Shown here piece by piece: positions 1 through 64,000 of a stretch of 64,000 nt of DNA (position 1 is its first letter; each line of letters begins with the position of its first letter). The stretch covers positions 1 through 64,000 of the IMG/VR virus record IMGVR_UViG_3300018080_000158. One strand, written 5' to 3'. The DNA comes from a virus. Below the pieces are notes generated by a model. It had not been told where the DNA came from. It worked only from the letters and a program-made list of their open reading frames with translations, and made no database searches. A program made the translations under genes and the position numbers.

Positions 1-184
1 AGTAAAAGATTCCTATAGAGGCATTGCCGCTGTTTGCCCTTATCAACCCCATTGATGGAAGGACGGCAATGCCCCGCAAGCAGTCTTTTACTGCTCAATA
101 CATTTCGGACCTCCTTTCTCCTATAGGCGATAGCTTACAGCCAATCGCCCAAATTACTCATCTGTTCTGGTGGCAGCAAATTGC

Positions 185-427
185 CTATTCGGTAGCCAAT
201 GCCTCTTCTTCAGTTAGACACAGCAAGTCGGCGGTATCTTCCGTCAAGTAGTCATATGACCAAAGCCCGTGCTTGATAGGGACTTTAAATCTCTCAGGGC
301 TCCTCTTCCATGTTTTAACCTTACCGTTTACTCTCCAACGCTGAGGCGAACCGTCCGCATTTCTATTAGAAATGTGATATAACTCTTGCCCGTAAGATAG
401 ACCTAACGCTTGGTCTCTTGCTATCAT
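185..427 (-). CDS. small early phage hypothetical protein
   Basis: ORF with GGAGGTGTAGTAAATG start module; WRVNGKVKTWK motif typical of small phage proteins. Confidence 0.7.
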   Translation of the reverse strand: MIARDQALGLSYGQELYHISNRNADGSPQRWRVNGKVKTWKRSPERFKVPIKHGLWSYDYLTEDTADLLCLTEEEALATE

Positions 428-644
428 TTACTACACCTCCTTTATCTATCTTTGCTTGAATGTCTTGCAGTAAAGGGAAGGCCAAAGCTGATGATACCTT
501 ATTACTCTTCCAGAGATCAACTACTTCATCCCTGAAAGAAATCAACTCCGAATAAGATACAAGACAGCCCAGCCTATCCCTCAAAGTAAATAATACATCT
601 GCCTGGCTCACGCTACATCTCCTCTCTACTCCCCCAAGACTTAC

Positions 645-869
645 TTAATTGACATTGTGATATGCTCTAAGACAATCGATGGAGCAAAACTTTCCATTGA
701 TAAGATTACTACAATTGGTGCTGATACAGCCGTCAGGCTCTATTGAGTAAACAAACAAATGACCCTTGCGATTTTGTCCGCACCAGTCACATGTACTTTT
801 AGTCCTAACACACTGCCTCCAAATTTCCTCACGGGCATAAGGGTCTCGTGATATAAAAACCTTACTCAT
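645..869 (-). CDS. Cys-rich hypothetical protein (CDWC...FCSIDC zinc finger)
   Basis: GAGGTG RBS before ATG at 869; two CxxC-type pairs. Confidence 0.6.
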   Translation of the reverse strand: MSKVFISRDPYAREEIWRQCVRTKSTCDWCGQNRKGHLFVYSIEPDGCISTNCSNLINGKFCSIDCLRAYHNVN

Positions 870-915
870 AATTCTCACCTCACTTTCAATCGTCTGAAAG
901 TTGTTTTGCTATAAA

Positions 916-1311
916 CTAGTCTGGAATACGCTTGCGCAGATCCCAATTATAAACCTCGTGCAAGTAGTCTTTCAGATATGAGTACTTGCCAGCGAATCTA
1001 CCAGTAATAGTAATGTTAGCGCCAAAAGCCAGTGAAGGAGTAACGGATACCGTGTATGGAATCCATCCATCATAATACCCATTTTCGTCCATCGCATGAA
1101 ACTCGTTATAAAACACTAGCCTATTTGAATGACTCTTTTCATAGTCAAAAACATATTCAGAATCAATCCCAGAGCCGTGAGGAAAATAAGTTTTTATCAA
1201 TGACTCAATAGTCTCCTCGTTCTTATCTTCCCATAGTTTATTACAAGTATCGGCGCATCTTTTTTTGGCATCGACTAATATTGCCAATTTAGCATACAGT
1301 CTCTCTTTCAT
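916..1311 (-). CDS. conserved phage hypothetical protein
   Basis: PHGSGID and FHAMDENGYYDGW motifs; GGAGGTGTAGTAAATG start. Confidence 0.7.
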   Translation of the reverse strand: MKERLYAKLAILVDAKKRCADTCNKLWEDKNEETIESLIKTYFPHGSGIDSEYVFDYEKSHSNRLVFYNEFHAMDENGYYDGWIPYTVSVTPSLAFGANITITGRFAGKYSYLKDYLHEVYNWDLRKRIPD

Positions 1312-1314
1312 TTA

Positions 1315-1674
1315 CTACACCTCCTCAATTGCTACATTCTCGACAATAAGAAACACTTTGCCGTCTCTATTGTAACAAACCTCAGCCCCTTCTATATGCC
1401 AAGATCTGTTATAGATTGCCAGTTGACGCTTTTTTCCATTTTCGGTAGTTACTGCTTTTCTCTCTCGAAGGTACTGTTGCCCAGAATCGACCAAGTGGCC
1501 ATCCTTCCACATACGTCTTTTCACAAAGTCAAATCCATCAGCATTGAGTATCTTCTTCACTTTGTGCAGTAGTAAAGACTCCCCTGAAGCATTTACTACA
1601 CCATAACATTTCTTGTCGCCTTTCTCCCTTTCTACTAAACACAGTCCCTTCTCTTGGTTTAAAAATACCTTCAT
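1315..1674 (-). CDS. phage hypothetical protein
   Basis: ORF in the early array; probable start MKVFLN after AAGGAG. Confidence 0.6.
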   Translation of the reverse strand: MKVFLNQEKGLCLVEREKGDKKCYGVVNASGESLLLHKVKKILNADGFDFVKRRMWKDGHLVDSGQQYLRERKAVTTENGKKRQLAIYNRSWHIEGAEVCYNRDGKVFLIVENVAIEEV

Positions 1675-1676
1675 TA

Positions 1677-1922
1677 TTATCTCCTTCCTGCTATTCCTAT
1701 AGCAATTTGAATCTTTTCCCAAGGAGAGGGCAAGTCATATACTCTAGGCCTTTTCTCCAGACAGATCCAAACTGAATACGGATCTAAGGGGTTTTTCCAC
1801 GAACAACCAGGGCATCTTGGGTATACAGAACCCCAATGATTCGTTCCAAAACTCTTGATCAGACCGCACCTTGTGCATCTATACTTCTTATATGAATACT
1901 TTCCAGTTGTAGGTTTGCTCAT
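1677..1922 (-). CDS. zinc-ribbon hypothetical protein
   Basis: CTRC...CPGC; strong RBS. Confidence 0.6.
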   Translation of the reverse strand: MSKPTTGKYSYKKYRCTRCGLIKSFGTNHWGSVYPRCPGCSWKNPLDPYSVWICLEKRPRVYDLPSPWEKIQIAIGIAGRR

Positions 1923-1963
1923 TTACTACACCTCCTTTAATTTTTCCTGGTGGCAGCTCCCAA

Positions 1964-2341
1964 CTACTTCACCTCTATAAGGCCACTCTTTATGTAGCTC
2001 CTCAAGACGCTACATTTTACTACACGTCCAGGCCAAGCTTCGCTATACCTGGCCGCAACGGCTGCTTGAAACTCATCGACATTAGCAAATTCAGGGCTGA
2101 AGTCGATAGCGTCAATGTACTTTACATTCACTCGAAGGGATTCAGTATTAAATTGATCCTCAAATAAGTAATCAGTCTCAACGTCAAGCCACGCACCCGC
2201 AGCTTCACCCATGCCTAGAGCCCAAGACCTTCCAAGACCCTCCAAGATAACTTCCGCACGAGCTTCCTTTTCAGCTTGTGTCTTTCCCAATTGACCACGA
2301 ACGTAATGACTCCACCAATCTTTTGATATTCTAATTCTCAT
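1964..2341 (-). CDS. phage hypothetical protein
   Basis: AAGGAGG RBS; WLDVETDYLFEDQFNT. Confidence 0.65.
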   Translation of the reverse strand: MRIRISKDWWSHYVRGQLGKTQAEKEARAEVILEGLGRSWALGMGEAAGAWLDVETDYLFEDQFNTESLRVNVKYIDAIDFSPEFANVDEFQAAVAARYSEAWPGRVVKCSVLRSYIKSGLIEVK

Positions 2342-2436
2342 AATTTTATCCTCCTTTATTTGTAGTAATAGTTCAAGGATGGGCAGGGATGTAGTAATTC
2401 CCTGCCCTACATTGAAGCATTACTCGGTGAGAAGTA

Positions 2437-2790
2437 TTACTCGGTGAACATCTGCGGGAGTGTAGGTCTTATCCTTTTCAATTCCTCCATATATTTGATC
2501 TCTTCATCAATTCCAAGACAAGCTACTATGTAGTCAAATAGAGGACATTTGACTAGATACCCATTTGCCAATCGAATTACTACATTCCCTTCACAGAGCC
2601 CTACTACAACGGCATCGGCAGGCAGTGAAGAAATAACACCTGCAAAGCTTCCATCATACTTTACTACGAAACGTGGAATTTGCTCAAAGTGTGTCTTCTT
2701 TATCACTTTGACCTTTACTGCTTCCCCTGAGTCAATTACTTCTCTGTAGCCCCCAGCCTTCGCCGTCTTTACTGCTCTTTTCTTAGCCAT
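2437..2790 (-). CDS. hypothetical protein
   Basis: AGGAGGAG RBS; fits the early array. Confidence 0.6.
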   Translation of the reverse strand: MAKKRAVKTAKAGGYREVIDSGEAVKVKVIKKTHFEQIPRFVVKYDGSFAGVISSLPADAVVVGLCEGNVVIRLANGYLVKCPLFDYIVACLGIDEEIKYMEELKRIRPTLPQMFTE

Positions 2791-2853
2791 AACACTCCTC
2801 CTTATATAAGCTTTGGCCCTCTAAATGGTGACGGGGCTCAGAAGCTATTAAAA

Positions 2854-3135
2854 TCAAATACACGGAGGACGCTCTAAATACCCAGCGTCCTCGCCCAAGG
2901 CTTCAATAATCCTTTTACTAGTCTTACAGGCATACTCATTCCTCAGATCATAATTTCCAGTGTCAAAATTTTCAGCCCACCTCTTTAGACAAGCAGCAAA
3001 GAGACCGAAAAGCCCTTGCTGTAACGTCCTGTGTAAAGAACAAACACCGTCAACAAAGCCTTCGGTGTCAGGAGTGAAGTTATTAGCAAACGTACTCAGT
3101 TCCTTAACTAATTCCTCGGTAGTAGGTCTGTTCAT
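2854..3135 (-). CDS. conserved phage hypothetical protein
   Basis: HRTLQQ...YDLRNE motif; AAGGAGG RBS. Confidence 0.65.
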   Translation of the reverse strand: MNRPTTEELVKELSTFANNFTPDTEGFVDGVCSLHRTLQQGLFGLFAACLKRWAENFDTGNYDLRNEYACKTSKRIIEALGEDAGYLERPPCI

Positions 3136-3155
3136 CGTTTCGTCCTCCTTTCCTT

Positions 3156-3452
3156 CTACAGGTAAGATTCACTCCACTGCTTAAACAACTTCTTTGCCTT
3201 TTTCTCATCCCCAGTTATACGAGCTACCATTGCTCGATACCAAATCGACTTAGAGGGGATTCCTTGCCGTTTGGCTCCGTACTTGAATGACTCCAATCTA
3301 GCGAGTAAAACCTTCTCGCCGTTCTTGAACCATTCGTGATAACCCTTACCGCTACCATGATAAAATTTTATCCCTGAACATTTGTCAGTGTCTATGATGA
3401 AACCATGATTTCCATGAAACCCGCAGTGGGGGCATGTAGTAATAGCTGGCAT
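3156..3452 (-). CDS. hypothetical protein with N-terminal CPHC
   Basis: GGAGGCGAAGTAAATG start module. Confidence 0.55.
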   Translation of the reverse strand: MPAITTCPHCGFHGNHGFIIDTDKCSGIKFYHGSGKGYHEWFKNGEKVLLARLESFKYGAKRQGIPSKSIWYRAMVARITGDEKKAKKLFKQWSESYL

Positions 3453-3617
3453 TTACTTCGCCTCCTTTCCAGTTAGCCTTTTGATTATCTCCTTTGCCTC
3501 TTTCTTAGAGGGGCCTCCAAGAATCAAAGCCCCTACATCACTAAGCTCTAAAGTACGCCTAGCAATTTTCAATTGGTGTTTCTCAAATACTGATAGTGAT
3601 AATTTCCTTTTGCTCAT
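3453..3617 (-). CDS. 54-aa hypothetical protein (MSKRKLSLSVFEKHQLKIARRTL...GGPSKKEA...), absent from the ORF track
   Basis: GGAGGTGCAGTAAATG start; stop abuts the next ATG. Confidence 0.65.
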   Translation of the reverse strand: MSKRKLSLSVFEKHQLKIARRTLELSDVGALILGGPSKKEAKEIIKRLTGKEAK

Positions 3618-3653
3618 TTACTGCACCTCCTTTTTTTACTGCTTCAGCCATTC

Positions 3654-3720
3654 CTGTCCGCATGTAGGGATTTGAACCCTACTATCACCCGGCCTCCTGG
3701 CCACTCCTGGTAGCGGACAG
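3654..3720 (-). ncRNA. tRNA-like element with T-arm and acceptor-like stem
   Basis: minus strand CTGTCCGC...GCGGACAG stem enclosing GTAGGG-TTCAAAT-CCCTAC; no canonical anticodon arm or CCA. Confidence 0.45.
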
Positions 3721-3776
3721 CAAGGGCCAAAGCCCATTGCCTTATACTTACTCCTTTCTAGCGGTGGCAGCAAAAA

Positions 3777-4145
3777 CTAACCACCGCATTCACACAGTTC
3801 AGAAGCATACGCAGGATGGTATAAACTCCCAGCTTGCCAGTCCTGCCAGTTACCCCCGTCTATAGTAATCCTATGCCTACCCTTTGGGAGATAACCGGAA
3901 ATTACTACTGCTTCAGGGGCTACCTCAAAAAGGGCATCAAAAAAATCCCCATGTACATGCCAGCAAGCAGCAGCAATTCTACGTCCAGCAACGCCTCTAC
4001 GTGCTCCTGGCCCTCTACTGCTTTTCACTGTTAGAGTAAACGAGTTTGCTTCCAAAGTCTTAAAGCGAATGTTCCCATCGTACTTCTCATTGACTTTGTG
4101 CAAAGCACTTTCTAGATCCCCACTTGTACAATTTTTATATTTCAT
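3777..4145 (-). CDS. conserved phage hypothetical protein
   Basis: AACWHVHGDFF motif; GGAGGTGAGTAAATG start. Confidence 0.65.
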   Translation of the reverse strand: MKYKNCTSGDLESALHKVNEKYDGNIRFKTLEANSFTLTVKSSRGPGARRGVAGRRIAAACWHVHGDFFDALFEVAPEAVVISGYLPKGRHRITIDGGNWQDWQAGSLYHPAYASELCECGG

Positions 4146-4478
4146 TTACTCACCTCCTTCGCTATCTATATCCAACAGGGTTTGATCATCAAGCTGTCCG
4201 TACTCGGCATAGTACAAACAGTCTTGGCATACCTCATAACAATAAGCCTGTTTGGTTTTGGGGTTCCATCCTGAAGCATGATAACGATCACCGCCAAGAC
4301 GGGAACCACAACACTCGCAAGCCCTCCAAGAGAAGTAAGGTTCAAATCCTACTTCTTCTTCGCAGATAGGACATACAGGCTCTTCTTCAGATCCAGACTG
4401 TGAGAGATTAGTAATTCCTTCAGTCTCAAAAAAGGCTTTTACCTTTCTCTCATACTCAGAGTACTCGGACTTGTTCAT
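4146..4478 (-). CDS. Cys-rich hypothetical protein
   Basis: FSWRACECCGSRLGGDR, CQDC. Confidence 0.65.
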   Translation of the reverse strand: MNKSEYSEYERKVKAFFETEGITNLSQSGSEEEPVCPICEEEVGFEPYFSWRACECCGSRLGGDRYHASGWNPKTKQAYCYEVCQDCLYYAEYGQLDDQTLLDIDSEGGE

Positions 4479-4482
4479 TTAC

Positions 4483-4998
4483 TCACCTCCCTAAACGCTT
4501 GCCGGTAATAAAATCGATCCAGCGAATGGCAGCTTCTCTTGAAGTAAAAGAAGCCACAATTTTTTTGTCTGCTCTCACATCGTGAGTATACCCTTTATCT
4601 CTGGAAACAGAAGGCCAGCGAATTGTATACTCTGCCTGTGAGTAGTTAGGATGCCGGTATACTTCACGACCGCCAACAAACAGCCTCACAATACTAGTTA
4701 CTAGTATTGCACCTCCTCCTGTACTTCTGGTATTGTGCAGTAAAATGGGGATGTGAATTGGCCCCATACTTCTACCTATCTGACCCGTTACGTCGAACTC
4801 CTCTCCCCAGTCTCGCCCGGTTTTACTATCACCATAAAACAACCGGACTCTAAGGCCATGCACCCTGGCCCTTTCCAACTCTGTCAATAATTTTGGATCG
4901 GTACTAGCAGGGTAGTACGTACCGCTTTTGTGCCGCACGTCTATGAATGTGCGCCCTGTAGGCCCTATCCATTTATGGATACGTTTTGGTGTTGTCAT
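4483..4998 (-). CDS. conserved hypothetical protein
   Basis: RVRLFYGD...TGRDW...IGRSMG...RSTGGGAIL motif set. Confidence 0.7.
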   Translation of the reverse strand: MTTPKRIHKWIGPTGRTFIDVRHKSGTYYPASTDPKLLTELERARVHGLRVRLFYGDSKTGRDWGEEFDVTGQIGRSMGPIHIPILLHNTRSTGGGAILVTSIVRLFVGGREVYRHPNYSQAEYTIRWPSVSRDKGYTHDVRADKKIVASFTSREAAIRWIDFITGKRLGR

Positions 4999-5027
4999 TT
5001 ACTACACCTCCTTTTTTACTGCTTCAG

Positions 5028-5258
5028 CTACACGTTCCATCCTAACTCTTGAGTCACTAAAGTATGGTACGCAGTCCTTTTTATTTGTGGAATCTTTCCG
5101 CAAAGCTTTCCAGGACCTCCATAAAAAGGATAGTAACCAAAACAGTCTGCTAGTACTTCATTAGAAACATTCCCTTTAAACCATGCCCAGCGAATCCATG
5201 AGAATTCATCTAAATCCCTTTTGCCTTCTTTTAAAATTACAGTATGTTTTTCTTTCAT
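5028..5258 (-). CDS. hypothetical protein
   Basis: AGGAGAG RBS; YGGPGK. Confidence 0.55.
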   Translation of the reverse strand: MKEKHTVILKEGKRDLDEFSWIRWAWFKGNVSNEVLADCFGYYPFYGGPGKLCGKIPQIKRTAYHTLVTQELGWNV

Positions 5259-5289
5259 CTTCTCTCTCCTTTCTTCGTACTACCTACCT

Positions 5290-5586
5290 TTATGATATGT
5301 AGGTAGCAATTTTATATTGTTCTCCGTCTTTACTCAATTTAATAAGCACACCAGAGAAAAACGAATCCGATGAGTAACCATGCCATTCACTTTCAAATGG
5401 ATGATTGCCTTCAAGCCTTAAAAAGTCTGAAATATGATACCAACAATGCCGGTAGTAAATCCACCCATCATAGTCAGCACCGTCCTTATCCAAATGGGCA
5501 TACTCTTCTTTCTTTACTTTCTCAGGTACTTCATACCCATACTTGAAATCCTTCCACTTATAATCAGTAATAATCTCTAAACTCAT
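5290..5586 (-). CDS. conserved phage hypothetical protein, first gene of the early array
   Basis: WHGYSSDSFFSGVLIKL motif; GGAAGTGAAGTAAATG start. Confidence 0.7.
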   Translation of the reverse strand: MSLEIITDYKWKDFKYGYEVPEKVKKEEYAHLDKDGADYDGWIYYRHCWYHISDFLRLEGNHPFESEWHGYSSDSFFSGVLIKLSKDGEQYKIATYIS

Positions 5587-5632
5587 TTACTTCACTTCCT
5601 TTCTTTATTTGGATTGCCTGCAATATCTACAA

Positions 5633-5756
5633 GGTGAGATACTGGGCGCTCAGGTCCAGTCAGCCCTCCAACCTCGCACCTAAATCGGCCCCTATGGCCG
5701 GTGAGGAAATCTTACTTACTGTCCAGGAGGAACGAGGTCAAGTACTCCTGGACACC
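5633..5756. ncRNA. structured RNA motif, copy 1 of a tandem pair
   Basis: multi-stem fold whose stems co-vary with copy 2; strand ambiguous. Confidence 0.65.
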
Positions 5757-5803
5757 CCATATACATTGTAGCAATCCATGTCTCCTTGAATTACTCTCAC
5801 AGT

Positions 5804-5926
5804 GGCGGGATATCGGGCGCTAAGGTCCGATCAGCCCTCTAACTCCGCACCTAAGCTGGTAGTAATACCAGTGAGGAAATCCTGCTTGCCGTCCAGGGGG
5901 AACGGAGTCAAGTACCCCTGAACACC
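5804..5926. ncRNA. structured RNA motif, copy 2 of a tandem pair
   Basis: ~171-bp periodic repeat with compensatory substitutions. Confidence 0.65.
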
Positions 5927-6741
5927 ACTTGTAGTAATTCATTATATAATAGATCCAACCCGGTCCATCCTACACAGTCGGACAGACTAGGCAAGACCTA
6001 CAATATCTCATATGTCGGTCTCCGTGACAATTACTGATCTTGGCCCTCACGGTACGCCTCAATGTAGTATTTTAAGTGTGCCGCTACCTATGTAGTAATT
6101 ACTACCACCAACCTTTCGGTAATTTGTCGTCCCTACTCTCGTGGTGGCAGCAAAAACTACTTGCAGCTATTCAACCATTTACTCTTGATTGACCATTACG
6201 GTTTACTCTTCAATGGTGTTTTACTACATTGGCACAGATAGCCTTCGAGCTATCATCTAGCAGCCCTTTCAGCTCTTTCAAGCTGTTTATCGCCTCTGTC
6301 GGTTGTCGTCCCTACTTCGTTTTACTACCTGGTGGCAGCAAAAACTTTCGGTACATACGCATCAATCAGGTTTACTACTTCCTTCTAACAGAGCCCGGCA
6401 AACTGAAGGCCGTTTGACTTGTTAGGTTACTTGCCTTTTTTTGTCTATGGGATGTTGAAGGTCCCAGCGATGAGCGCCTCGGCTAAACCTGATTTGTTCA
6501 GCTCCAATTGAGTGCAATAAAAAGTTTTACTAATCACTGCACTGTTGGACTGTCTTATGTCTGCGTGATTTGAAGCGAATCAATTAGGCGGGAACGAGCG
6601 GAACGTAAGCCGTCCCGCTCTCTACTTTCCTTTTGTGGGCTTTATCCTTGCTTGGTTTGGCTTCCGGCCATTCCGCTTCTGTTTTTTCCCCGTTCGCTGG
6701 CCTCTGGCCCATGCCGGTTGCCTTGCTTCCGCTTAGTGCCT

Positions 6742-6753
6742 TTTTCAAAGAGC
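6742..6753 (-). promoter_or_regulatory. boxA-like antitermination element
   Basis: minus strand GCTCTTTGAAAA about 20 nt downstream of the early promoter. Confidence 0.55.
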
Positions 6754-6778
6754 TTGTTTTTTCTTACCTTTCAATTAT

Positions 6779-6840
6779 AAGGTATAACAGATAAGCCCTT
6801 TTGTCAAGGTTTTTTGGTCGTTTTTTTCGTTTTTTCTGCC
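6779..6840 (-). promoter_or_regulatory. early sigma70-type promoter with upstream A-tracts
   Basis: TTGACA (6807-6802), 17 bp, TACCTT (TATAAT adjacent); phased A-tracts upstream. Confidence 0.65.
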
Positions 6841-7045
6841 CCAAAAACTATAACAGATACAAATACTTACAAAAAATCGTACTTTTTTCTCTTTCCAAGC
6901 CCTAAAAACGGCCTAAAAAACGGCCAAATCTTAAGGAGGTGAAGTCGTCTATTCCGACCTTTAATTACAATTTTGTAATTCATGTAATTAGACCTTGACA
7001 AAAAAGCTTGCCTACTTTCTCACGTCTGAAACCAGATCCAAGGCC

Positions 7046-7074
7046 TTGACAACAAAGTCAGCCTTTGCTATAAA
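7046..7074 (+). promoter_or_regulatory. sigma70-type promoter for the plus-strand island
   Basis: TTGACA-17bp-TATAAA. Confidence 0.65.
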
Positions 7075-7344
7075 TGAGTCTATCTGGAATCCAAACAGGA
7101 GAGGAGTCTATAAAATGGGGGCTTTTCACAATCCTACCAACAGCCACAAATCAAAGGCCCTGAAATTTGAAATAGTGAGTCTTGAACGGAGAAAAAAATT
7201 TTGTATCAAAGATCTTTCTGCCAGCTCCCATGCGTATAGCATTTAGCTAGTACCATTCATTATGCCCCAGGCCCATTTAGAAAGTGCTAACTTACATCCT
7301 TATCGCACAAACAATAAGGACTTCAACGAGGAGTAGTAAAACAC

Positions 7345-7563
7345 ATGAAACCAAAAGACCAGATCAGCTTAAAAGACTTCGAGCACTACACAGGAAAGAT
7401 AATTCTCGCTTCTACAAGCAGAAGCAAGGCCAGGCTATATGCCACAATACAACCTGCCAGCAGTAACTCCATATCCTATGAGGTATGGACTAATGATGAA
7501 ATTCGTTATGTGTTCAAGGACTTTATTTCAGCCATTGGCTTGTATAACTCTCTATGCGCCTGA
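7345..7563 (+). CDS. hypothetical protein
   Basis: GAGGAG RBS; downstream of the plus-strand promoter. Confidence 0.55.
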   Translation: MKPKDQISLKDFEHYTGKIILASTSRSKARLYATIQPASSNSISYEVWTNDEIRYVFKDFISAIGLYNSLCA

Positions 7564-7700
7564 AAGGGTGAGAAAAGGGATACAGGTTAAGGAGAATTTA
7601 AAAGCATACCCTAAACATGGCGGTATCTTTAAAGTTGGCGATACTATTGAAATTCAGTGAAGCAAGTTATTTCCTGAGTTAGACTTAAAGGAGGTTTAAA

Positions 7701-7979
7701 GTGTTGAATAGGTATTTACGGTTCTCAAAACTCGGCTTTGTGGTATGGCCAGGCCATACTCCATCAAACCAAAATGCTAATATTCAACATAGTCAAATGG
7801 CTAATGCCATTAAAGCAACCAAATCAGAAGAAGAAATAGGCAAGTTAATTTCAGCAGGCTTTTGCCATATACTAGGAGAGCAAACTGTATGCTTCGGCTT
7901 TTCAATGACTACAAACCTAAAAAGCCTGAAAGGAGACTCGGAGCTACTCACAAGGCAATTAAATCTTCAACAACAATAA
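7701..7979 (+). CDS. phage hypothetical protein
   Basis: AAGGAGG RBS; H...ISAGFC...CFGFS.T.NLKS pattern common in phage proteins. Confidence 0.65.
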   Translation: MLNRYLRFSKLGFVVWPGHTPSNQNANIQHSQMANAIKATKSEEEIGKLISAGFCHILGEQTVCFGFSMTTNLKSLKGDSELLTRQLNLQQQ

Positions 7980-8213
7980 TCAATACAAGTATTAGAAGTA
8001 GAAGGGTAAGGTGGCCATGTATCGCCTTGCCTTTTCTTTTGCTTCCTTGCCTCAATTACTAATCATCCCCCGGTGGCAGCTAACCGATTCACCAGGCCTG
8101 CTAAGAAGTACTAATCACTTCTCGAATTTTTCCCAGAATTTTTTAACATACCTATACAGACCATCCTATTACGATCTTCAGGTCTTAGTTTAACTTGGTC
8201 AGATTAGATACAC

Positions 8214-8326
8214 ATAGGCTGTAATTTTTGATCAGAATTTTATTGCTCTCTTAAAGGACACATAGGTTCAATTTTTTGGTCAGAATTTAAATACGTATAA
8301 GTTGTAATTTTTGGTCAGAATTTTAC
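8214..8326. repeat. three ~29-bp direct repeats (ATAgGyTgtAATTTTTGrTCAGAATTT)
   Basis: copies start at about 8214, 8262 and 8298. Confidence 0.7.
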
Positions 8327-8339
8327 AGACCCCGCAGGC

Positions 8340-9480
8340 AGTAGTATACTATTAGTAATTTGAGATTTTCGGACCCCACCCCCCAGGTAGTAATTAGTAA
8401 TTAGTATTCTCTGAGTATACTCACCTTGTCCTCAGTTAGTATACTCGCCTAGTAATTAGTATTAGCAGAGTCATTGCATGACCATATGCTTAGATTACTA
8501 TGAGTATACTTACTCGCCTGCCAGGACAGGTCGCACCTGCGACCTAGTCATTGACTGATTACTAATCACTCGCCCTATGCAATCACATATCCAATTGCTC
8601 GCCCAGTACTCCTAGTATACTAATTACTAATTACTCATTTCCAATTACTCGAACCAATCAGTTTTACTATTAGTAATAATTACTCGCAAGGGGACATTCT
8701 ATCTGACATATAACATCTGACATATAACATCTGACATCTAACACTCTACCTATACCCTTCTATCTATACTATCTGACATAGGACATATACTAGTCTATCT
8801 ACTATTTACTATCTATGCCATGGACTATCTATGCTGTTTGGCATCTACTACTCTATATATGATAGGGCATCCTACCTGACATTTACTATCTATGCTGTCA
8901 AGCGTCTGCTGCCTACTACATCCTATCCGACATCTGTTATAGAATGCCTGCTCTCTCCAGCGCACAGTATACTGTATAAAGCCTTTACCGGGCCTTGCAT
9001 CATACTGCTTAATATCTGGCATATACTCTTCTCTCTAACTCCTTTAACACTGCTCTGCATACTACCTTCTCTCCTGCATACCTCTATACTACACCTCTCC
9101 TGACTATCTTTGGCTTTCCTACTTATACTTATAGCTTTCTTTGCTTTCGGTACTTCATTCAGTTGGTTTAGGACTTATTGGCAGGTAGTACTATATACCT
9201 CTGCATACCTATCCTATCGATACAGTACTATTTCCTTCTGCCTACTACCGATCACCTATGCTATACACCTTACTGCATACGTAGCAAAGGTAATACTGGC
9301 AAGCATCTGCTACAGATCTGTCTTTGCCTGAGCATACTCTATGAGCAAGTACTTATAGATGCGATTCTATAGGAAGCAACACTGTCGATACATACCACCA
9401 ATCAGTCTGCTATGAGGGACCTTCAGTACTGCATACGTAGGATCTTAGAGGAGACATACCGTTGAGGATATAAGGGAAGG
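8340..9480. other. non-coding low-complexity zone (AGTAATTAGT/ATTACTC clusters, ATCTGACAT repeats, C-run at ~8374-8384)
   Basis: dense short repeats; ORFs here lack RBS and have biased composition. Confidence 0.55.
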
Positions 9481-9525
9481 GCTGTGCTGCCACCGAGGAG
9501 TAATGAGTAAACAAGGGGCTTTGGC

Positions 9526-9753
9526 CTAATGCCCATCTGGTGTAGGCACTTCAGTTGAGATACCTACTTTTATAGTATGTGGGCTATCGTCTGCTTTGCC
9601 GTAAGTATAATTGACTAGCCTTACAAGATGAATATCGCTAACCACCAGGCCCGTCTTTGCTTCATATACACCAATGGCCTTTAGTATTTTCTGTTTGAGT
9701 ATCCTGGTTTCTGTTTTAATCTGGGAAAGAGTGATTGCTTCTTCTTTGTCCAT
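9526..9753 (-). CDS. small protein, paralogue of 9771..9968
   Basis: YEAKTGLVVSDI vs FEEATGLTVFEI. Confidence 0.65.
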   Translation of the reverse strand: MDKEEAITLSQIKTETRILKQKILKAIGVYEAKTGLVVSDIHLVRLVNYTYGKADDSPHTIKVGISTEVPTPDGH

Positions 9754-9770
9754 GGTATGTTGTCTCCTTT

Positions 9771-9968
9771 TTAAAGGATAGGGAAGCGAATCAAAATGTC
9801 TACATCAGCAGTGGTTATATTTTCTTCCTCGGTATGGATAGGGTTTATTTCAAAAACAGTCAACCCGGTAGCCTCTTCAAATGAATAGATGAGATTTAAG
9901 ATATCATGCCGAAGCATGGCCACTTTGCATTTCACTTCTTCTAGCCTTTCAACTTTATCTTTGGACAT
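9771..9968 (-). CDS. small protein, paralogue of 9526..9753
   Basis: shared (F/Y)E-x-x-TGL-x-V motif. Confidence 0.65.
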   Translation of the reverse strand: MSKDKVERLEEVKCKVAMLRHDILNLIYSFEEATGLTVFEINPIHTEEENITTADVDILIRFPIL

Positions 9969-10598
9969 TGCAGCAACCCCTTTCAGACGATAGAAAGTAA
10001 GTAACGTCTTTAGTCAAGACAAAAGAGTATATAAACCATAACAGCACAAGCCAATATACTGCACATTAATACAGTAATGGCAATAGTGGCAAGCTCAACC
10101 GCTCTAGACAGCCTATGCTTGATTAGATTTAATATCACATGGTCGGGTATGTCGTTATCGTCTAGCCCTGTAAAAGCCTTGAAGGCTTTAGCCAATTCGC
10201 TCATTAACTTATTACTCTGATCATGGATAATAGTATTGTACAAATGATAGCTCCACGACCCCTCCCCCATTATAGGGGAGGGGTTTTTTAAATTACTCAA
10301 TAAATGAGATCCTTAATTTTATAGGACAAGATAAGGGGAATCCCTTGCGTTATACCATAGCATAGGCCAGTCCTTTAGCTGTCTAAGGCTCTCGTTTTGT
10401 TAAATGGCTTTCCTCGAACCAAGAACCTCCTTCTTCGGTTACAACATAATATTGCTTGCCCCCGCTATCAAACGCCAACACAGTTATAAGACCAGCAACG
10501 CCAGAAAGAGTATTAACTTTTTCATTCAATCCGAATTCAAAATCCACTCTAGTTATCACTTATTCTCACTCCCTTCTTATTCCCTGCTTTATTTTCTT

Positions 10599-11105
10599 TC
10601 ATCTGTGCTTTTTACTTACATTCAAAACTGCACTGCTATAGTCCTTGTTCTTAGCAATCCAATCGTCAACGCTCCGAGACAGGAAAAACAGGAGCTGTGA
10701 ATTGATGGTTCTAAATTCTATATCAGCTATTTTCTTGATCTGAGGATAAAGTATACTGTCTTTGGGGAATGTCAAATGAAACTTGTCAGCTTTGATTGCT
10801 TCATTGTAGCAAACGATACAATACCCTGGAGGAGGAAACCCCTTCTTTACTCTGACAGGGCGCTTGCCGCACTTTGAGCATAGGGGCCTTTCTTCCGATT
10901 TGCTTCTCTCATCCTTTGGACCTTCTTTCCTGCAAGTCTCCTCCGTTACTTCATTTTGCCAGTTTGCTAAATACTCACAATCTTCATAGAGTCCTTCATC
11001 GTCGCACTTGTGACTATGAACACACTTAGCACAAGGAGCATCGAAGGCATCAGTCTCTTTGGGGTCCAAGGATCTTGGCAGTTTATTTTTGCTTTGCTTC
11101 TTCAT
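10599..11105 (-). CDS. Cys-rich protein with C-terminal Arc/ribbon-helix-helix-like domain
   Basis: several CxxC; LTFP...IKKIADIEFRTINSQLLFFL. Confidence 0.5.
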   Translation of the reverse strand: MKKQSKNKLPRSLDPKETDAFDAPCAKCVHSHKCDDEGLYEDCEYLANWQNEVTEETCRKEGPKDERSKSEERPLCSKCGKRPVRVKKGFPPPGYCIVCYNEAIKADKFHLTFPKDSILYPQIKKIADIEFRTINSQLLFFLSRSVDDWIAKNKDYSSAVLNVSKKHR

Positions 11106-11228
11106 CTTTTTTACTTAGACTGCATTCGTATTTTTCCTCAGCTACTTGGTAGTAAGATCTTCAAGAGTAGTTGTAATAATATCATGAATCGCCATTGCTA
11201 AGTTTCCAACCTCTACAGCGTTTTACTC

Positions 11229-11606
11229 CTATTCGTCTGATATATTTCTAGTGAGAAGATATTCATGCAAGTAAGCCATAGCGTTAAAAATGACTCCGCA
11301 AAGAGCATCGTTTAAACTCTCAACGGCATAACTACCCAAACCTCTATGGTGCAGCCAAACATCTACAAAATGCCGCAAGAATGACTTCATGATTTGACTG
11401 CGAGGAATTCCTTTTTGCCAATTGTCAGAGTCCCGTAATGATCCATCTTCTAGGCGTCTATGCTTGTCCAAATATTTTGCATAGTGCAGCAAAACGAGAG
11501 GACTTAAAAATCCTTCAAAGTCAAGCTTACCTTCGTCGCTATTCCTGCTCGCTCCTGTAGCAAATACTCTTCTTGCTTCTTTTTCTGCATGTCCCACTAT
11601 AGACAT
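11229..11606 (-). CDS. dATP/dGTP diphosphohydrolase N-terminal-like (DUF5664) protein
   Basis: FATGASR...GKLDF...DNWQKGIP...SFLRH...FNAM motifs. Confidence 0.75.
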   Translation of the reverse strand: MSIVGHAEKEARRVFATGASRNSDEGKLDFEGFLSPLVLLHYAKYLDKHRRLEDGSLRDSDNWQKGIPRSQIMKSFLRHFVDVWLHHRGLGSYAVESLNDALCGVIFNAMAYLHEYLLTRNISDE

Positions 11607-11866
11607 TATAGCTCTCCTTTGTATCTAGACTTTAAATCAGATCTAAGTCGATTTCTTGCAAGCCAGCCCAACCTCCGGCCCAAACCATATTTCCTATCCA
11701 AACGTTTATCAATATTCCAAATACGCCTTCGAGCGGAATACTTCATACGCTCCCAAATGCAAGGCTCGTCAAATGGGCTAAGCCCTAAAGGCGGTTTGAG
11801 TAAATAGACATCCCCATATTTCTTTCTAATGTACCACATAGCCAATAGCTTCAGAAATAAAGTCAT
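11606..11866 (-). CDS. basic hypothetical protein
   Basis: coupled ORF with RBS. Confidence 0.5.
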   Translation of the reverse strand: MTLFLKLLAMWYIRKKYGDVYLLKPPLGLSPFDEPCIWERMKYSARRRIWNIDKRLDRKYGLGRRLGWLARNRLRSDLKSRYKGEL

Positions 11867-12042
11867 TTTACTCCTTCTACCGATCCACGGTTTTCAGATA
11901 GCAATCTCATTCGTCGTGCAGTGGAATATTTGGAGGGACCATAAATTTATAAATATGATCTTTGTGACTATGGCACGAGCAATTGGATTGCTCACATTTC
12001 TTGCCCAGCACAAAAACCCTCAATTCATCTTTTGGCCTATTC

Positions 12043-12333
12043 TCATTTTGCATGTTTACTTCCCCCTCCTTCCTGGTTAGCTATTTCAATTAAAAAATCC
12101 CCATGGCACCGTTTAGGAGCACAAAAGCATACAAGATCTTTCCCTCTTAGCTCCTGTTTGAATTTTTCTAGTAGTAATGGTTTGGAGCGAAGCATTTGCT
12201 CATACTTGTCACAAACAGCATCTCTGTCTCCATCTATTCCTATTACAAAAGGATTGCCATAGGGAGATCCTCTGCCGATGTAAATTGCTCCAGGAGGGGC
12301 TGTGTTGTGGTACTTATTATGGACCTTTGGCAT
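12043..12333 (-). CDS. DUF4326 domain protein
   Basis: IYIGRGSPYGNPF...LRGKDLVCFCAPKRCHGD. Confidence 0.9.
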   Translation of the reverse strand: MPKVHNKYHNTAPPGAIYIGRGSPYGNPFVIGIDGDRDAVCDKYEQMLRSKPLLLEKFKQELRGKDLVCFCAPKRCHGDFLIEIANQEGGGSKHAK

Positions 12334-12376
12334 GTAAGCAATACCTCCTTAGCTGTTGAACAGTCTACTAAATACA

Positions 12377-12889
12377 TTAAATGTACCCAATATGTCGCCA
12401 ATCCTCAAGGATTGCGACTGTCCTTCTGTCTACTGTATTTTTAATAGCGTTTCTTACATAGGATGTACCAGAGGGATCAGTTATCATTTTTGGGCCAGCG
12501 TATCCAACACCAGCATCGTTTTGATCAAAGACAGGATCTTGAGAAGAAAAACTTTTGCCAAATCGTAAAAGACGAATTGGTTTTTCTTTCTCCTTGCTTT
12601 TTACTTCAAATTTTAACTTTGGCAGTGGCTTGTCTCTGAAAAGAGCGTTGAGTATAGTTTGAATAGCTGTGTGGCAGGTATAGCAAAACCATAGATCGTT
12701 ACCGTCCGAAGTTCTATAAGAAAAACGATGAGCCAGGCAATCGCTCTCGTAATCTACAAACTCACCAGGATTGCAAATCTGTTTCCAATGACCCGTGCCC
12801 GTATATACCAATCCGCAGCAATTAGGATGCACATACTCCAGATAAAAGTTGCATTTCTTATTGAAGCAAAATGGAAGATTTTTACTCAC
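12377..12889 (-). CDS. Cys-rich hypothetical protein carrying an IRLLRF motif
   Basis: AAGGAG RBS; KPIRLLRF. Confidence 0.6.
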   Translation of the reverse strand: MSKNLPFCFNKKCNFYLEYVHPNCCGLVYTGTGHWKQICNPGEFVDYESDCLAHRFSYRTSDGNDLWFCYTCHTAIQTILNALFRDKPLPKLKFEVKSKEKEKPIRLLRFGKSFSSQDPVFDQNDAGVGYAGPKMITDPSGTSYVRNAIKNTVDRRTVAILEDWRHIGYI

Positions 12890-12940
12890 GGCTTCATCTC
12901 CTTAGCTGTTGAGTAATATACTAAGTCCTAATGCCAAGAT

Positions 12941-13408
12941 CTAAATGTCTCGCAGCAAGCCATTTCCTCTCCGTACTGATAGGAGGTGGCTCGCTTGGCT
13001 TCTGTAGGCAAATATTGGAGCCTTGCAGTCTTCGAGTATTTTAATGGCTTCAGGTCTTATTATCGGAAAGGAGCTATTGTCGTGAAAGAAAGCCTTCTCA
13101 GCCATGCCCCTAGATTTGATTTTCCCCTTCTCTATCAATTCCTCAACAGAGAACCTTTCAGCGTCTTGGTCCGAAACAATACATACACCTCTGGTGTGGA
13201 TGTGTGTCTCCAGGTCCACTGCAAAAGTGACGAATACTCTAGGGCGGTGTTTATCATCCTCATAGAAGTAATGAGCGTATCTTAAACGGCTTCTACACCA
13301 CTTAAGCCACCTATCATGTTCCTTCTTTTCCTTACGTTTACTCATTGATCTTTTACTCATCTTTATTGCTCCTTTCGCATAGTCGCTTAGTGGAGTGTAA
13401 TACTGCAC
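12941..13408 (-). CDS. hypothetical protein
   Basis: long ORF in the operon; real start probably MSKR. Confidence 0.55.
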   Translation of the reverse strand: MQYYTPLSDYAKGAIKMSKRSMSKRKEKKEHDRWLKWCRSRLRYAHYFYEDDKHRPRVFVTFAVDLETHIHTRGVCIVSDQDAERFSVEELIEKGKIKSRGMAEKAFFHDNSSFPIIRPEAIKILEDCKAPIFAYRSQASHLLSVRRGNGLLRDI

Positions 13409-13743
13409 AAATCGACCAGCTCACGTATACTACGTTTCACACCAACAGCATTCGGATCAACAAAAGAGTTCAATAACAAGTAGAATATCTTTGCTGCCTT
13501 TTCTGCTTCTTCAAGATTGGCTCCTTTAATAGAACAGTGTACCTTATCATCCGAGCCTATAAAAACAGTTTCCAGCCTGGCAGCTACGCCAAAGCCTAGC
13601 AGCACATCATTAAATAGGCTATTTCTTTGTGAGAGATCCAAATCAGGCTCGAAGCAAATAGTCCAAATCTTATTTTCGAGTTCCTTCTTTTTCTCCTCTT
13701 GACTCATATACTCTCTCCGATCTAAAGTGCAATTGCTACCCAA
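13387..13743 (-). CDS. hypothetical protein
   Basis: ORF in the operon. Confidence 0.5.
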   Translation of the reverse strand: MGSNCTLDRREYMSQEEKKKELENKIWTICFEPDLDLSQRNSLFNDVLLGFGVAARLETVFIGSDDKVHCSIKGANLEEAEKAAKIFYLLLNSFVDPNAVGVKRSIRELVDLCSITLH

Positions 13744-13999
13744 CTATTACTTATATGTCTTAACCAGATCGGGATTCGGGCATATAAACTCATTTTCTTC
13801 TAAACCCCAACGTGTTGATCCTTGATGGCGGTTTTTACCATTTAGTTCACCAGCGATAATTCTCGTACACCAACAAACCGCCGAATCGTCAACTATAGAC
13901 GGGTCAATAGCTTTGGCCTGCTTTCGCACCCACGCACAAGTGCGGCTTTTGCTTGCTTTTCTTCGTCCATTGCTTTACTAACGTTTACTAACGTGCAGT

Positions 14000-14194
14000 T
14001 TACTTACTTTTGTCAATGCGAAACCGCTGGTTATTTTTTAACACTAAATCCGCAATCTCACACGATTTTATTTCTGGTTCAAATGATTCATAACCAACAA
14101 GTTTAGCCAATATATTCATGCCCTCATAATATTCATTTGAGTGATGTAAAAGGAAAATCGCCCTCTTGATTAACTGCCGCTCTTTCTTAGTCAC
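14000..14194 (-). CDS. hypothetical protein
   Basis: AGGTG RBS; ORF in the operon. Confidence 0.5.
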   Translation of the reverse strand: MTKKERQLIKRAIFLLHHSNEYYEGMNILAKLVGYESFEPEIKSCEIADLVLKNNQRFRIDKSK

Positions 14195-14205
14195 AAGTCA
14201 CCTAA

Positions 14206-14859
14206 CTAAAATTTGATATGCCTGATTACTTTCTTATATCTGTTTGACACTTTCTCTGATTGTTTTTTTACTTTCTCACGCTTTCTGTTTGCTTCAAACA
14301 TTTGTACCATAGTCTGATTAGAAGAACGAGACGGCTTCGCACTGGCCAAAGAACGAAATCCCCAATCTGGGTAATTGCACATCGATCGTTCCCCAAAGAA
14401 TCTGAATATCTTTAAAGCTTCAGGACAGTGTAGGAAATGATCCGATAAACTTTCCCATAAATGCTGTATCCTTTTCTCTACAGAGTCTCTAAAAAATCTT
14501 AATTCTCTACCGTGCGGCGATTGTAGCAGATAGGCAAGACTTCTTGACTCGAACTGAACTCTCCATAACATACTACAAGCGGGACATGTGCATTGGAATA
14601 CTATTTGGTGGGTCAGAAAGGCATGATCATAAAAAACAGAGTACTCAACAGGAGCGCCCAGGGCTTTAAACTGATACGTACTAGGGCACTCGCTAAGGAT
14701 CATTTCCATAAACTTGCGAGGTTCTATATAACTAGCCATTGACAATCTTTCACTTTCTATTGCCCATACAATACTTTCATCCAAGGAACAAGCTTTTCTA
14801 AATCGCCATTCTTCCAAGTAGAAGGTCCTTTGAAGTAATCTGATTTTTCGTTCCAACAC
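14206..14859 (-). CDS. hypothetical protein ending in VIRHIKF
   Basis: long ORF, CTCPAC; true start probably downstream of the annotated one. Confidence 0.55.
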   Translation of the reverse strand: MLERKIRLLQRTFYLEEWRFRKACSLDESIVWAIESERLSMASYIEPRKFMEMILSECPSTYQFKALGAPVEYSVFYDHAFLTHQIVFQCTCPACSMLWRVQFESRSLAYLLQSPHGRELRFFRDSVEKRIQHLWESLSDHFLHCPEALKIFRFFGERSMCNYPDWGFRSLASAKPSRSSNQTMVQMFEANRKREKVKKQSEKVSNRYKKVIRHIKF

Positions 14860-15290
14860 TTATAGTCTTTGCCCTCTCTTGGAAGTACCTCGTGTATCTT
14901 GCACACTTTTTCTAAATCGTCTCTCATTACGCATTGCCCCATGGCATATGTCTCTACAACAGGCAAAAAATGACCTAGTAAATGCCTTTGACCAGTGTTA
15001 GCAAAACGCAGATATGCTACATGAGTGTCTGGGTCCATATCTCCGACCATGTAGCTACGAACCAGTTTTGAAATACTCATATCTAAGAAGTTGGCAATTA
15101 CTCTAACTTCGTTAGGGGACGGAGCGCAGGTACGCTTTGCGCAGCACCAACCGCAACCAACACACTTAAGCTTGCCTATGTCTACAGCAGGTTGTCTCAA
15201 GCGGCGCTGCATAATGATCCATGCATTATAGGTTCTTTGTGCTGACTTAATTACTTCTATTTGTCTTAGTCTGCTTAGAAAGTTTGTCAC
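14757..15290 (-). CDS. YkgJ-family CxxCxxCC zinc/iron-chelating protein
   Basis: CVGCGWCC...QCVM...CKIHE..P. Confidence 0.75.
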   Translation of the reverse strand: MTNFLSRLRQIEVIKSAQRTYNAWIIMQRRLRQPAVDIGKLKCVGCGWCCAKRTCAPSPNEVRVIANFLDMSISKLVRSYMVGDMDPDTHVAYLRFANTGQRHLLGHFLPVVETYAMGQCVMRDDLEKVCKIHEVLPREGKDYKCWNEKSDYFKGPSTWKNGDLEKLVPWMKVLYGQ

Positions 15291-15433
15291 AATTGCTCCA
15301 TGGGAGGATAAGGCCAGGTGTCAGCGAGGCGTTGTCGCTACAACAAGGGCTGTCAAGCTTTTTATTCACCATTTCCGACACCTGGCCTAAAATATTGTTG
15401 ATTACTACTAATCTAGACTTCCAATGATTATAG

Positions 15434-15730
15434 CTAGTCTAGATCCTCTAAAGCAGAACGAAAGGCCTTCAAGGCCGTACGTTGGGTTCTCATCATATCA
15501 ACTTGTGCTTGCACATTCGTTCGGATAGCTTTGATATATTCTTCCAATTTTCCATCATAGCTATCATCAATCTGACAAAAGAACCAAAGCTTTTGAATCT
15601 CCCTTGCTACAGGGCTGGGAAGGCTCTTTACTGCATATCGGATAGTGCGGGGTTTGGTCCGGCGGTGCTTCTTGATAGACTTTTCCTGTTTGTTTGGTTT
15701 TGCAATCTTCTTGGCTTTTCCTCTGGCCAT
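15434..15730 (-). CDS. basic hypothetical protein
   Basis: AAGGAGG RBS. Confidence 0.6.
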   Translation of the reverse strand: MARGKAKKIAKPNKQEKSIKKHRRTKPRTIRYAVKSLPSPVAREIQKLWFFCQIDDSYDGKLEEYIKAIRTNVQAQVDMMRTQRTALKAFRSALEDLD

Positions 15731-15803
15731 GATTAATTACCTCCTTATCCCTACAAGTTAGTAAACAGATATGGACATAGTCTAAACTTCATCACCTCCT
15801 TAT

Positions 15804-16208
15804 TTAGAAGTATTCAACATGAATCATTAACTCATTGCTTAAGGCTTTGTTGATAAGATCCTCAGTGCCTTTGCTGCTTCCATCCCATAAAGCAATCGCT
15901 GCTTCTGCCGATTCTACCATTTCAGAATTGCGTAAAAACCCTGCACTTTTCCCATGAGTATCCCAATCGGCAGGCATCTTAATTACTTCAAGCCCTTTGT
16001 CCTTTGCCCACCATTGTCCTACAACATCAGGCCCACGGGCGCAGCCAGAAACAATGTGAGTTACAGATTCAAACCACCAGTCAATTTCTTCTTCTACTAT
16101 TCTAGTAAGAGTGTTTTTAATAAACCGAACATCTGCCAGGTCGTACTTCCATTTCTCATTCGGATCTGGCCTTACCAAATTTCTAGTGCCTGCAATTATA
16201 CACCTCAT
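15804..16208 (-). CDS. SLOG-family (DUF2493/YspA-like) protein
   Basis: IIAGTR, VSGCARGPD, PADWDTHGKSAGFLRN, WDGSSKGT. Confidence 0.85.
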   Translation of the reverse strand: MRCIIAGTRNLVRPDPNEKWKYDLADVRFIKNTLTRIVEEEIDWWFESVTHIVSGCARGPDVVGQWWAKDKGLEVIKMPADWDTHGKSAGFLRNSEMVESAEAAIALWDGSSKGTEDLINKALSNELMIHVEYF

Positions 16209-16864
16209 TCTCCTATCCTTCCAATGGAGCCCCATAGTTATGGTATGCCTCAATCCAATTACTAAAACCCCTAGCCTTTGCATTTCTGTTCAGCATGTTC
16301 AGAATAATAATTTTATTCGACGGATCGTCCTCAACAGGCCAAGGATCTGAACACATTACTAAGTCTAATAATGCTATGAAATCGCAGGTGTCCATAAGCT
16401 ACTTCCTTTCATTATTTACTAATCTTTATCGTCGTACTCACGAAACCTTTCACATATCAGCTCGGCAATAAAGGAGTAAAACAAATCTTTCCGTTTCTTA
16501 CTCCAAGCAAGTCCCGCCATATCAGACTCCCACAATTGCTCCATTTCAAGCTTTAAGCCGCAAGTATCCTGGTGCGAGCACTCTTCACAGCTCACGCTAA
16601 AATTAGGCCGATAACGATCTTTCACATCTGCATCTGGAATCATTTGTCTATCCTTTTTGCTTTGCTTCCTTCTCTTTCTTCAATCGCTCTGCTTGTTCTA
16701 AAGTAAGAGGTTGCAAGGTCAATGCCTTTTTGGTTTTCTTACGAATGAAAAATAGTATTCCATTTAGTTGATATATTTGACCCCGTCTAAATCTAGACAT
16801 TGCCTCTTTTCTGTCAGTAATCCCAATATCTCCCTGCTCGCTAGTAAAAGCCCTTTTCTTCATT

Positions 16865-17272
16865 CTATTTCCTTTTGAATCTTAACAATCTTGGAGTATT
16901 GACAGCAATCATACAATCAGGAGATCTTTTTCGTAGAAATCGCAACAACCGGATAGCATGTATGTCAATTATAATTACTTCTTTACTGCTTGCTCCCTGC
17001 CTTTCAAGGTTTAGCATAACATCCCTCATGGCCCTGCCAGCTTCTGAAGCGGAGATGCCTGACTGTGCCACTGCCTGAATAAAATCCATATCAAGCCTTT
17101 CTGAGAGGTTTCTCATCGACTCTTCCATTCTTAGAGTAGACTGAAAAACCTCTTGAAAGTTCCTAACTAAAGGATGCAAACTACAAGAAAAAGCTCTGGC
17201 CAATTGGGAAGTAATTCTTGACAGATCCACACTAATGTCAATAGTTGTTGCTTGAGGCATTACTAATCTCAC
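16865..17272 (-). CDS. hypothetical protein with two RLLRF motifs
   Basis: AIRLLRF...PRLLRFKRK*. Confidence 0.55.
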   Translation of the reverse strand: MRLVMPQATTIDISVDLSRITSQLARAFSCSLHPLVRNFQEVFQSTLRMEESMRNLSERLDMDFIQAVAQSGISASEAGRAMRDVMLNLERQGASSKEVIIIDIHAIRLLRFLRKRSPDCMIAVNTPRLLRFKRK

Positions 17273-17381
17273 CTTCTACTTATAAATCGCAAAAGCCTTC
17301 GGCCTGTCCTATTGCCTACAAAACCTAACGTCTGCTTCACTTGCACCGCCAAGTACAAGCTCTGGTTATGGCCGGTTCTTA

Positions 17382-17825
17382 TTATTCTTCGATTTGCGGC
17401 ACGGTAAACCCTCGCAAAATTGACGGAATTTTCAAAAGTTCTTCTGTCGCCAAATCTCCAGCAGATCGGCCATCCGGTAAAGACAGATATTCAAAAAACG
17501 CTTTCCGAGCCCCCTTGATGGTAGCACTGAGACATTTCGCTTTTACATCGTGATACAATAGGGTGGCCGCCTGCCTTCTTGCAGCTAACTGATCCTTTTC
17601 GTTTTTGATTGGAAGCACAGGCCACACAATTTTGAATTGATCTCCACCTATTTGAAAAATCATCAGATATGCAGAGGTTCCCAATGACGGGTCTTTTCCG
17701 AAGGCATGAGTCAAAACCGTACCGCCCAATACTTCGATTTGGTCACTAGCCCTATCAAGCCATTTCTCAGGTTGCGATGTACTTGTTTTCCAGTAATTTA
17801 TTTTTTCGGCCTGTGGTAGTTTCAT
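17382..17825 (-). CDS. conserved hypothetical protein
   Basis: RRQAATLLYHDVKAK...YLSLPDGR; start taken at MKLPQ. Confidence 0.65.
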   Translation of the reverse strand: MKLPQAEKINYWKTSTSQPEKWLDRASDQIEVLGGTVLTHAFGKDPSLGTSAYLMIFQIGGDQFKIVWPVLPIKNEKDQLAARRQAATLLYHDVKAKCLSATIKGARKAFFEYLSLPDGRSAGDLATEELLKIPSILRGFTVPQIEE

Positions 17826-18088
17826 ATAAAAGCCATAACTGAGAATGTAAGCTCCTACGACTATAATCCTCAGTAGTAGTAGTGGAGGTAATAGTAATAG
17901 ACATATCGTTGTTATACAACAGACGAGACACAGTATCCCGCAACTCTCGCTGACCAGATCCAACAGTGCGTATGATATTTTCTATACGCTTTAACCTGCG
18001 CAGTGCCTTTACAATCACTACTCCTAAAATTACTACACAACAGCAGACACAAACAATTAAAGATGCAAGTGGTATTACAATCTCCATT

Positions 18089-18391
18089 TTACAACTCAAA
18101 GAATCCCAAACGATCCTCGTGCGACAATCGCTGCACGTAAATGCAAAGTGCTACAAAGGCTATTTCCATTTCCATATCTTTTCTCTCTAACATTCCCTCT
18201 TTGACAAACGATACTAACTGCTTTCTAAGTTTAAGTAAATTGGAATCTGAGAATTCGCACCAGCCAGGCACTTTGTTTTTCTTGATCATTTTTTTGGCTT
18301 TGTTCTTCAAGTCCTTGGAGCAAATATCCATAATTCTACCAAGCACTCTGCGTTCCTTGGTCCAGTCTCTATGAGCTATTTTAGCATTCAT
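18089..18391 (-). CDS. hypothetical protein
   Basis: coupled ORF with RBS. Confidence 0.55.
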   Translation of the reverse strand: MNAKIAHRDWTKERRVLGRIMDICSKDLKNKAKKMIKKNKVPGWCEFSDSNLLKLRKQLVSFVKEGMLERKDMEMEIAFVALCIYVQRLSHEDRLGFFEL

Positions 18392-18571
18392 GCAGTCCCC
18401 TCCCCCCTTTTTTAAAAAGTTTTACAACAGTTGAAACGGTTTGTAGCAATCCGCCGTCCACAAATACTTTCTTTAACAGGCACTGTTCGGTTATTACTAT
18501 AAGCAGAGCAGGCAATTGCGTAATGGGCCTTTCTTTTATCTCATCTACTAGATCTTCGTATGAAATACTCA

Positions 18572-20671
18572 TTAGAAAACCGATCCCCTCACAATAGATC
18601 CACGAATACTTCTACTTCTGCCAGATCCTTTTCTTGTTTCTCCTGTGAATTTCAACTTTCGTATTTGACGCTTAGTCAACGACTCTCCACGAACACGAGC
18701 CCTAGATGCTTTTGCTCTTCTCTTATTTCTTGTCTTGCCATAGCTGGCTTCTTTATATTGAAGTATAGTAACAACCCCAGCCACGCCATCAGATACGTCT
18801 TTGCTGCCACCGGCGGGATGATCAACTTTGTCTTTCTTTTCATCCCTCTCAAGTTCTCCCAACTCTGTTGCAAGTAAACTATGCCTTGGAAGTAAAATTC
18901 TCTCGTCTTTGATGGATTGCTTCACTTCCCCATACGGTACAATCGACGTGTCAACAGACAGAACACCGGATTTTATCTTTACTCTTTTAAACGCTTGAAT
19001 CATCATTGCAGATTGCCAAGTGTCCAATGTGGCATACTTGAGGTATAGTATTGATCGTAGCCATAGGACCAAATCCTTGATCAAGTTCAAATCTACTTCC
19101 CTACCGGCTCTGGCCATAATACCTACAGCCCCATCTATCATATATATGGGCGCTCTCTGATCTGCTACAGACACAAACGTTTGACTCCTTTGATCGTAGA
19201 ATTTTGTTTGAGGTAGTAATTTATATCCAAAAATACGTCCAATGCTCACACCAATACGATCTCCTGAAAGAGCCAAGTCTAAATGCACAGTCATTGGTAT
19301 AGTCGGATCTTGAATGAACTCTTCAATGTAGTCAAGATCTACAAGCAATTCCCAATCAGGCAAAGTACTGTCAATGAGTTTATCAAGTACTATCACGCTA
19401 TGTTTGAATAACTGCTTACCTCCTGTGAACTCTTCATGCTTTACTTGGGCCTTTTCAATCAGATCCTTATAAGGTATAAAAGGCTTGTCTGAAGCAGAGG
19501 CAATACCGGCCAGATCTCTAAGAGCACCATCAGGGTTTCTATCAAAATCCCGCCTGTACTCAATAGGAACTTCAATCACATCTTCCTCGTCGATAGCATC
19601 CTCAAGTTTTTTTATGACTCGTGTTTGCTTTATCTCACTTCCTTTCTCTACAAGGAAAACCTTCCCAGAAAATCTATCAGACGGCAAAGACTCCCAGAGG
19701 CTTAAGTTCATGACAAAAATGGAAGGGTCCGTCTTTGCTTCCTCCTTTTTTCGATCTGTAAAATCTCCAGGGTAGTTAGTAGAAGAAACTAGAAGCAATT
19801 TGCCAGGCAAGCTTCCTTTTTGCATAAATCTAGAATTCATACGAGTAATCAAAGCATTGTAACAACGCTCTGCTTGATCGTATTCAGATTCCCTTGTATA
19901 CTGAGTCAAGGTTGAATCTTTGACACGAGCCATGAAGTTAAGCTCATCTAAAATACCGCCATAAACATTCATTCCAATAGCAGCAGTATCCTGACCCCCT
20001 ACAGGCATAACTAGTATTCCTTTTGGAAAGCGAAGCTCTGACTTTACTTTAGGGTCGAAGAAGAAATTGCTTTTGAAATAAGGACTCCGTCTTAGTTTAT
20101 CCGCAAACTGATTGAACGCTACCTTCTTAGCCTGATGCAGGGAAATGGATTGCATGATGAATACAATCGTTGATCCCGGAGCTAAGTCATATTCAATTTG
20201 CGGATTGTGGTAACAGCTCAAAACGTATAGCATGTAAGCCAATGCCAAATCAGCAAAGTAGTTTTTACCGATTCCAATTGCTCCTGTCAATACTGCTTCC
20301 ACATAGTGAGAAGACTCAAAGAGTCTTATCAACTCAGACTTAATGGCTGGCCTTATAGAAGCTTTCTGGTCCAAAAATTGTCTACTTTCAATAAATTCTT
20401 CAACATCTACAACCCTGTCAACGCACAGGCCACGCTTTTGAAGTAAATAGCTAGAGTCTCCTGTCTGTATCGCCTGCAAAAAATTGCCGACGAAGTTTCT
20501 AAGATCGTCAAGCCACAAGTGCTGACTCCCATCTGCTTCAAACACGGGGCATGAGGATATAAGGACTTTCCACAGCTCTTCCTCCTGGTCTTTCAAATTG
20601 TACTGTTTGGCAATATGTGCTATTTTCTGAAAAGCCAACTCAGCAGATATTGCCTGCCTCTCTTTAAACAT
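18572..20671 (-). CDS. terL: terminase large subunit
   Basis: Walker A TGAIGIGK, Walker B GILDE, RNase H-like HLDLA...D and KVDHPAGGSKDVSD. Confidence 0.9.
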   Translation of the reverse strand: MFKERQAISAELAFQKIAHIAKQYNLKDQEEELWKVLISSCPVFEADGSQHLWLDDLRNFVGNFLQAIQTGDSSYLLQKRGLCVDRVVDVEEFIESRQFLDQKASIRPAIKSELIRLFESSHYVEAVLTGAIGIGKNYFADLALAYMLYVLSCYHNPQIEYDLAPGSTIVFIMQSISLHQAKKVAFNQFADKLRRSPYFKSNFFFDPKVKSELRFPKGILVMPVGGQDTAAIGMNVYGGILDELNFMARVKDSTLTQYTRESEYDQAERCYNALITRMNSRFMQKGSLPGKLLLVSSTNYPGDFTDRKKEEAKTDPSIFVMNLSLWESLPSDRFSGKVFLVEKGSEIKQTRVIKKLEDAIDEEDVIEVPIEYRRDFDRNPDGALRDLAGIASASDKPFIPYKDLIEKAQVKHEEFTGGKQLFKHSVIVLDKLIDSTLPDWELLVDLDYIEEFIQDPTIPMTVHLDLALSGDRIGVSIGRIFGYKLLPQTKFYDQRSQTFVSVADQRAPIYMIDGAVGIMARAGREVDLNLIKDLVLWLRSILYLKYATLDTWQSAMMIQAFKRVKIKSGVLSVDTSIVPYGEVKQSIKDERILLPRHSLLATELGELERDEKKDKVDHPAGGSKDVSDGVAGVVTILQYKEASYGKTRNKRRAKASRARVRGESLTKRQIRKLKFTGETRKGSGRSRSIRGSIVRGSVF

Positions 20672-20683
20672 AAGACCGACACC

Positions 20684-21460
20684 TCACTTTTTTTGATCAG
20701 TCTCGGCCTCTCCTTCCCCTTTACTAGCACTGTAAACTCCATCCTGTCCGAGCATCAGAGGTATTGAACTTGCTTCTAGATTTTCGAGCAGGTTAGACGC
20801 AAATTGCTTCATTGTATCCCCACGATCTTTTACTACATGCTCTAATACTCCTCCAAACCTATGTTGAAGATGTAATCGTAACTCTTCTGGTTTAGCGTCC
20901 AAAACACCTAACTGTATTTGAAGCTTGACATACTTCTCTATGCCATTGAAGAGAACTTTTACTGCATCGTCAAGATGTACTGATACCAGACCTTCCGACT
21001 CTTGCTCAAAGGAGTGTTTAATACGCTCCATTTGGATTTGAATAAGGTCGGCCATATACTTCAGACCATCGACCTTATCCTTTAATCGATTAAGGAATTG
21101 TTTGGCTCGTTTTGACTCCTTCTTTTTATCAGGGGATGCATATTTGCCAGTATCTAACTCTCTAAGGGCTTTACTCTTAAATGCTCGAATAGCCCTTGCC
21201 AGCGATTCGGTTTTTGAATTTCTCTTTAGGCCCCAGTCTCTTTTTACTGCAATAGCTATACTATGAGCAGACTGTCCAGATTTTAGCCTATAGTAAACCT
21301 CACACAGTCTCTTATCGCTTAAGAATCTAAGCCATGTCCCCTTTTTGCCTTTGGGCTGCACTATATCTCTCATCCTTTGAATTTCAAATGGAGGAGTAAG
21401 TTCAACCAGGCCCTTTAGGTCCTTAACTTCTTTTGGCTCTTCCTTTTTCTTTTTCGTCAT
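20684..21460 (-). CDS. putative terminase small subunit / HTH plus helical protein
   Basis: immediately upstream of terL; N-terminal HTH-like segment then long helices. Confidence 0.45.
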   Translation of the reverse strand: MTKKKKEEPKEVKDLKGLVELTPPFEIQRMRDIVQPKGKKGTWLRFLSDKRLCEVYYRLKSGQSAHSIAIAVKRDWGLKRNSKTESLARAIRAFKSKALRELDTGKYASPDKKKESKRAKQFLNRLKDKVDGLKYMADLIQIQMERIKHSFEQESEGLVSVHLDDAVKVLFNGIEKYVKLQIQLGVLDAKPEELRLHLQHRFGGVLEHVVKDRGDTMKQFASNLLENLEASSIPLMLGQDGVYSASKGEGEAETDQKK

Positions 21461-22427
21461 AGTCCCGCTTTCTGATAATCCAAGAAACTGTCCTTTGAAC
21501 TTCAGATCTAATCTCTTTTCTCCACAGTAGTATAGTATCAGACATTAAATTGCTGTTGTAGCTAAGAGCGGTTGCGAGCCATGGCATCCACCATCTTGAC
21601 TGAAGAGCCGTTAGGCCATCATCCATAAAAGTGCATTCAAGCAGCCGATTAGGAATGTGCGCTGATTCGGCATGGAACCAAATCCTCTTGAAATCCCGTT
21701 CCGACATTCCTTTATACTTACTCAAATACTTCTTAACAAAAACCCTGTAGGCTAATAAACCAGGCTTAGTATGCAAATCAAAGACATACCAAGGCAAGTT
21801 GACAGTAACAGGGTTTCTAGTTTCTCCTACTCGCTCTCTCCACAGCTTAAGCCCTTTTCTTATGTCCTCATCAATAAGATCTTTAGTAATACCTCTAAGA
21901 GCCAATAGCAAAATCGTCACGATACAACGCCTTCTGTCGCCAGGCTGTCCTCCATACATGGCCCGTGAGGCTAACAAGTCAAATGCCTTTTGCTCATATT
22001 CTGAAAGCTCACGTATCTTGCCAATATAGTCAGAGATACTTTCACGATCATACTCTATACTATGATTGAGCAATTCCAAAAGTAACTCATACTCAGAATG
22101 AGCAATTTTGGTTTCATTCCCATTGGCAAGATAGAGTTTCAACAGAGCCTCAGCATCCTTGCTTTTAGTGGCCGCCACTGTCTTGTAGATCATACCTCTC
22201 CAAGCAGCTTCGTCTTGAGACCCTAACAATATTAATTCCGAAAGCTCCCCTATCAATTGCCAGGCCTCTTCAGTAACCAGTATTACTGATCTCCAAAACA
22301 GCCAATGGCGATCCTCCTTACTGCGCCAAAGGGTGTTGAAGCAAGTATTCGCCAAGTCAAGATCGCCTCGGCGTATGGCTTTTTGAATACCGCTTCTGCA
22401 CCCCCATCTAAAATCGTTGTTAAGCAT
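21423..22427 (-). CDS. helical protein resembling the MgsA/RarA C-terminal domain
   Basis: SGIQKAIRRGD and PWYVFDLHT..G motifs; no Walker A. Confidence 0.55.
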   Translation of the reverse strand: MLNNDFRWGCRSGIQKAIRRGDLDLANTCFNTLWRSKEDRHWLFWRSVILVTEEAWQLIGELSELILLGSQDEAAWRGMIYKTVAATKSKDAEALLKLYLANGNETKIAHSEYELLLELLNHSIEYDRESISDYIGKIRELSEYEQKAFDLLASRAMYGGQPGDRRRCIVTILLLALRGITKDLIDEDIRKGLKLWRERVGETRNPVTVNLPWYVFDLHTKPGLLAYRVFVKKYLSKYKGMSERDFKRIWFHAESAHIPNRLLECTFMDDGLTALQSRWWMPWLATALSYNSNLMSDTILLWRKEIRSEVQRTVSWIIRKRDYDEKEKGRAKRS

Positions 22428-22462
22428 CCTTTATTACTCTCCCTCACCAAGAAACGGAGCAA

Positions 22463-23398
22463 TCAGCTATCAATGCCAAGAAGGGCGTCCAAGGCTGAAG
22501 AGTCTTCCCCTGTCTTTGTCTCTGCCTTTTCTTCAGGCTTTTCTTCCAGCTTTTCTTTAGCCTTACTTTTTGATTTGGCTTTACTCTTAGCCTTGGACTT
22601 TGCTTTTGCCTTGGCCTTGGACTTTGCTTTGCTCTTGGCCTTGCCTTTACCCTTGTCCTTGCCTTTGCTCTCAGAATCTTCTTTGTCATTGCTTACTGCC
22701 AGCTTTACACCATAAGCACTTTCAACGAAAGTGCAAATGTCTTCCAAAGAAGTACGCTCAGGCACTTGGCCCTTTGCCATCATCCAATCTTGGCAAATCA
22801 TGATCATAGCTTCACCGTCGTTTTTGGTTTCACACAGTTTCTTTGCTTCCTCCAAAGCTTCCGCTACAATGGCTCCCTGTTCTACACCATACGACAGTTT
22901 GACTACGATGGAGTCATTACTACTGCTAGATCCCGATCCGCCCCCAGTTTGCTTCTGAATCTTTGCAGACAAATCCCGCACTGACAAATCACTAGCCTGC
23001 TTCATCCAGGTCTTCCAATTTCGAGCGTTGATTACCTTGCAAAGAGCAGCCACCTTTGTCCATCCCAGCTCAACACACTTATCTTTGGGCAAGCCAAACT
23101 CCTGTACCTTTTCCCAAATCTTCATGATGGAAAAGACTTTAGTATAACTCGTGCCGACTTCTTCCTCGATGTAAGTTTGAAAGTCTGGGTGCCCGTAATG
23201 CTCAATGTGGTAGTTGTTTTTGCGGATCTCTGTGAGAACTTCAGCCAGATTCAAATAGCTCTCTTCAATGGCCCGATTGGCCTTGATTGCTTCATTGCGC
23301 AATTCTTTTGCCCTGGTTTTAGGGTTAGCCTTTACTTTTGCCTTGGCCTTGGACTTTGCTTTTGACTTGGACTTCGTTTTAGTTTTACTTGCAGCCAT
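22463..23398 (-). CDS. DNA-binding protein with histone-like AKSK repeats
   Basis: Lys/Ala/Ser repeats at both ends; central helical HTH-like region. Confidence 0.65.
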   Translation of the reverse strand: MAASKTKTKSKSKAKSKAKAKVKANPKTRAKELRNEAIKANRAIEESYLNLAEVLTEIRKNNYHIEHYGHPDFQTYIEEEVGTSYTKVFSIMKIWEKVQEFGLPKDKCVELGWTKVAALCKVINARNWKTWMKQASDLSVRDLSAKIQKQTGGGSGSSSSNDSIVVKLSYGVEQGAIVAEALEEAKKLCETKNDGEAMIMICQDWMMAKGQVPERTSLEDICTFVESAYGVKLAVSNDKEDSESKGKDKGKGKAKSKAKSKAKAKAKSKAKSKAKSKSKAKEKLEEKPEEKAETKTGEDSSALDALLGIDS

Positions 23399-23427
23399 TC
23401 TACACCTCCATTAGATAGTTTGTTTGA

Positions 23428-25047
23428 TCATTTCTTCTTTTTGGATATCTTAAGCAGCCTAGTATTGCTACCCTTCCCTCCTTTCGCTTTAGACTTATTG
23501 TTATCATAGCTTACACTTCTAGCCTTACTGTCAGCCCATTTTCGTATTGCTTCCAATTCATCTGAATCTCTCTTAGCTTGCGGGACAAGATTATCCATTG
23601 CATTTAATATATGCTTGTCTTCAAATTCCTTATGGTCAGAAAACGCCATATACATTGCTTCATCAATAACGTACTCAATTTCAGCCCCAGTGAAGTCAAC
23701 AGCCCTTTTTGATAGCATTTCAATCTTATAGTCTTTAGGATCTCTGTTTCTCTTTGCTATATGTATGGAGAAAATATCCTTCCGCTCGTTTGCTTTGGGC
23801 AAATCTGTAGCCCACACTTGATCCATACGACCGGGCCTATAAACCATACTAGGCAAGGTAGACACATCATTACTAGTAGCTACCAGCAAGACCGGAAATT
23901 CTGTCTCTTGTCTCCAAGTAAGAATAGTACTTACAACACGAGCAGTAACCCCCCCATCAAGCTCCCCACTGGAGCGCATACCTGCCAGTCCTTTTTCTAT
24001 TTCATCTATCCACAGAACGCAAGGGCTGACCGCTTCAGCTACCTTTAAAGCCATTCTGGTTGAAGCCTCACTTTCTCCGACCAAGCTCCTGTAGACCTTC
24101 CCCATATCCCATCGGAGCAAAGGAAGGCCCAGGTAATTACTCACACACTTAGCAGCGAGCGATTTTCCTGTTCCTGCAAAGCCGACAATAAGAATTCCTT
24201 TTGGGTAACGAAGCCCGTATTGCCTGGCCTCTTCTGTGAAAGCTCTTTTGCGTTTGCTCAGCCAATCTTTCATAGCATCATACCCACCAAGATTGTCAAT
24301 GGTCTCTTGATTTGGAAAGAACTCAAGGACATCTGATTTTCTAACTTCTTGCTCCTTTTGTTTTTGAATCACTGAAAGATTGACCTCACGAGCACTGACC
24401 AAAGAAAGACTCATTGCGTTTTCTGCTCCCATAGAGTCAAGACCCACAGCAGCATTGGCAGCACTTTTGATTAGCTCCTCTTTGTCTTTTTTGTCGTTAG
24501 GCAAGGAAACTTCATTAGAGTAATACTCAACCATTGCAGTATAAATGTCTTCAATGTTTTGACGGGACGGCAGGGGGAAGTCTATAAACGTGACAAAATT
24601 TTTCAGCTCTAAGGGAAGCTCGCAGTGAGGCCCAACAACTACTAAATGGCATCCTTGCGCTTTAGCTGCAATAGAGGAGTCGATTACAGTTTGTATCAAA
24701 TTTGGATCTTCAATAAACTGTCTAAGGTGATGGAAGACACAAACAATAGGATTGTCTTTCGTTCTTTTCCCTACCATTTCAATAGCACTTTCAAGGTCAA
24801 CGGATTCGGATCTTGGAGTAAATCCTTCCTTATCCCACATGGCAGCTTTGCCCAAAACCAAGCCTGTAGTAATTTTCCATACGCCAAAATCGTGAGATTC
24901 GGCAAGCCCCATATTAACCAAAGCAAGCCGAACAGTCTCTTCAGCCAAGTGAGGCTCAATAGTACGTAAAAACAAACAACTGTACCCTGCTTTCAAATAA
25001 TCCTCAATCTCTTCTGAAATTCCCCTAATCTCTTCAGCCATGGGCAT
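23428..25047 (-). CDS. Ycf46-like AAA+ ATPase
   Basis: PKGILIVGFAGTGKS, CVLWIDEIEKG, ATSN, RPGRMD, FTGAEIE; inactive N-terminal AAA-like domain. Confidence 0.9.
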   Translation of the reverse strand: MPMAEEIRGISEEIEDYLKAGYSCLFLRTIEPHLAEETVRLALVNMGLAESHDFGVWKITTGLVLGKAAMWDKEGFTPRSESVDLESAIEMVGKRTKDNPIVCVFHHLRQFIEDPNLIQTVIDSSIAAKAQGCHLVVVGPHCELPLELKNFVTFIDFPLPSRQNIEDIYTAMVEYYSNEVSLPNDKKDKEELIKSAANAAVGLDSMGAENAMSLSLVSAREVNLSVIQKQKEQEVRKSDVLEFFPNQETIDNLGGYDAMKDWLSKRKRAFTEEARQYGLRYPKGILIVGFAGTGKSLAAKCVSNYLGLPLLRWDMGKVYRSLVGESEASTRMALKVAEAVSPCVLWIDEIEKGLAGMRSSGELDGGVTARVVSTILTWRQETEFPVLLVATSNDVSTLPSMVYRPGRMDQVWATDLPKANERKDIFSIHIAKRNRDPKDYKIEMLSKRAVDFTGAEIEYVIDEAMYMAFSDHKEFEDKHILNAMDNLVPQAKRDSDELEAIRKWADSKARSVSYDNNKSKAKGGKGSNTRLLKISKKKK

Positions 25048-25081
25048 TTTCCCCTTCCCTATCTATTTTTAAAGAAGTCTA

Positions 25082-25110
25082 GAAGTACCATAGATATGAT
25101 CTTTTGTCAA
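25082..25110 (-). promoter_or_regulatory. promoter upstream of the AAA-terL operon
   Basis: TTGACA (25110-25105), 17 bp ending in TGG, then TACTTC; palindrome 5 bp upstream. Confidence 0.5.
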
Positions 25111-25119
25111 GGCTTACTT

Positions 25120-25698
25120 TCAATCGTCTGAAAGTAGGTCCAACTCCATGAAAGCCCCGTCCTTCTTAAGTTTGCGGCGTATGGTCTTTAAAATATCCTC
25201 CTGATATCTGGTAGCACTTTTAGAACCAAAAGTCAAGGCATGGCCTATTTCACAGATCAAATAAGCAACCCCTTCATCCACAGTTGAAAACTCCAAACCA
25301 CGCCTTTTATACAACTGCAATTTAAAGTCTTCAATACGGCCTTTACCCACGCCAGTCAGCCATTTTTTCCATTGGCCAATACCTACCACAAGAGGCCATA
25401 TGCCGGTTTTTCTCCAAACAGTGTAGCGCAAGAGACCTCCAATTTCTCCCATAGTAGCCAATGCAGACTGTTTTGACTTGGACCGGAAAGCATAGTCTTC
25501 TATAAAAACTAAAGACGATTTCTCCACAAAGCCTAATACTCCAGATATCAATTTAGTATATCTAAAAGGCCGATGCTCAGAGGACTTTGTAGTAATTGTA
25601 TCGGAATCCATAGCTCCATTTTCAAACATCCTACAAACACCTAAGAATCTAGTACCAGGATCTATACCCACTACTGAAGTGATAATTTTACGACCCAT
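25120..25698 (-). CDS. ruvC: RuvC-like Holliday junction resolvase
   Basis: VGIDPG, VFIEDY, WKKWLTG.G. Confidence 0.8.
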   Translation of the reverse strand: MGRKIITSVVGIDPGTRFLGVCRMFENGAMDSDTITTKSSEHRPFRYTKLISGVLGFVEKSSLVFIEDYAFRSKSKQSALATMGEIGGLLRYTVWRKTGIWPLVVGIGQWKKWLTGVGKGRIEDFKLQLYKRRGLEFSTVDEGVAYLICEIGHALTFGSKSATRYQEDILKTIRRKLKKDGAFMELDLLSDD

Positions 25699-25966
25699 TA
25701 TCTTTACTTCTCCCCTCTAAAAATCTAAGCAGTCGGATTGCCTCTTTTTTACGCACTGGAACAGTCCGATCCTTAGACTTCTGCTCCATGAAAGGCATGT
25801 CAATGGAATAACCGCGAGCTGTGAGATTGTATGCAGGAACGTAGTCAGTGTTGCCAATCTCCATTTCTATAATAGATAGTTCACAGGATAAGCATTGCAG
25901 TTGTAAAGTCTCTCCGCTTTCTGTTTGCATAGTAAGCACTCCCACGCCTACCTCATACTTGGGCAT
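25688..25966 (-). CDS. small protein carrying an IRLLRF motif
   Basis: start taken at MPKYEV (overlaps the upstream stop); KEAIRLLRF. Confidence 0.5.
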   Translation of the reverse strand: MPKYEVGVGVLTMQTESGETLQLQCLSCELSIIEMEIGNTDYVPAYNLTARGYSIDMPFMEQKSKDRTVPVRKKEAIRLLRFLEGRSKDNGS

Positions 25967-26876
25967 GGTAAAACTCCATACACTGTTTATAGCAAGGACA
26001 GTTTCTAGTTTGCCAGCTTGAAAAATTACTCCTTTGACATAATGGATGAATATCCGGCAATCCTTTTGGGTATGAATCATACGCAAGCTTAAAAACTTCC
26101 AACTTCTCAACTATCCTGCCAATTACTTTGCTCTTACCATTGACTGGAAACATTTTCATTGGCATCCCGCTAGACACATGGGTTTTGCAAACGTAAAGCA
26201 CAAAGCCTATATCCGATCTTATAGGGATAGGCATAGAGGAATCTTGATTCAATCCCCACATGTATGAAAGCACTTGCCACTCGTGCTCTACTTGCGGACT
26301 TATCAGTTTATCAAAATACTTCTTGGCAATTGTCTTTATCTCAATTACTACAACAGTACCATCATCCAATAACAAAAATAGATCAGGATGCCCAGACAGG
26401 TAGACAGGAGAAGTTAAAAACATTGAATGCTCTTTATACTCAAAGGCTTCAAAATGAGCACCGCAAGATAAACAATTAGTATTAGGTGGAAGTCCAAAAA
26501 AACAAGACTTGCAAGCTCGGCACTTCCACCAACCAATGCGCTTGTTACCAAAAACAAAAGTAGTATTCTGGATTTCCTTATGCACCGCCTCTCCTATCAT
26601 AAATGTAAGACGAGACCCAGCATTAGTAAAACTAGACTTCTTGAATCGAAGATGAGATCCTAGTACATACATCCGAATGCATCCCTTGTAAAGGTCAGAC
26701 GCTCTCGGATAAACGATAGGAAACCCATCAGGACTAGAATCAAGAAACCTGACATATCTCATAGCAATAGATTCTATAGAATCTGTAACGTTTACAGGCT
26801 CGGCAAGTGAAGTGGAAGCCGATGCATCCTTAGCCATATTTAAAAGCTGTTTTCCAATACTACTCAAAATCAACAA
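25953..26876 (-). CDS. PD-(D/E)XK exonuclease (RecB/Cas4-like)
   Basis: ASDL...C.R, GEAVH, SGHPD, IEIKT, Q...Y, terminal Cys cluster. Confidence 0.8.
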   Translation of the reverse strand: MLILSSIGKQLLNMAKDASASTSLAEPVNVTDSIESIAMRYVRFLDSSPDGFPIVYPRASDLYKGCIRMYVLGSHLRFKKSSFTNAGSRLTFMIGEAVHKEIQNTTFVFGNKRIGWWKCRACKSCFFGLPPNTNCLSCGAHFEAFEYKEHSMFLTSPVYLSGHPDLFLLLDDGTVVVIEIKTIAKKYFDKLISPQVEHEWQVLSYMWGLNQDSSMPIPIRSDIGFVLYVCKTHVSSGMPMKMFPVNGKSKVIGRIVEKLEVFKLAYDSYPKGLPDIHPLCQRSNFSSWQTRNCPCYKQCMEFYHAQV

Positions 26877-27429
26877 GTAGGGATTTGCCTACTCCTCCTT
26901 CAGGATAAAAGTAATGAGCTAAAGGCCAAGAGACTACCAACAGAGGTATGTCTATGACAGCTCTGAATGATTTAACCTTGTTTCTACTTCCAGTACGCCA
27001 AGGGCCTTTTACTTCAATAAAACACTTATGGTCAGGAAGAAAAAAGTCTGGAATGTATTGAACAAACTTTTTGACTTTTGCAGACTTGGCAGAAGGGATA
27101 AGAAAAGCAATACCTTCATATAAAAATCTCACACCTTCAGAGCTAAGCGCCTCTGCAAAATACTTTTCATAGTTAGACTCAAAAAATTGCTCAAGAACAG
27201 AAGAGTAGGCCCCACCCGGCCTCCTTTCATTGGATAGGTAGTAATACTGGTGCGGGGCTATGCTCTCAAATATATTACCACCCGACACAGGATTAGCTCT
27301 AATCCACTTAAAAACACAATCACGGGAACAGACGTGAAAATCAGAATCGGCCATGGAGTTTTTTTTGCCTTTTACTTCCTGCTTCCTTCCACAAACTTGA
27401 CATCTCAAAATTGCCATTATAAGTAACAC
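26860..27429 (-). CDS. zinc finger plus PD-(D/E)XK endonuclease
   Basis: CQVC/CSRDC; FESNYE, YIPDF, FIEVKG. Confidence 0.8.
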   Translation of the reverse strand: MLLIMAILRCQVCGRKQEVKGKKNSMADSDFHVCSRDCVFKWIRANPVSGGNIFESIAPHQYYYLSNERRPGGAYSSVLEQFFESNYEKYFAEALSSEGVRFLYEGIAFLIPSAKSAKVKKFVQYIPDFFLPDHKCFIEVKGPWRTGSRNKVKSFRAVIDIPLLVVSWPLAHYFYPEGGVGKSLLVDFE

Positions 27430-27608
27430 CTATTTTGATTGCCGGTTTTAGGCTTCACTTTCTTAGCTTTGTGGTACAACGTGCTGGCATAGGACCTACA
27501 GATTCCAAACCTATCTGCTATCGCATTGAACGGAAATCCATCATCCCGCATCTTAACCAACCTTTCAATTTGCTTTTTACTCAGCCTCTCGAATTTTCTT
27601 GTGGCCAC
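27417..27608 (-). CDS. small HTH protein
   Basis: GFPFNAIADRFGICRSYAS. Confidence 0.7.
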   Translation of the reverse strand: MATRKFERLSKKQIERLVKMRDDGFPFNAIADRFGICRSYASTLYHKAKKVKPKTGNQNRCYL

Positions 27609-28701
27609 TTCTTTTCTCCTTTGCTATCCTAATAATCTCTTTGGAGGTCTTAAACTTTTCAGCAGGGATTTTTTTCCAGACATCTTGAATATGTTCCAAA
27701 GTCTTTGCTTTGTGTCCAAAGTACATCCAACCGCCACCATCGGCTTTAGATACTACACCATACATCTTAGCCAATTTCATCATGGTGGCATACTCAATGA
27801 CTTCTCCTTGAGTGTAGTTAAATTCAGGCATGTATGCAGTGCATCTCCTAAATTCTCCGACGCCATGAAGAGTCAAAACCTTTTCTTTTCGTATAGCAAA
27901 TGAATGCCTAGAGGCTGAGGCCGTTTTAGTTCTGGAGTCAAAGAATTTCTTGTCTACGCCGTCTCTTGCTAAAGCCTTCTTTACAAGACGGAGCAATAAA
28001 GACATTTCGTGTTTGGCAGCATAGCCCCCTGGCATAATTTCAGGATCTCCGAACATCTGGCCTATCTTTACTCTCATTTGATTTGTAACCAAGATAGTAC
28101 AAGGATGCCCTCTCTTCATCTCTCTGATCAGCCTTTGCTTTAATTTACGCACACCCCTAGTCACAAGTTTAGCCTGGTTGCCGATGAACTGATCAGCAAA
28201 AGAAGCCGTCATCTCTGCCTCTGGAATCAAAGCTGCAAGGCCGTCAATTACTAACAGACCTATATCATCAGCCCTTAGTACAGACTCGGCAAGGTCTAAG
28301 TATTGCTCTCCGGTCTCCCCGTTTATCATAATGAATCCATTCGGATCACAGCCAACTCTTTCGGCCCATTCCCGATCAAATGTCCCCTCAGAATCGGCCC
28401 AGGCAGATTTCATTCGGATAGGCTTTTGACTGCACTCACAATCCGATAGCAGATTGAAGCATCTCCAACAAATCCGGCTGCACATTGCTACAGCATTCAT
28501 AGCCAGTGTTGTCTTGCCACCAGAATCTGGACCCCACAAACAAGTAGTCCCGTAAATAGGCATCCCGCCGCCAGTAGCAAAGTCAACAACAAAAACCCCA
28601 AATGGAAGACGGGCCGGGTCTTTCTTTTCAAAGCCCCACAATATTGTATTACTACCTATCTCCGAATTAGCCGTTTTGATAATATCACTCACTTGAACCA
28701 T
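27577..28701 (-). CDS. recA: RecA/UvsX-like recombinase
   Basis: GPDSGGKTT, ADSEGTFD, VIDGLAAL, TNQMRVKIGQMFGDPE.MPGG. Confidence 0.9.
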   Translation of the reverse strand: MVQVSDIIKTANSEIGSNTILWGFEKKDPARLPFGVFVVDFATGGGMPIYGTTCLWGPDSGGKTTLAMNAVAMCSRICWRCFNLLSDCECSQKPIRMKSAWADSEGTFDREWAERVGCDPNGFIMINGETGEQYLDLAESVLRADDIGLLVIDGLAALIPEAEMTASFADQFIGNQAKLVTRGVRKLKQRLIREMKRGHPCTILVTNQMRVKIGQMFGDPEIMPGGYAAKHEMSLLLRLVKKALARDGVDKKFFDSRTKTASASRHSFAIRKEKVLTLHGVGEFRRCTAYMPEFNYTQGEVIEYATMMKLAKMYGVVSKADGGGWMYFGHKAKTLEHIQDVWKKIPAEKFKTSKEIIRIAKEKRSGHKKIREAE

Positions 28702-28724
28702 TTTAATTGCTCCAATCTCCGACC

Positions 28725-37887: not shown

Positions 37888-38360
37888 GTTTTTTTAAGGG
37901 CGTTTTTTCACTTTCAATCGTCTGAAAGTAACATTTATAAGCTATTAATATGCTAGTGTTTAGAGGTATCTTTTATTACCCTATCAACTATTCTATCGAT
38001 TTTCTCTCTCCATTTCTTATAGCAAATAGCCAAGGCTTGATTTTTAGGTCGGCCCTCGGACATAAGGAAACCCACGCATCGATTAATATACTCAGATTCT
38101 TTTTCTTTGGGATTCGGTTTTGGAATAGGCATAATGAACCACCTCCCATATACTTAATATTGGACAAACTGAAAATCTAAGTAATAAGATACAAAAGAAA
38201 CACTCAAAACAGAAAGGAAGTTCGGTTAAAACTTTTGGATGCAATACTCCAAATACTAGCCCGTGCTCGGTTTTCTTCTTGAACCATGTAGATTTGAGCC
38301 CCCAAAAGCATACCCACTTTTTGTCAAATAGAGCGTTCGGAAAATGTCTAATTCTCATCT

Positions 38361-38636
38361 TCATGTTGTACCATCCCATATAATTACTACAAGCTCACAA
38401 GAAGGCAATGTCTCTATGAGAAAGTCTATTGTTTCACGGACAGCCGGATCTTTAGTCCTCATCTTCTTTAACTCTCTAACCATATCTGACATTTTAGTAG
38501 ACCATCCTAAAATGAGAAAATGCTCAAGGTGCTTTGTCTTTACTTTGGAGCGCTCAACAGCACGTTTAAGATCATCAAGACCTCGACCAGTAACAAAATC
38601 GGCTTTGTACCCGTTAGCATCGCATAATTGATACAT
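38361..38636 (-). CDS. hypothetical protein
   Basis: GGAGGAGTAAATG start; follows the MuF-linked genes. Confidence 0.6.
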   Translation of the reverse strand: MYQLCDANGYKADFVTGRGLDDLKRAVERSKVKTKHLEHFLILGWSTKMSDMVRELKKMRTKDPAVRETIDFLIETLPSCELVVIIWDGTT

Positions 38637-38924
38637 TTACTCCTCCACCACTTGTATAGTAACACCATCAAGAGACGACACTTTGTTGTCGTCTATGTTC
38701 CATTGTCTCTTTCTGGTAGAAATTGATTTGACTCTAATTTTAGATTGCCAAACAAAATCACCATTCTGGTTAGGTAGTATATCGTTGTGCATTACTTCGT
38801 TGGAAATCACTTCTGAGGGAATGCCAAAAGTAAATGCACGGCACTTTCCATTTTTTCTGTAGTGCTTGCATGTAAAACATTGAGATGCCAATGTAGTTAG
38901 TAAAGCGTCCTTATTTTTTTTCAT
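38637..38924 (-). CDS. small Cys-rich protein, putative MuF-toxin immunity (paralogue 2)
   Basis: CFTCKH...CRAFTFGIP...H...NQNGD. Confidence 0.6.
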   Translation of the reverse strand: MKKNKDALLTTLASQCFTCKHYRKNGKCRAFTFGIPSEVISNEVMHNDILPNQNGDFVWQSKIRVKSISTRKRQWNIDDNKVSSLDGVTIQVVEE

Positions 38925-39108
38925 ACCTTATTCCTCTATCGCCAGGATACGCTCTCCTGTGATCAATTTTTCCGGTGAGTATATCTACAGGAATACCAGC
39001 CGGAAACGCCTTACACGTAATAGATACAGCATCTCTATGCTTGCAAGTGTTGCACAAAGCGAAGTAAAATTGTTCATCTATCTCAAATTTGCTCAATGGT
39101 TTGTTCAC
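38911..39108 (-). CDS. small Cys-rich protein, putative MuF-toxin immunity (paralogue 1)
   Basis: CNTCKH...CKAFPAGIP...DH..AYPGDRGI; overlaps the MuF stop. Confidence 0.65.
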   Translation of the reverse strand: MNKPLSKFEIDEQFYFALCNTCKHRDAVSITCKAFPAGIPVDILTGKIDHRRAYPGDRGIRYEKK

Positions 39109-41756
39109 GCTAACTCCTCTAGGTGAATCGTTACTGGCCCAGATCCAGTAGCTCCTCCCCTATACCAGTCATAGCCTGTAACCTTTGTTACTCTAAAAAG
39201 ACTATTGTGATCAAATAGAACTTCTTTCTCGGTAGGAAAATTAGTCAAGTCTTTCGTAAGCAATACTCCATTTTTGGACTTTATTTTGTAAAGGACATTA
39301 ATGTTTCCTCTAGCAAATTCCAAAGCCCGGTCCTTATCTAAAGAAGTAGAGAGAAACCCTTTAGTGTTCACTATAGCATCTTCAGACATATCACTCATAA
39401 AGTCATCTAATTTTAGTTTACTCCCAAATCCTTTACCTCTCCAAACAGTAGTTTCTACTTTAGGCGCTTTAGACAGAACGCTCCGTATGGTTTTGATTTG
39501 CTTATTGGCTAAAGCTGATGTTTCGTCCCTCTTTAACAGCCTATTGAATATCATATGTTGAGTCTCTCCAGGGACAACTATATCTTCCGAAGTATAGTTT
39601 TTAACAATGTTCATTTCAGCTTTGGTAAGACTTTTAGCGAAATCCTTCATATTACTAATTGCTTCTTTTTCTGTTGCTGCTCGTGCCACTGGAGACGCCG
39701 CCCAATCAACACGTTCCCGAACATAGGTCATGATATCATGGTTGTCTTGAGCCACATTCTCCCATATATCATGAAAGAGTACTCTATTTAACTCATGTTC
39801 ACTAAGTGTTCCTGGCGGGAGTTCATTATAGTAGTTATAAACAATCTTCTGCCATTGATCTAAAGACTGATTTAGTATACGATCAGTAACTGCTTGACGA
39901 GTCAATTTCTGTTTAGCAATTTCTTTCTGGTTGAGAGTTATGGTATACCTATAATCCTTCGTAACAGCAGTCATTGATTCCCCTTGATGAGTAATCAATG
40001 TCATTACGTCTTCAGGAGACAGGGATGTCTCAAAAGGATGATTGTGAGTAAAGATCCCTCCCTTAAAGTCTATCTTAGCTTTCTTTAACGCCTTAACTTC
40101 CATTGGTGTTATTTCGACTTTAGATTTTGTTCCTGCCTTCTGAAATATAATATCCCCCTCTTTGTTGAACACAACAAGCGTTTCCTTATCTAAGTGAGAA
40201 ATGTGTTTCTCTAGTGCGTATTGTAATGAAGAAATATTTGGCTTTACTATTGGATCTAAAGAGTGTCCTAGTATTATTTCCTGAAGGTCTTCTATGTTGT
40301 CAACTTCCGTGAGGCTTCCAAGACGAAAGCTCCCAACGCCTTCCTTGTAGTACAGTTTGCCTGTCCGTTCGTCAAAGACTACGGTATGTACTGTAACCTT
40401 ATGACTAGGATCGTCCATCATCTTAAATTTTTTAAGCCTCGCACGTTTATTATCAAGGCTATCTTTCCTCATAGTAATCTTATCTGTCTTTGCATCTATG
40501 AGAGTTTTTACTTCAACAACATGATCCGGCACATCGTCGAAACTATGATGCCCGACCCATACATCAAAAGGACTTCTGGCTTTGGTACACTCTCCACCTA
40601 ATACTCTAGCAAGTCTTTGCTCGTTTCTTCTGGCTATGTCTTGTTTCGATTTTGTTGCAGGATTATAGTGCTTAGTAGCTCTTTCTACTCTTTTCCTGTC
40701 TTTCTTAGACATAGCCGATACATCAAGGAAAGAGTCCGGGCCTATTGGAATAGTGTATAGCTCAGGTATTACATCAGCAGACATTCCAGAAAAAATAATA
40801 TCACATCTGCACTTGTTGTGGAAGGGCGGTATGTAGCCCTCTTGAGAAATATCATCACTCTCTCTGCCTTCAATATCACCCATACGCACAAAAGGCATAA
40901 TGTCTGACAAGTCTCCAGGCTCTAATATATCGCACGATAGTATATCATCTACCCTTCCCATAGCGGCAGGGACAGAAAACTCGTGGCCGTCTAGAGCGTC
41001 GCACACAGGGCAAACTTTATCATCCCCTTGAGTAATTACTATATAGGTGTTGATGCCAAACATATCTGCTTGCTCAATAGCAGTTGCAGACCAGAATGTT
41101 CCAACCTCTACATCACTAACCAAATCAAAATAAGAGTCTGGTTGATCTAAGAAGGTATCTGTTCTAGCCAAGAACTGATCCAATTGCTCCTTAGTCATGC
41201 TTTTACTAGCGGCTGCTTGCTCAGCCAAGCTCAAAGCTCTGTCTCTATACACAGACTCTGGATACCTCGTTACCAGTATTTCCATTTGTTGCATGAATTT
41301 TTCTTTGGTTGGCTTATAAACAGCTTTCTCTGTCTTTGAAGTAAGTCTAAAAAAGTGAGCAATCGAACGATCTCTAGTAAGGTCAAAAATGTGAGACACC
41401 TTACCAGCCACATCTCTCCACATTCCATTACCTACAATTTCTGATTGATCGTAAAAGATATCCACCATGTCATGTAAGGCAGTAATAGATTGCTCGTTTA
41501 AAATAGCAGCAATCCTATTTTGTAACTTGGCTGCATGTTGTTTCCAGGAAGATCTTAAAATTGTAGCAAGTAGTCTTTGCTCAGGACCCCAAAGCAGAGT
41601 ACTTGCATCGGCTTTAAAGACAGGCACAACTGAACTTGCGATAGGCGACAATTGAGCATTATTAGTAAGAAGCATAAAAGCCAAATCAAAAGAGTCTAGA
41701 TCAAACAGCTCTTCTGCGTTTGGCTTCTTTGAGTGTAAGCAAGACACCATTGGCAT
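39105..41756 (-). CDS. MuF/SPP1 gp7-like head protein fused to PD-(D/E)XK-like, JAB-like and ADP-ribosyltransferase domains
   Basis: DDKVCPVC...PPFHNKCRC; SPFD...EVKT; THNHP...SPED; VWRG...FLSTS...EKE. Confidence 0.85.
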   Translation of the reverse strand: MPMVSCLHSKKPNAEELFDLDSFDLAFMLLTNNAQLSPIASSVVPVFKADASTLLWGPEQRLLATILRSSWKQHAAKLQNRIAAILNEQSITALHDMVDIFYDQSEIVGNGMWRDVAGKVSHIFDLTRDRSIAHFFRLTSKTEKAVYKPTKEKFMQQMEILVTRYPESVYRDRALSLAEQAAASKSMTKEQLDQFLARTDTFLDQPDSYFDLVSDVEVGTFWSATAIEQADMFGINTYIVITQGDDKVCPVCDALDGHEFSVPAAMGRVDDILSCDILEPGDLSDIMPFVRMGDIEGRESDDISQEGYIPPFHNKCRCDIIFSGMSADVIPELYTIPIGPDSFLDVSAMSKKDRKRVERATKHYNPATKSKQDIARRNEQRLARVLGGECTKARSPFDVWVGHHSFDDVPDHVVEVKTLIDAKTDKITMRKDSLDNKRARLKKFKMMDDPSHKVTVHTVVFDERTGKLYYKEGVGSFRLGSLTEVDNIEDLQEIILGHSLDPIVKPNISSLQYALEKHISHLDKETLVVFNKEGDIIFQKAGTKSKVEITPMEVKALKKAKIDFKGGIFTHNHPFETSLSPEDVMTLITHQGESMTAVTKDYRYTITLNQKEIAKQKLTRQAVTDRILNQSLDQWQKIVYNYYNELPPGTLSEHELNRVLFHDIWENVAQDNHDIMTYVRERVDWAASPVARAATEKEAISNMKDFAKSLTKAEMNIVKNYTSEDIVVPGETQHMIFNRLLKRDETSALANKQIKTIRSVLSKAPKVETTVWRGKGFGSKLKLDDFMSDMSEDAIVNTKGFLSTSLDKDRALEFARGNINVLYKIKSKNGVLLTKDLTNFPTEKEVLFDHNSLFRVTKVTGYDWYRGGATGSGPVTIHLEELA

Positions 41757-41768
41757 CCTCGGCTTTGT

Positions 41769-43523
41769 CTATCGTTCCGTTAAGTCTTCAGCTATAGTCT
41801 GCAACCCAAGCAGCATTCTATATAATTGCTTCTCCTTATTGCTGAACATATCGCTCTTAAAGAATTTCTTTGCAGGCCCTGGTAAGTAAAGTTGGGAGGG
41901 CTGCTCCTTGCCGTCCAATTGCTTCACGTTGTCCTCTATCGTTCTGTCCTCAGCTTCTACAAGCAATTCCATACCTTTAAGCGTCTTGCCCATCTTTACT
42001 AGTTCTAAGATGAGAGTCAAAGGAAAGTTTGCCCATTCAGCATCTATCCTACTCATTTCCAAACCTAACGCTTCGTTGCCTCTTTCGATTGCGTTGTTAA
42101 TTGAAATAGCACCTGCTTTAGTAAATACTTCTACAGCATTGCTTATCTCATTAGACCCAGCAACCTTTGGTCCCTTGCTTTCCATGCGCCACAGTGTAAC
42201 TCCAAGCTCGTTTCTAGTGATCTTAGCATTCCATGGCTCATCAAAATCTTGACGATTAGGAATGAATACTTGTTCTTCTCCGACTGTTTGAGAGGCTTTA
42301 GCAGTGGCATGAGTAAACATTTTTGCGTCCCCAAAATACAAAGGCGGGATTCGACTACTGTGTCGAAGATCTTGAGTAGTACGATCCATGTACTTATCAA
42401 ACATGAGATCATCTTTGCGAAACTCCGCCAGGTTTTTTAGCTCTATTTTTGCATTACCCTTATCCTCCAAGCCAGCACTTTCAGCCTCGGACTCAAGTAC
42501 TGCAACCCTATTCCAATTGGTAACACCACGCATACCTCGAATTATTGCTTCAAGGTCTTCCCAAGATTCATCGGAGAGTGTGCCATTGTTGACCAGTACT
42601 ACAAGCGGAGGTATTCCTTGATTATTGAACAGATCGTAGTTGACAAATGTAGCATATCTCTTTCCCATTACTTGAAGTATAGCTCCTATCCATTTTGGAA
42701 GTCCATATACTTCAGAACCAAAGTGGTACTTAAAATGCCAAATCTCAGAAGCCACTTTCTTACAGCTTCTATTTGAAGATTTATATTCTCCATTGGTAGC
42801 ATCCATAGGTCTAGGATCTCCAAACTCCTTAAACCACCTGAGACGTTTGCCAGTAAAGCCTAGTTGAGCATATTTCCGAAAATACTTCTTCACTTTGATA
42901 TTAATCACTTTGCCATCTCTTTGCAGTGGCAGCGTAACAGTGACGGGCTTAGTCTGTTGTTTGCTCATTCGCAAGTCTTTAAAAGGAGCGTGGTAGGCAA
43001 GCTGAATCCTTCCGGCTCTGCTTCTAAGCATTTCAAACGCACCATTGCCAAGAGCCTCCATGTCCTGTCGAAATTTCTTGCGGATTGTTCTCCAAGATTC
43101 TTCCTCATTAGCATAGTCCAAAAAGTTTTCAAGTCTGACTCGTTCTTGCTTAGCTTGAGGGCTGTCCTTATCCTGATCGTCGCCTAAAAACACTAACTTG
43201 TACCCAAAGCCGTCTATGTTTTGAATCTTTGCGTCGATACACCCCTGTAGTAAATCGCTTTCCTCATAGACAGTGGTAAGCCTGTGAAATGGGTATGGAG
43301 GTTGTATCAATCTGTTTTTGACATAGAGAGACTCGAAACGATCTTCATCCTCTTGGATATTCCGTTCATAGTGCTCCGAGCTATCCCCATCAGCCTTTTG
43401 TATACTGTGAAGCTTTTTGTGCCTTACCGAACGCCTAGTGTTGAAAGCTTTTCTAAGAGAAGACAATTCCTGTTTTACTACAACCAATTCTTTACTCTGA
43501 TCTTCTACTTTTCGCTTAGCCAT
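41769..43523 (-). CDS. phage portal protein (PBSX-like)
   Basis: PPYP...L, D.EALGNGAFE, FKEFGDPR, YGLPKW, FNNQGIP, RIPP. Confidence 0.85.
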   Translation of the reverse strand: MAKRKVEDQSKELVVVKQELSSLRKAFNTRRSVRHKKLHSIQKADGDSSEHYERNIQEDEDRFESLYVKNRLIQPPYPFHRLTTVYEESDLLQGCIDAKIQNIDGFGYKLVFLGDDQDKDSPQAKQERVRLENFLDYANEEESWRTIRKKFRQDMEALGNGAFEMLRSRAGRIQLAYHAPFKDLRMSKQQTKPVTVTLPLQRDGKVINIKVKKYFRKYAQLGFTGKRLRWFKEFGDPRPMDATNGEYKSSNRSCKKVASEIWHFKYHFGSEVYGLPKWIGAILQVMGKRYATFVNYDLFNNQGIPPLVVLVNNGTLSDESWEDLEAIIRGMRGVTNWNRVAVLESEAESAGLEDKGNAKIELKNLAEFRKDDLMFDKYMDRTTQDLRHSSRIPPLYFGDAKMFTHATAKASQTVGEEQVFIPNRQDFDEPWNAKITRNELGVTLWRMESKGPKVAGSNEISNAVEVFTKAGAISINNAIERGNEALGLEMSRIDAEWANFPLTLILELVKMGKTLKGMELLVEAEDRTIEDNVKQLDGKEQPSQLYLPGPAKKFFKSDMFSNKEKQLYRMLLGLQTIAEDLTER

Positions 43524-43536
43524 CGTGAATCACTCC

Positions 43537-46113
43537 TTAGATAGTTAATGGTTTCATTTCTGACAAATTGTATCCGATTTTAGGTTCTGCTAAAAGGGGA
43601 ACTTTTAACTCAATACCATAGTCCTTAAACAGGGGAGGATGCTCCATTTCGTTTCGGATTATTGTAGCATACATTGGAATGTCTGCATCTTCTTTTACTT
43701 CAAATACTAATTCATCATGTATGAAAAGTATAGGAATTATTTCTTCGGGATTAAGATCTCCCTTTCTAAGAAGCTCGTTTAAGGCTATTAAAACCGTATC
43801 GGAACTAGCACCTTGGATTGGAGTGTTTATAGCTTGCCTCTCTGCTTCATTTCTAAGGCCTGCATTTTTTGAGTGTATTTCAGGCAATCTCCTTCGTCTC
43901 CCTAAAGGAGTTTCAACATAACCATGTCTTCTAGCAAACTCCACAATACTCCTATGATAAGTCAATACGCCTCGGTACTTATTGAAAAAGATATTCATCC
44001 ATTGTTGGGCTTGATTATTAGATAAGTCAAGGCCATATTCAAGCTTTGCGTATCTTACTAAACCAGGCGCTGACATCTTAAAGATCAAGCCGAAGTTTAC
44101 AGGCTTAGCATTTTGTCTGGCCATCTTTTTGCCACGCTCGTCTAAAGAGTTATAAGATGGGCCAGATAATTCCTTACCTGTTTCCGTATGAATATCTAGT
44201 CTAGAATTCTTAAATATGTCAATCATTGATCTATCGTTTGCTACATGAGCACACCACCTTAATTCTGATTGACTCTGATCCGGCGCTAATAAAACATAGC
44301 CAGGCCTTGCTGCTATTACTTTTCTCACTTGCCCAGCAGATTTGGATCTTTTAGGAACTCCCATCAAGTTAGGGTTTCGACAACCGACTCGTCCTGTAAC
44401 ACTTGCCACTAAAGATAAATTAGGATGTATCCTTTCATCTGGTTTTAAAAACTTCTCAAAGCTTTTTATAGTGCGAGTATACAACATGTGTTGCTCTTGA
44501 AATTCTGCGTAGTAAGTTAAGAAGTCTTGGGCTTTCTTTGGTATTCTATAGCCTGCCAATAGCTGTAACGATTCTTTATCGACACTTGGCTGCTTAGATT
44601 TCTGAGTCAGTTTAATAGGCTTGAGACCAAATCCACTTTTAGTAAACAAAGCATCCCGTGTTAAATCTCTTCTAGTCAAAGACAACTTATCAACATGTTC
44701 CTTTTTCTCTTTTACTTTCGTAGGAACTTGCTTCAATGCCATTTTTTCGTTCTCGGAGATTAGTGCAAGCAGGTTTTCCTTCACTTCAGGCAATACCTCA
44801 AGGTCTATCGGCACACCGTTTTTCTCCAACACATACAAAGAATGCAGAGTGGGATTGACAAACTTAATTAAGTAATTAGCCATGCGCCGAGAATGCTTTG
44901 CTAGTAATTTTTTACCGATAGTTCTAGCAGCTCTGTAGGTAACATCGGCATCTGCACAAGCATAAGGAAGTAACTCTTTTTTAGGCACTATAAGCATATC
45001 AGATTTGTCATACTTCAAAGAGAAGGCATTGTCATATTGCACAGAGAAATCGGTTAAGAGTCCTTGAATCAAGTTCAAATTGGCCATAGCGAATACATTC
45101 TCTTCGAGCACATGTGCTCCGGCCTGAACATCGATTACTAATCCCTTTATCTTTGGCTCGTGCCCAGTGTTTTGACAAATAAGCTGACGAATAGCATGAA
45201 AGTCAAAAGAGGAATGCATCATATACTTTCTAATGTCTTCCCGCTCTAATAACTCAGTCAGCTCGGCAAGTTTTTGATCGAAGTTTGATGCTTTTCTAAT
45301 AAACACTTCAGTTTCTATTTTTTTCTTCTTGCCGTGAGATCGTGGCCACACAATAGATAGATCAGACTTAGCCTTAGATTTTACTTCCTCATACAATTGC
45401 AACCAAACAGCTTTGCCGGCCTGGTTGCACAAAGAGGCACCGATAACAATATAAGGATCTTGTGTCCAGTCCAATCCTTGACACTCTGTATCCCAAGCAA
45501 TCGGCAGACCGGCATCTAGTAAAGGTCGAATGCTATCCACTTCTTTGTAGTCAAGTTTTAGCTTGCTGTCAGATTGCTTATAGCCCCTATCTTGAAAAGC
45601 TTTTACTTCCTTAAGATCAGAAACAAGGATGGGCTGAAGTGCTCTTTTTCTTAAAATATAGGCAGGATGGTAGGCAGGCATTACCCACGCATTGAACTCT
45701 GAAGACCATACCCAGGCTCCCCTTACCTTAGTAATTTTAGAGCGGTGCAGTATCTGTCTAATTGCTATGTTACCCAAACAAACTATTATCTTTGGCTTTA
45801 AAGCAAAAAGTAAGGTTTCGATATATCCCCTACAACATTTCAACGTCTGAGTAATTTGACTATTTGTCATCTGATCAACTATTATTCTGCATCTAGCAGA
45901 GTTAGCAATCATACAATCTTGCCAATTCAAACCAGCAGCAGCGCAACAAACAGTCATAAGATCCCCAGAATCTCCGCAAAAAGGCTCGCCCTCTATTTCT
46001 TCATTATAGCCAGGGGACTCTCCTATTATGACTACCTCTGCTTTTTTGTTACCTGAATACGGCACCTCTGTCTTGCCGTATAAAGGACAGTCAGTCTTTT
46101 TGCATTGGCCCAT
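43537..46113 (-). CDS. family-4 uracil-DNA glycosylase fused to family A DNA polymerase
   Basis: GESPG..E...F, N..RCR, YHPAY; exonuclease DTE, FD, YACAD; polymerase DQSQSELR, RQNAKPVNFG, IHDEL. Confidence 0.92.
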   Translation of the reverse strand: MGQCKKTDCPLYGKTEVPYSGNKKAEVVIIGESPGYNEEIEGEPFCGDSGDLMTVCCAAAGLNWQDCMIANSARCRIIVDQMTNSQITQTLKCCRGYIETLLFALKPKIIVCLGNIAIRQILHRSKITKVRGAWVWSSEFNAWVMPAYHPAYILRKRALQPILVSDLKEVKAFQDRGYKQSDSKLKLDYKEVDSIRPLLDAGLPIAWDTECQGLDWTQDPYIVIGASLCNQAGKAVWLQLYEEVKSKAKSDLSIVWPRSHGKKKKIETEVFIRKASNFDQKLAELTELLEREDIRKYMMHSSFDFHAIRQLICQNTGHEPKIKGLVIDVQAGAHVLEENVFAMANLNLIQGLLTDFSVQYDNAFSLKYDKSDMLIVPKKELLPYACADADVTYRAARTIGKKLLAKHSRRMANYLIKFVNPTLHSLYVLEKNGVPIDLEVLPEVKENLLALISENEKMALKQVPTKVKEKKEHVDKLSLTRRDLTRDALFTKSGFGLKPIKLTQKSKQPSVDKESLQLLAGYRIPKKAQDFLTYYAEFQEQHMLYTRTIKSFEKFLKPDERIHPNLSLVASVTGRVGCRNPNLMGVPKRSKSAGQVRKVIAARPGYVLLAPDQSQSELRWCAHVANDRSMIDIFKNSRLDIHTETGKELSGPSYNSLDERGKKMARQNAKPVNFGLIFKMSAPGLVRYAKLEYGLDLSNNQAQQWMNIFFNKYRGVLTYHRSIVEFARRHGYVETPLGRRRRLPEIHSKNAGLRNEAERQAINTPIQGASSDTVLIALNELLRKGDLNPEEIIPILFIHDELVFEVKEDADIPMYATIIRNEMEHPPLFKDYGIELKVPLLAEPKIGYNLSEMKPLTI

Positions 46114-46118
46114 AGCAG

Positions 46119-46835
46119 TTATCCTTCCTTTGGAGTTTCAAGAACTCCATCAGGATCTTGAATGGGCATTACTAATCCAACTACCCCAGACCATCCTTGA
46201 TTTTTCACTCGCACTTGTAAAGGCCTCAAACCTTTTACAGTGTCGGCAAAAAAAGAAGCAGTGGAATATCTATACAGTATGTAGTCAAGATAAGAAGGTT
46301 GTATAGAAACCATAGTACCCTTTTTCTCATTCACCATCCAAATAGCTTCAATACCTCCAAGCTCAGGAACTACCCAAGTGCTGGGCTTTACTTCAGCCCA
46401 CTTCGTTCCAGCCAACCCACTTTTAATTGACTCGGCAATGTCCTTTCTGGCATCAGACGCAGCCTCTCTTGCTTCCATTGCTTTATCTGGCAACCCGACC
46501 ATAGCAATTTGACCATTAGTGTAGTACTTCTTTTTTTGGTAAGTACCAGTAAGCCATGTATGCTTCAAAGCAAACAAAGCTTTTGGATCTGCTTTGGCCC
46601 TTTTCTCAAACGGCAAACCCTTCTTAAGCATTTCAGACCTCTCTCGCACTTTTTCTGCTTGCTTAAGACCTAGGGAAGTAAGCTTCCCATTGGTAGCAAT
46701 CAAAGAAGCTTTTACCAAACGAGGTACAGACTCAGGGTCTTTAACAATCATCCTATCTTTTAAATCGATAGTGCCTGTTTCTACATCTGCCTTGCCCAAC
46801 AAGTACACATCTTGCGGTTTCAATTGAACGGCCAT
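46119..46835 (-). CDS. hypothetical protein, C-terminus resembles the beta-clamp-like LVMP end
   Basis: start taken at MAVQLK (the annotated TTG is the -35 box); GLVMPI. Confidence 0.55.
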   Translation of the reverse strand: MAVQLKPQDVYLLGKADVETGTIDLKDRMIVKDPESVPRLVKASLIATNGKLTSLGLKQAEKVRERSEMLKKGLPFEKRAKADPKALFALKHTWLTGTYQKKKYYTNGQIAMVGLPDKAMEAREAASDARKDIAESIKSGLAGTKWAEVKPSTWVVPELGGIEAIWMVNEKKGTMVSIQPSYLDYILYRYSTASFFADTVKGLRPLQVRVKNQGWSGVVGLVMPIQDPDGVLETPKEG

Positions 46836-46887
46836 TTTTCGCCCCCTTAAGATATAGAGTTTTGACAAAAAATCTTCACTGAGACAT

Positions 46888-46915
46888 ATAGCATAGCTTA
46901 AATTTTTTGTCAAGT
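46888..46915 (-). promoter_or_regulatory. promoter, duplicate of 37860-37887
   Basis: TTGACA-17-TATATG. Confidence 0.65.
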
Positions 46916-46931
46916 CTTTATGCCTTAAGGC

Positions 46932-46969
46932 AAAATAAAGGGCTACTTTCAGACGATTGAAAGTAGCCC
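46932..46969 (-). terminator. intrinsic terminator built on the conserved palindrome
   Basis: GGGCTACTTTCA/TGAAAGTAGCCC 12-bp stem followed by TTTATTTT on the minus strand. Confidence 0.65.
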
Positions 46970-46985
46970 CAAAACGCAGAAACTC

Positions 46986-47477
46986 TTACATGGCTTCACT
47001 TTCAGCCAGATCCAAAGGAATTTCCATACCCGGATTGTTTCTACTAAAAGCCGCTGCGAGCTGCCACCCTGAATCGATGCCTGAAAGGAAGTAATAAAGG
47101 TATCCTAACTGGAAAGCGTCCACTTCAAAAACAGGAGCACTCATATCTAAGCCGGTTGCCAAGGCCAAATCATCAAAGGCAGCAGTAATGGCCTGATCTT
47201 GGTCAGGCCCTATAAGCTGTAGCAGTGTTGATATCTTTAAAGAGAGATCGCTTTCGTCTGCTTGCAATCCATTCAAAGAGGAGATAAACCCATTGAAACT
47301 CTCTGAGTCGGAATATTGCTTGTAAAGCAACACACCAAGACCACGACCAACCATACGAATCTGAGCGGTGGATTGGCTGTCTTGTCCGTTTTGAGTAGTA
47401 GCGCACGAGACAAAAGAAAAACCGGCCACTAGAACAATCAGAGCCAACAACAAACCATTAATCATCTTCTTTGTCAT
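46986..47477 (-). CDS. putative lipoprotein
   Basis: hydrophobic N-terminus ending FVSC. Confidence 0.65.
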   Translation of the reverse strand: MTKKMINGLLLALIVLVAGFSFVSCATTQNGQDSQSTAQIRMVGRGLGVLLYKQYSDSESFNGFISSLNGLQADESDLSLKISTLLQLIGPDQDQAITAAFDDLALATGLDMSAPVFEVDAFQLGYLYYFLSGIDSGWQLAAAFSRNNPGMEIPLDLAESEAM

Positions 47478-47663
47478 TACACACCTCCATTAGCTTCTTT
47501 TTTAGTTTGCACATCTCTTTTACTAGCTCCTTTGAATTACGCCACCTCCTTTGCCCTGTAAAGTAAGAATAGAATCTATCATAAAACTCCAAAAACCAAA
47601 GACACCTACACAAGACATGTAGCGGATTCAACTTATGGTTTAAGATATTCCGAAGCATTAGAC

Positions 47664-48110
47664 TTATAGATGCTTCTGCTCTACTAATGATCTGAATAGA
47701 TCCAAATCAAAAGCTTTGCCTGGGCAAGTTTTACTACCTCCAATTAAGTCTCTATGCCCTACAATATTGCTTACTGGAATATGATAAACCTTACAAATCC
47801 AAGTTGCCAGCCGAGCCCCTGCATATAGTTGAGTTTGAGAAGGAGCGTGTGTATCAAAACATCCAACAAAGCAAATCCCAATAGAGTTGTTGTTATGTCC
47901 TAAACAATGAGCGCCTTTCACATTAGGCATTCTACCCATTAAAATCTCATAGTGATCTCTGATATACTCAATGCCAAAATGATATCCTATATCAGACCAG
48001 CCCAAAGTCTCAGTATGGTAGCGACGTATGGCATTCCAAGAAACTGTATTGCTATCCTCAGTCAAACTATGATGGATTACTAAGATATCAGGGACCATTT
48101 GCTTATCCAT
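47664..48110 (-). CDS. N-acetylmuramoyl-L-alanine amidase (endolysin)
   Basis: VIHHS, GWSDIGYHF, GAHC, SIGIC, GHRD, KTCPG. Confidence 0.92.
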   Translation of the reverse strand: MDKQMVPDILVIHHSLTEDSNTVSWNAIRRYHTETLGWSDIGYHFGIEYIRDHYEILMGRMPNVKGAHCLGHNNNSIGICFVGCFDTHAPSQTQLYAGARLATWICKVYHIPVSNIVGHRDLIGGSKTCPGKAFDLDLFRSLVEQKHL

Positions 48111-49108
48111 TCGTCAATGTCGATAGAAGTCCGCTCTCTTATATGACTCCTGTGGTTTTCACAAGTATTCAACACATCGTGCAATAAAATTCTAGTTCTT
48201 CTTGGAGATCCTTTTATAGCGTTCTTGGCATAACGCTCGGCCCAGACTTTGCCTAATGTTACATATGTTGCCAGTAAACGATTTCTGTGGTAGTCATCAT
48301 AATTCCAGTTGTAGCCCCTCTTATCTCCATGGTGGCGCAAAGGCCCTCCTGGCATCAGCCATACATTCCTTCCAGTAACAGCCATTGCCCAATTCCAAAA
48401 ATTCTCCCCTCCCCCGTAGATACCAAGCTCTTTCGGCCATCCTCCAAGATCATCATATATTTGACGGGAAACAATCATCCCGCAAGTACTCATACAAGGC
48501 CTAGTAAAAGGGATTATTTTAGAAGAGTCAAAAGAACAAAATTTGTAATGAAGCACTCCCTTCTCTGGTTTAGCTACCAGCCTGTACATTAAAACTCTAT
48601 GCTCTATAATGCTATACGTTAAAGGAAGATGCAAAGATCCGTTGAGTCCTTCATGATGATCGATGTAGTACTTGCAAGCATTCGCTAATGAATTTCTAGA
48701 CGGTAGGCAGTGAGCGTCGCAAAACAAAAAAACATTGCCACGAGCACACTCAGCAGCAAAATTTTTACATTGCCAATGGCTGAGTTTGCCTTTATATTTC
48801 AAAATTCTGAGCCAGGGAAGGCCTTTCATCAAAGCTTTGTCAGTAAATATTCTATGTCCTCTGTCAGGCTCACGTAATTGCTTACGTTCTACTTCGTCAC
48901 ACCAGTTGTCAACTGCAATTACTTCAAATGAAAAAGATCGATCCTTCAGCTCTTCATATAAAGCTTGCAGAGTAAATACTAAGCTAGGCCATTCATTTAC
49001 AAATGGAACGATTACGGATACCATATTGCTGCCGGGCTTTTTTGTTTGAATTCTAAAGGTCTTAGTAGTTATTTGCTCCTCCGTCTTTCCGCTCTCTGCC
49101 TCTGACAT
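48080..49108 (-). CDS. glycosyltransferase family 2
   Basis: SVIVPFVNE, EVIAVDN, FCDAH, LGGW...YGGGE. Confidence 0.85.
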   Translation of the reverse strand: MSEAESGKTEEQITTKTFRIQTKKPGSNMVSVIVPFVNEWPSLVFTLQALYEELKDRSFSFEVIAVDNWCDEVERKQLREPDRGHRIFTDKALMKGLPWLRILKYKGKLSHWQCKNFAAECARGNVFLFCDAHCLPSRNSLANACKYYIDHHEGLNGSLHLPLTYSIIEHRVLMYRLVAKPEKGVLHYKFCSFDSSKIIPFTRPCMSTCGMIVSRQIYDDLGGWPKELGIYGGGENFWNWAMAVTGRNVWLMPGGPLRHHGDKRGYNWNYDDYHRNRLLATYVTLGKVWAERYAKNAIKGSPRRTRILLHDVLNTCENHRSHIRERTSIDIDEWISKWSLIS

Positions 49109-49126
49109 TGCTCACTCCTTTCTAAT

Positions 49127-49531
49127 TTATCCGATGGATGCTTCGTTAATAATACACCGCTTTACACCTTTCAAATATGCTGCTTCGCTATGACTCAAAA
49201 GTTTACTATCTACATGATACGGAATATTTACTGCACTTGATACTAGCCTAGACAACAAATGATGGTATTGAGTATTGCTAACATGCGACATTACTTGCCT
49301 AGTCAAACAGCATATTTTGCTTTCGCTGGCATCTGGGATTTTCATATGTAAAAATTCATGGATCAGAGTTCTACAAATACAACTAGAAGGGTCTACAACA
49401 ATCCACCAGTTATTCGGATCAAATATACCGTCTGTTCGGCCCTTCAACCTTTGCAAGTAGATAGGAATTGAACCTGTCTTCAATTGACGATAAATCCACC
49501 ATAATATTCTATCAGCCTGTTTTTTAGTCAT
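49127..49531 (-). CDS. HEXXH zincin-like small protein
   Basis: TLIHEFLH...E. Confidence 0.6.
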   Translation of the reverse strand: MTKKQADRILWWIYRQLKTGSIPIYLQRLKGRTDGIFDPNNWWIVVDPSSCICRTLIHEFLHMKIPDASESKICCLTRQVMSHVSNTQYHHLLSRLVSSAVNIPYHVDSKLLSHSEAAYLKGVKRCIINEASIG

Positions 49532-49535
49532 CCCC

Positions 49536-49985
49536 CTAATCCATCAGTAACAAGTAGTAAATAGCAGGAAGTGAAAATTTCTTAACACTAACAAGGGGCA
49601 TCTCAAACTCATACCATTCGCACCAATCAGAACAAATCTCCCCTAGAATACTATACTTACAAGCAGAAGCACTTGCCTCAAAACATCCGGCAGTAAGAGT
49701 AGTAAAGAAATCAATACTCATATCGGCCTTGATACCTGCATAATCTTTCCAAGACTCCAGACCTGACAAGTCATTGACTGCAATGTAATAAAAATCAACC
49801 CTACTTTTCGGAGCGTCACAAACAAAACTAACTGGGTACTTTCTCGGATACCGGGCTTCCGCACCAGGAAGGACTTGAAAAACTTCTTCAGGCAATTCTT
49901 TAAATACTTTAGTCTTTGGAGCGCACCCTGAAATTACTAGTAGCAACACTATACATATACAGAGTTTACTCCCAGCCGTCTTCAC
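49536..49985 (-). CDS. putative lipoprotein
   Basis: LLLVISGC lipobox; C-terminal LPAIYYLLL. Confidence 0.6.
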   Translation of the reverse strand: MKTAGSKLCICIVLLLVISGCAPKTKVFKELPEEVFQVLPGAEARYPRKYPVSFVCDAPKSRVDFYYIAVNDLSGLESWKDYAGIKADMSIDFFTTLTAGCFEASASACKYSILGEICSDWCEWYEFEMPLVSVKKFSLPAIYYLLLMD

Positions 49986-50421
49986 TTTTACTTCCTAAAG
50001 TACTTCCAAGATTTCTTGGATTTGCTGCCTCTATCGCTCTCATCCTGCACTCTATGCTATCGGTACGCTCGACCAATTCAGCAATACGTTCTGCGTAGTA
50101 TTTCTCCATCCACTCAAGCTTCAACTCGGAGTATTGGCAGCAAGCCTCTATGCGAGCACTTACTTCCGAAACTTTGCTATTGACATTTCCAGAACACTTA
50201 GAGGATACTGAGATATTAGCAATCTGCATTCCGAAAATACCAACACCAAGAGCAAATACTCCGGCCATTGACCAGAAGAATAAAGCATTTGAGATCTTTT
50301 TCTGTCCAAGTATCTTGATGTCGTTTGAATTGCTTTCCAGTATGTTAGTAATAAGCGCAAACGTCTTTTGTAACCATTCGTCTTCGCTCTTACCTTCTTT
50401 ATCTGGCAAGTATATCTCCAT
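49966..50421 (-). CDS. membrane-anchored coiled-coil protein
   Basis: one TM segment followed by a heptad-rich tail. Confidence 0.5.
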   Translation of the reverse strand: MEIYLPDKEGKSEDEWLQKTFALITNILESNSNDIKILGQKKISNALFFWSMAGVFALGVGIFGMQIANISVSSKCSGNVNSKVSEVSARIEACCQYSELKLEWMEKYYAERIAELVERTDSIECRMRAIEAANPRNLGSTLGSKSEDGWE

Positions 50422-50830
50422 GTCGCATCCCCTTTGCAGACGGAATGGTCACAATCAAAAAACTTGCTTCCTGGCAAATTACTGCTTTGTGCGGAGTATT
50501 TTCAGGTATAAAAATGAACCCTCCACGCTTAGCTTTCTTTTTGATGCCAGGCATAACACATCCAACAACGCCACTTATTACTAAGTAGTACTCAACGGCT
50601 GTCTCGTGCTTGTGCGTTTTACACTCTGACCCCTCCGGCCCAGAAGCAAGGGCTACTGCATACTGATCGTCTTTATCTGATACAAGCACAGTTTGAGTAA
50701 TAGGGCCTCCTTTAAGGCACTGGATAGTTCTCACCGGCTTCTTGCTACTGAGTAATGCAGACAACTCAGGAACATCCGCAATCCTGCGCTTTAGCTGCAT
50801 CAAATCATCAATCCTTTGAGCATTAGACAT
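50399..50830 (-). CDS. cupin domain protein
   Basis: HKHETAVEYYLVISG...FIPENTPH. Confidence 0.85.
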   Translation of the reverse strand: MSNAQRIDDLMQLKRRIADVPELSALLSSKKPVRTIQCLKGGPITQTVLVSDKDDQYAVALASGPEGSECKTHKHETAVEYYLVISGVVGCVMPGIKKKAKRGGFIFIPENTPHKAVICQEASFLIVTIPSAKGMRHGDILAR

Positions 50831-50846
50831 TTAACTCACCTCCTTC

Positions 50847-52784
50847 TTAGCTCCAACTTGCTTCAGGCCATACATACAACTCGTCATTGGATTCGTAGTC
50901 TTGTAAGTAAAGCCTGATTCTAACCCAGCCCTCTGTTCCAACAGTAAACGTGTCAGAAATACTTTGTGTCCAATCCGCAGCATTTGATCTTGTTGTTACT
51001 GCTGTTGCTTCCTCAGTCGCAGTCTGCACATCTCCAGACCCATCCAAGTAGTCAATCTCCATCTTGATATCACCTGCGCCGAGGGAAGCATAAGTAGTTT
51101 GCAGCTTGTAGGTTACTGTGTATGCAGCAGCAGTCTTCCAGTATTCGTGCTCGAAAATACGGACGTTATGCGGGTCATCACAATTACTGAGCGCTGTGGC
51201 TTCAATAGCGTCACCAGTGCTGCCATCAGGATCTTGACTAGGATAATCGCCAGTCCCATCACAAGGAACTTTGGTTGTTGCGCCAAACGAACTATAGATT
51301 CGGTGTGCATTAGCAGTTTGATCATAATACTCAAATCTAAGGTAGTGTCCGCTGTGACTCTGATTATTTCTAGTGCTGGTAAAGGTAAGTCCACCAGACG
51401 GCACTTTGCAATTAATAAAATCATAGTTGCCAGCAACCTCATCGGCAAGGTTTATATCACTGAAGACACAGTCGATTTGGTTATCATCTGCATCCCAACC
51501 AAACGTACAATTAATATACGTCTGATCTGCTTTATTCAAAAGGTAGTCGTAGCCATAAAAATAGCAATCTTTATAAACAATACCTACTCCTAAGTTTAGC
51601 GTCGAACAAGCCGCAAAAGTACAGTTCTCATATGTAGCGGACGAACCATAAAGACCAGATCCTCCGCCAATAAATATTGTATTCTTAACCAACGTATCTC
51701 CTCGAACCCTGTTCTCAACTCTGACTCCTCCATAAAGATAACCTCCATCTACTACACAGCCGTCAAGTGTGGCAAGAGATGTACCTGTACCAAACGAACT
51801 TATATCAGAAAGGGTATCTCCTCCGTCAAACCCGAAATAAGAGGATGCAGTATCTCCAATGGCTGCATTACTTACGTTGGCTGTGCCATTACTCCCGTAA
51901 GTCCCGCCTCTCTCAAGCCCTTCACATGCATACACTTGAATGTCATGCAATTCAGTGTTGCTGTTAAACCTGAAAAATGGCTTATTGGTCGGACAAGATC
52001 CATCTGGAACCTCCCCAAGCTGATAGTATTTAACATTTCTTGAGACATTGATTATATATGAAGTCCAAGAGCTGCCTACTCCAGCAGCACAGGTCACATT
52101 TCCATCAAGATTAACAATCGTCCCATCCCCACCATCAAAACTATTTATTTTTCTGACTATCGTATCAGTTGTATAGGAATCATGTTGTTTATGTTCATGG
52201 ATGACAACATAGTCATTTGCATTCCACTTGGCCGACATATCGGTACTTGTCTTGATAGCGGCATCTCCATCTGTATTCTCAGCATCATTTGCCAATGTGT
52301 CATTAAAGGCTGCACCATAGTAGTCTTCGTCCCCATACATAGTCAGAGTGCCATTACTCGTTAGACCTTTTGAATCATCACTGGTGCAGTTAAATATAAT
52401 CTCTGCTGTCGTACCATCTGGAATAGGAGTGCCAGAGGTGCCTACATTCAGTGTTCCCCCAGAGTCAATAGTGAAAGTATTATTACCAAAAGTGATCTTG
52501 GTATTGGAATCTGTCTTAAAGGTCAAAATCCCACCGCTCTGAATTGTAGAGTCTCCAAGCTCATTCGTCTCGGAGACATTGTAAGTAACGGTATGTCCAT
52601 TTGCTATAGTAAAAGTGTCTCCAGCGTTTCCAGGCCAGTCAGTCCCCTTTGCCCCAGGAGAAGCATTTCCCCAAGTGGCCCCATCGTCCCAGTCTCCTGT
52701 TTGGCTACTAGTAAAAGCAGCAGCAAAACCAATGGATACAGAGGCTAAGAAAGTCAGCAGGCATATTGCCAAGATCTTTTTCAT
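50847..52784 (-). CDS. secreted G8/beta-helix-like fibre or adhesin protein
   Basis: signal peptide; S.QTGDWDD..TW...GD...I..GHTVTY; beta-helix-like middle; C-terminus related to 53546..55450. Confidence 0.65.
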   Translation of the reverse strand: MKKILAICLLTFLASVSIGFAAAFTSSQTGDWDDGATWGNASPGAKGTDWPGNAGDTFTIANGHTVTYNVSETNELGDSTIQSGGILTFKTDSNTKITFGNNTFTIDSGGTLNVGTSGTPIPDGTTAEIIFNCTSDDSKGLTSNGTLTMYGDEDYYGAAFNDTLANDAENTDGDAAIKTSTDMSAKWNANDYVVIHEHKQHDSYTTDTIVRKINSFDGGDGTIVNLDGNVTCAAGVGSSWTSYIINVSRNVKYYQLGEVPDGSCPTNKPFFRFNSNTELHDIQVYACEGLERGGTYGSNGTANVSNAAIGDTASSYFGFDGGDTLSDISSFGTGTSLATLDGCVVDGGYLYGGVRVENRVRGDTLVKNTIFIGGGSGLYGSSATYENCTFAACSTLNLGVGIVYKDCYFYGYDYLLNKADQTYINCTFGWDADDNQIDCVFSDINLADEVAGNYDFINCKVPSGGLTFTSTRNNQSHSGHYLRFEYYDQTANAHRIYSSFGATTKVPCDGTGDYPSQDPDGSTGDAIEATALSNCDDPHNVRIFEHEYWKTAAAYTVTYKLQTTYASLGAGDIKMEIDYLDGSGDVQTATEEATAVTTRSNAADWTQSISDTFTVGTEGWVRIRLYLQDYESNDELYVWPEASWS

Positions 52785-53174
52785 TTATTTCTCCTTTGTT
52801 GGTAGATCAGAGAGCGAATCTCCTATAGACAGATACTTCTTCTCAATGAGTAGATCCACAACTTCTGATTCGTAATATTTTTTCTCTGGCTCAGGTCCTG
52901 GGTTTTCTAATCTGTCGATCATCTTGCTGACTCTTGCCTCAATGTCTTTGACAATGGGCTTTTTCTCAAACGATGTAGTAAAAGCATAATCCTTACTGTC
53001 AGCATCCCGTAGAACAAAACCCTGCTCATACCCCCACGGTACAGGCTGAAGGGTATCATACTCAACAGACCAGCCCTCATGACCACTTACAGCCTGGAAC
53101 TTCGCCTCGCTGATACTTGGAAGACATAGCGTAACAAAACAGACTACAAATACTATTCTACTTATCCAATACAT
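52785..53174 (-). CDS. small secreted protein, paralogue of 53218..53613
   Basis: MYWISR signal peptide; WG(Y/F)E; YESEVVDLLIEKKYL..G.SL.DL. Confidence 0.65.
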   Translation of the reverse strand: MYWISRIVFVVCFVTLCLPSISEAKFQAVSGHEGWSVEYDTLQPVPWGYEQGFVLRDADSKDYAFTTSFEKKPIVKDIEARVSKMIDRLENPGPEPEKKYYESEVVDLLIEKKYLSIGDSLSDLPTKEK

Positions 53175-53217
53175 AGCTCCCTCCATAGCTCCAGGTTGGA
53201 GCGGTTGTTGACATCCG

Positions 53218-53613
53218 TTATTCCTTACACAAATCTGCCAAGTCATCAAGGCTCTGTCCTTTCTTGAGATAGCACTTCTTGATAAGCAGCTCGACTACCT
53301 CACTCTCTAAATAGGTCTGCTCAGATCCAGGACCTGGGTTGTCGATCTTTGTTTTCAGGTTAGTTGTTCGTCTCGCCAACTCTGTCTTAATCTGCTCTGC
53401 TGTTGGCTTCTTCTTAAAAGTCATAACCACAGGGTACAAATGATTAGTGTCTTTGTCAGTTACACTGGCTCTTACTTCAAAGCCCCAAGCTCTAGGCTGG
53501 ACCTCCTGAGTCTTGCGAACCTGAAGATCAGTCGCAAAACAAAGACTAGGAAGTAGTAATAACAGCCAGAGGGTCAATGTAAATTTTGTCATCTGCATGA
53601 TAGAATGGCACAT
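53218..53613 (-). CDS. small secreted protein, paralogue of 52785..53174
   Basis: signal peptide; LESEVVELLIKKCYLKKGQSLDDL. Confidence 0.65.
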   Translation of the reverse strand: MCHSIMQMTKFTLTLWLLLLLPSLCFATDLQVRKTQEVQPRAWGFEVRASVTDKDTNHLYPVVMTFKKKPTAEQIKTELARRTTNLKTKIDNPGPGSEQTYLESEVVELLIKKCYLKKGQSLDDLADLCKE

Positions 53614-55450
53614 AGCATTTAATCCTTATTTTAGAGTCAGTTGCAGGGGTGATGGAGTCAATCTCTAAGTATTGGTCCCAATCACTCGCATTGTCCCGTG
53701 CTGAAATTGTTTCATCTGATTTAGTAGTAGTTATTGTGTATTCACTTGTATCATCGTAGCTATCAATGTATTCAGCCTCTAACCAAATATCTGTAGCGGC
53801 TAAAGTGTTTCCTCCTCCATCATCATCATGATATTGTACGTAATATTTACATGTCCAAGCTTCGGCTTCCGCTTCGTATTCGTGAGTAAAGATAGGCGGG
53901 ATTGCTGTATCGATTGGTTCCTTATAACTACTGCCATCATGAATAATCTCAACAAGTGTTCCCGATCCTCCTGTTCTTGCGTTTGGATAATCGCCACCGC
54001 CTCCAGCAGTAACAGTGGTACACTCACCTTGGCCTGTAAATTTTTTATGTGCCCCAAGTATTTTCTGATAATTTTCTATTGTTATCAAACTATTCTTTGA
54101 AGGGTACGAATAACCAACATCACCATTTGTATGCGAGGCTTTTACATCTATACCAATAATATGCGTAGCATTCATGATCCTAAAGGTAGTATCACCACAC
54201 GCCGCCTCCACCCCAAGATTCGTATTTTCAAGATACATAGGGTTGTTTCGGTAAGAAAAAATACAGCAATCCCCTACATTGTATGCAGCAAAATCTACAG
54301 TATCAACGGAAGCCCCAGCGTCCAAATATATTGCCCGTTGATTCGACCCAGCTCCAACTCCCTCTACTATACATCGACTATAAACAACGTGACAATTTGC
54401 GGCCCTGAGCAAAAGGTCCTGTGTACTAGCACGAAATAACATGCTATGCCAAAAACTTGGAGAAGCTGAATTATAGACGATGCCATTATTATCATCAGAA
54501 TCACACATATCTAGATTTGCAAAATAATAATATTGGTCATCATTTAATTGTAGCTGATATGACTGGTCAGCAAAATCTATTACTGGCAAAGTTTCAGCGT
54601 CAGAATCCCAATCACTTTCTTGGATAGCCCAACCAGAATCGTCAAAGCCATACTCTGCTCCCATGTCAGCAACATACGGAACTTCTCCATCATCTGCTTC
54701 AATCTGAAATTTTCCATTTGTTCCAGTAACCGTTGAGCCAGCATACTCTCTGTCAATAAGGAAACCAACCGCCGTCTCGCCTCCAGCATCAATCTCAGCA
54801 TCACCGCCAGCATCATCTGTTATATTATCATCTTCAACCCAAGCACTACCGCTGTATCTATAATATTGAATAGTACCAGTAGTGTCCCCATCATCTGTAA
54901 ACGCCCAAATCTTTCCTGTCTTAGTTTGTGTTACATTGTCTGCTTCACTTTCAACTGTAAATTCATCTCCGGCTCCCATACCATCAACTCCGGCCTCCCA
55001 AAGTACAGCCGTTATAAGGTATTCTTTCCCGTTTGGTGCAGTGCAAAAGCGGCCTACATGTGTTTCACGATCTGGGGTTACGCCCACTACATTATCGACA
55101 ATATTTGAGCCGTTGGTAAAATCAGCTTGTGTAATTGTAGTATTCGGAATTGCTGGCCTAGGCCAACCAATAGTATAAATTGGTTCTTTAGCATTTCCAT
55201 CGTAGGCAGGTAAAATATCACTTGTAGGATTCCCTCCATCCCACTCCTGATGAATCCTTCTGATAAAAACGATATCCCCAGCAGAAAGGCTCCCAGACTC
55301 TAAAGCCTTCTCAATATCATTCCATGCCAGGTCCATAGTTGTCCCGTTGTCAGTGTTGTCTCCAGTTGTCGAATCAACGAAGTAAATGGCCCCGAAACAC
55401 TGCCCCACAAGAAGCAACCAGATAATAAAGACTCTACTTATCCAATACAT
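53546..55450 (-). CDS. secreted beta-helix-like fibre or adhesin protein
   Basis: signal peptide; YFVDS..G.N...G.....AW..I; acidic; C-terminal R....DW.Q shared with 50847..52784. Confidence 0.65.
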   Translation of the reverse strand: MYWISRVFIIWLLLVGQCFGAIYFVDSTTGDNTDNGTTMDLAWNDIEKALESGSLSAGDIVFIRRIHQEWDGGNPTSDILPAYDGNAKEPIYTIGWPRPAIPNTTITQADFTNGSNIVDNVVGVTPDRETHVGRFCTAPNGKEYLITAVLWEAGVDGMGAGDEFTVESEADNVTQTKTGKIWAFTDDGDTTGTIQYYRYSGSAWVEDDNITDDAGGDAEIDAGGETAVGFLIDREYAGSTVTGTNGKFQIEADDGEVPYVADMGAEYGFDDSGWAIQESDWDSDAETLPVIDFADQSYQLQLNDDQYYYFANLDMCDSDDNNGIVYNSASPSFWHSMLFRASTQDLLLRAANCHVVYSRCIVEGVGAGSNQRAIYLDAGASVDTVDFAAYNVGDCCIFSYRNNPMYLENTNLGVEAACGDTTFRIMNATHIIGIDVKASHTNGDVGYSYPSKNSLITIENYQKILGAHKKFTGQGECTTVTAGGGGDYPNARTGGSGTLVEIIHDGSSYKEPIDTAIPPIFTHEYEAEAEAWTCKYYVQYHDDDGGGNTLAATDIWLEAEYIDSYDDTSEYTITTTKSDETISARDNASDWDQYLEIDSITPATDSKIRIKCYVPFYHADDKIYIDPLAVITTS

Positions 55451-55643
55451 AGCTCTCTCCATAGCTCCAAGTAGGAGCGGTTGTAGACATTACTGATTCG
55501 CCGTAAGACCAGACAGGCTCCGAAACATCTTCGGAAACTGTAACTGTAGAACCGCCATAGTAATACTGATAACCGCCCATAGAATTTAATGTATACAAAA
55601 CCAGACAGCCAATGAGTAGTAATGCAGCAATTAACAATTTCAT
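55434..55643 (-). CDS. small secreted or membrane protein with a repeated WSYGES
   Basis: GGAGGTGAGTAATG start; hydrophobic N-terminus. Confidence 0.55.
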   Translation of the reverse strand: MKLLIAALLLIGCLVLYTLNSMGGYQYYYGGSTVTVSEDVSEPVWSYGESVMSTTAPTWSYGESYVLDK

Positions 55644-55653
55644 TACTCACCTC

Positions 55654-57585
55654 CTAAAAGTCTGAGGTTCTTTTATCCAGTTTGAACTTCAGCATTACCA
55701 AACTAGCCCCTACCACTTGTCCATAGTCATCGTTGTCATCTTCATCCCGATAGAGTTTAAAGTGGATTGTCTCTCCTGCCGTAAGATCAGTAATATGAGT
55801 ACTTGTCATAGCAGAACTCCACGCAGTTGCTACTCGGTCATATTGCGCATCTGTTCTTGATCCGCTATTGGATGTCTGAGCAGTGCCATAAGTACCGTCA
55901 AGAGAATCCCCATCTCCAAGAGAGAATCCCTGCATCTCAAACTGCCAACTTTCAGCAGACGGCCCAGTGGCATTATATACCCAACAAATCACTCTAAACT
56001 TAATACCAGCCGTCACATCTAAATCAGGCGGCGCCTCCCACGTAAAAGCAAGATCTTCGTCCGAATCTGCGGCAAAGGTTCTGACATCTACAGACTTAGT
56101 GTTTGAAGTGATTGTTTCCAATGCATCTGGAGGGCTTGCTCCATCTGTCATGTAGGAAATGGGAATAGGGCAAGTCTCCACAAAATCATTTACTCCTGAG
56201 ATTGTTAAGTTGCCGTCCGTATCCCATCCATACCTAGTTGCTTCCAAAGTCTTTATGGTGGTTGCAGTAATAGTTCCTGGACTGGCTACTCTATTCCTGA
56301 CTATCCTAATCCAATAACCTGAACTACCATCGGCACCGCCAGGATCTGCATCAGATTTCCAATTGGTAAGATTTGCTGAATTCCACACTATCTCTCCGCT
56401 TGTAGTAAATCCTTGAGTGCCATCTGAAGGATAGAATTGTACCCAAGCCGGAGAAGTGTCGTAATAGTAAAACTGAGGGAAGATAGTCTTTGTGCCAACG
56501 GAGGAGAGTAATACTTCAAGCTCATTAAATGTGGTTGCTGAGCCTATGTAGATCGCATCATCAGCATCCACAAATATATCATTTCCGTCTATTCCGTCTG
56601 TCCATGCACCTCCATCAGGATACCTTGCAGCATATTCGGTTTGACTAGGTGTAGCAAAGGCGCCTGTCTGTTGGCATACAGGAGCGACTCCAGGCTTTGC
56701 ACATAGCGCCACAATAGTTCCACTCGTAGAACCTATAGAGGCAACATCCAGCGCACGCAAAGTGGAGGAAGAATCCAAATTACTAGCATCTAAATTCATT
56801 GATATACCTGTATAGGTCGCCGAAGCCGCACTGCCTGCATCTTTGTCAAAAAGAACTCTGCCTTCCACCACATGAAGAGCTGTCTCATGCTCAGGCATTA
56901 CTATTCTTGCTCCCTCCAAATCTGGGGAGTTAGTAGTATCCACACCTGATAGATTTACTGCAATACCTCGAATCTTAGCCCCGGCTGCGCTCGGATCTAA
57001 ATCATCAGGTTTTACTCTAACACCTGTCCAATCTTCATCTCCTCCTAAAGCCTCACCCCCAGTAATATCAATGGCCTGATTGTCAGTACCAGAAATACTA
57101 GTTTGAGATATTGTAAGAGCTGGCTCTGAAGTATTGTTCAAGGTCACCTTGTTAAGCGTTTGAGTGCCATCTAGAGAATCTACATCTCCATCGTCATCAG
57201 TGTCAATCTGATGTAAGTAATCATATATGTCATCTTTCTCTGGAGAATCTGTGTCTCCATTCCAGCCAGCAGCGTAAACACCATCAACTCCATCGTCATC
57301 GTCAACGATAGAAGAATCAAGATTGTCTACATCTCCATCGTCATCTGTATCAAGCAGATGCAAGTAATCATAAATTGAGTTCTTTGAAGCGCCATCTTCA
57401 TCAGCATTCCAGGCATTGGAGTAAACATCATCCTCCACTGTGCCAGCCCTTAAAGATCGTGTACTTGACGAGGCTCCAGGGGAAGCAATCCGTTCTGGCC
57501 CCATAGGTCCGATAGTAGAGTTCTTGTCCATGGCACACGATACCATAAACAACACTAGTATACTAATAACAAAAAATCGTTTCAT
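55654..57585 (-). CDS. lipoprotein-signal fibre-like protein with tandem DxDxDG repeats
   Basis: MKRFF...FMVSC; two W.....SKxxIYDYLH..DTDDDGDVD-type repeats. Confidence 0.6.
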   Translation of the reverse strand: MKRFFVISILVLFMVSCAMDKNSTIGPMGPERIASPGASSSTRSLRAGTVEDDVYSNAWNADEDGASKNSIYDYLHLLDTDDDGDVDNLDSSIVDDDDGVDGVYAAGWNGDTDSPEKDDIYDYLHQIDTDDDGDVDSLDGTQTLNKVTLNNTSEPALTISQTSISGTDNQAIDITGGEALGGDEDWTGVRVKPDDLDPSAAGAKIRGIAVNLSGVDTTNSPDLEGARIVMPEHETALHVVEGRVLFDKDAGSAASATYTGISMNLDASNLDSSSTLRALDVASIGSTSGTIVALCAKPGVAPVCQQTGAFATPSQTEYAARYPDGGAWTDGIDGNDIFVDADDAIYIGSATTFNELEVLLSSVGTKTIFPQFYYYDTSPAWVQFYPSDGTQGFTTSGEIVWNSANLTNWKSDADPGGADGSSGYWIRIVRNRVASPGTITATTIKTLEATRYGWDTDGNLTISGVNDFVETCPIPISYMTDGASPPDALETITSNTKSVDVRTFAADSDEDLAFTWEAPPDLDVTAGIKFRVICWVYNATGPSAESWQFEMQGFSLGDGDSLDGTYGTAQTSNSGSRTDAQYDRVATAWSSAMTSTHITDLTAGETIHFKLYRDEDDNDDYGQVVGASLVMLKFKLDKRTSDF

Positions 57586-57604
57586 ATCTATAAACACCTC
57601 CCAA

Positions 57605-57928
57605 TTAGTCATAGAACAAAATTTCAAGAATCTCGCTTCCTGCCGCTACACTAGCAAAACAAAGTCTCTCGTCTGCTTGTAAGCCAATGTTCATAGACCA
57701 TTCCCCTGCTATGGTGTAATAAGTAGTGCCAGCAGAAGTCAAAGACACCAAAAAATCAGACGCTGCTCTGGTCCTCATCATAAAGCCTTTGCATGGATGA
57801 GAACTTTTAATGGCTTGCCATGCGTTAGTAAGAGTAATATTCTTTACCTCTGTTATCTCACAACCTCCAGGAATAGGGTAGCCAGCAGCGTCCCTTTTGA
57901 ATGGCCTTGTCAAATTGTGTGTAGTCAT
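57605..57928 (-). CDS. virion-type beta-rich small protein
   Basis: KRDAAGYPI N-terminus; beta-strand pattern. Confidence 0.5.
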   Translation of the reverse strand: MTTHNLTRPFKRDAAGYPIPGGCEITEVKNITLTNAWQAIKSSHPCKGFMMRTRAASDFLVSLTSAGTTYYTIAGEWSMNIGLQADERLCFASVAAGSEILEILFYD

Positions 57929-58318
57929 TTACTTATCCCTCCTTTTCAATCCTCGTTTGTGTAGTATTTCAGTTTTGAACCAAGGGAAATGTCTTACTAA
58001 GCCAGGGGCCAAAGTAGCAATTACTTCCAAACGTATGCTTTGAAAGAAAATTACTTTGGCAGTAATGAACTTGATTTGAGTCCCTTCTAAAGTGGAAACT
58101 ATCCTATTAAATCCACGAGACCTTTTTTTAAGGCCATAGTAATCGATTACTAAGACCTCATCGGTATCTACCTCCTTCCCCATAAGCAAACCGAAAGGTT
58201 TAGAAGATAATCGACATGGCTTTGGCGAAACTTCCTGAACCCTGCCAAGCAGACCAAGTTTAACCCCTGGCAATATCACTCGTCTTTCAAATTTACTTCT
58301 GTAGCTTCTAATATTCAT
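57929..58318 (-). CDS. hypothetical protein
   Basis: coupled ORF. Confidence 0.5.
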   Translation of the reverse strand: MNIRSYRSKFERRVILPGVKLGLLGRVQEVSPKPCRLSSKPFGLLMGKEVDTDEVLVIDYYGLKKRSRGFNRIVSTLEGTQIKFITAKVIFFQSIRLEVIATLAPGLVRHFPWFKTEILHKRGLKRRDK

Positions 58319-59193
58319 AAATTGAATTGCACCTTGTCACATCCCGTTCGATTTGCTCTGTCAGAATCTAGGAGCATTCTTATATCGTATATTTGACCAA
58401 AGCCTTTTAGAGGAAGAGTCATTTCAAGATTTTTCCATTCCTTATCGTAAACTCTTATTTCACCGTCTGTTGACTCCCTGTCTCTCCTACCTAGTGGAAT
58501 ATTTGCTGATATTCCAATGACTCGAAAGTCAGACGCTACAACAACTCCTCTGGGATACCCACCAGTATGTAGTAACACTTCTTCACTGTCGGCATATTTA
58601 ATTACTCCTTCATTTGATGAGCAAACAACCAATCTGCCATACTCACGCCATATGTTATGAGAGCCAGATCCCACGTTGTTGATTTGATCCTTCAATCCTA
58701 GAAAGGGATAGCTATATTGCTGCAAAAAAGATCCGCTCTTATTGTTATGACAGAGAATCGACATTCTTTTTGTTTTGTAGTCATACCAAACAGAATTTAG
58801 ATGAACGTAATTATTCCCTCTTCCTTTAGTATTATAGTATTGAAGCAACCCAACTGGTCTCCAAATTTCCCATTTAGGATTGTTAATATTTCCATTCCAT
58901 TTCTGAATATAATCATATTGAGTATTAGTAATCCAAAGATATCCATCAAACCAATAGATTTGATGAGGTGCCGTCAATGGCATATCTTCTGGAGGGTATA
59001 CAGTTTTGATCAATGCTAGATTTAAATCAAAAACATTTATTGCTGCCTTCTTTCCTTTCCATTCAGCAACAAATAGATTTTTTTCATTCCAAGCAATACC
59101 CCAACATCTACCTCTTTTTATGGGTCTAATATTGCCGGTTTCCGTGTCAACAACCAAGCAAGCTCTAAAGCTGCCAATTACTAACAATGACAT
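58315..59193 (-). CDS. beta-propeller protein (DUF4915-like)
   Basis: PHQI...ITNT, HLNSV, SHNI, GYPRG, IYDIR. Confidence 0.6.
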   Translation of the reverse strand: MSLLVIGSFRACLVVDTETGNIRPIKRGRCWGIAWNEKNLFVAEWKGKKAAINVFDLNLALIKTVYPPEDMPLTAPHQIYWFDGYLWITNTQYDYIQKWNGNINNPKWEIWRPVGLLQYYNTKGRGNNYVHLNSVWYDYKTKRMSILCHNNKSGSFLQQYSYPFLGLKDQINNVGSGSHNIWREYGRLVVCSSNEGVIKYADSEEVLLHTGGYPRGVVVASDFRVIGISANIPLGRRDRESTDGEIRVYDKEWKNLEMTLPLKGFGQIYDIRMLLDSDRANRTGCDKVQFNL

Positions 59194-59213
59194 TTAAAAG
59201 TACCTCCAACAAA

Positions 59214-59987
59214 TTACTCGAAACGAATACTACTTCCATAAGTACGTTCAAATAAAATACGAGCAGCAGAAATTACATCTCCAACAGCTATGCTCTCCCA
59301 GCAAATATGTTTAAATCTATTCTTGCAAGGATGGTGGTTATAGCAATCATCAGAGCAATCCAAACGACAAGAAAGATTTATATTTTGTTGATAGCCAGTC
59401 CATGCAGGATGTATAAACCCTCCAAATATAGCAACACAAGGAATTCCTAAAGCTGTTGCCATATGCATGATACCGCCCTCTGGGCAAATTACTATCCGGT
59501 AAGAAGATAAATGCTCGGCTAGATCTATAACTGAGCGGAAGCGAGGTATTGCTTCCCACCCCGTTCGATTTACTAATTCTTGGGCATGTGGCCAATCTTT
59601 CTTGCCTCCATATTTTCCAGTCATAAGAACTTGAACACCAACGTCCTTACATTTTGGCTTCCTTTTAGTAAACAACTCAGGTAACAATTTAGGTACTGGA
59701 GTAGTCAAATTGAAATTACTGCACACTAATTCCCAGTCGGTTAGGATATGGTGTTGAGTCGGTTGTTTTAAATGTATAGGATCAGGATAGGCTAGAAATA
59801 AGCCGTCATTCTCTTGCCCAACCTCATCTACAAAAGGATTATGCAAGACCAGGCCAGGGTGATTTGTGTTTATCTTTATCTTAACGGCATCATTATAGGT
59901 CTCCTTTATCATCCGCAAAGTGGGAGTGACAAAGAGTAAATCCCCAATGCCGTTAAAAGATTTCAATATCACCCTGGCCTGAGTCAT
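59214..59987 (-). CDS. glycosyltransferase family 9 (heptosyltransferase-like)
   Basis: GIGDLLFVTP, KDWP, EGGIMHMATALG.P.VAIFGG; start taken at MTQAR. Confidence 0.85.
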   Translation of the reverse strand: MTQARVILKSFNGIGDLLFVTPTLRMIKETYNDAVKIKINTNHPGLVLHNPFVDEVGQENDGLFLAYPDPIHLKQPTQHHILTDWELVCSNFNLTTPVPKLLPELFTKRKPKCKDVGVQVLMTGKYGGKKDWPHAQELVNRTGWEAIPRFRSVIDLAEHLSSYRIVICPEGGIMHMATALGIPCVAIFGGFIHPAWTGYQQNINLSCRLDCSDDCYNHHPCKNRFKHICWESIAVGDVISAARILFERTYGSSIRFE

Positions 59988-59992
59988 TGTTA

Positions 59993-60325
59993 CTACCTCC
60001 GCAGCCCCATTGGACCAAAGCGTTCGCTCAAAATATTCAAAGCTGCACTTATCACAGTGTCGTCGCCTTTGCCCTTGGTGCTTGCTGCCACCGCCGTCAA
60101 TAGCCCAGATCCAAGAAGAAGTAACTCCCACCTATCTGCAACCCAGGCCCCCACCGTATCACTTGTGTAGTAATGGCACCATATCAGATAGGCCACTATA
60201 CTTAAAATGTAAGCTAAGCATCGTTTGACTTTTTCCTTTTCAGTCAAGTCATTTTCAGTCAACTCTTTAGGGATTACGCACTCTCTCTCATTGTCAGTCC
60301 GATCTTCATCTATTGTTTTTGCCAT
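59993..60325 (-). CDS. holin-like membrane protein
   Basis: two hydrophobic segments; AASTKGKGDD pattern. Confidence 0.45.
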   Translation of the reverse strand: MAKTIDEDRTDNERECVIPKELTENDLTEKEKVKRCLAYILSIVAYLIWCHYYTSDTVGAWVADRWELLLLGSGLLTAVAASTKGKGDDTVISAALNILSERFGPMGLRR

Positions 60326-60345
60326 GTGACGATAACCTCCTTTCT

Positions 60346-60888
60346 TTAACCTTCCCTAAATAACGGGAGCTGTCCTTCATATACTATTTGCCACCTTTCA
60401 AAACATAAGCAAATATGCTCATGAAGTTTGTCTGGAGTAACCCCATTGTAGTAAGGGAATAACTCAAGATAGTGCAAGCCTTTTGCCACGAATTCACTAC
60501 AGACAACTTTGCCAGTAGCTAATTTGTTTAGGCCTGGCAAGGTATGAAATATGATCCTGTATATAGGATAGAAATCTTTGTGGTGCTGCTCTCCTAACCA
60601 GCTTAGAACTTTCAAAGCTGTCTTTTCATTCATGTACTTGCACCTAGCAATCAATACCTCAGCTCCAGCATAAGCACGAAAAAATTTCTGGCTAGTAACT
60701 CTCCAAAGACATTCGTAAGTAAGACCTCTAGTGGAAGCAATCCAACCAGCGTGTTTGTACTTGGCTTTAAAGTCTCCTCCATACAAACGCTCAAAGAATC
60801 CTATGCCGTACCCAATAGGACCTCGACTGTTGACCAAAAAAATATCGCCTGGCCGTACTTGCATTTTATACGGATCTAACTTTTGCAT
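60346..60888 (-). CDS. permuted papain-like (YiiX/YebB, NlpC/P60) enzyme
   Basis: PGDIFL...HAG...VCSEFVA...TP. Confidence 0.8.
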   Translation of the reverse strand: MQKLDPYKMQVRPGDIFLVNSRGPIGYGIGFFERLYGGDFKAKYKHAGWIASTRGLTYECLWRVTSQKFFRAYAGAEVLIARCKYMNEKTALKVLSWLGEQHHKDFYPIYRIIFHTLPGLNKLATGKVVCSEFVAKGLHYLELFPYYNGVTPDKLHEHICLCFERWQIVYEGQLPLFREG

Positions 60889-60916
60889 GTCTTACCTACT
60901 TTCAAACGTGTGAAAG

Positions 60917-61570
60917 CTATCCCATCAAAACCAAAATTGTGTAGTCATTTGGAATAGCAAACACAAGATAATTTTGAGGCTCTATCAACTTAAACTCTTT
61001 GCCGTCACAAGCCCCCAACAAAGCATGGGCATATGTCTTACCGTTCTTTGGGTATTCTACCCAAACTATAAAGCAAGCCATTCTTGCTAGTGTAGCATCC
61101 AAGTGCCATACACCCATACCAGCAAAGGCAAAATCACCGCAATCGTATACAGGAAACTTATACACATTTCGAGTAGCAATCCTATACCGCCTAAGAGCGT
61201 TTACTAGTTGCTGAAAATCTGAAGGGTAGTATTCCTTTGCATCTTCAAACAAAGGAATTTGAATAGGGACTTGGATAAACTTCTCTATTTGACTGCTAGT
61301 CATCGGAGAAGTTGTATCTTGGATCTTCTCCTCTTTTTGCTTCCACAAAATGAAATCCGCCCAACTCCATGCAGGATGGGAAGGAGTTATTGAGTAATCC
61401 ACTTTCCCCCCAGCGTATTTATTTATATGCTGTGGCACGAAAGGACCTTCCCAAATCTCAACCATAGAGCCATCTGGCTTTACAATGAATCTATGAACTC
61501 CCTTAGATACAATACGAAGCAAAGAAGGTACTTTCAACTTGGAAGAGTTGTATTTGGTAGTAATCATCAC
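60917..61570 (-). CDS. papain-like cysteine protease (MOA/agglutinin C-terminal-like)
   Basis: YDCGDFA...HAL...IEPQ. Confidence 0.7.
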   Translation of the reverse strand: MMITTKYNSSKLKVPSLLRIVSKGVHRFIVKPDGSMVEIWEGPFVPQHINKYAGGKVDYSITPSHPAWSWADFILWKQKEEKIQDTTSPMTSSQIEKFIQVPIQIPLFEDAKEYYPSDFQQLVNALRRYRIATRNVYKFPVYDCGDFAFAGMGVWHLDATLARMACFIVWVEYPKNGKTYAHALLGACDGKEFKLIEPQNYLVFAIPNDYTILVLMG

Positions 61571-62328
61571 TAACTCCCTTCCCCATCAGTACGAGGCATA
61601 GAAAACCAAGGTTCAGGGTGCAATTCTGGATCAGCCCTTTCTGGATCACAAATTCCAGGGGGCCACCACGGCACCTCACCAGCAGGCTCTATTGAGCAAT
61701 CAGTAATATACTTAATATCTGCCACAGAAACAAAGTCTCCCATACCTCCGATTTTGACACGCTGCCAATCTTTAGTAATCGATGAAGATATTACTTCCAT
61801 ATCCTCATCAAGGTCATTGGAATGAGCAATAGAATGCCTATTGAAAAAGGCAGAGCCGATTAGATTTTCAACAAGCAAAGCAGCAGATGTTCCGGCATCA
61901 CATCCACCTATTTGAGTTACTGCATTGAATGCGTCCCCTTCAACACCGGCTTGAATAGCATCCATGTAGCATTCATTGGCAGATATTCTTGTAACACCCC
62001 CAGCCGCTTCCCAAGATCCGGTCTTGATCAAAGACGCATCGTCACCCAGAAAACTCCAAGAGGAGTCAAAACCGCCTCCTGAGAATGCCACATCAGCTTG
62101 CAGTAATTTGGCATCTACAAAGCGACCAGCACCAGAAGCTCTATCTTGAAAAGCGTTCAACGGCTGATCTTCCGAGTTCTGCCCCATAGCATCGCCAAAA
62201 ATTGAAATACGGGCATCTCCACTTTGGACATCAAACTTGCAAGTAAATTCCCCATCTGCATAGACGTAACTGCACAAAGCAAAAAGAACAAGAATAGCAA
62301 AGCAGTACTTGATCATTTTACGAGTCAT
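61570..62328 (-). CDS. secreted acidic hypothetical protein
   Basis: signal peptide ending VYA. Confidence 0.6.
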   Translation of the reverse strand: MTRKMIKYCFAILVLFALCSYVYADGEFTCKFDVQSGDARISIFGDAMGQNSEDQPLNAFQDRASGAGRFVDAKLLQADVAFSGGGFDSSWSFLGDDASLIKTGSWEAAGGVTRISANECYMDAIQAGVEGDAFNAVTQIGGCDAGTSAALLVENLIGSAFFNRHSIAHSNDLDEDMEVISSSITKDWQRVKIGGMGDFVSVADIKYITDCSIEPAGEVPWWPPGICDPERADPELHPEPWFSMPRTDGEGS

Positions 62329-62332
62329 TGTT

Positions 62333-63268
62333 TTAATCCTCCTTTATCTTAAAGCAGTCCTTAACAATTGAAGCAAACTTTTCGACTCTGACAACATTAC
62401 TATGCCTACGTCTAACCAATCTCTCTCCTTTTTTGGCCACCACCTCCAGCTCATTTGGACGATCTATAAAATATTGTATCTTGTTTTTCATTTGCTGCAC
62501 AGTCTCATAGAGAATGAAATTCTCATCTGGTTTGTATCCAAGCTTAACCATTCCTTCAAAAGGATCTGACAAAAGCATCGACCCGCAGGCTGGGATCTCC
62601 GTCATTCTTAAGTTAAATGATTTGTATCTATCAGACGATGCAACAGCTATTTTACTCCTGTTTAATACTTCTATATAATCTCCGTGCTTTACCTTTTTGA
62701 GGTGACGTTTTAAATTCTTCAAAGATGCAATATTGTTTCTTACTATAGGACGATTTGGATACTCCCTAGAATTGTAAGAGCATATAAAACATACATCTGT
62801 TCTTCTCCTCAGCTTTTTATTTCTATACACGCCAAGGTCAACTCCATGAGGAAGCCAATAAGTCCGAGGCACTGGTTTTAACTTTCTAAGTCGTCTCATA
62901 GAGTGCAAGTAGGGAACAAACGCAGCATCAAAATGGTTAGACGTTAAGAAATTGTCCTGTTGTTTATAGTTTCTTGGGAAGTAATCACAAATCAAGGCCA
63001 CCTTTGGAATATTCTTTATAGACTGCAATCCCCCAATGTACCCAGACACTCCGACACCGCAAGTAACAATGACATCAGGATTATGGAACTCAAAAAAAGA
63101 CATGATCTCATGTACAGTAGTCAAGCCTTTTGTGTTATGTCTGTCCACTCCATTCCATCCTGGCCCATACACTGCAACATCGTGTTGACGGATAAGCTCC
63201 TCACGAAATAGATGAGTACCCCAGTTATACTTCCATCTCCTATTAGGCGCTAGAAGCAATATCCTCAT
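62333..63268 (-). CDS. GT-B glycosyltransferase (CgeB/Glyco_trans_1_2-like)
   Basis: YGPG, WLPHGVD, LNRSKI, RMTEIPACG..LL, RH...R. Confidence 0.85.
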   Translation of the reverse strand: MRILLLAPNRRWKYNWGTHLFREELIRQHDVAVYGPGWNGVDRHNTKGLTTVHEIMSFFEFHNPDVIVTCGVGVSGYIGGLQSIKNIPKVALICDYFPRNYKQQDNFLTSNHFDAAFVPYLHSMRRLRKLKPVPRTYWLPHGVDLGVYRNKKLRRRTDVCFICSYNSREYPNRPIVRNNIASLKNLKRHLKKVKHGDYIEVLNRSKIAVASSDRYKSFNLRMTEIPACGSMLLSDPFEGMVKLGYKPDENFILYETVQQMKNKIQYFIDRPNELEVVAKKGERLVRRRHSNVVRVEKFASIVKDCFKIKED

Positions 63269-63999
63269 AAAGCTTTACACCTTTCGAGCCTGCCATCCCA
63301 CCTAATACTTGGAATGAGTAAATGCTTGTGCGATTCTATTCTTGACTTATGAATATTTAAATCGCAAAACATTGACCTGATAGTGCCTGACAGATTGCCA
63401 AGAGGTTTGTATCCAAGCTTTAATAGCTTCTCTCTATCAGGATTGTAGTAATGCTCCTCTTCTTCCATACGAGGATTTTCAACATTTGCTACAGTTGCTT
63501 CAAACGGCACATAGGATGAGTTATTCGCTTCATCAGCAACCAAAGACGCTAACTCGTCAAGATAGTAAACTTCCTCAAACTGATTGAGAACCCTATACTC
63601 CCCACACATCGGCGGATTCTCAATTGCTAATCGGAAACATTGCATTGAGTCACAAAGAGGTAAAAAACCACGAGCCTGTCTGCCTTTGCCGTAAGGAGTC
63701 AATGGCACTCCTACCAGGGCCTGAGCTACAAAACGATTGATAGCCGTGCCAAATGCCTCATCAAAATCAAACCTAGTGTGCAATTCTTTCTTGCCTTTCA
63801 TATCTGGAATACTTACTCCGTATACTACACCTTGCATGATGTCAGTTGATCTAAGCCCCCACAACTTACAGGCTAATTGAATATTGACAGAGTCGTGAAC
63901 CTTCGTGCAGTGATACCAAGACCCAGGCTGTCTAGGAAAAGGCAAATTGTCAACCCTTCCACGATAAGCAATTTCAAAGAACCCTTCTGGAATTGCTAC
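63265..63999 (-). CDS. sqdB: UDP-sulfoquinovose synthase, 5' end truncated by the window
   Basis: IPEGF...LPFPRQPGSWYH.TKVHDS.N..LACK.WGLRSTD.MQGVVYG...RFDFDE.FGTA.NRF..QA; frame open to the window edge. Confidence 0.92.
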   Translation of the reverse strand, partial: VAIPEGFFEIAYRGRVDNLPFPRQPGSWYHCTKVHDSVNIQLACKLWGLRSTDIMQGVVYGVSIPDMKGKKELHTRFDFDEAFGTAINRFVAQALVGVPLTPYGKGRQARGFLPLCDSMQCFRLAIENPPMCGEYRVLNQFEEVYYLDELASLVADEANNSSYVPFEATVANVENPRMEEEEHYYNPDREKLLKLGYKPLGNLSGTIRSMFCDLNIHKSRIESHKHLLIPSIRWDGRLERCKAL

Positions 64000-64000
64000 A

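What the first reader, a model, noticed from the sequence alone, without database searches (positions are those of the whole stretch)
5633..5926. Tandem pair of an unrecognised, co-varying pseudoknotted RNA in the early leader
Seen: two ~124-nt copies 171 bp apart, with most differences compensated inside stems. Copy 1 vs copy 2: closing stem GGTGAGAT/ATCTTACT vs GGCGGGAT/ATCCTGCT; hairpin ACTGG..CCAGT vs ATCGG..CCGAT; hairpin ATCGGCC..GGCCGGT vs GCTGGTA..TACCAGT; terminal hairpin GTCCAGGAG/CTCCTGGAC vs GTCCAGGGG/CCCCTGAAC. A long-range pairing also co-varies: ACCTCG(5671)/CGAGGT(5733) vs ACTCCG(5842)/CGGAGT(5903), which indicates a pseudoknot or kissing loop. Linkers CAGCCCTC, CACCTAA, GAGGAA, GAAC and CAAGTA are invariant, and a second AGGT/ACCT pairing is possible. 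I could not fit it to hammerhead, twister, pistol, HDV, c-di-GMP or cobalamin consensus. Inference: a new ribozyme, tandem riboswitch, antiterminator or protein-sponge RNA just upstream of the first early gene. G-U wobbles favour the plus strand for the stems and the minus strand for the pseudoknot, so the strand is unresolved.
Basis: partly seen in the sequence, partly recalled or inferred. Interest (0 to 1): 0.82.

Follow-up and report, generated by a model that had tools for sequence, protein, structure and literature searches.

The report
Twin folded RNAs in uncultured phage
Two neighbouring, diverged copies of an intricately folded RNA of about 160 bases, matching no catalogued RNA family, lie in a gene-free gap of an uncultured 80-kb phage. 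The fold is well supported, but nothing is known about expression or function, and no other genome searched has it.

Summary
The two copies differ at 30 of 121 core positions. Of these, 23 lie in helices, and all but one helix pair stays intact. Nine pairs changed on both sides, spread over four stems and a loop-to-junction pseudoknot.

The strand is resolved. The plus strand gives 85 Watson-Crick, 9 G-U and 1 mismatch. The minus strand gives 9 A-C mismatches. The pseudoknot is all Watson-Crick and says nothing about strand. The RNA is therefore antisense to the neighbouring gene and is not a sense leader element.

No conserved ORF, Rfam match or homologue turned up. I searched IMG/VR, JGI metagenomes and GTDB genomes by pattern scans, 84 related or gene-sharing phage records, and T4 rnaC/rnaD. 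A near-identical strain occurs in two other metagenomes.

Best reading: a new orphan family of independently folding, plus-sense phage RNAs whose conserved unpaired core binds a protein or ligand. Function and expression are untested. Other agents of this scan noted similar twin RNAs in other phages, but none shares sequence with this one.

The parts
5611..5777 (+). Unit A (167 nt): the complete folding unit, closed by outer stem P0
   Evidence: The MFE fold of 5590-6130(+) encloses copy 1 in a flanking stem. Helix-by-helix tally. CM R1 scores 158 bits over 5631-5760.
5788..5940 (+). Unit B (153 nt): the paralogous folding unit, closed by its own P0
   Evidence: CM R1 scores 153 bits over 5802-5930.
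5611..5624 (+). P0 5' strand of unit A. The core 5611-5617 pairs with 5771-5777; the extension 5619-5624 pairs with 5765-5770. The unit B equivalent is 5788-5795 with 5933-5940.
   Evidence: GGAUUGC/GCAAUCC versus GAAUUAC/GUAAUUC: two G-C to A-U double changes.
5633..5716 (+). Three-way-junction domain of unit A. P1 is 5633-5640/5709-5716, P2 is 5641-5647/5654-5660, P3 is 5684-5690/5696-5702. The invariant joiners are CAGCCCUCYA, CACCUAA and GAGGAA.
   Evidence: The joiners show 1 change in 23 nt (J2/3) and 0 in 6 nt (J3/1).
5804..5886 (+). Three-way-junction domain of unit B. P1 is 5804-5811/5879-5886, P2 is 5812-5818/5825-5831, P3 is 5855-5861/5866-5872 with a GUAA loop.
5721..5753 (+). P4 hairpin of unit A (5721-5729/5745-5753) with a 15-nt loop, GAA-CGAGGU-CAAGUA
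5891..5923 (+). P4 hairpin of unit B (5891-5899/5915-5923). It has one C-A mismatch. The loop is GAA-CGGAGU-CAAGUA.
5671..5676 (+). Pseudoknot 5' strand of unit A (ACCUCG), pairing with 5733-5738 (CGAGGU) in the P4 loop. In unit B, 5842-5847 (ACUCCG) pairs with 5903-5908 (CGGAGU).
   Evidence: Two adjacent double changes, all Watson-Crick. The only two differences in the 15-nt P4 loop are exactly these complements.
5290..5586 (-). Adjacent 98-aa gene on the opposite strand (context, not part of the RNA). Its start codon lies 25 nt from P0 of unit A.
   Evidence: ORF. It has 47 homologues at 42-99% identity. Neither the 160 loci that carry homologues nor the 25 of their whole viral records scanned hold the RNA.

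Best explanation
The locus encodes two paralogous, independently folding, plus-sense structured non-coding RNAs of a previously undescribed family.

Shown:
- Each unit has an outer stem P0.
- P0 closes a junction that holds a P1/P2/P3 three-way-junction domain and a P4 hairpin.
- The 15-nt loop of P4 pairs with six bases of the long P2-P3 joiner, forming a pseudoknot.
- About 45 unpaired bases are almost invariant between the copies, while the helices have diverged through compensatory transitions.

Inferred:
- The two units are co-transcribed rightward. Only 10 nt separate them, which leaves no room for a separate promoter for unit B.
- Each unit folds on its own, because the swapped pseudoknot bases make the two units mutually non-complementary.
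- The pseudoknot docks P4 onto the conserved junction core, and this core is a binding pocket or surface.

I commit to this mechanism: a stable, trans-acting RNA that binds a protein (a phage or host factor, acting as decoy or RNP scaffold) or a small ligand, rather than a cis-acting leader element. Because it lies antisense to the untranslated stretch in front of the leftward operon, an added antisense effect is possible.
For: Fold:
- 9 double-compensated pairs in 5 helices, and 98.6% of cells paired. Slid controls give 0-1 such pairs, and 1 of 500 shuffles reaches the observed values.
- Two more compensated pairs in P0.
- Random placement of the same substitutions reaches the observed pairing in 37 of 200,000 trials.
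- The alternative helix CCUCGC/GUGAGG, which the MFE fold uses in copy 1, is broken by the same substitutions that preserve the pseudoknot (read from the columns of the alignment).

Strand:
- Plus gives 85 Watson-Crick, 9 G-U and 1 mismatch. Minus gives 85, 1 and 9. All nine minus-strand mismatches are A-C, the signature of G-U on the other strand.
- Three of the G-U positions are conserved in both copies, next to pairs that covary.

Non-coding:
- A 1-nt indel in the P3 loop shifts the only shared plus frame.
- By my own reading of the sequence, the minus-strand ORF at 5820-5942 in copy 2 has no intact counterpart in copy 1, where the same frame meets an early stop.
- The nucleotide sequence stays conserved across these breaks.

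Conserved core: 23 of 30 differences lie in helices, and the joiners and P4-loop flanks are invariant.

Other:
- G+C is 0.56-0.57 in the element, against 0.42 for the window.
- No plus-strand ORF with a ribosome-binding site lies within about 1.4 kb downstream. This argues against a cis-regulatory role on that strand.
Against: - Only two sequences support the fold, both from one genome. No homologue was found, so no independent covariation exists.
- No convincing plus-strand promoter lies upstream of 5611, and no terminator follows 5940. Promoter-like hits in the region are at chance level: 4 found against 5.2 expected.
- The genomic context favours minus-strand transcription. Nearly all genes are on the minus strand. 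A CCTTGACAA -35 box on the minus strand at 6801-6809, or a weaker site at 6030-6002, would send transcripts through the units in antisense.
- Nothing identifies a binding partner. The trans-acting binder role is inferred from anatomy alone.
Confidence: 0.45

Rival explanations
1. Cis-antisense regulator. The plus-sense RNA exists mainly to pair with the long 5' untranslated leader, and possibly the ribosome-binding site, of the leftward operon that starts at 5586. This would trigger degradation or block translation, as the sar, oop and c4-type phage antisense RNAs do. The structure would give stability and loops for the initial kissing contact.
For: The fold is on the strand opposite to the adjacent operon. 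The units fill almost all the space in front of the gene, ending 25 nt from its start codon. A perfect TATAAT on the plus strand at 5559-5564 (read) would start an RNA that also covers the ribosome-binding site and start codon in antisense.
Against: Antisense action needs no intramolecular pseudoknot and no 45 invariant unpaired bases. That TATAAT has no -35 box at a workable spacing and was not picked up by the scan. Transcription of the leader through the units is not shown. A tandem duplication is not explained.
Confidence: 0.2
2. Minus-sense leader element. The functional RNA is the complement: two tandem cis-regulatory domains (a tandem riboswitch or a put-like antiterminator) in the 5' leader of the leftward operon.
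For: The position is ideal: a promoter-like site at 6030-6002(-), then unit B, unit A, and 25 nt later the ATG at 5586. The operon needs an upstream promoter, and the CCTTGACAA box at 6801-6809(-) points this way. HK022 putL and putR are likewise paralogous structured RNAs downstream of early promoters (PMC9378689).
Against: On the minus strand 9 of 95 pair cells are A-C mismatches. Two of these are conserved inside P1 and one inside P2, in both copies, next to covarying pairs. Only 1 G-U occurs. The minus-strand folds are no better than shuffles, with z of -0.7 and -1.1, against -3.5 for plus copy 1. Promoter hits are at chance level. put RNAs are about 70 nt with two stem-loops, a different architecture.
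Confidence: 0.1
3. New self-cleaving ribozyme pair. Each unit cuts itself, so the tandem pair releases a unit-length RNA of about 175 nt that could be circularised.
For: It has a complex pseudoknotted fold with an invariant unpaired core. The head-to-tail tandem arrangement with a 171-177 nt period resembles tandem ribozyme arrays. Self-cleaving ribozymes are common in phages (my own knowledge, not tested here).
Against: Nothing matches the hammerhead, twister, twister-sister, pistol, hatchet, HDV, hairpin, VS or glmS models even at E<=10 on a 351-nt search. No cleavage-site signature can be named. The prior for a new ribozyme class is low.
Confidence: 0.08
4. Self-assembling RNA. The two paralogs would form two orthogonal assemblies.
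For: Covariation cannot tell intramolecular pairing from homo-intermolecular pairing. The swapped bases (CU/AG versus UC/GA) make unit A and unit B mutually non-complementary, as expected for orthogonal self-assembly. pRNA likewise combines a three-way junction with complementary loops that mediate self-association (PMC5066667; PMC4201828). Natural RNA-only assemblies occur in phage-associated RNAs (PMC12286853).
Against: The intramolecular pseudoknot is topologically unproblematic, with a 15-nt loop and a 23-nt joiner. The Rfam pRNA, GOLLD and ROOL models do not match. The phage has a conventional large terminase and a family-A DNA polymerase, not a phi29-type system.
Confidence: 0.07
5. DNA-level or selfish element. 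This would be a single-stranded-DNA fold at an origin or priming site, or a duplicated miniature inverted-repeat element whose terminal repeats are P0.
For: P0 resembles short terminal inverted repeats. G-T pairs are tolerated in single-stranded DNA. The region is a gene-poor zone of about 4 kb.
Against: There are only two copies in the 79.6-kb record, and they are adjacent. A covarying pseudoknot and an invariant unpaired core are not expected for inverted-repeat elements. No transposase or replication initiator lies next to it.
Confidence: 0.04

Closest known systems
Phage T4 small stable RNAs rnaC and rnaD (species 1 and 2)
   Same: Two small structured phage RNAs (139 and 119 nt) encoded head-to-tail a few bases apart. 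Their function is still unknown (my own knowledge).
   Different: The T4 pair lies in the tRNA cluster, and rnaC carries a tRNA-like T-arm. The window has no tRNA and no T-arm motif. CM R1 finds nothing in the T4 region. The T4 pair is on the same strand as its neighbours.
phi29-family prohead RNA (pRNA, Rfam RF00044)
   Same: A phage RNA of similar size (174 nt) built on a three-way junction plus a separate 3' hairpin domain. Two loops pair by Watson-Crick complementarity (PMC5066667).
   Different: No Rfam match. pRNA is single-copy and belongs to roughly 20-kb phi29-like phages (my own knowledge). This is a roughly 100-kb phage with a large terminase, a family-A polymerase and a DnaB-like helicase. 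In pRNA both interlocking loops lie in the first domain and pair with about 2-4 bases. Here a junction strand pairs with the loop of the 3' hairpin over 6 bases.
HK022 putL/putR antiterminator RNAs
   Same: Paralogous structured RNAs in a phage early region. The two copies share sequence and structure and act without a dedicated protein factor (PMC9378689).
   Different: put is about 70 nt, has two stem-loops and no pseudoknot, and lies on the strand of the operon it controls, one copy per operon. Here each unit has 6 helices in about 160 nt, the copies are in tandem, and they lie on the strand opposite to the neighbouring operon.
Tandem riboswitch aptamers (for example glycine) and kissing-loop riboswitches (for example cobalamin)
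   Same: Complexity comparable to an aptamer: a multi-helix junction, a long-range loop pairing, an invariant unpaired core, and a tandem arrangement.
   Different: No Rfam riboswitch model matches. There is no downstream ORF or expression platform on the folding strand.
Type III toxin-antitoxin RNA antitoxins (ToxI, CptI)
   Same: Tandemly repeated pseudoknotted phage or defence RNAs next to a small protein gene.
   Different: ToxI-type repeats are 34-45 nt, directly abutting, several per array, and on the same strand directly upstream of the toxin gene (my own knowledge). Here there are two roughly 160-nt units on the opposite strand. The 160 loci carrying homologues of the neighbouring gene lack the RNA.

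Membership tests
Any Rfam 15 family (4227 models) | A covariance-model score at or near the family's gathering threshold | tested here: not met
   No hits at gathering thresholds over the 64-kb window. At E<=10 only chance snoRNA and miRNA fragments appear, at 15-20 bits against thresholds of 60-110.
phi29 pRNA | Match to RF00044 | tested here: not met
   no hit on either strand.
phi29 pRNA | Three-way junction plus two loops that are mutually complementary and pair between molecules | tested here: inconclusive
   A three-way junction and complementary loop and junction strands are present. Whether they pair within or between molecules cannot be told from sequence.
phi29 pRNA | Encoded by a phi29-like phage with a pRNA-dependent packaging motor | tested here: not met
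   The phage has a 699-aa large terminase, a PBSX-type portal and a family-A polymerase. Its relatives are 95-100 kb.
HK022 put RNA | About 70 nt, two stem-loops, on the sense strand downstream of an early promoter of the operon it controls | tested here: not met
   The units are 153-167 nt with 6 helices and a pseudoknot. Pairing is on the strand opposite to the adjacent operon. Definition from PMC9378689.
T4 rnaC/rnaD | Sequence and structure similarity; location in a tRNA cluster; a tRNA-like T-arm | tested here: not met
   R1 finds nothing on the T4 region with filters off: best 7.4 bits, elsewhere in the locus. The window has no tRNA. A T-arm is seen in the rnaC fold but not here.
Tandem riboswitch | An aptamer followed on the same strand by an expression platform and a regulated ORF | tested here: not met
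   Plus strand: no credible ORF for about 1.4 kb and no terminator-like site. Minus strand: an ORF follows, but 9 A-C mismatches break the helices.
Known self-cleaving ribozyme classes | Match to the class consensus or covariance model | tested here: not met
   No hit at E<=10 in a 351-nt search with lax filters.
Self-cleaving ribozyme (new class) | Site-specific self-cleavage | not testable with these tools
   Needs in vitro transcription and cleavage assays.
Type III TA antitoxin RNA | Short (34-45 nt) abutting repeats on the same strand directly upstream of an endoribonuclease toxin gene | tested here: not met
   The period is 171-177 nt with 2 units on the opposite strand. The neighbouring 98-aa protein has no Pfam match, and its homologues elsewhere lack the RNA.

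The most novel reading that the evidence does not exclude
The units are a new class of catalytic or self-assembling RNA. Either it is a self-cleaving ribozyme whose tandem copies release, and perhaps circularise, a roughly 175-nt RNA, or it is an RNA that forms homo-oligomers through the covarying loop-junction pairing, with the two paralogs forming orthogonal assemblies.
Probability: 0.13. Interest if true: 0.85.

Novelty: new variant of a known kind. Interest (0 to 1): 0.55.

Why it matters
RNAs with this degree of architecture are rare outside riboswitches, ribozymes and RNP scaffolds. This one has six helices including a pseudoknot, and an invariant unpaired core of about 45 bases. Each new class has tended to reveal new biochemistry.

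The natural pair of paralogs provides a built-in compensatory-mutation experiment, which makes the fold model unusually secure for an orphan. Because the two units together span only about 330 bases, the locus can be synthesised and tested directly for structure, self-cleavage, oligomerisation and binding partners, without culturing the phage.

Its value is limited for now. The RNA is known from one uncultured phage lineage, with no evidence of expression and no homologues.

Tried and rejected
Homologue searches, all negative:
- Exact-pattern scans with stems left free and joiners fixed. CAGCCCTC-N-AAC-NNN-GCACCTAA in IMG/VR. CAGCCCTC-N9-CACCTAA-N15-25-GTGAGGAAA in IMG/VR, JGI metagenomes and GTDB genome contigs. 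GAGGAAA-N16-24-GAA-N6-CAAGTA-N7-11-ACACC in IMG/VR and GTDB contigs; this gave 23 hits, none confirmed by CM R1. GGAACG-NN-GTCAAGTAC gave 109 chance hits; none of the 99 loci scanned was confirmed.
- blastn of the 1.4-kb gap against 50,697 phage records: no match.
- CM R1 on 160 loci around homologues of the neighbouring 98-aa gene.
- CM R1 on the whole records of 34 portal relatives and 50 further records.
- CM R1 with filters off on the accessory arms of three near-complete relatives.
- CM R1 on the T4 rnaC/rnaD region.

The relatives (portal 45-56% identical, roughly 95-100 kb) share only the core from 18 to 49 kb. The 1-18 kb arm that holds the RNA has almost no counterpart in them.

Single-protein search for related loci with the 171-aa ORF and with the polymerase found no close relative.

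Sequencing runs: no RNA holder was listed. The contigs of two other metagenomes carry a near-identical strain. Unit A and the start of unit B (5603-5860) are 100% identical there, so they give no variation to test. The stretch 5861-6630 had no cover in those runs.

Considered and dropped:
- Protein-coding duplicate (frames are not conserved).
- tRNA or tmRNA.
Both are invariant, so they cannot be tested, and the first competes with the top of P2.
- Sliding-window MFE z-scores, which were too noisy to settle the strand or to delimit further RNAs.
- Host inference from cluster names, which gave nothing.

Full report
**What is there**

The window is the first 64 kb of a 79.6-kb IMG/VR virus record that CheckV rates 72% complete. 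Nearly all its genes are on the minus strand. A stretch with no ORF of 80 or more codons runs from 5587 to 6994. It is part of a gene-poor zone of about 4 kb that reaches to about 9.5 kb.

At the left edge of this gap lie two direct copies, 80% identical in the repeat finder and 87% in a trimmed alignment. The whole record holds only these two.

**The fold**

I scored a 37-pair structure (P1, P2, P3, P4 and the loop-junction pseudoknot) on the two-row alignment.

| Measure | Result |
|---|---|
| Cells paired | 98.6% |
| Pairs changed on both sides | 9, at least one in every helix |
| Same count after sliding the 3' partners by 1-3 columns | 0-1 |
| Shuffles reaching the observed values | 1 of 500 |
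| Core columns that differ | 30 of 121 |
| Differences that lie in helices | 23 of 30 |
| Random placements of the 29 substitutions that leave 35 or more of 37 pairs intact | 37 of 200,000 |

Of the seven unpaired differences, three are in the P3 loop. The joiners CAGCCCUCYA, CACCUAA and GAGGAA, and the P4-loop flanks GAA and CAAGUA, are essentially invariant.

The only two differences in the 15-nt P4 loop are the exact complements of the two adjacent differences in the junction strand: ACCUCG/CGAGGU against ACUCCG/CGGAGU. The same substitutions weaken a competing helix, CCUCGC/GUGAGG, that the energy model prefers in copy 1 (columns). The pseudoknot is therefore the pairing under selection.

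**A missed outer stem**

Folding 5590-6130 as one plus-strand RNA encloses each copy in a flanking stem. These stems are GGAUUGC/GCAAUCC (5611-5617 with 5771-5777, plus a 6-bp extension) and GAAUUACU/AGUAAUUC (5788-5795 with 5933-5940). They differ by two more G-C to A-U double changes.

The units are therefore 5611-5777 and 5788-5940, with 10 nt between them. Each is a P0-closed junction that holds the P1/P2/P3 domain and the P4 hairpin.

**Strand**

| Strand | Watson-Crick | G-U | Mismatch |
|---|---|---|---|
| Plus | 85 | 9 | 1 |
| Minus | 85 | 1 | 9 |

The tally covers all helices of both units. All nine minus-strand mismatches are A-C, which is what G-U on the other strand looks like. Three of the G-U positions (two in P1, one in P2) are conserved in both copies, next to pairs that covary. 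The pseudoknot is entirely Watson-Crick and gives no information. The one position that favours the minus strand is a C-A in P4 of copy 2. I put the plus strand at about 85%.

**Not coding**

The only plus frame open in both copies is shifted by a 1-nt indel in the P3 loop. By my own reading of the sequence, the minus ORF at 5820-5942 in copy 2 meets an early stop in the same frame in copy 1. Nucleotide conservation continues across these frame breaks.

**Context**

The fold lies on the strand opposite to the adjacent 98-aa gene (5290-5586), whose start codon is 25 nt from P0 of unit A.

Three exact CCTTGACAA boxes cluster at 6801-6809(-), 6993-7001(+) and 7044-7052(+). They resemble the repeated TTGACA-type early promoters of a relative. 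The leftward box, or a weaker site at 6030-6002(-), would transcribe the units in antisense on the way to the operon.

No convincing plus-strand promoter or terminator flanks the units, and promoter-like hits here are at chance level. Pairing therefore says plus, while context suggests minus-strand transcription. This tension is unresolved, and it is why an antisense role is my second choice.

**Relatives and homologues**

There is no Rfam match at gathering thresholds or at E<=10, even on a 351-nt search, and no blastn match in 50,697 phage records.

All pattern scans of IMG/VR, JGI metagenomes and GTDB genome contigs, with joiners fixed and stems free, gave nothing or only chance hits that the covariance model rejected.

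The neighbouring 98-aa gene belongs to a family spread over many phages. None of the 160 loci around its homologues holds the RNA.

Portal searches define a clade of roughly 95-100-kb uncultured phages at 45-56% identity. CM searches found no match in:
- 34 whole records of these relatives;
- 50 further records, of more distant portal relatives and of phages that carry the 98-aa gene;
- the accessory arms of three near-complete relatives, searched with filters off.

Synteny covers only 18-49 kb. The arm that carries the RNA is unique to this phage.

A near-identical strain is present in another sediment metagenome and a seawater metagenome.

**What it most likely is**

Shown: a plus-sense, six-helix, pseudoknotted fold, conserved between two old paralogs, with an invariant unpaired core.

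Inferred:
- The two units are co-transcribed.
- Each folds independently, because the swapped pseudoknot bases make the units orthogonal.
- The pseudoknot docks P4 on the junction core.
- The core is a binding site.

With no gene downstream on that strand, I favour a stable trans-acting RNA that binds a protein or small ligand (0.45).

Rivals:

| Reading | Confidence |
|---|---|
| Cis-antisense control of the leftward operon's leader | 0.20 |
| Minus-sense leader riboswitch or antiterminator, contradicted by the A-C pattern | 0.10 |
| New self-cleaving ribozyme pair | 0.08 |
| DNA-level or mobile element | 0.04 |

**Comparison with known systems**

The closest analogies are the following. Membership fails for each on at least one tested defining feature.
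- T4 rnaC/rnaD: tandem small stable RNAs of unknown function.
- phi29 pRNA: a three-way junction with complementary loops.
- HK022 put RNAs: paralogous structured RNAs of an early region.

**Verdict**

This is a real feature and a new orphan RNA family of riboswitch- or ribozyme-like complexity. The strand is largely resolved. Function and expression are unknown. Interest is moderate to high for RNA specialists, limited by the single lineage and the lack of homologues. Other agents of this scan have reported comparable twin RNAs in other phages. None shares sequence words with this one.

Noticed in passing
window 169, 1949, 3763, 6143, 6331, 8072 (+); 9486 (-): The 9-mer GGTGGCAGC occurs 10 times against 0.3 expected. 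Read on the minus strand it is GCUGCCACC, often preceded by AGUUUUU. At 1949 and 3763 it sits roughly 10-25 nt upstream of a GGAG-type ribosome site and the ATG of a minus-strand gene; at 169 an ATG follows within a few bases. This looks like a phage-specific promoter or processing signal rather than a Chi-like DNA signal. Two copies in the gap (6143, 6331) have no gene behind them.
   Followed up: partly
window 6801-6809 (-), 6993-7001 (+), 7044-7052 (+): Three exact CCTTGACAA boxes lie within 250 bp, out of only 5 in the window. One faces left and two face right. 7047-7075 reads TTGACA-N17-TATAAA. This is probably a divergent early promoter cluster.
   Followed up: partly
G009 (IMGVR_UViG_3300037246_002669), about 29.7-30.5 kb and 75-87 kb: A relative carries about ten dispersed copies of an 80-140-nt repeat. 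On the reverse strand it reads TTGACA-N17-TAGATT, followed by a leader, a ribosome site and an ATG, and it is often preceded by a hairpin-plus-T-run terminator. This is a repeated early-promoter cassette.
   Followed up: partly
window 7175-7318: In the near-identical strain of two other metagenomes, this 144-nt stretch is replaced by 9 other bases (AAGGGCCTT), and 6985-7174 differs at 21 positions. The 83-codon ORF at 6995-7246 is therefore unlikely to be a gene.
   Followed up: no
window 6040-6240 and 6400-6680, minus strand: 160-nt windows fold much better than shuffles on the minus strand (z down to -4.5 and -4.6). Further structured elements may lie in the gap. A short repeat, TTGTCGTCCCTACT...TGGTGGCAGCAAAAACT, occurs twice (6124-6158 and 6303-6346).
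   Followed up: no
window 1-18000 versus relatives G006, G009, G012, G029: The replication and packaging core (18-49 kb) is syntenic with roughly 95-100-kb relatives at 30-55% protein identity. Of the roughly 45 ORFs in the first 18 kb, only one has a counterpart. This is a hypervariable accessory arm.
   Followed up: partly
Portal homologues P0050, P0090, P0098, P0099, P0114: Several relatives have portal proteins of 910-980 aa that carry a PF14528 domain in addition to the portal domain. This suggests an intein or homing-endonuclease insertion in the portal gene.
   Followed up: no
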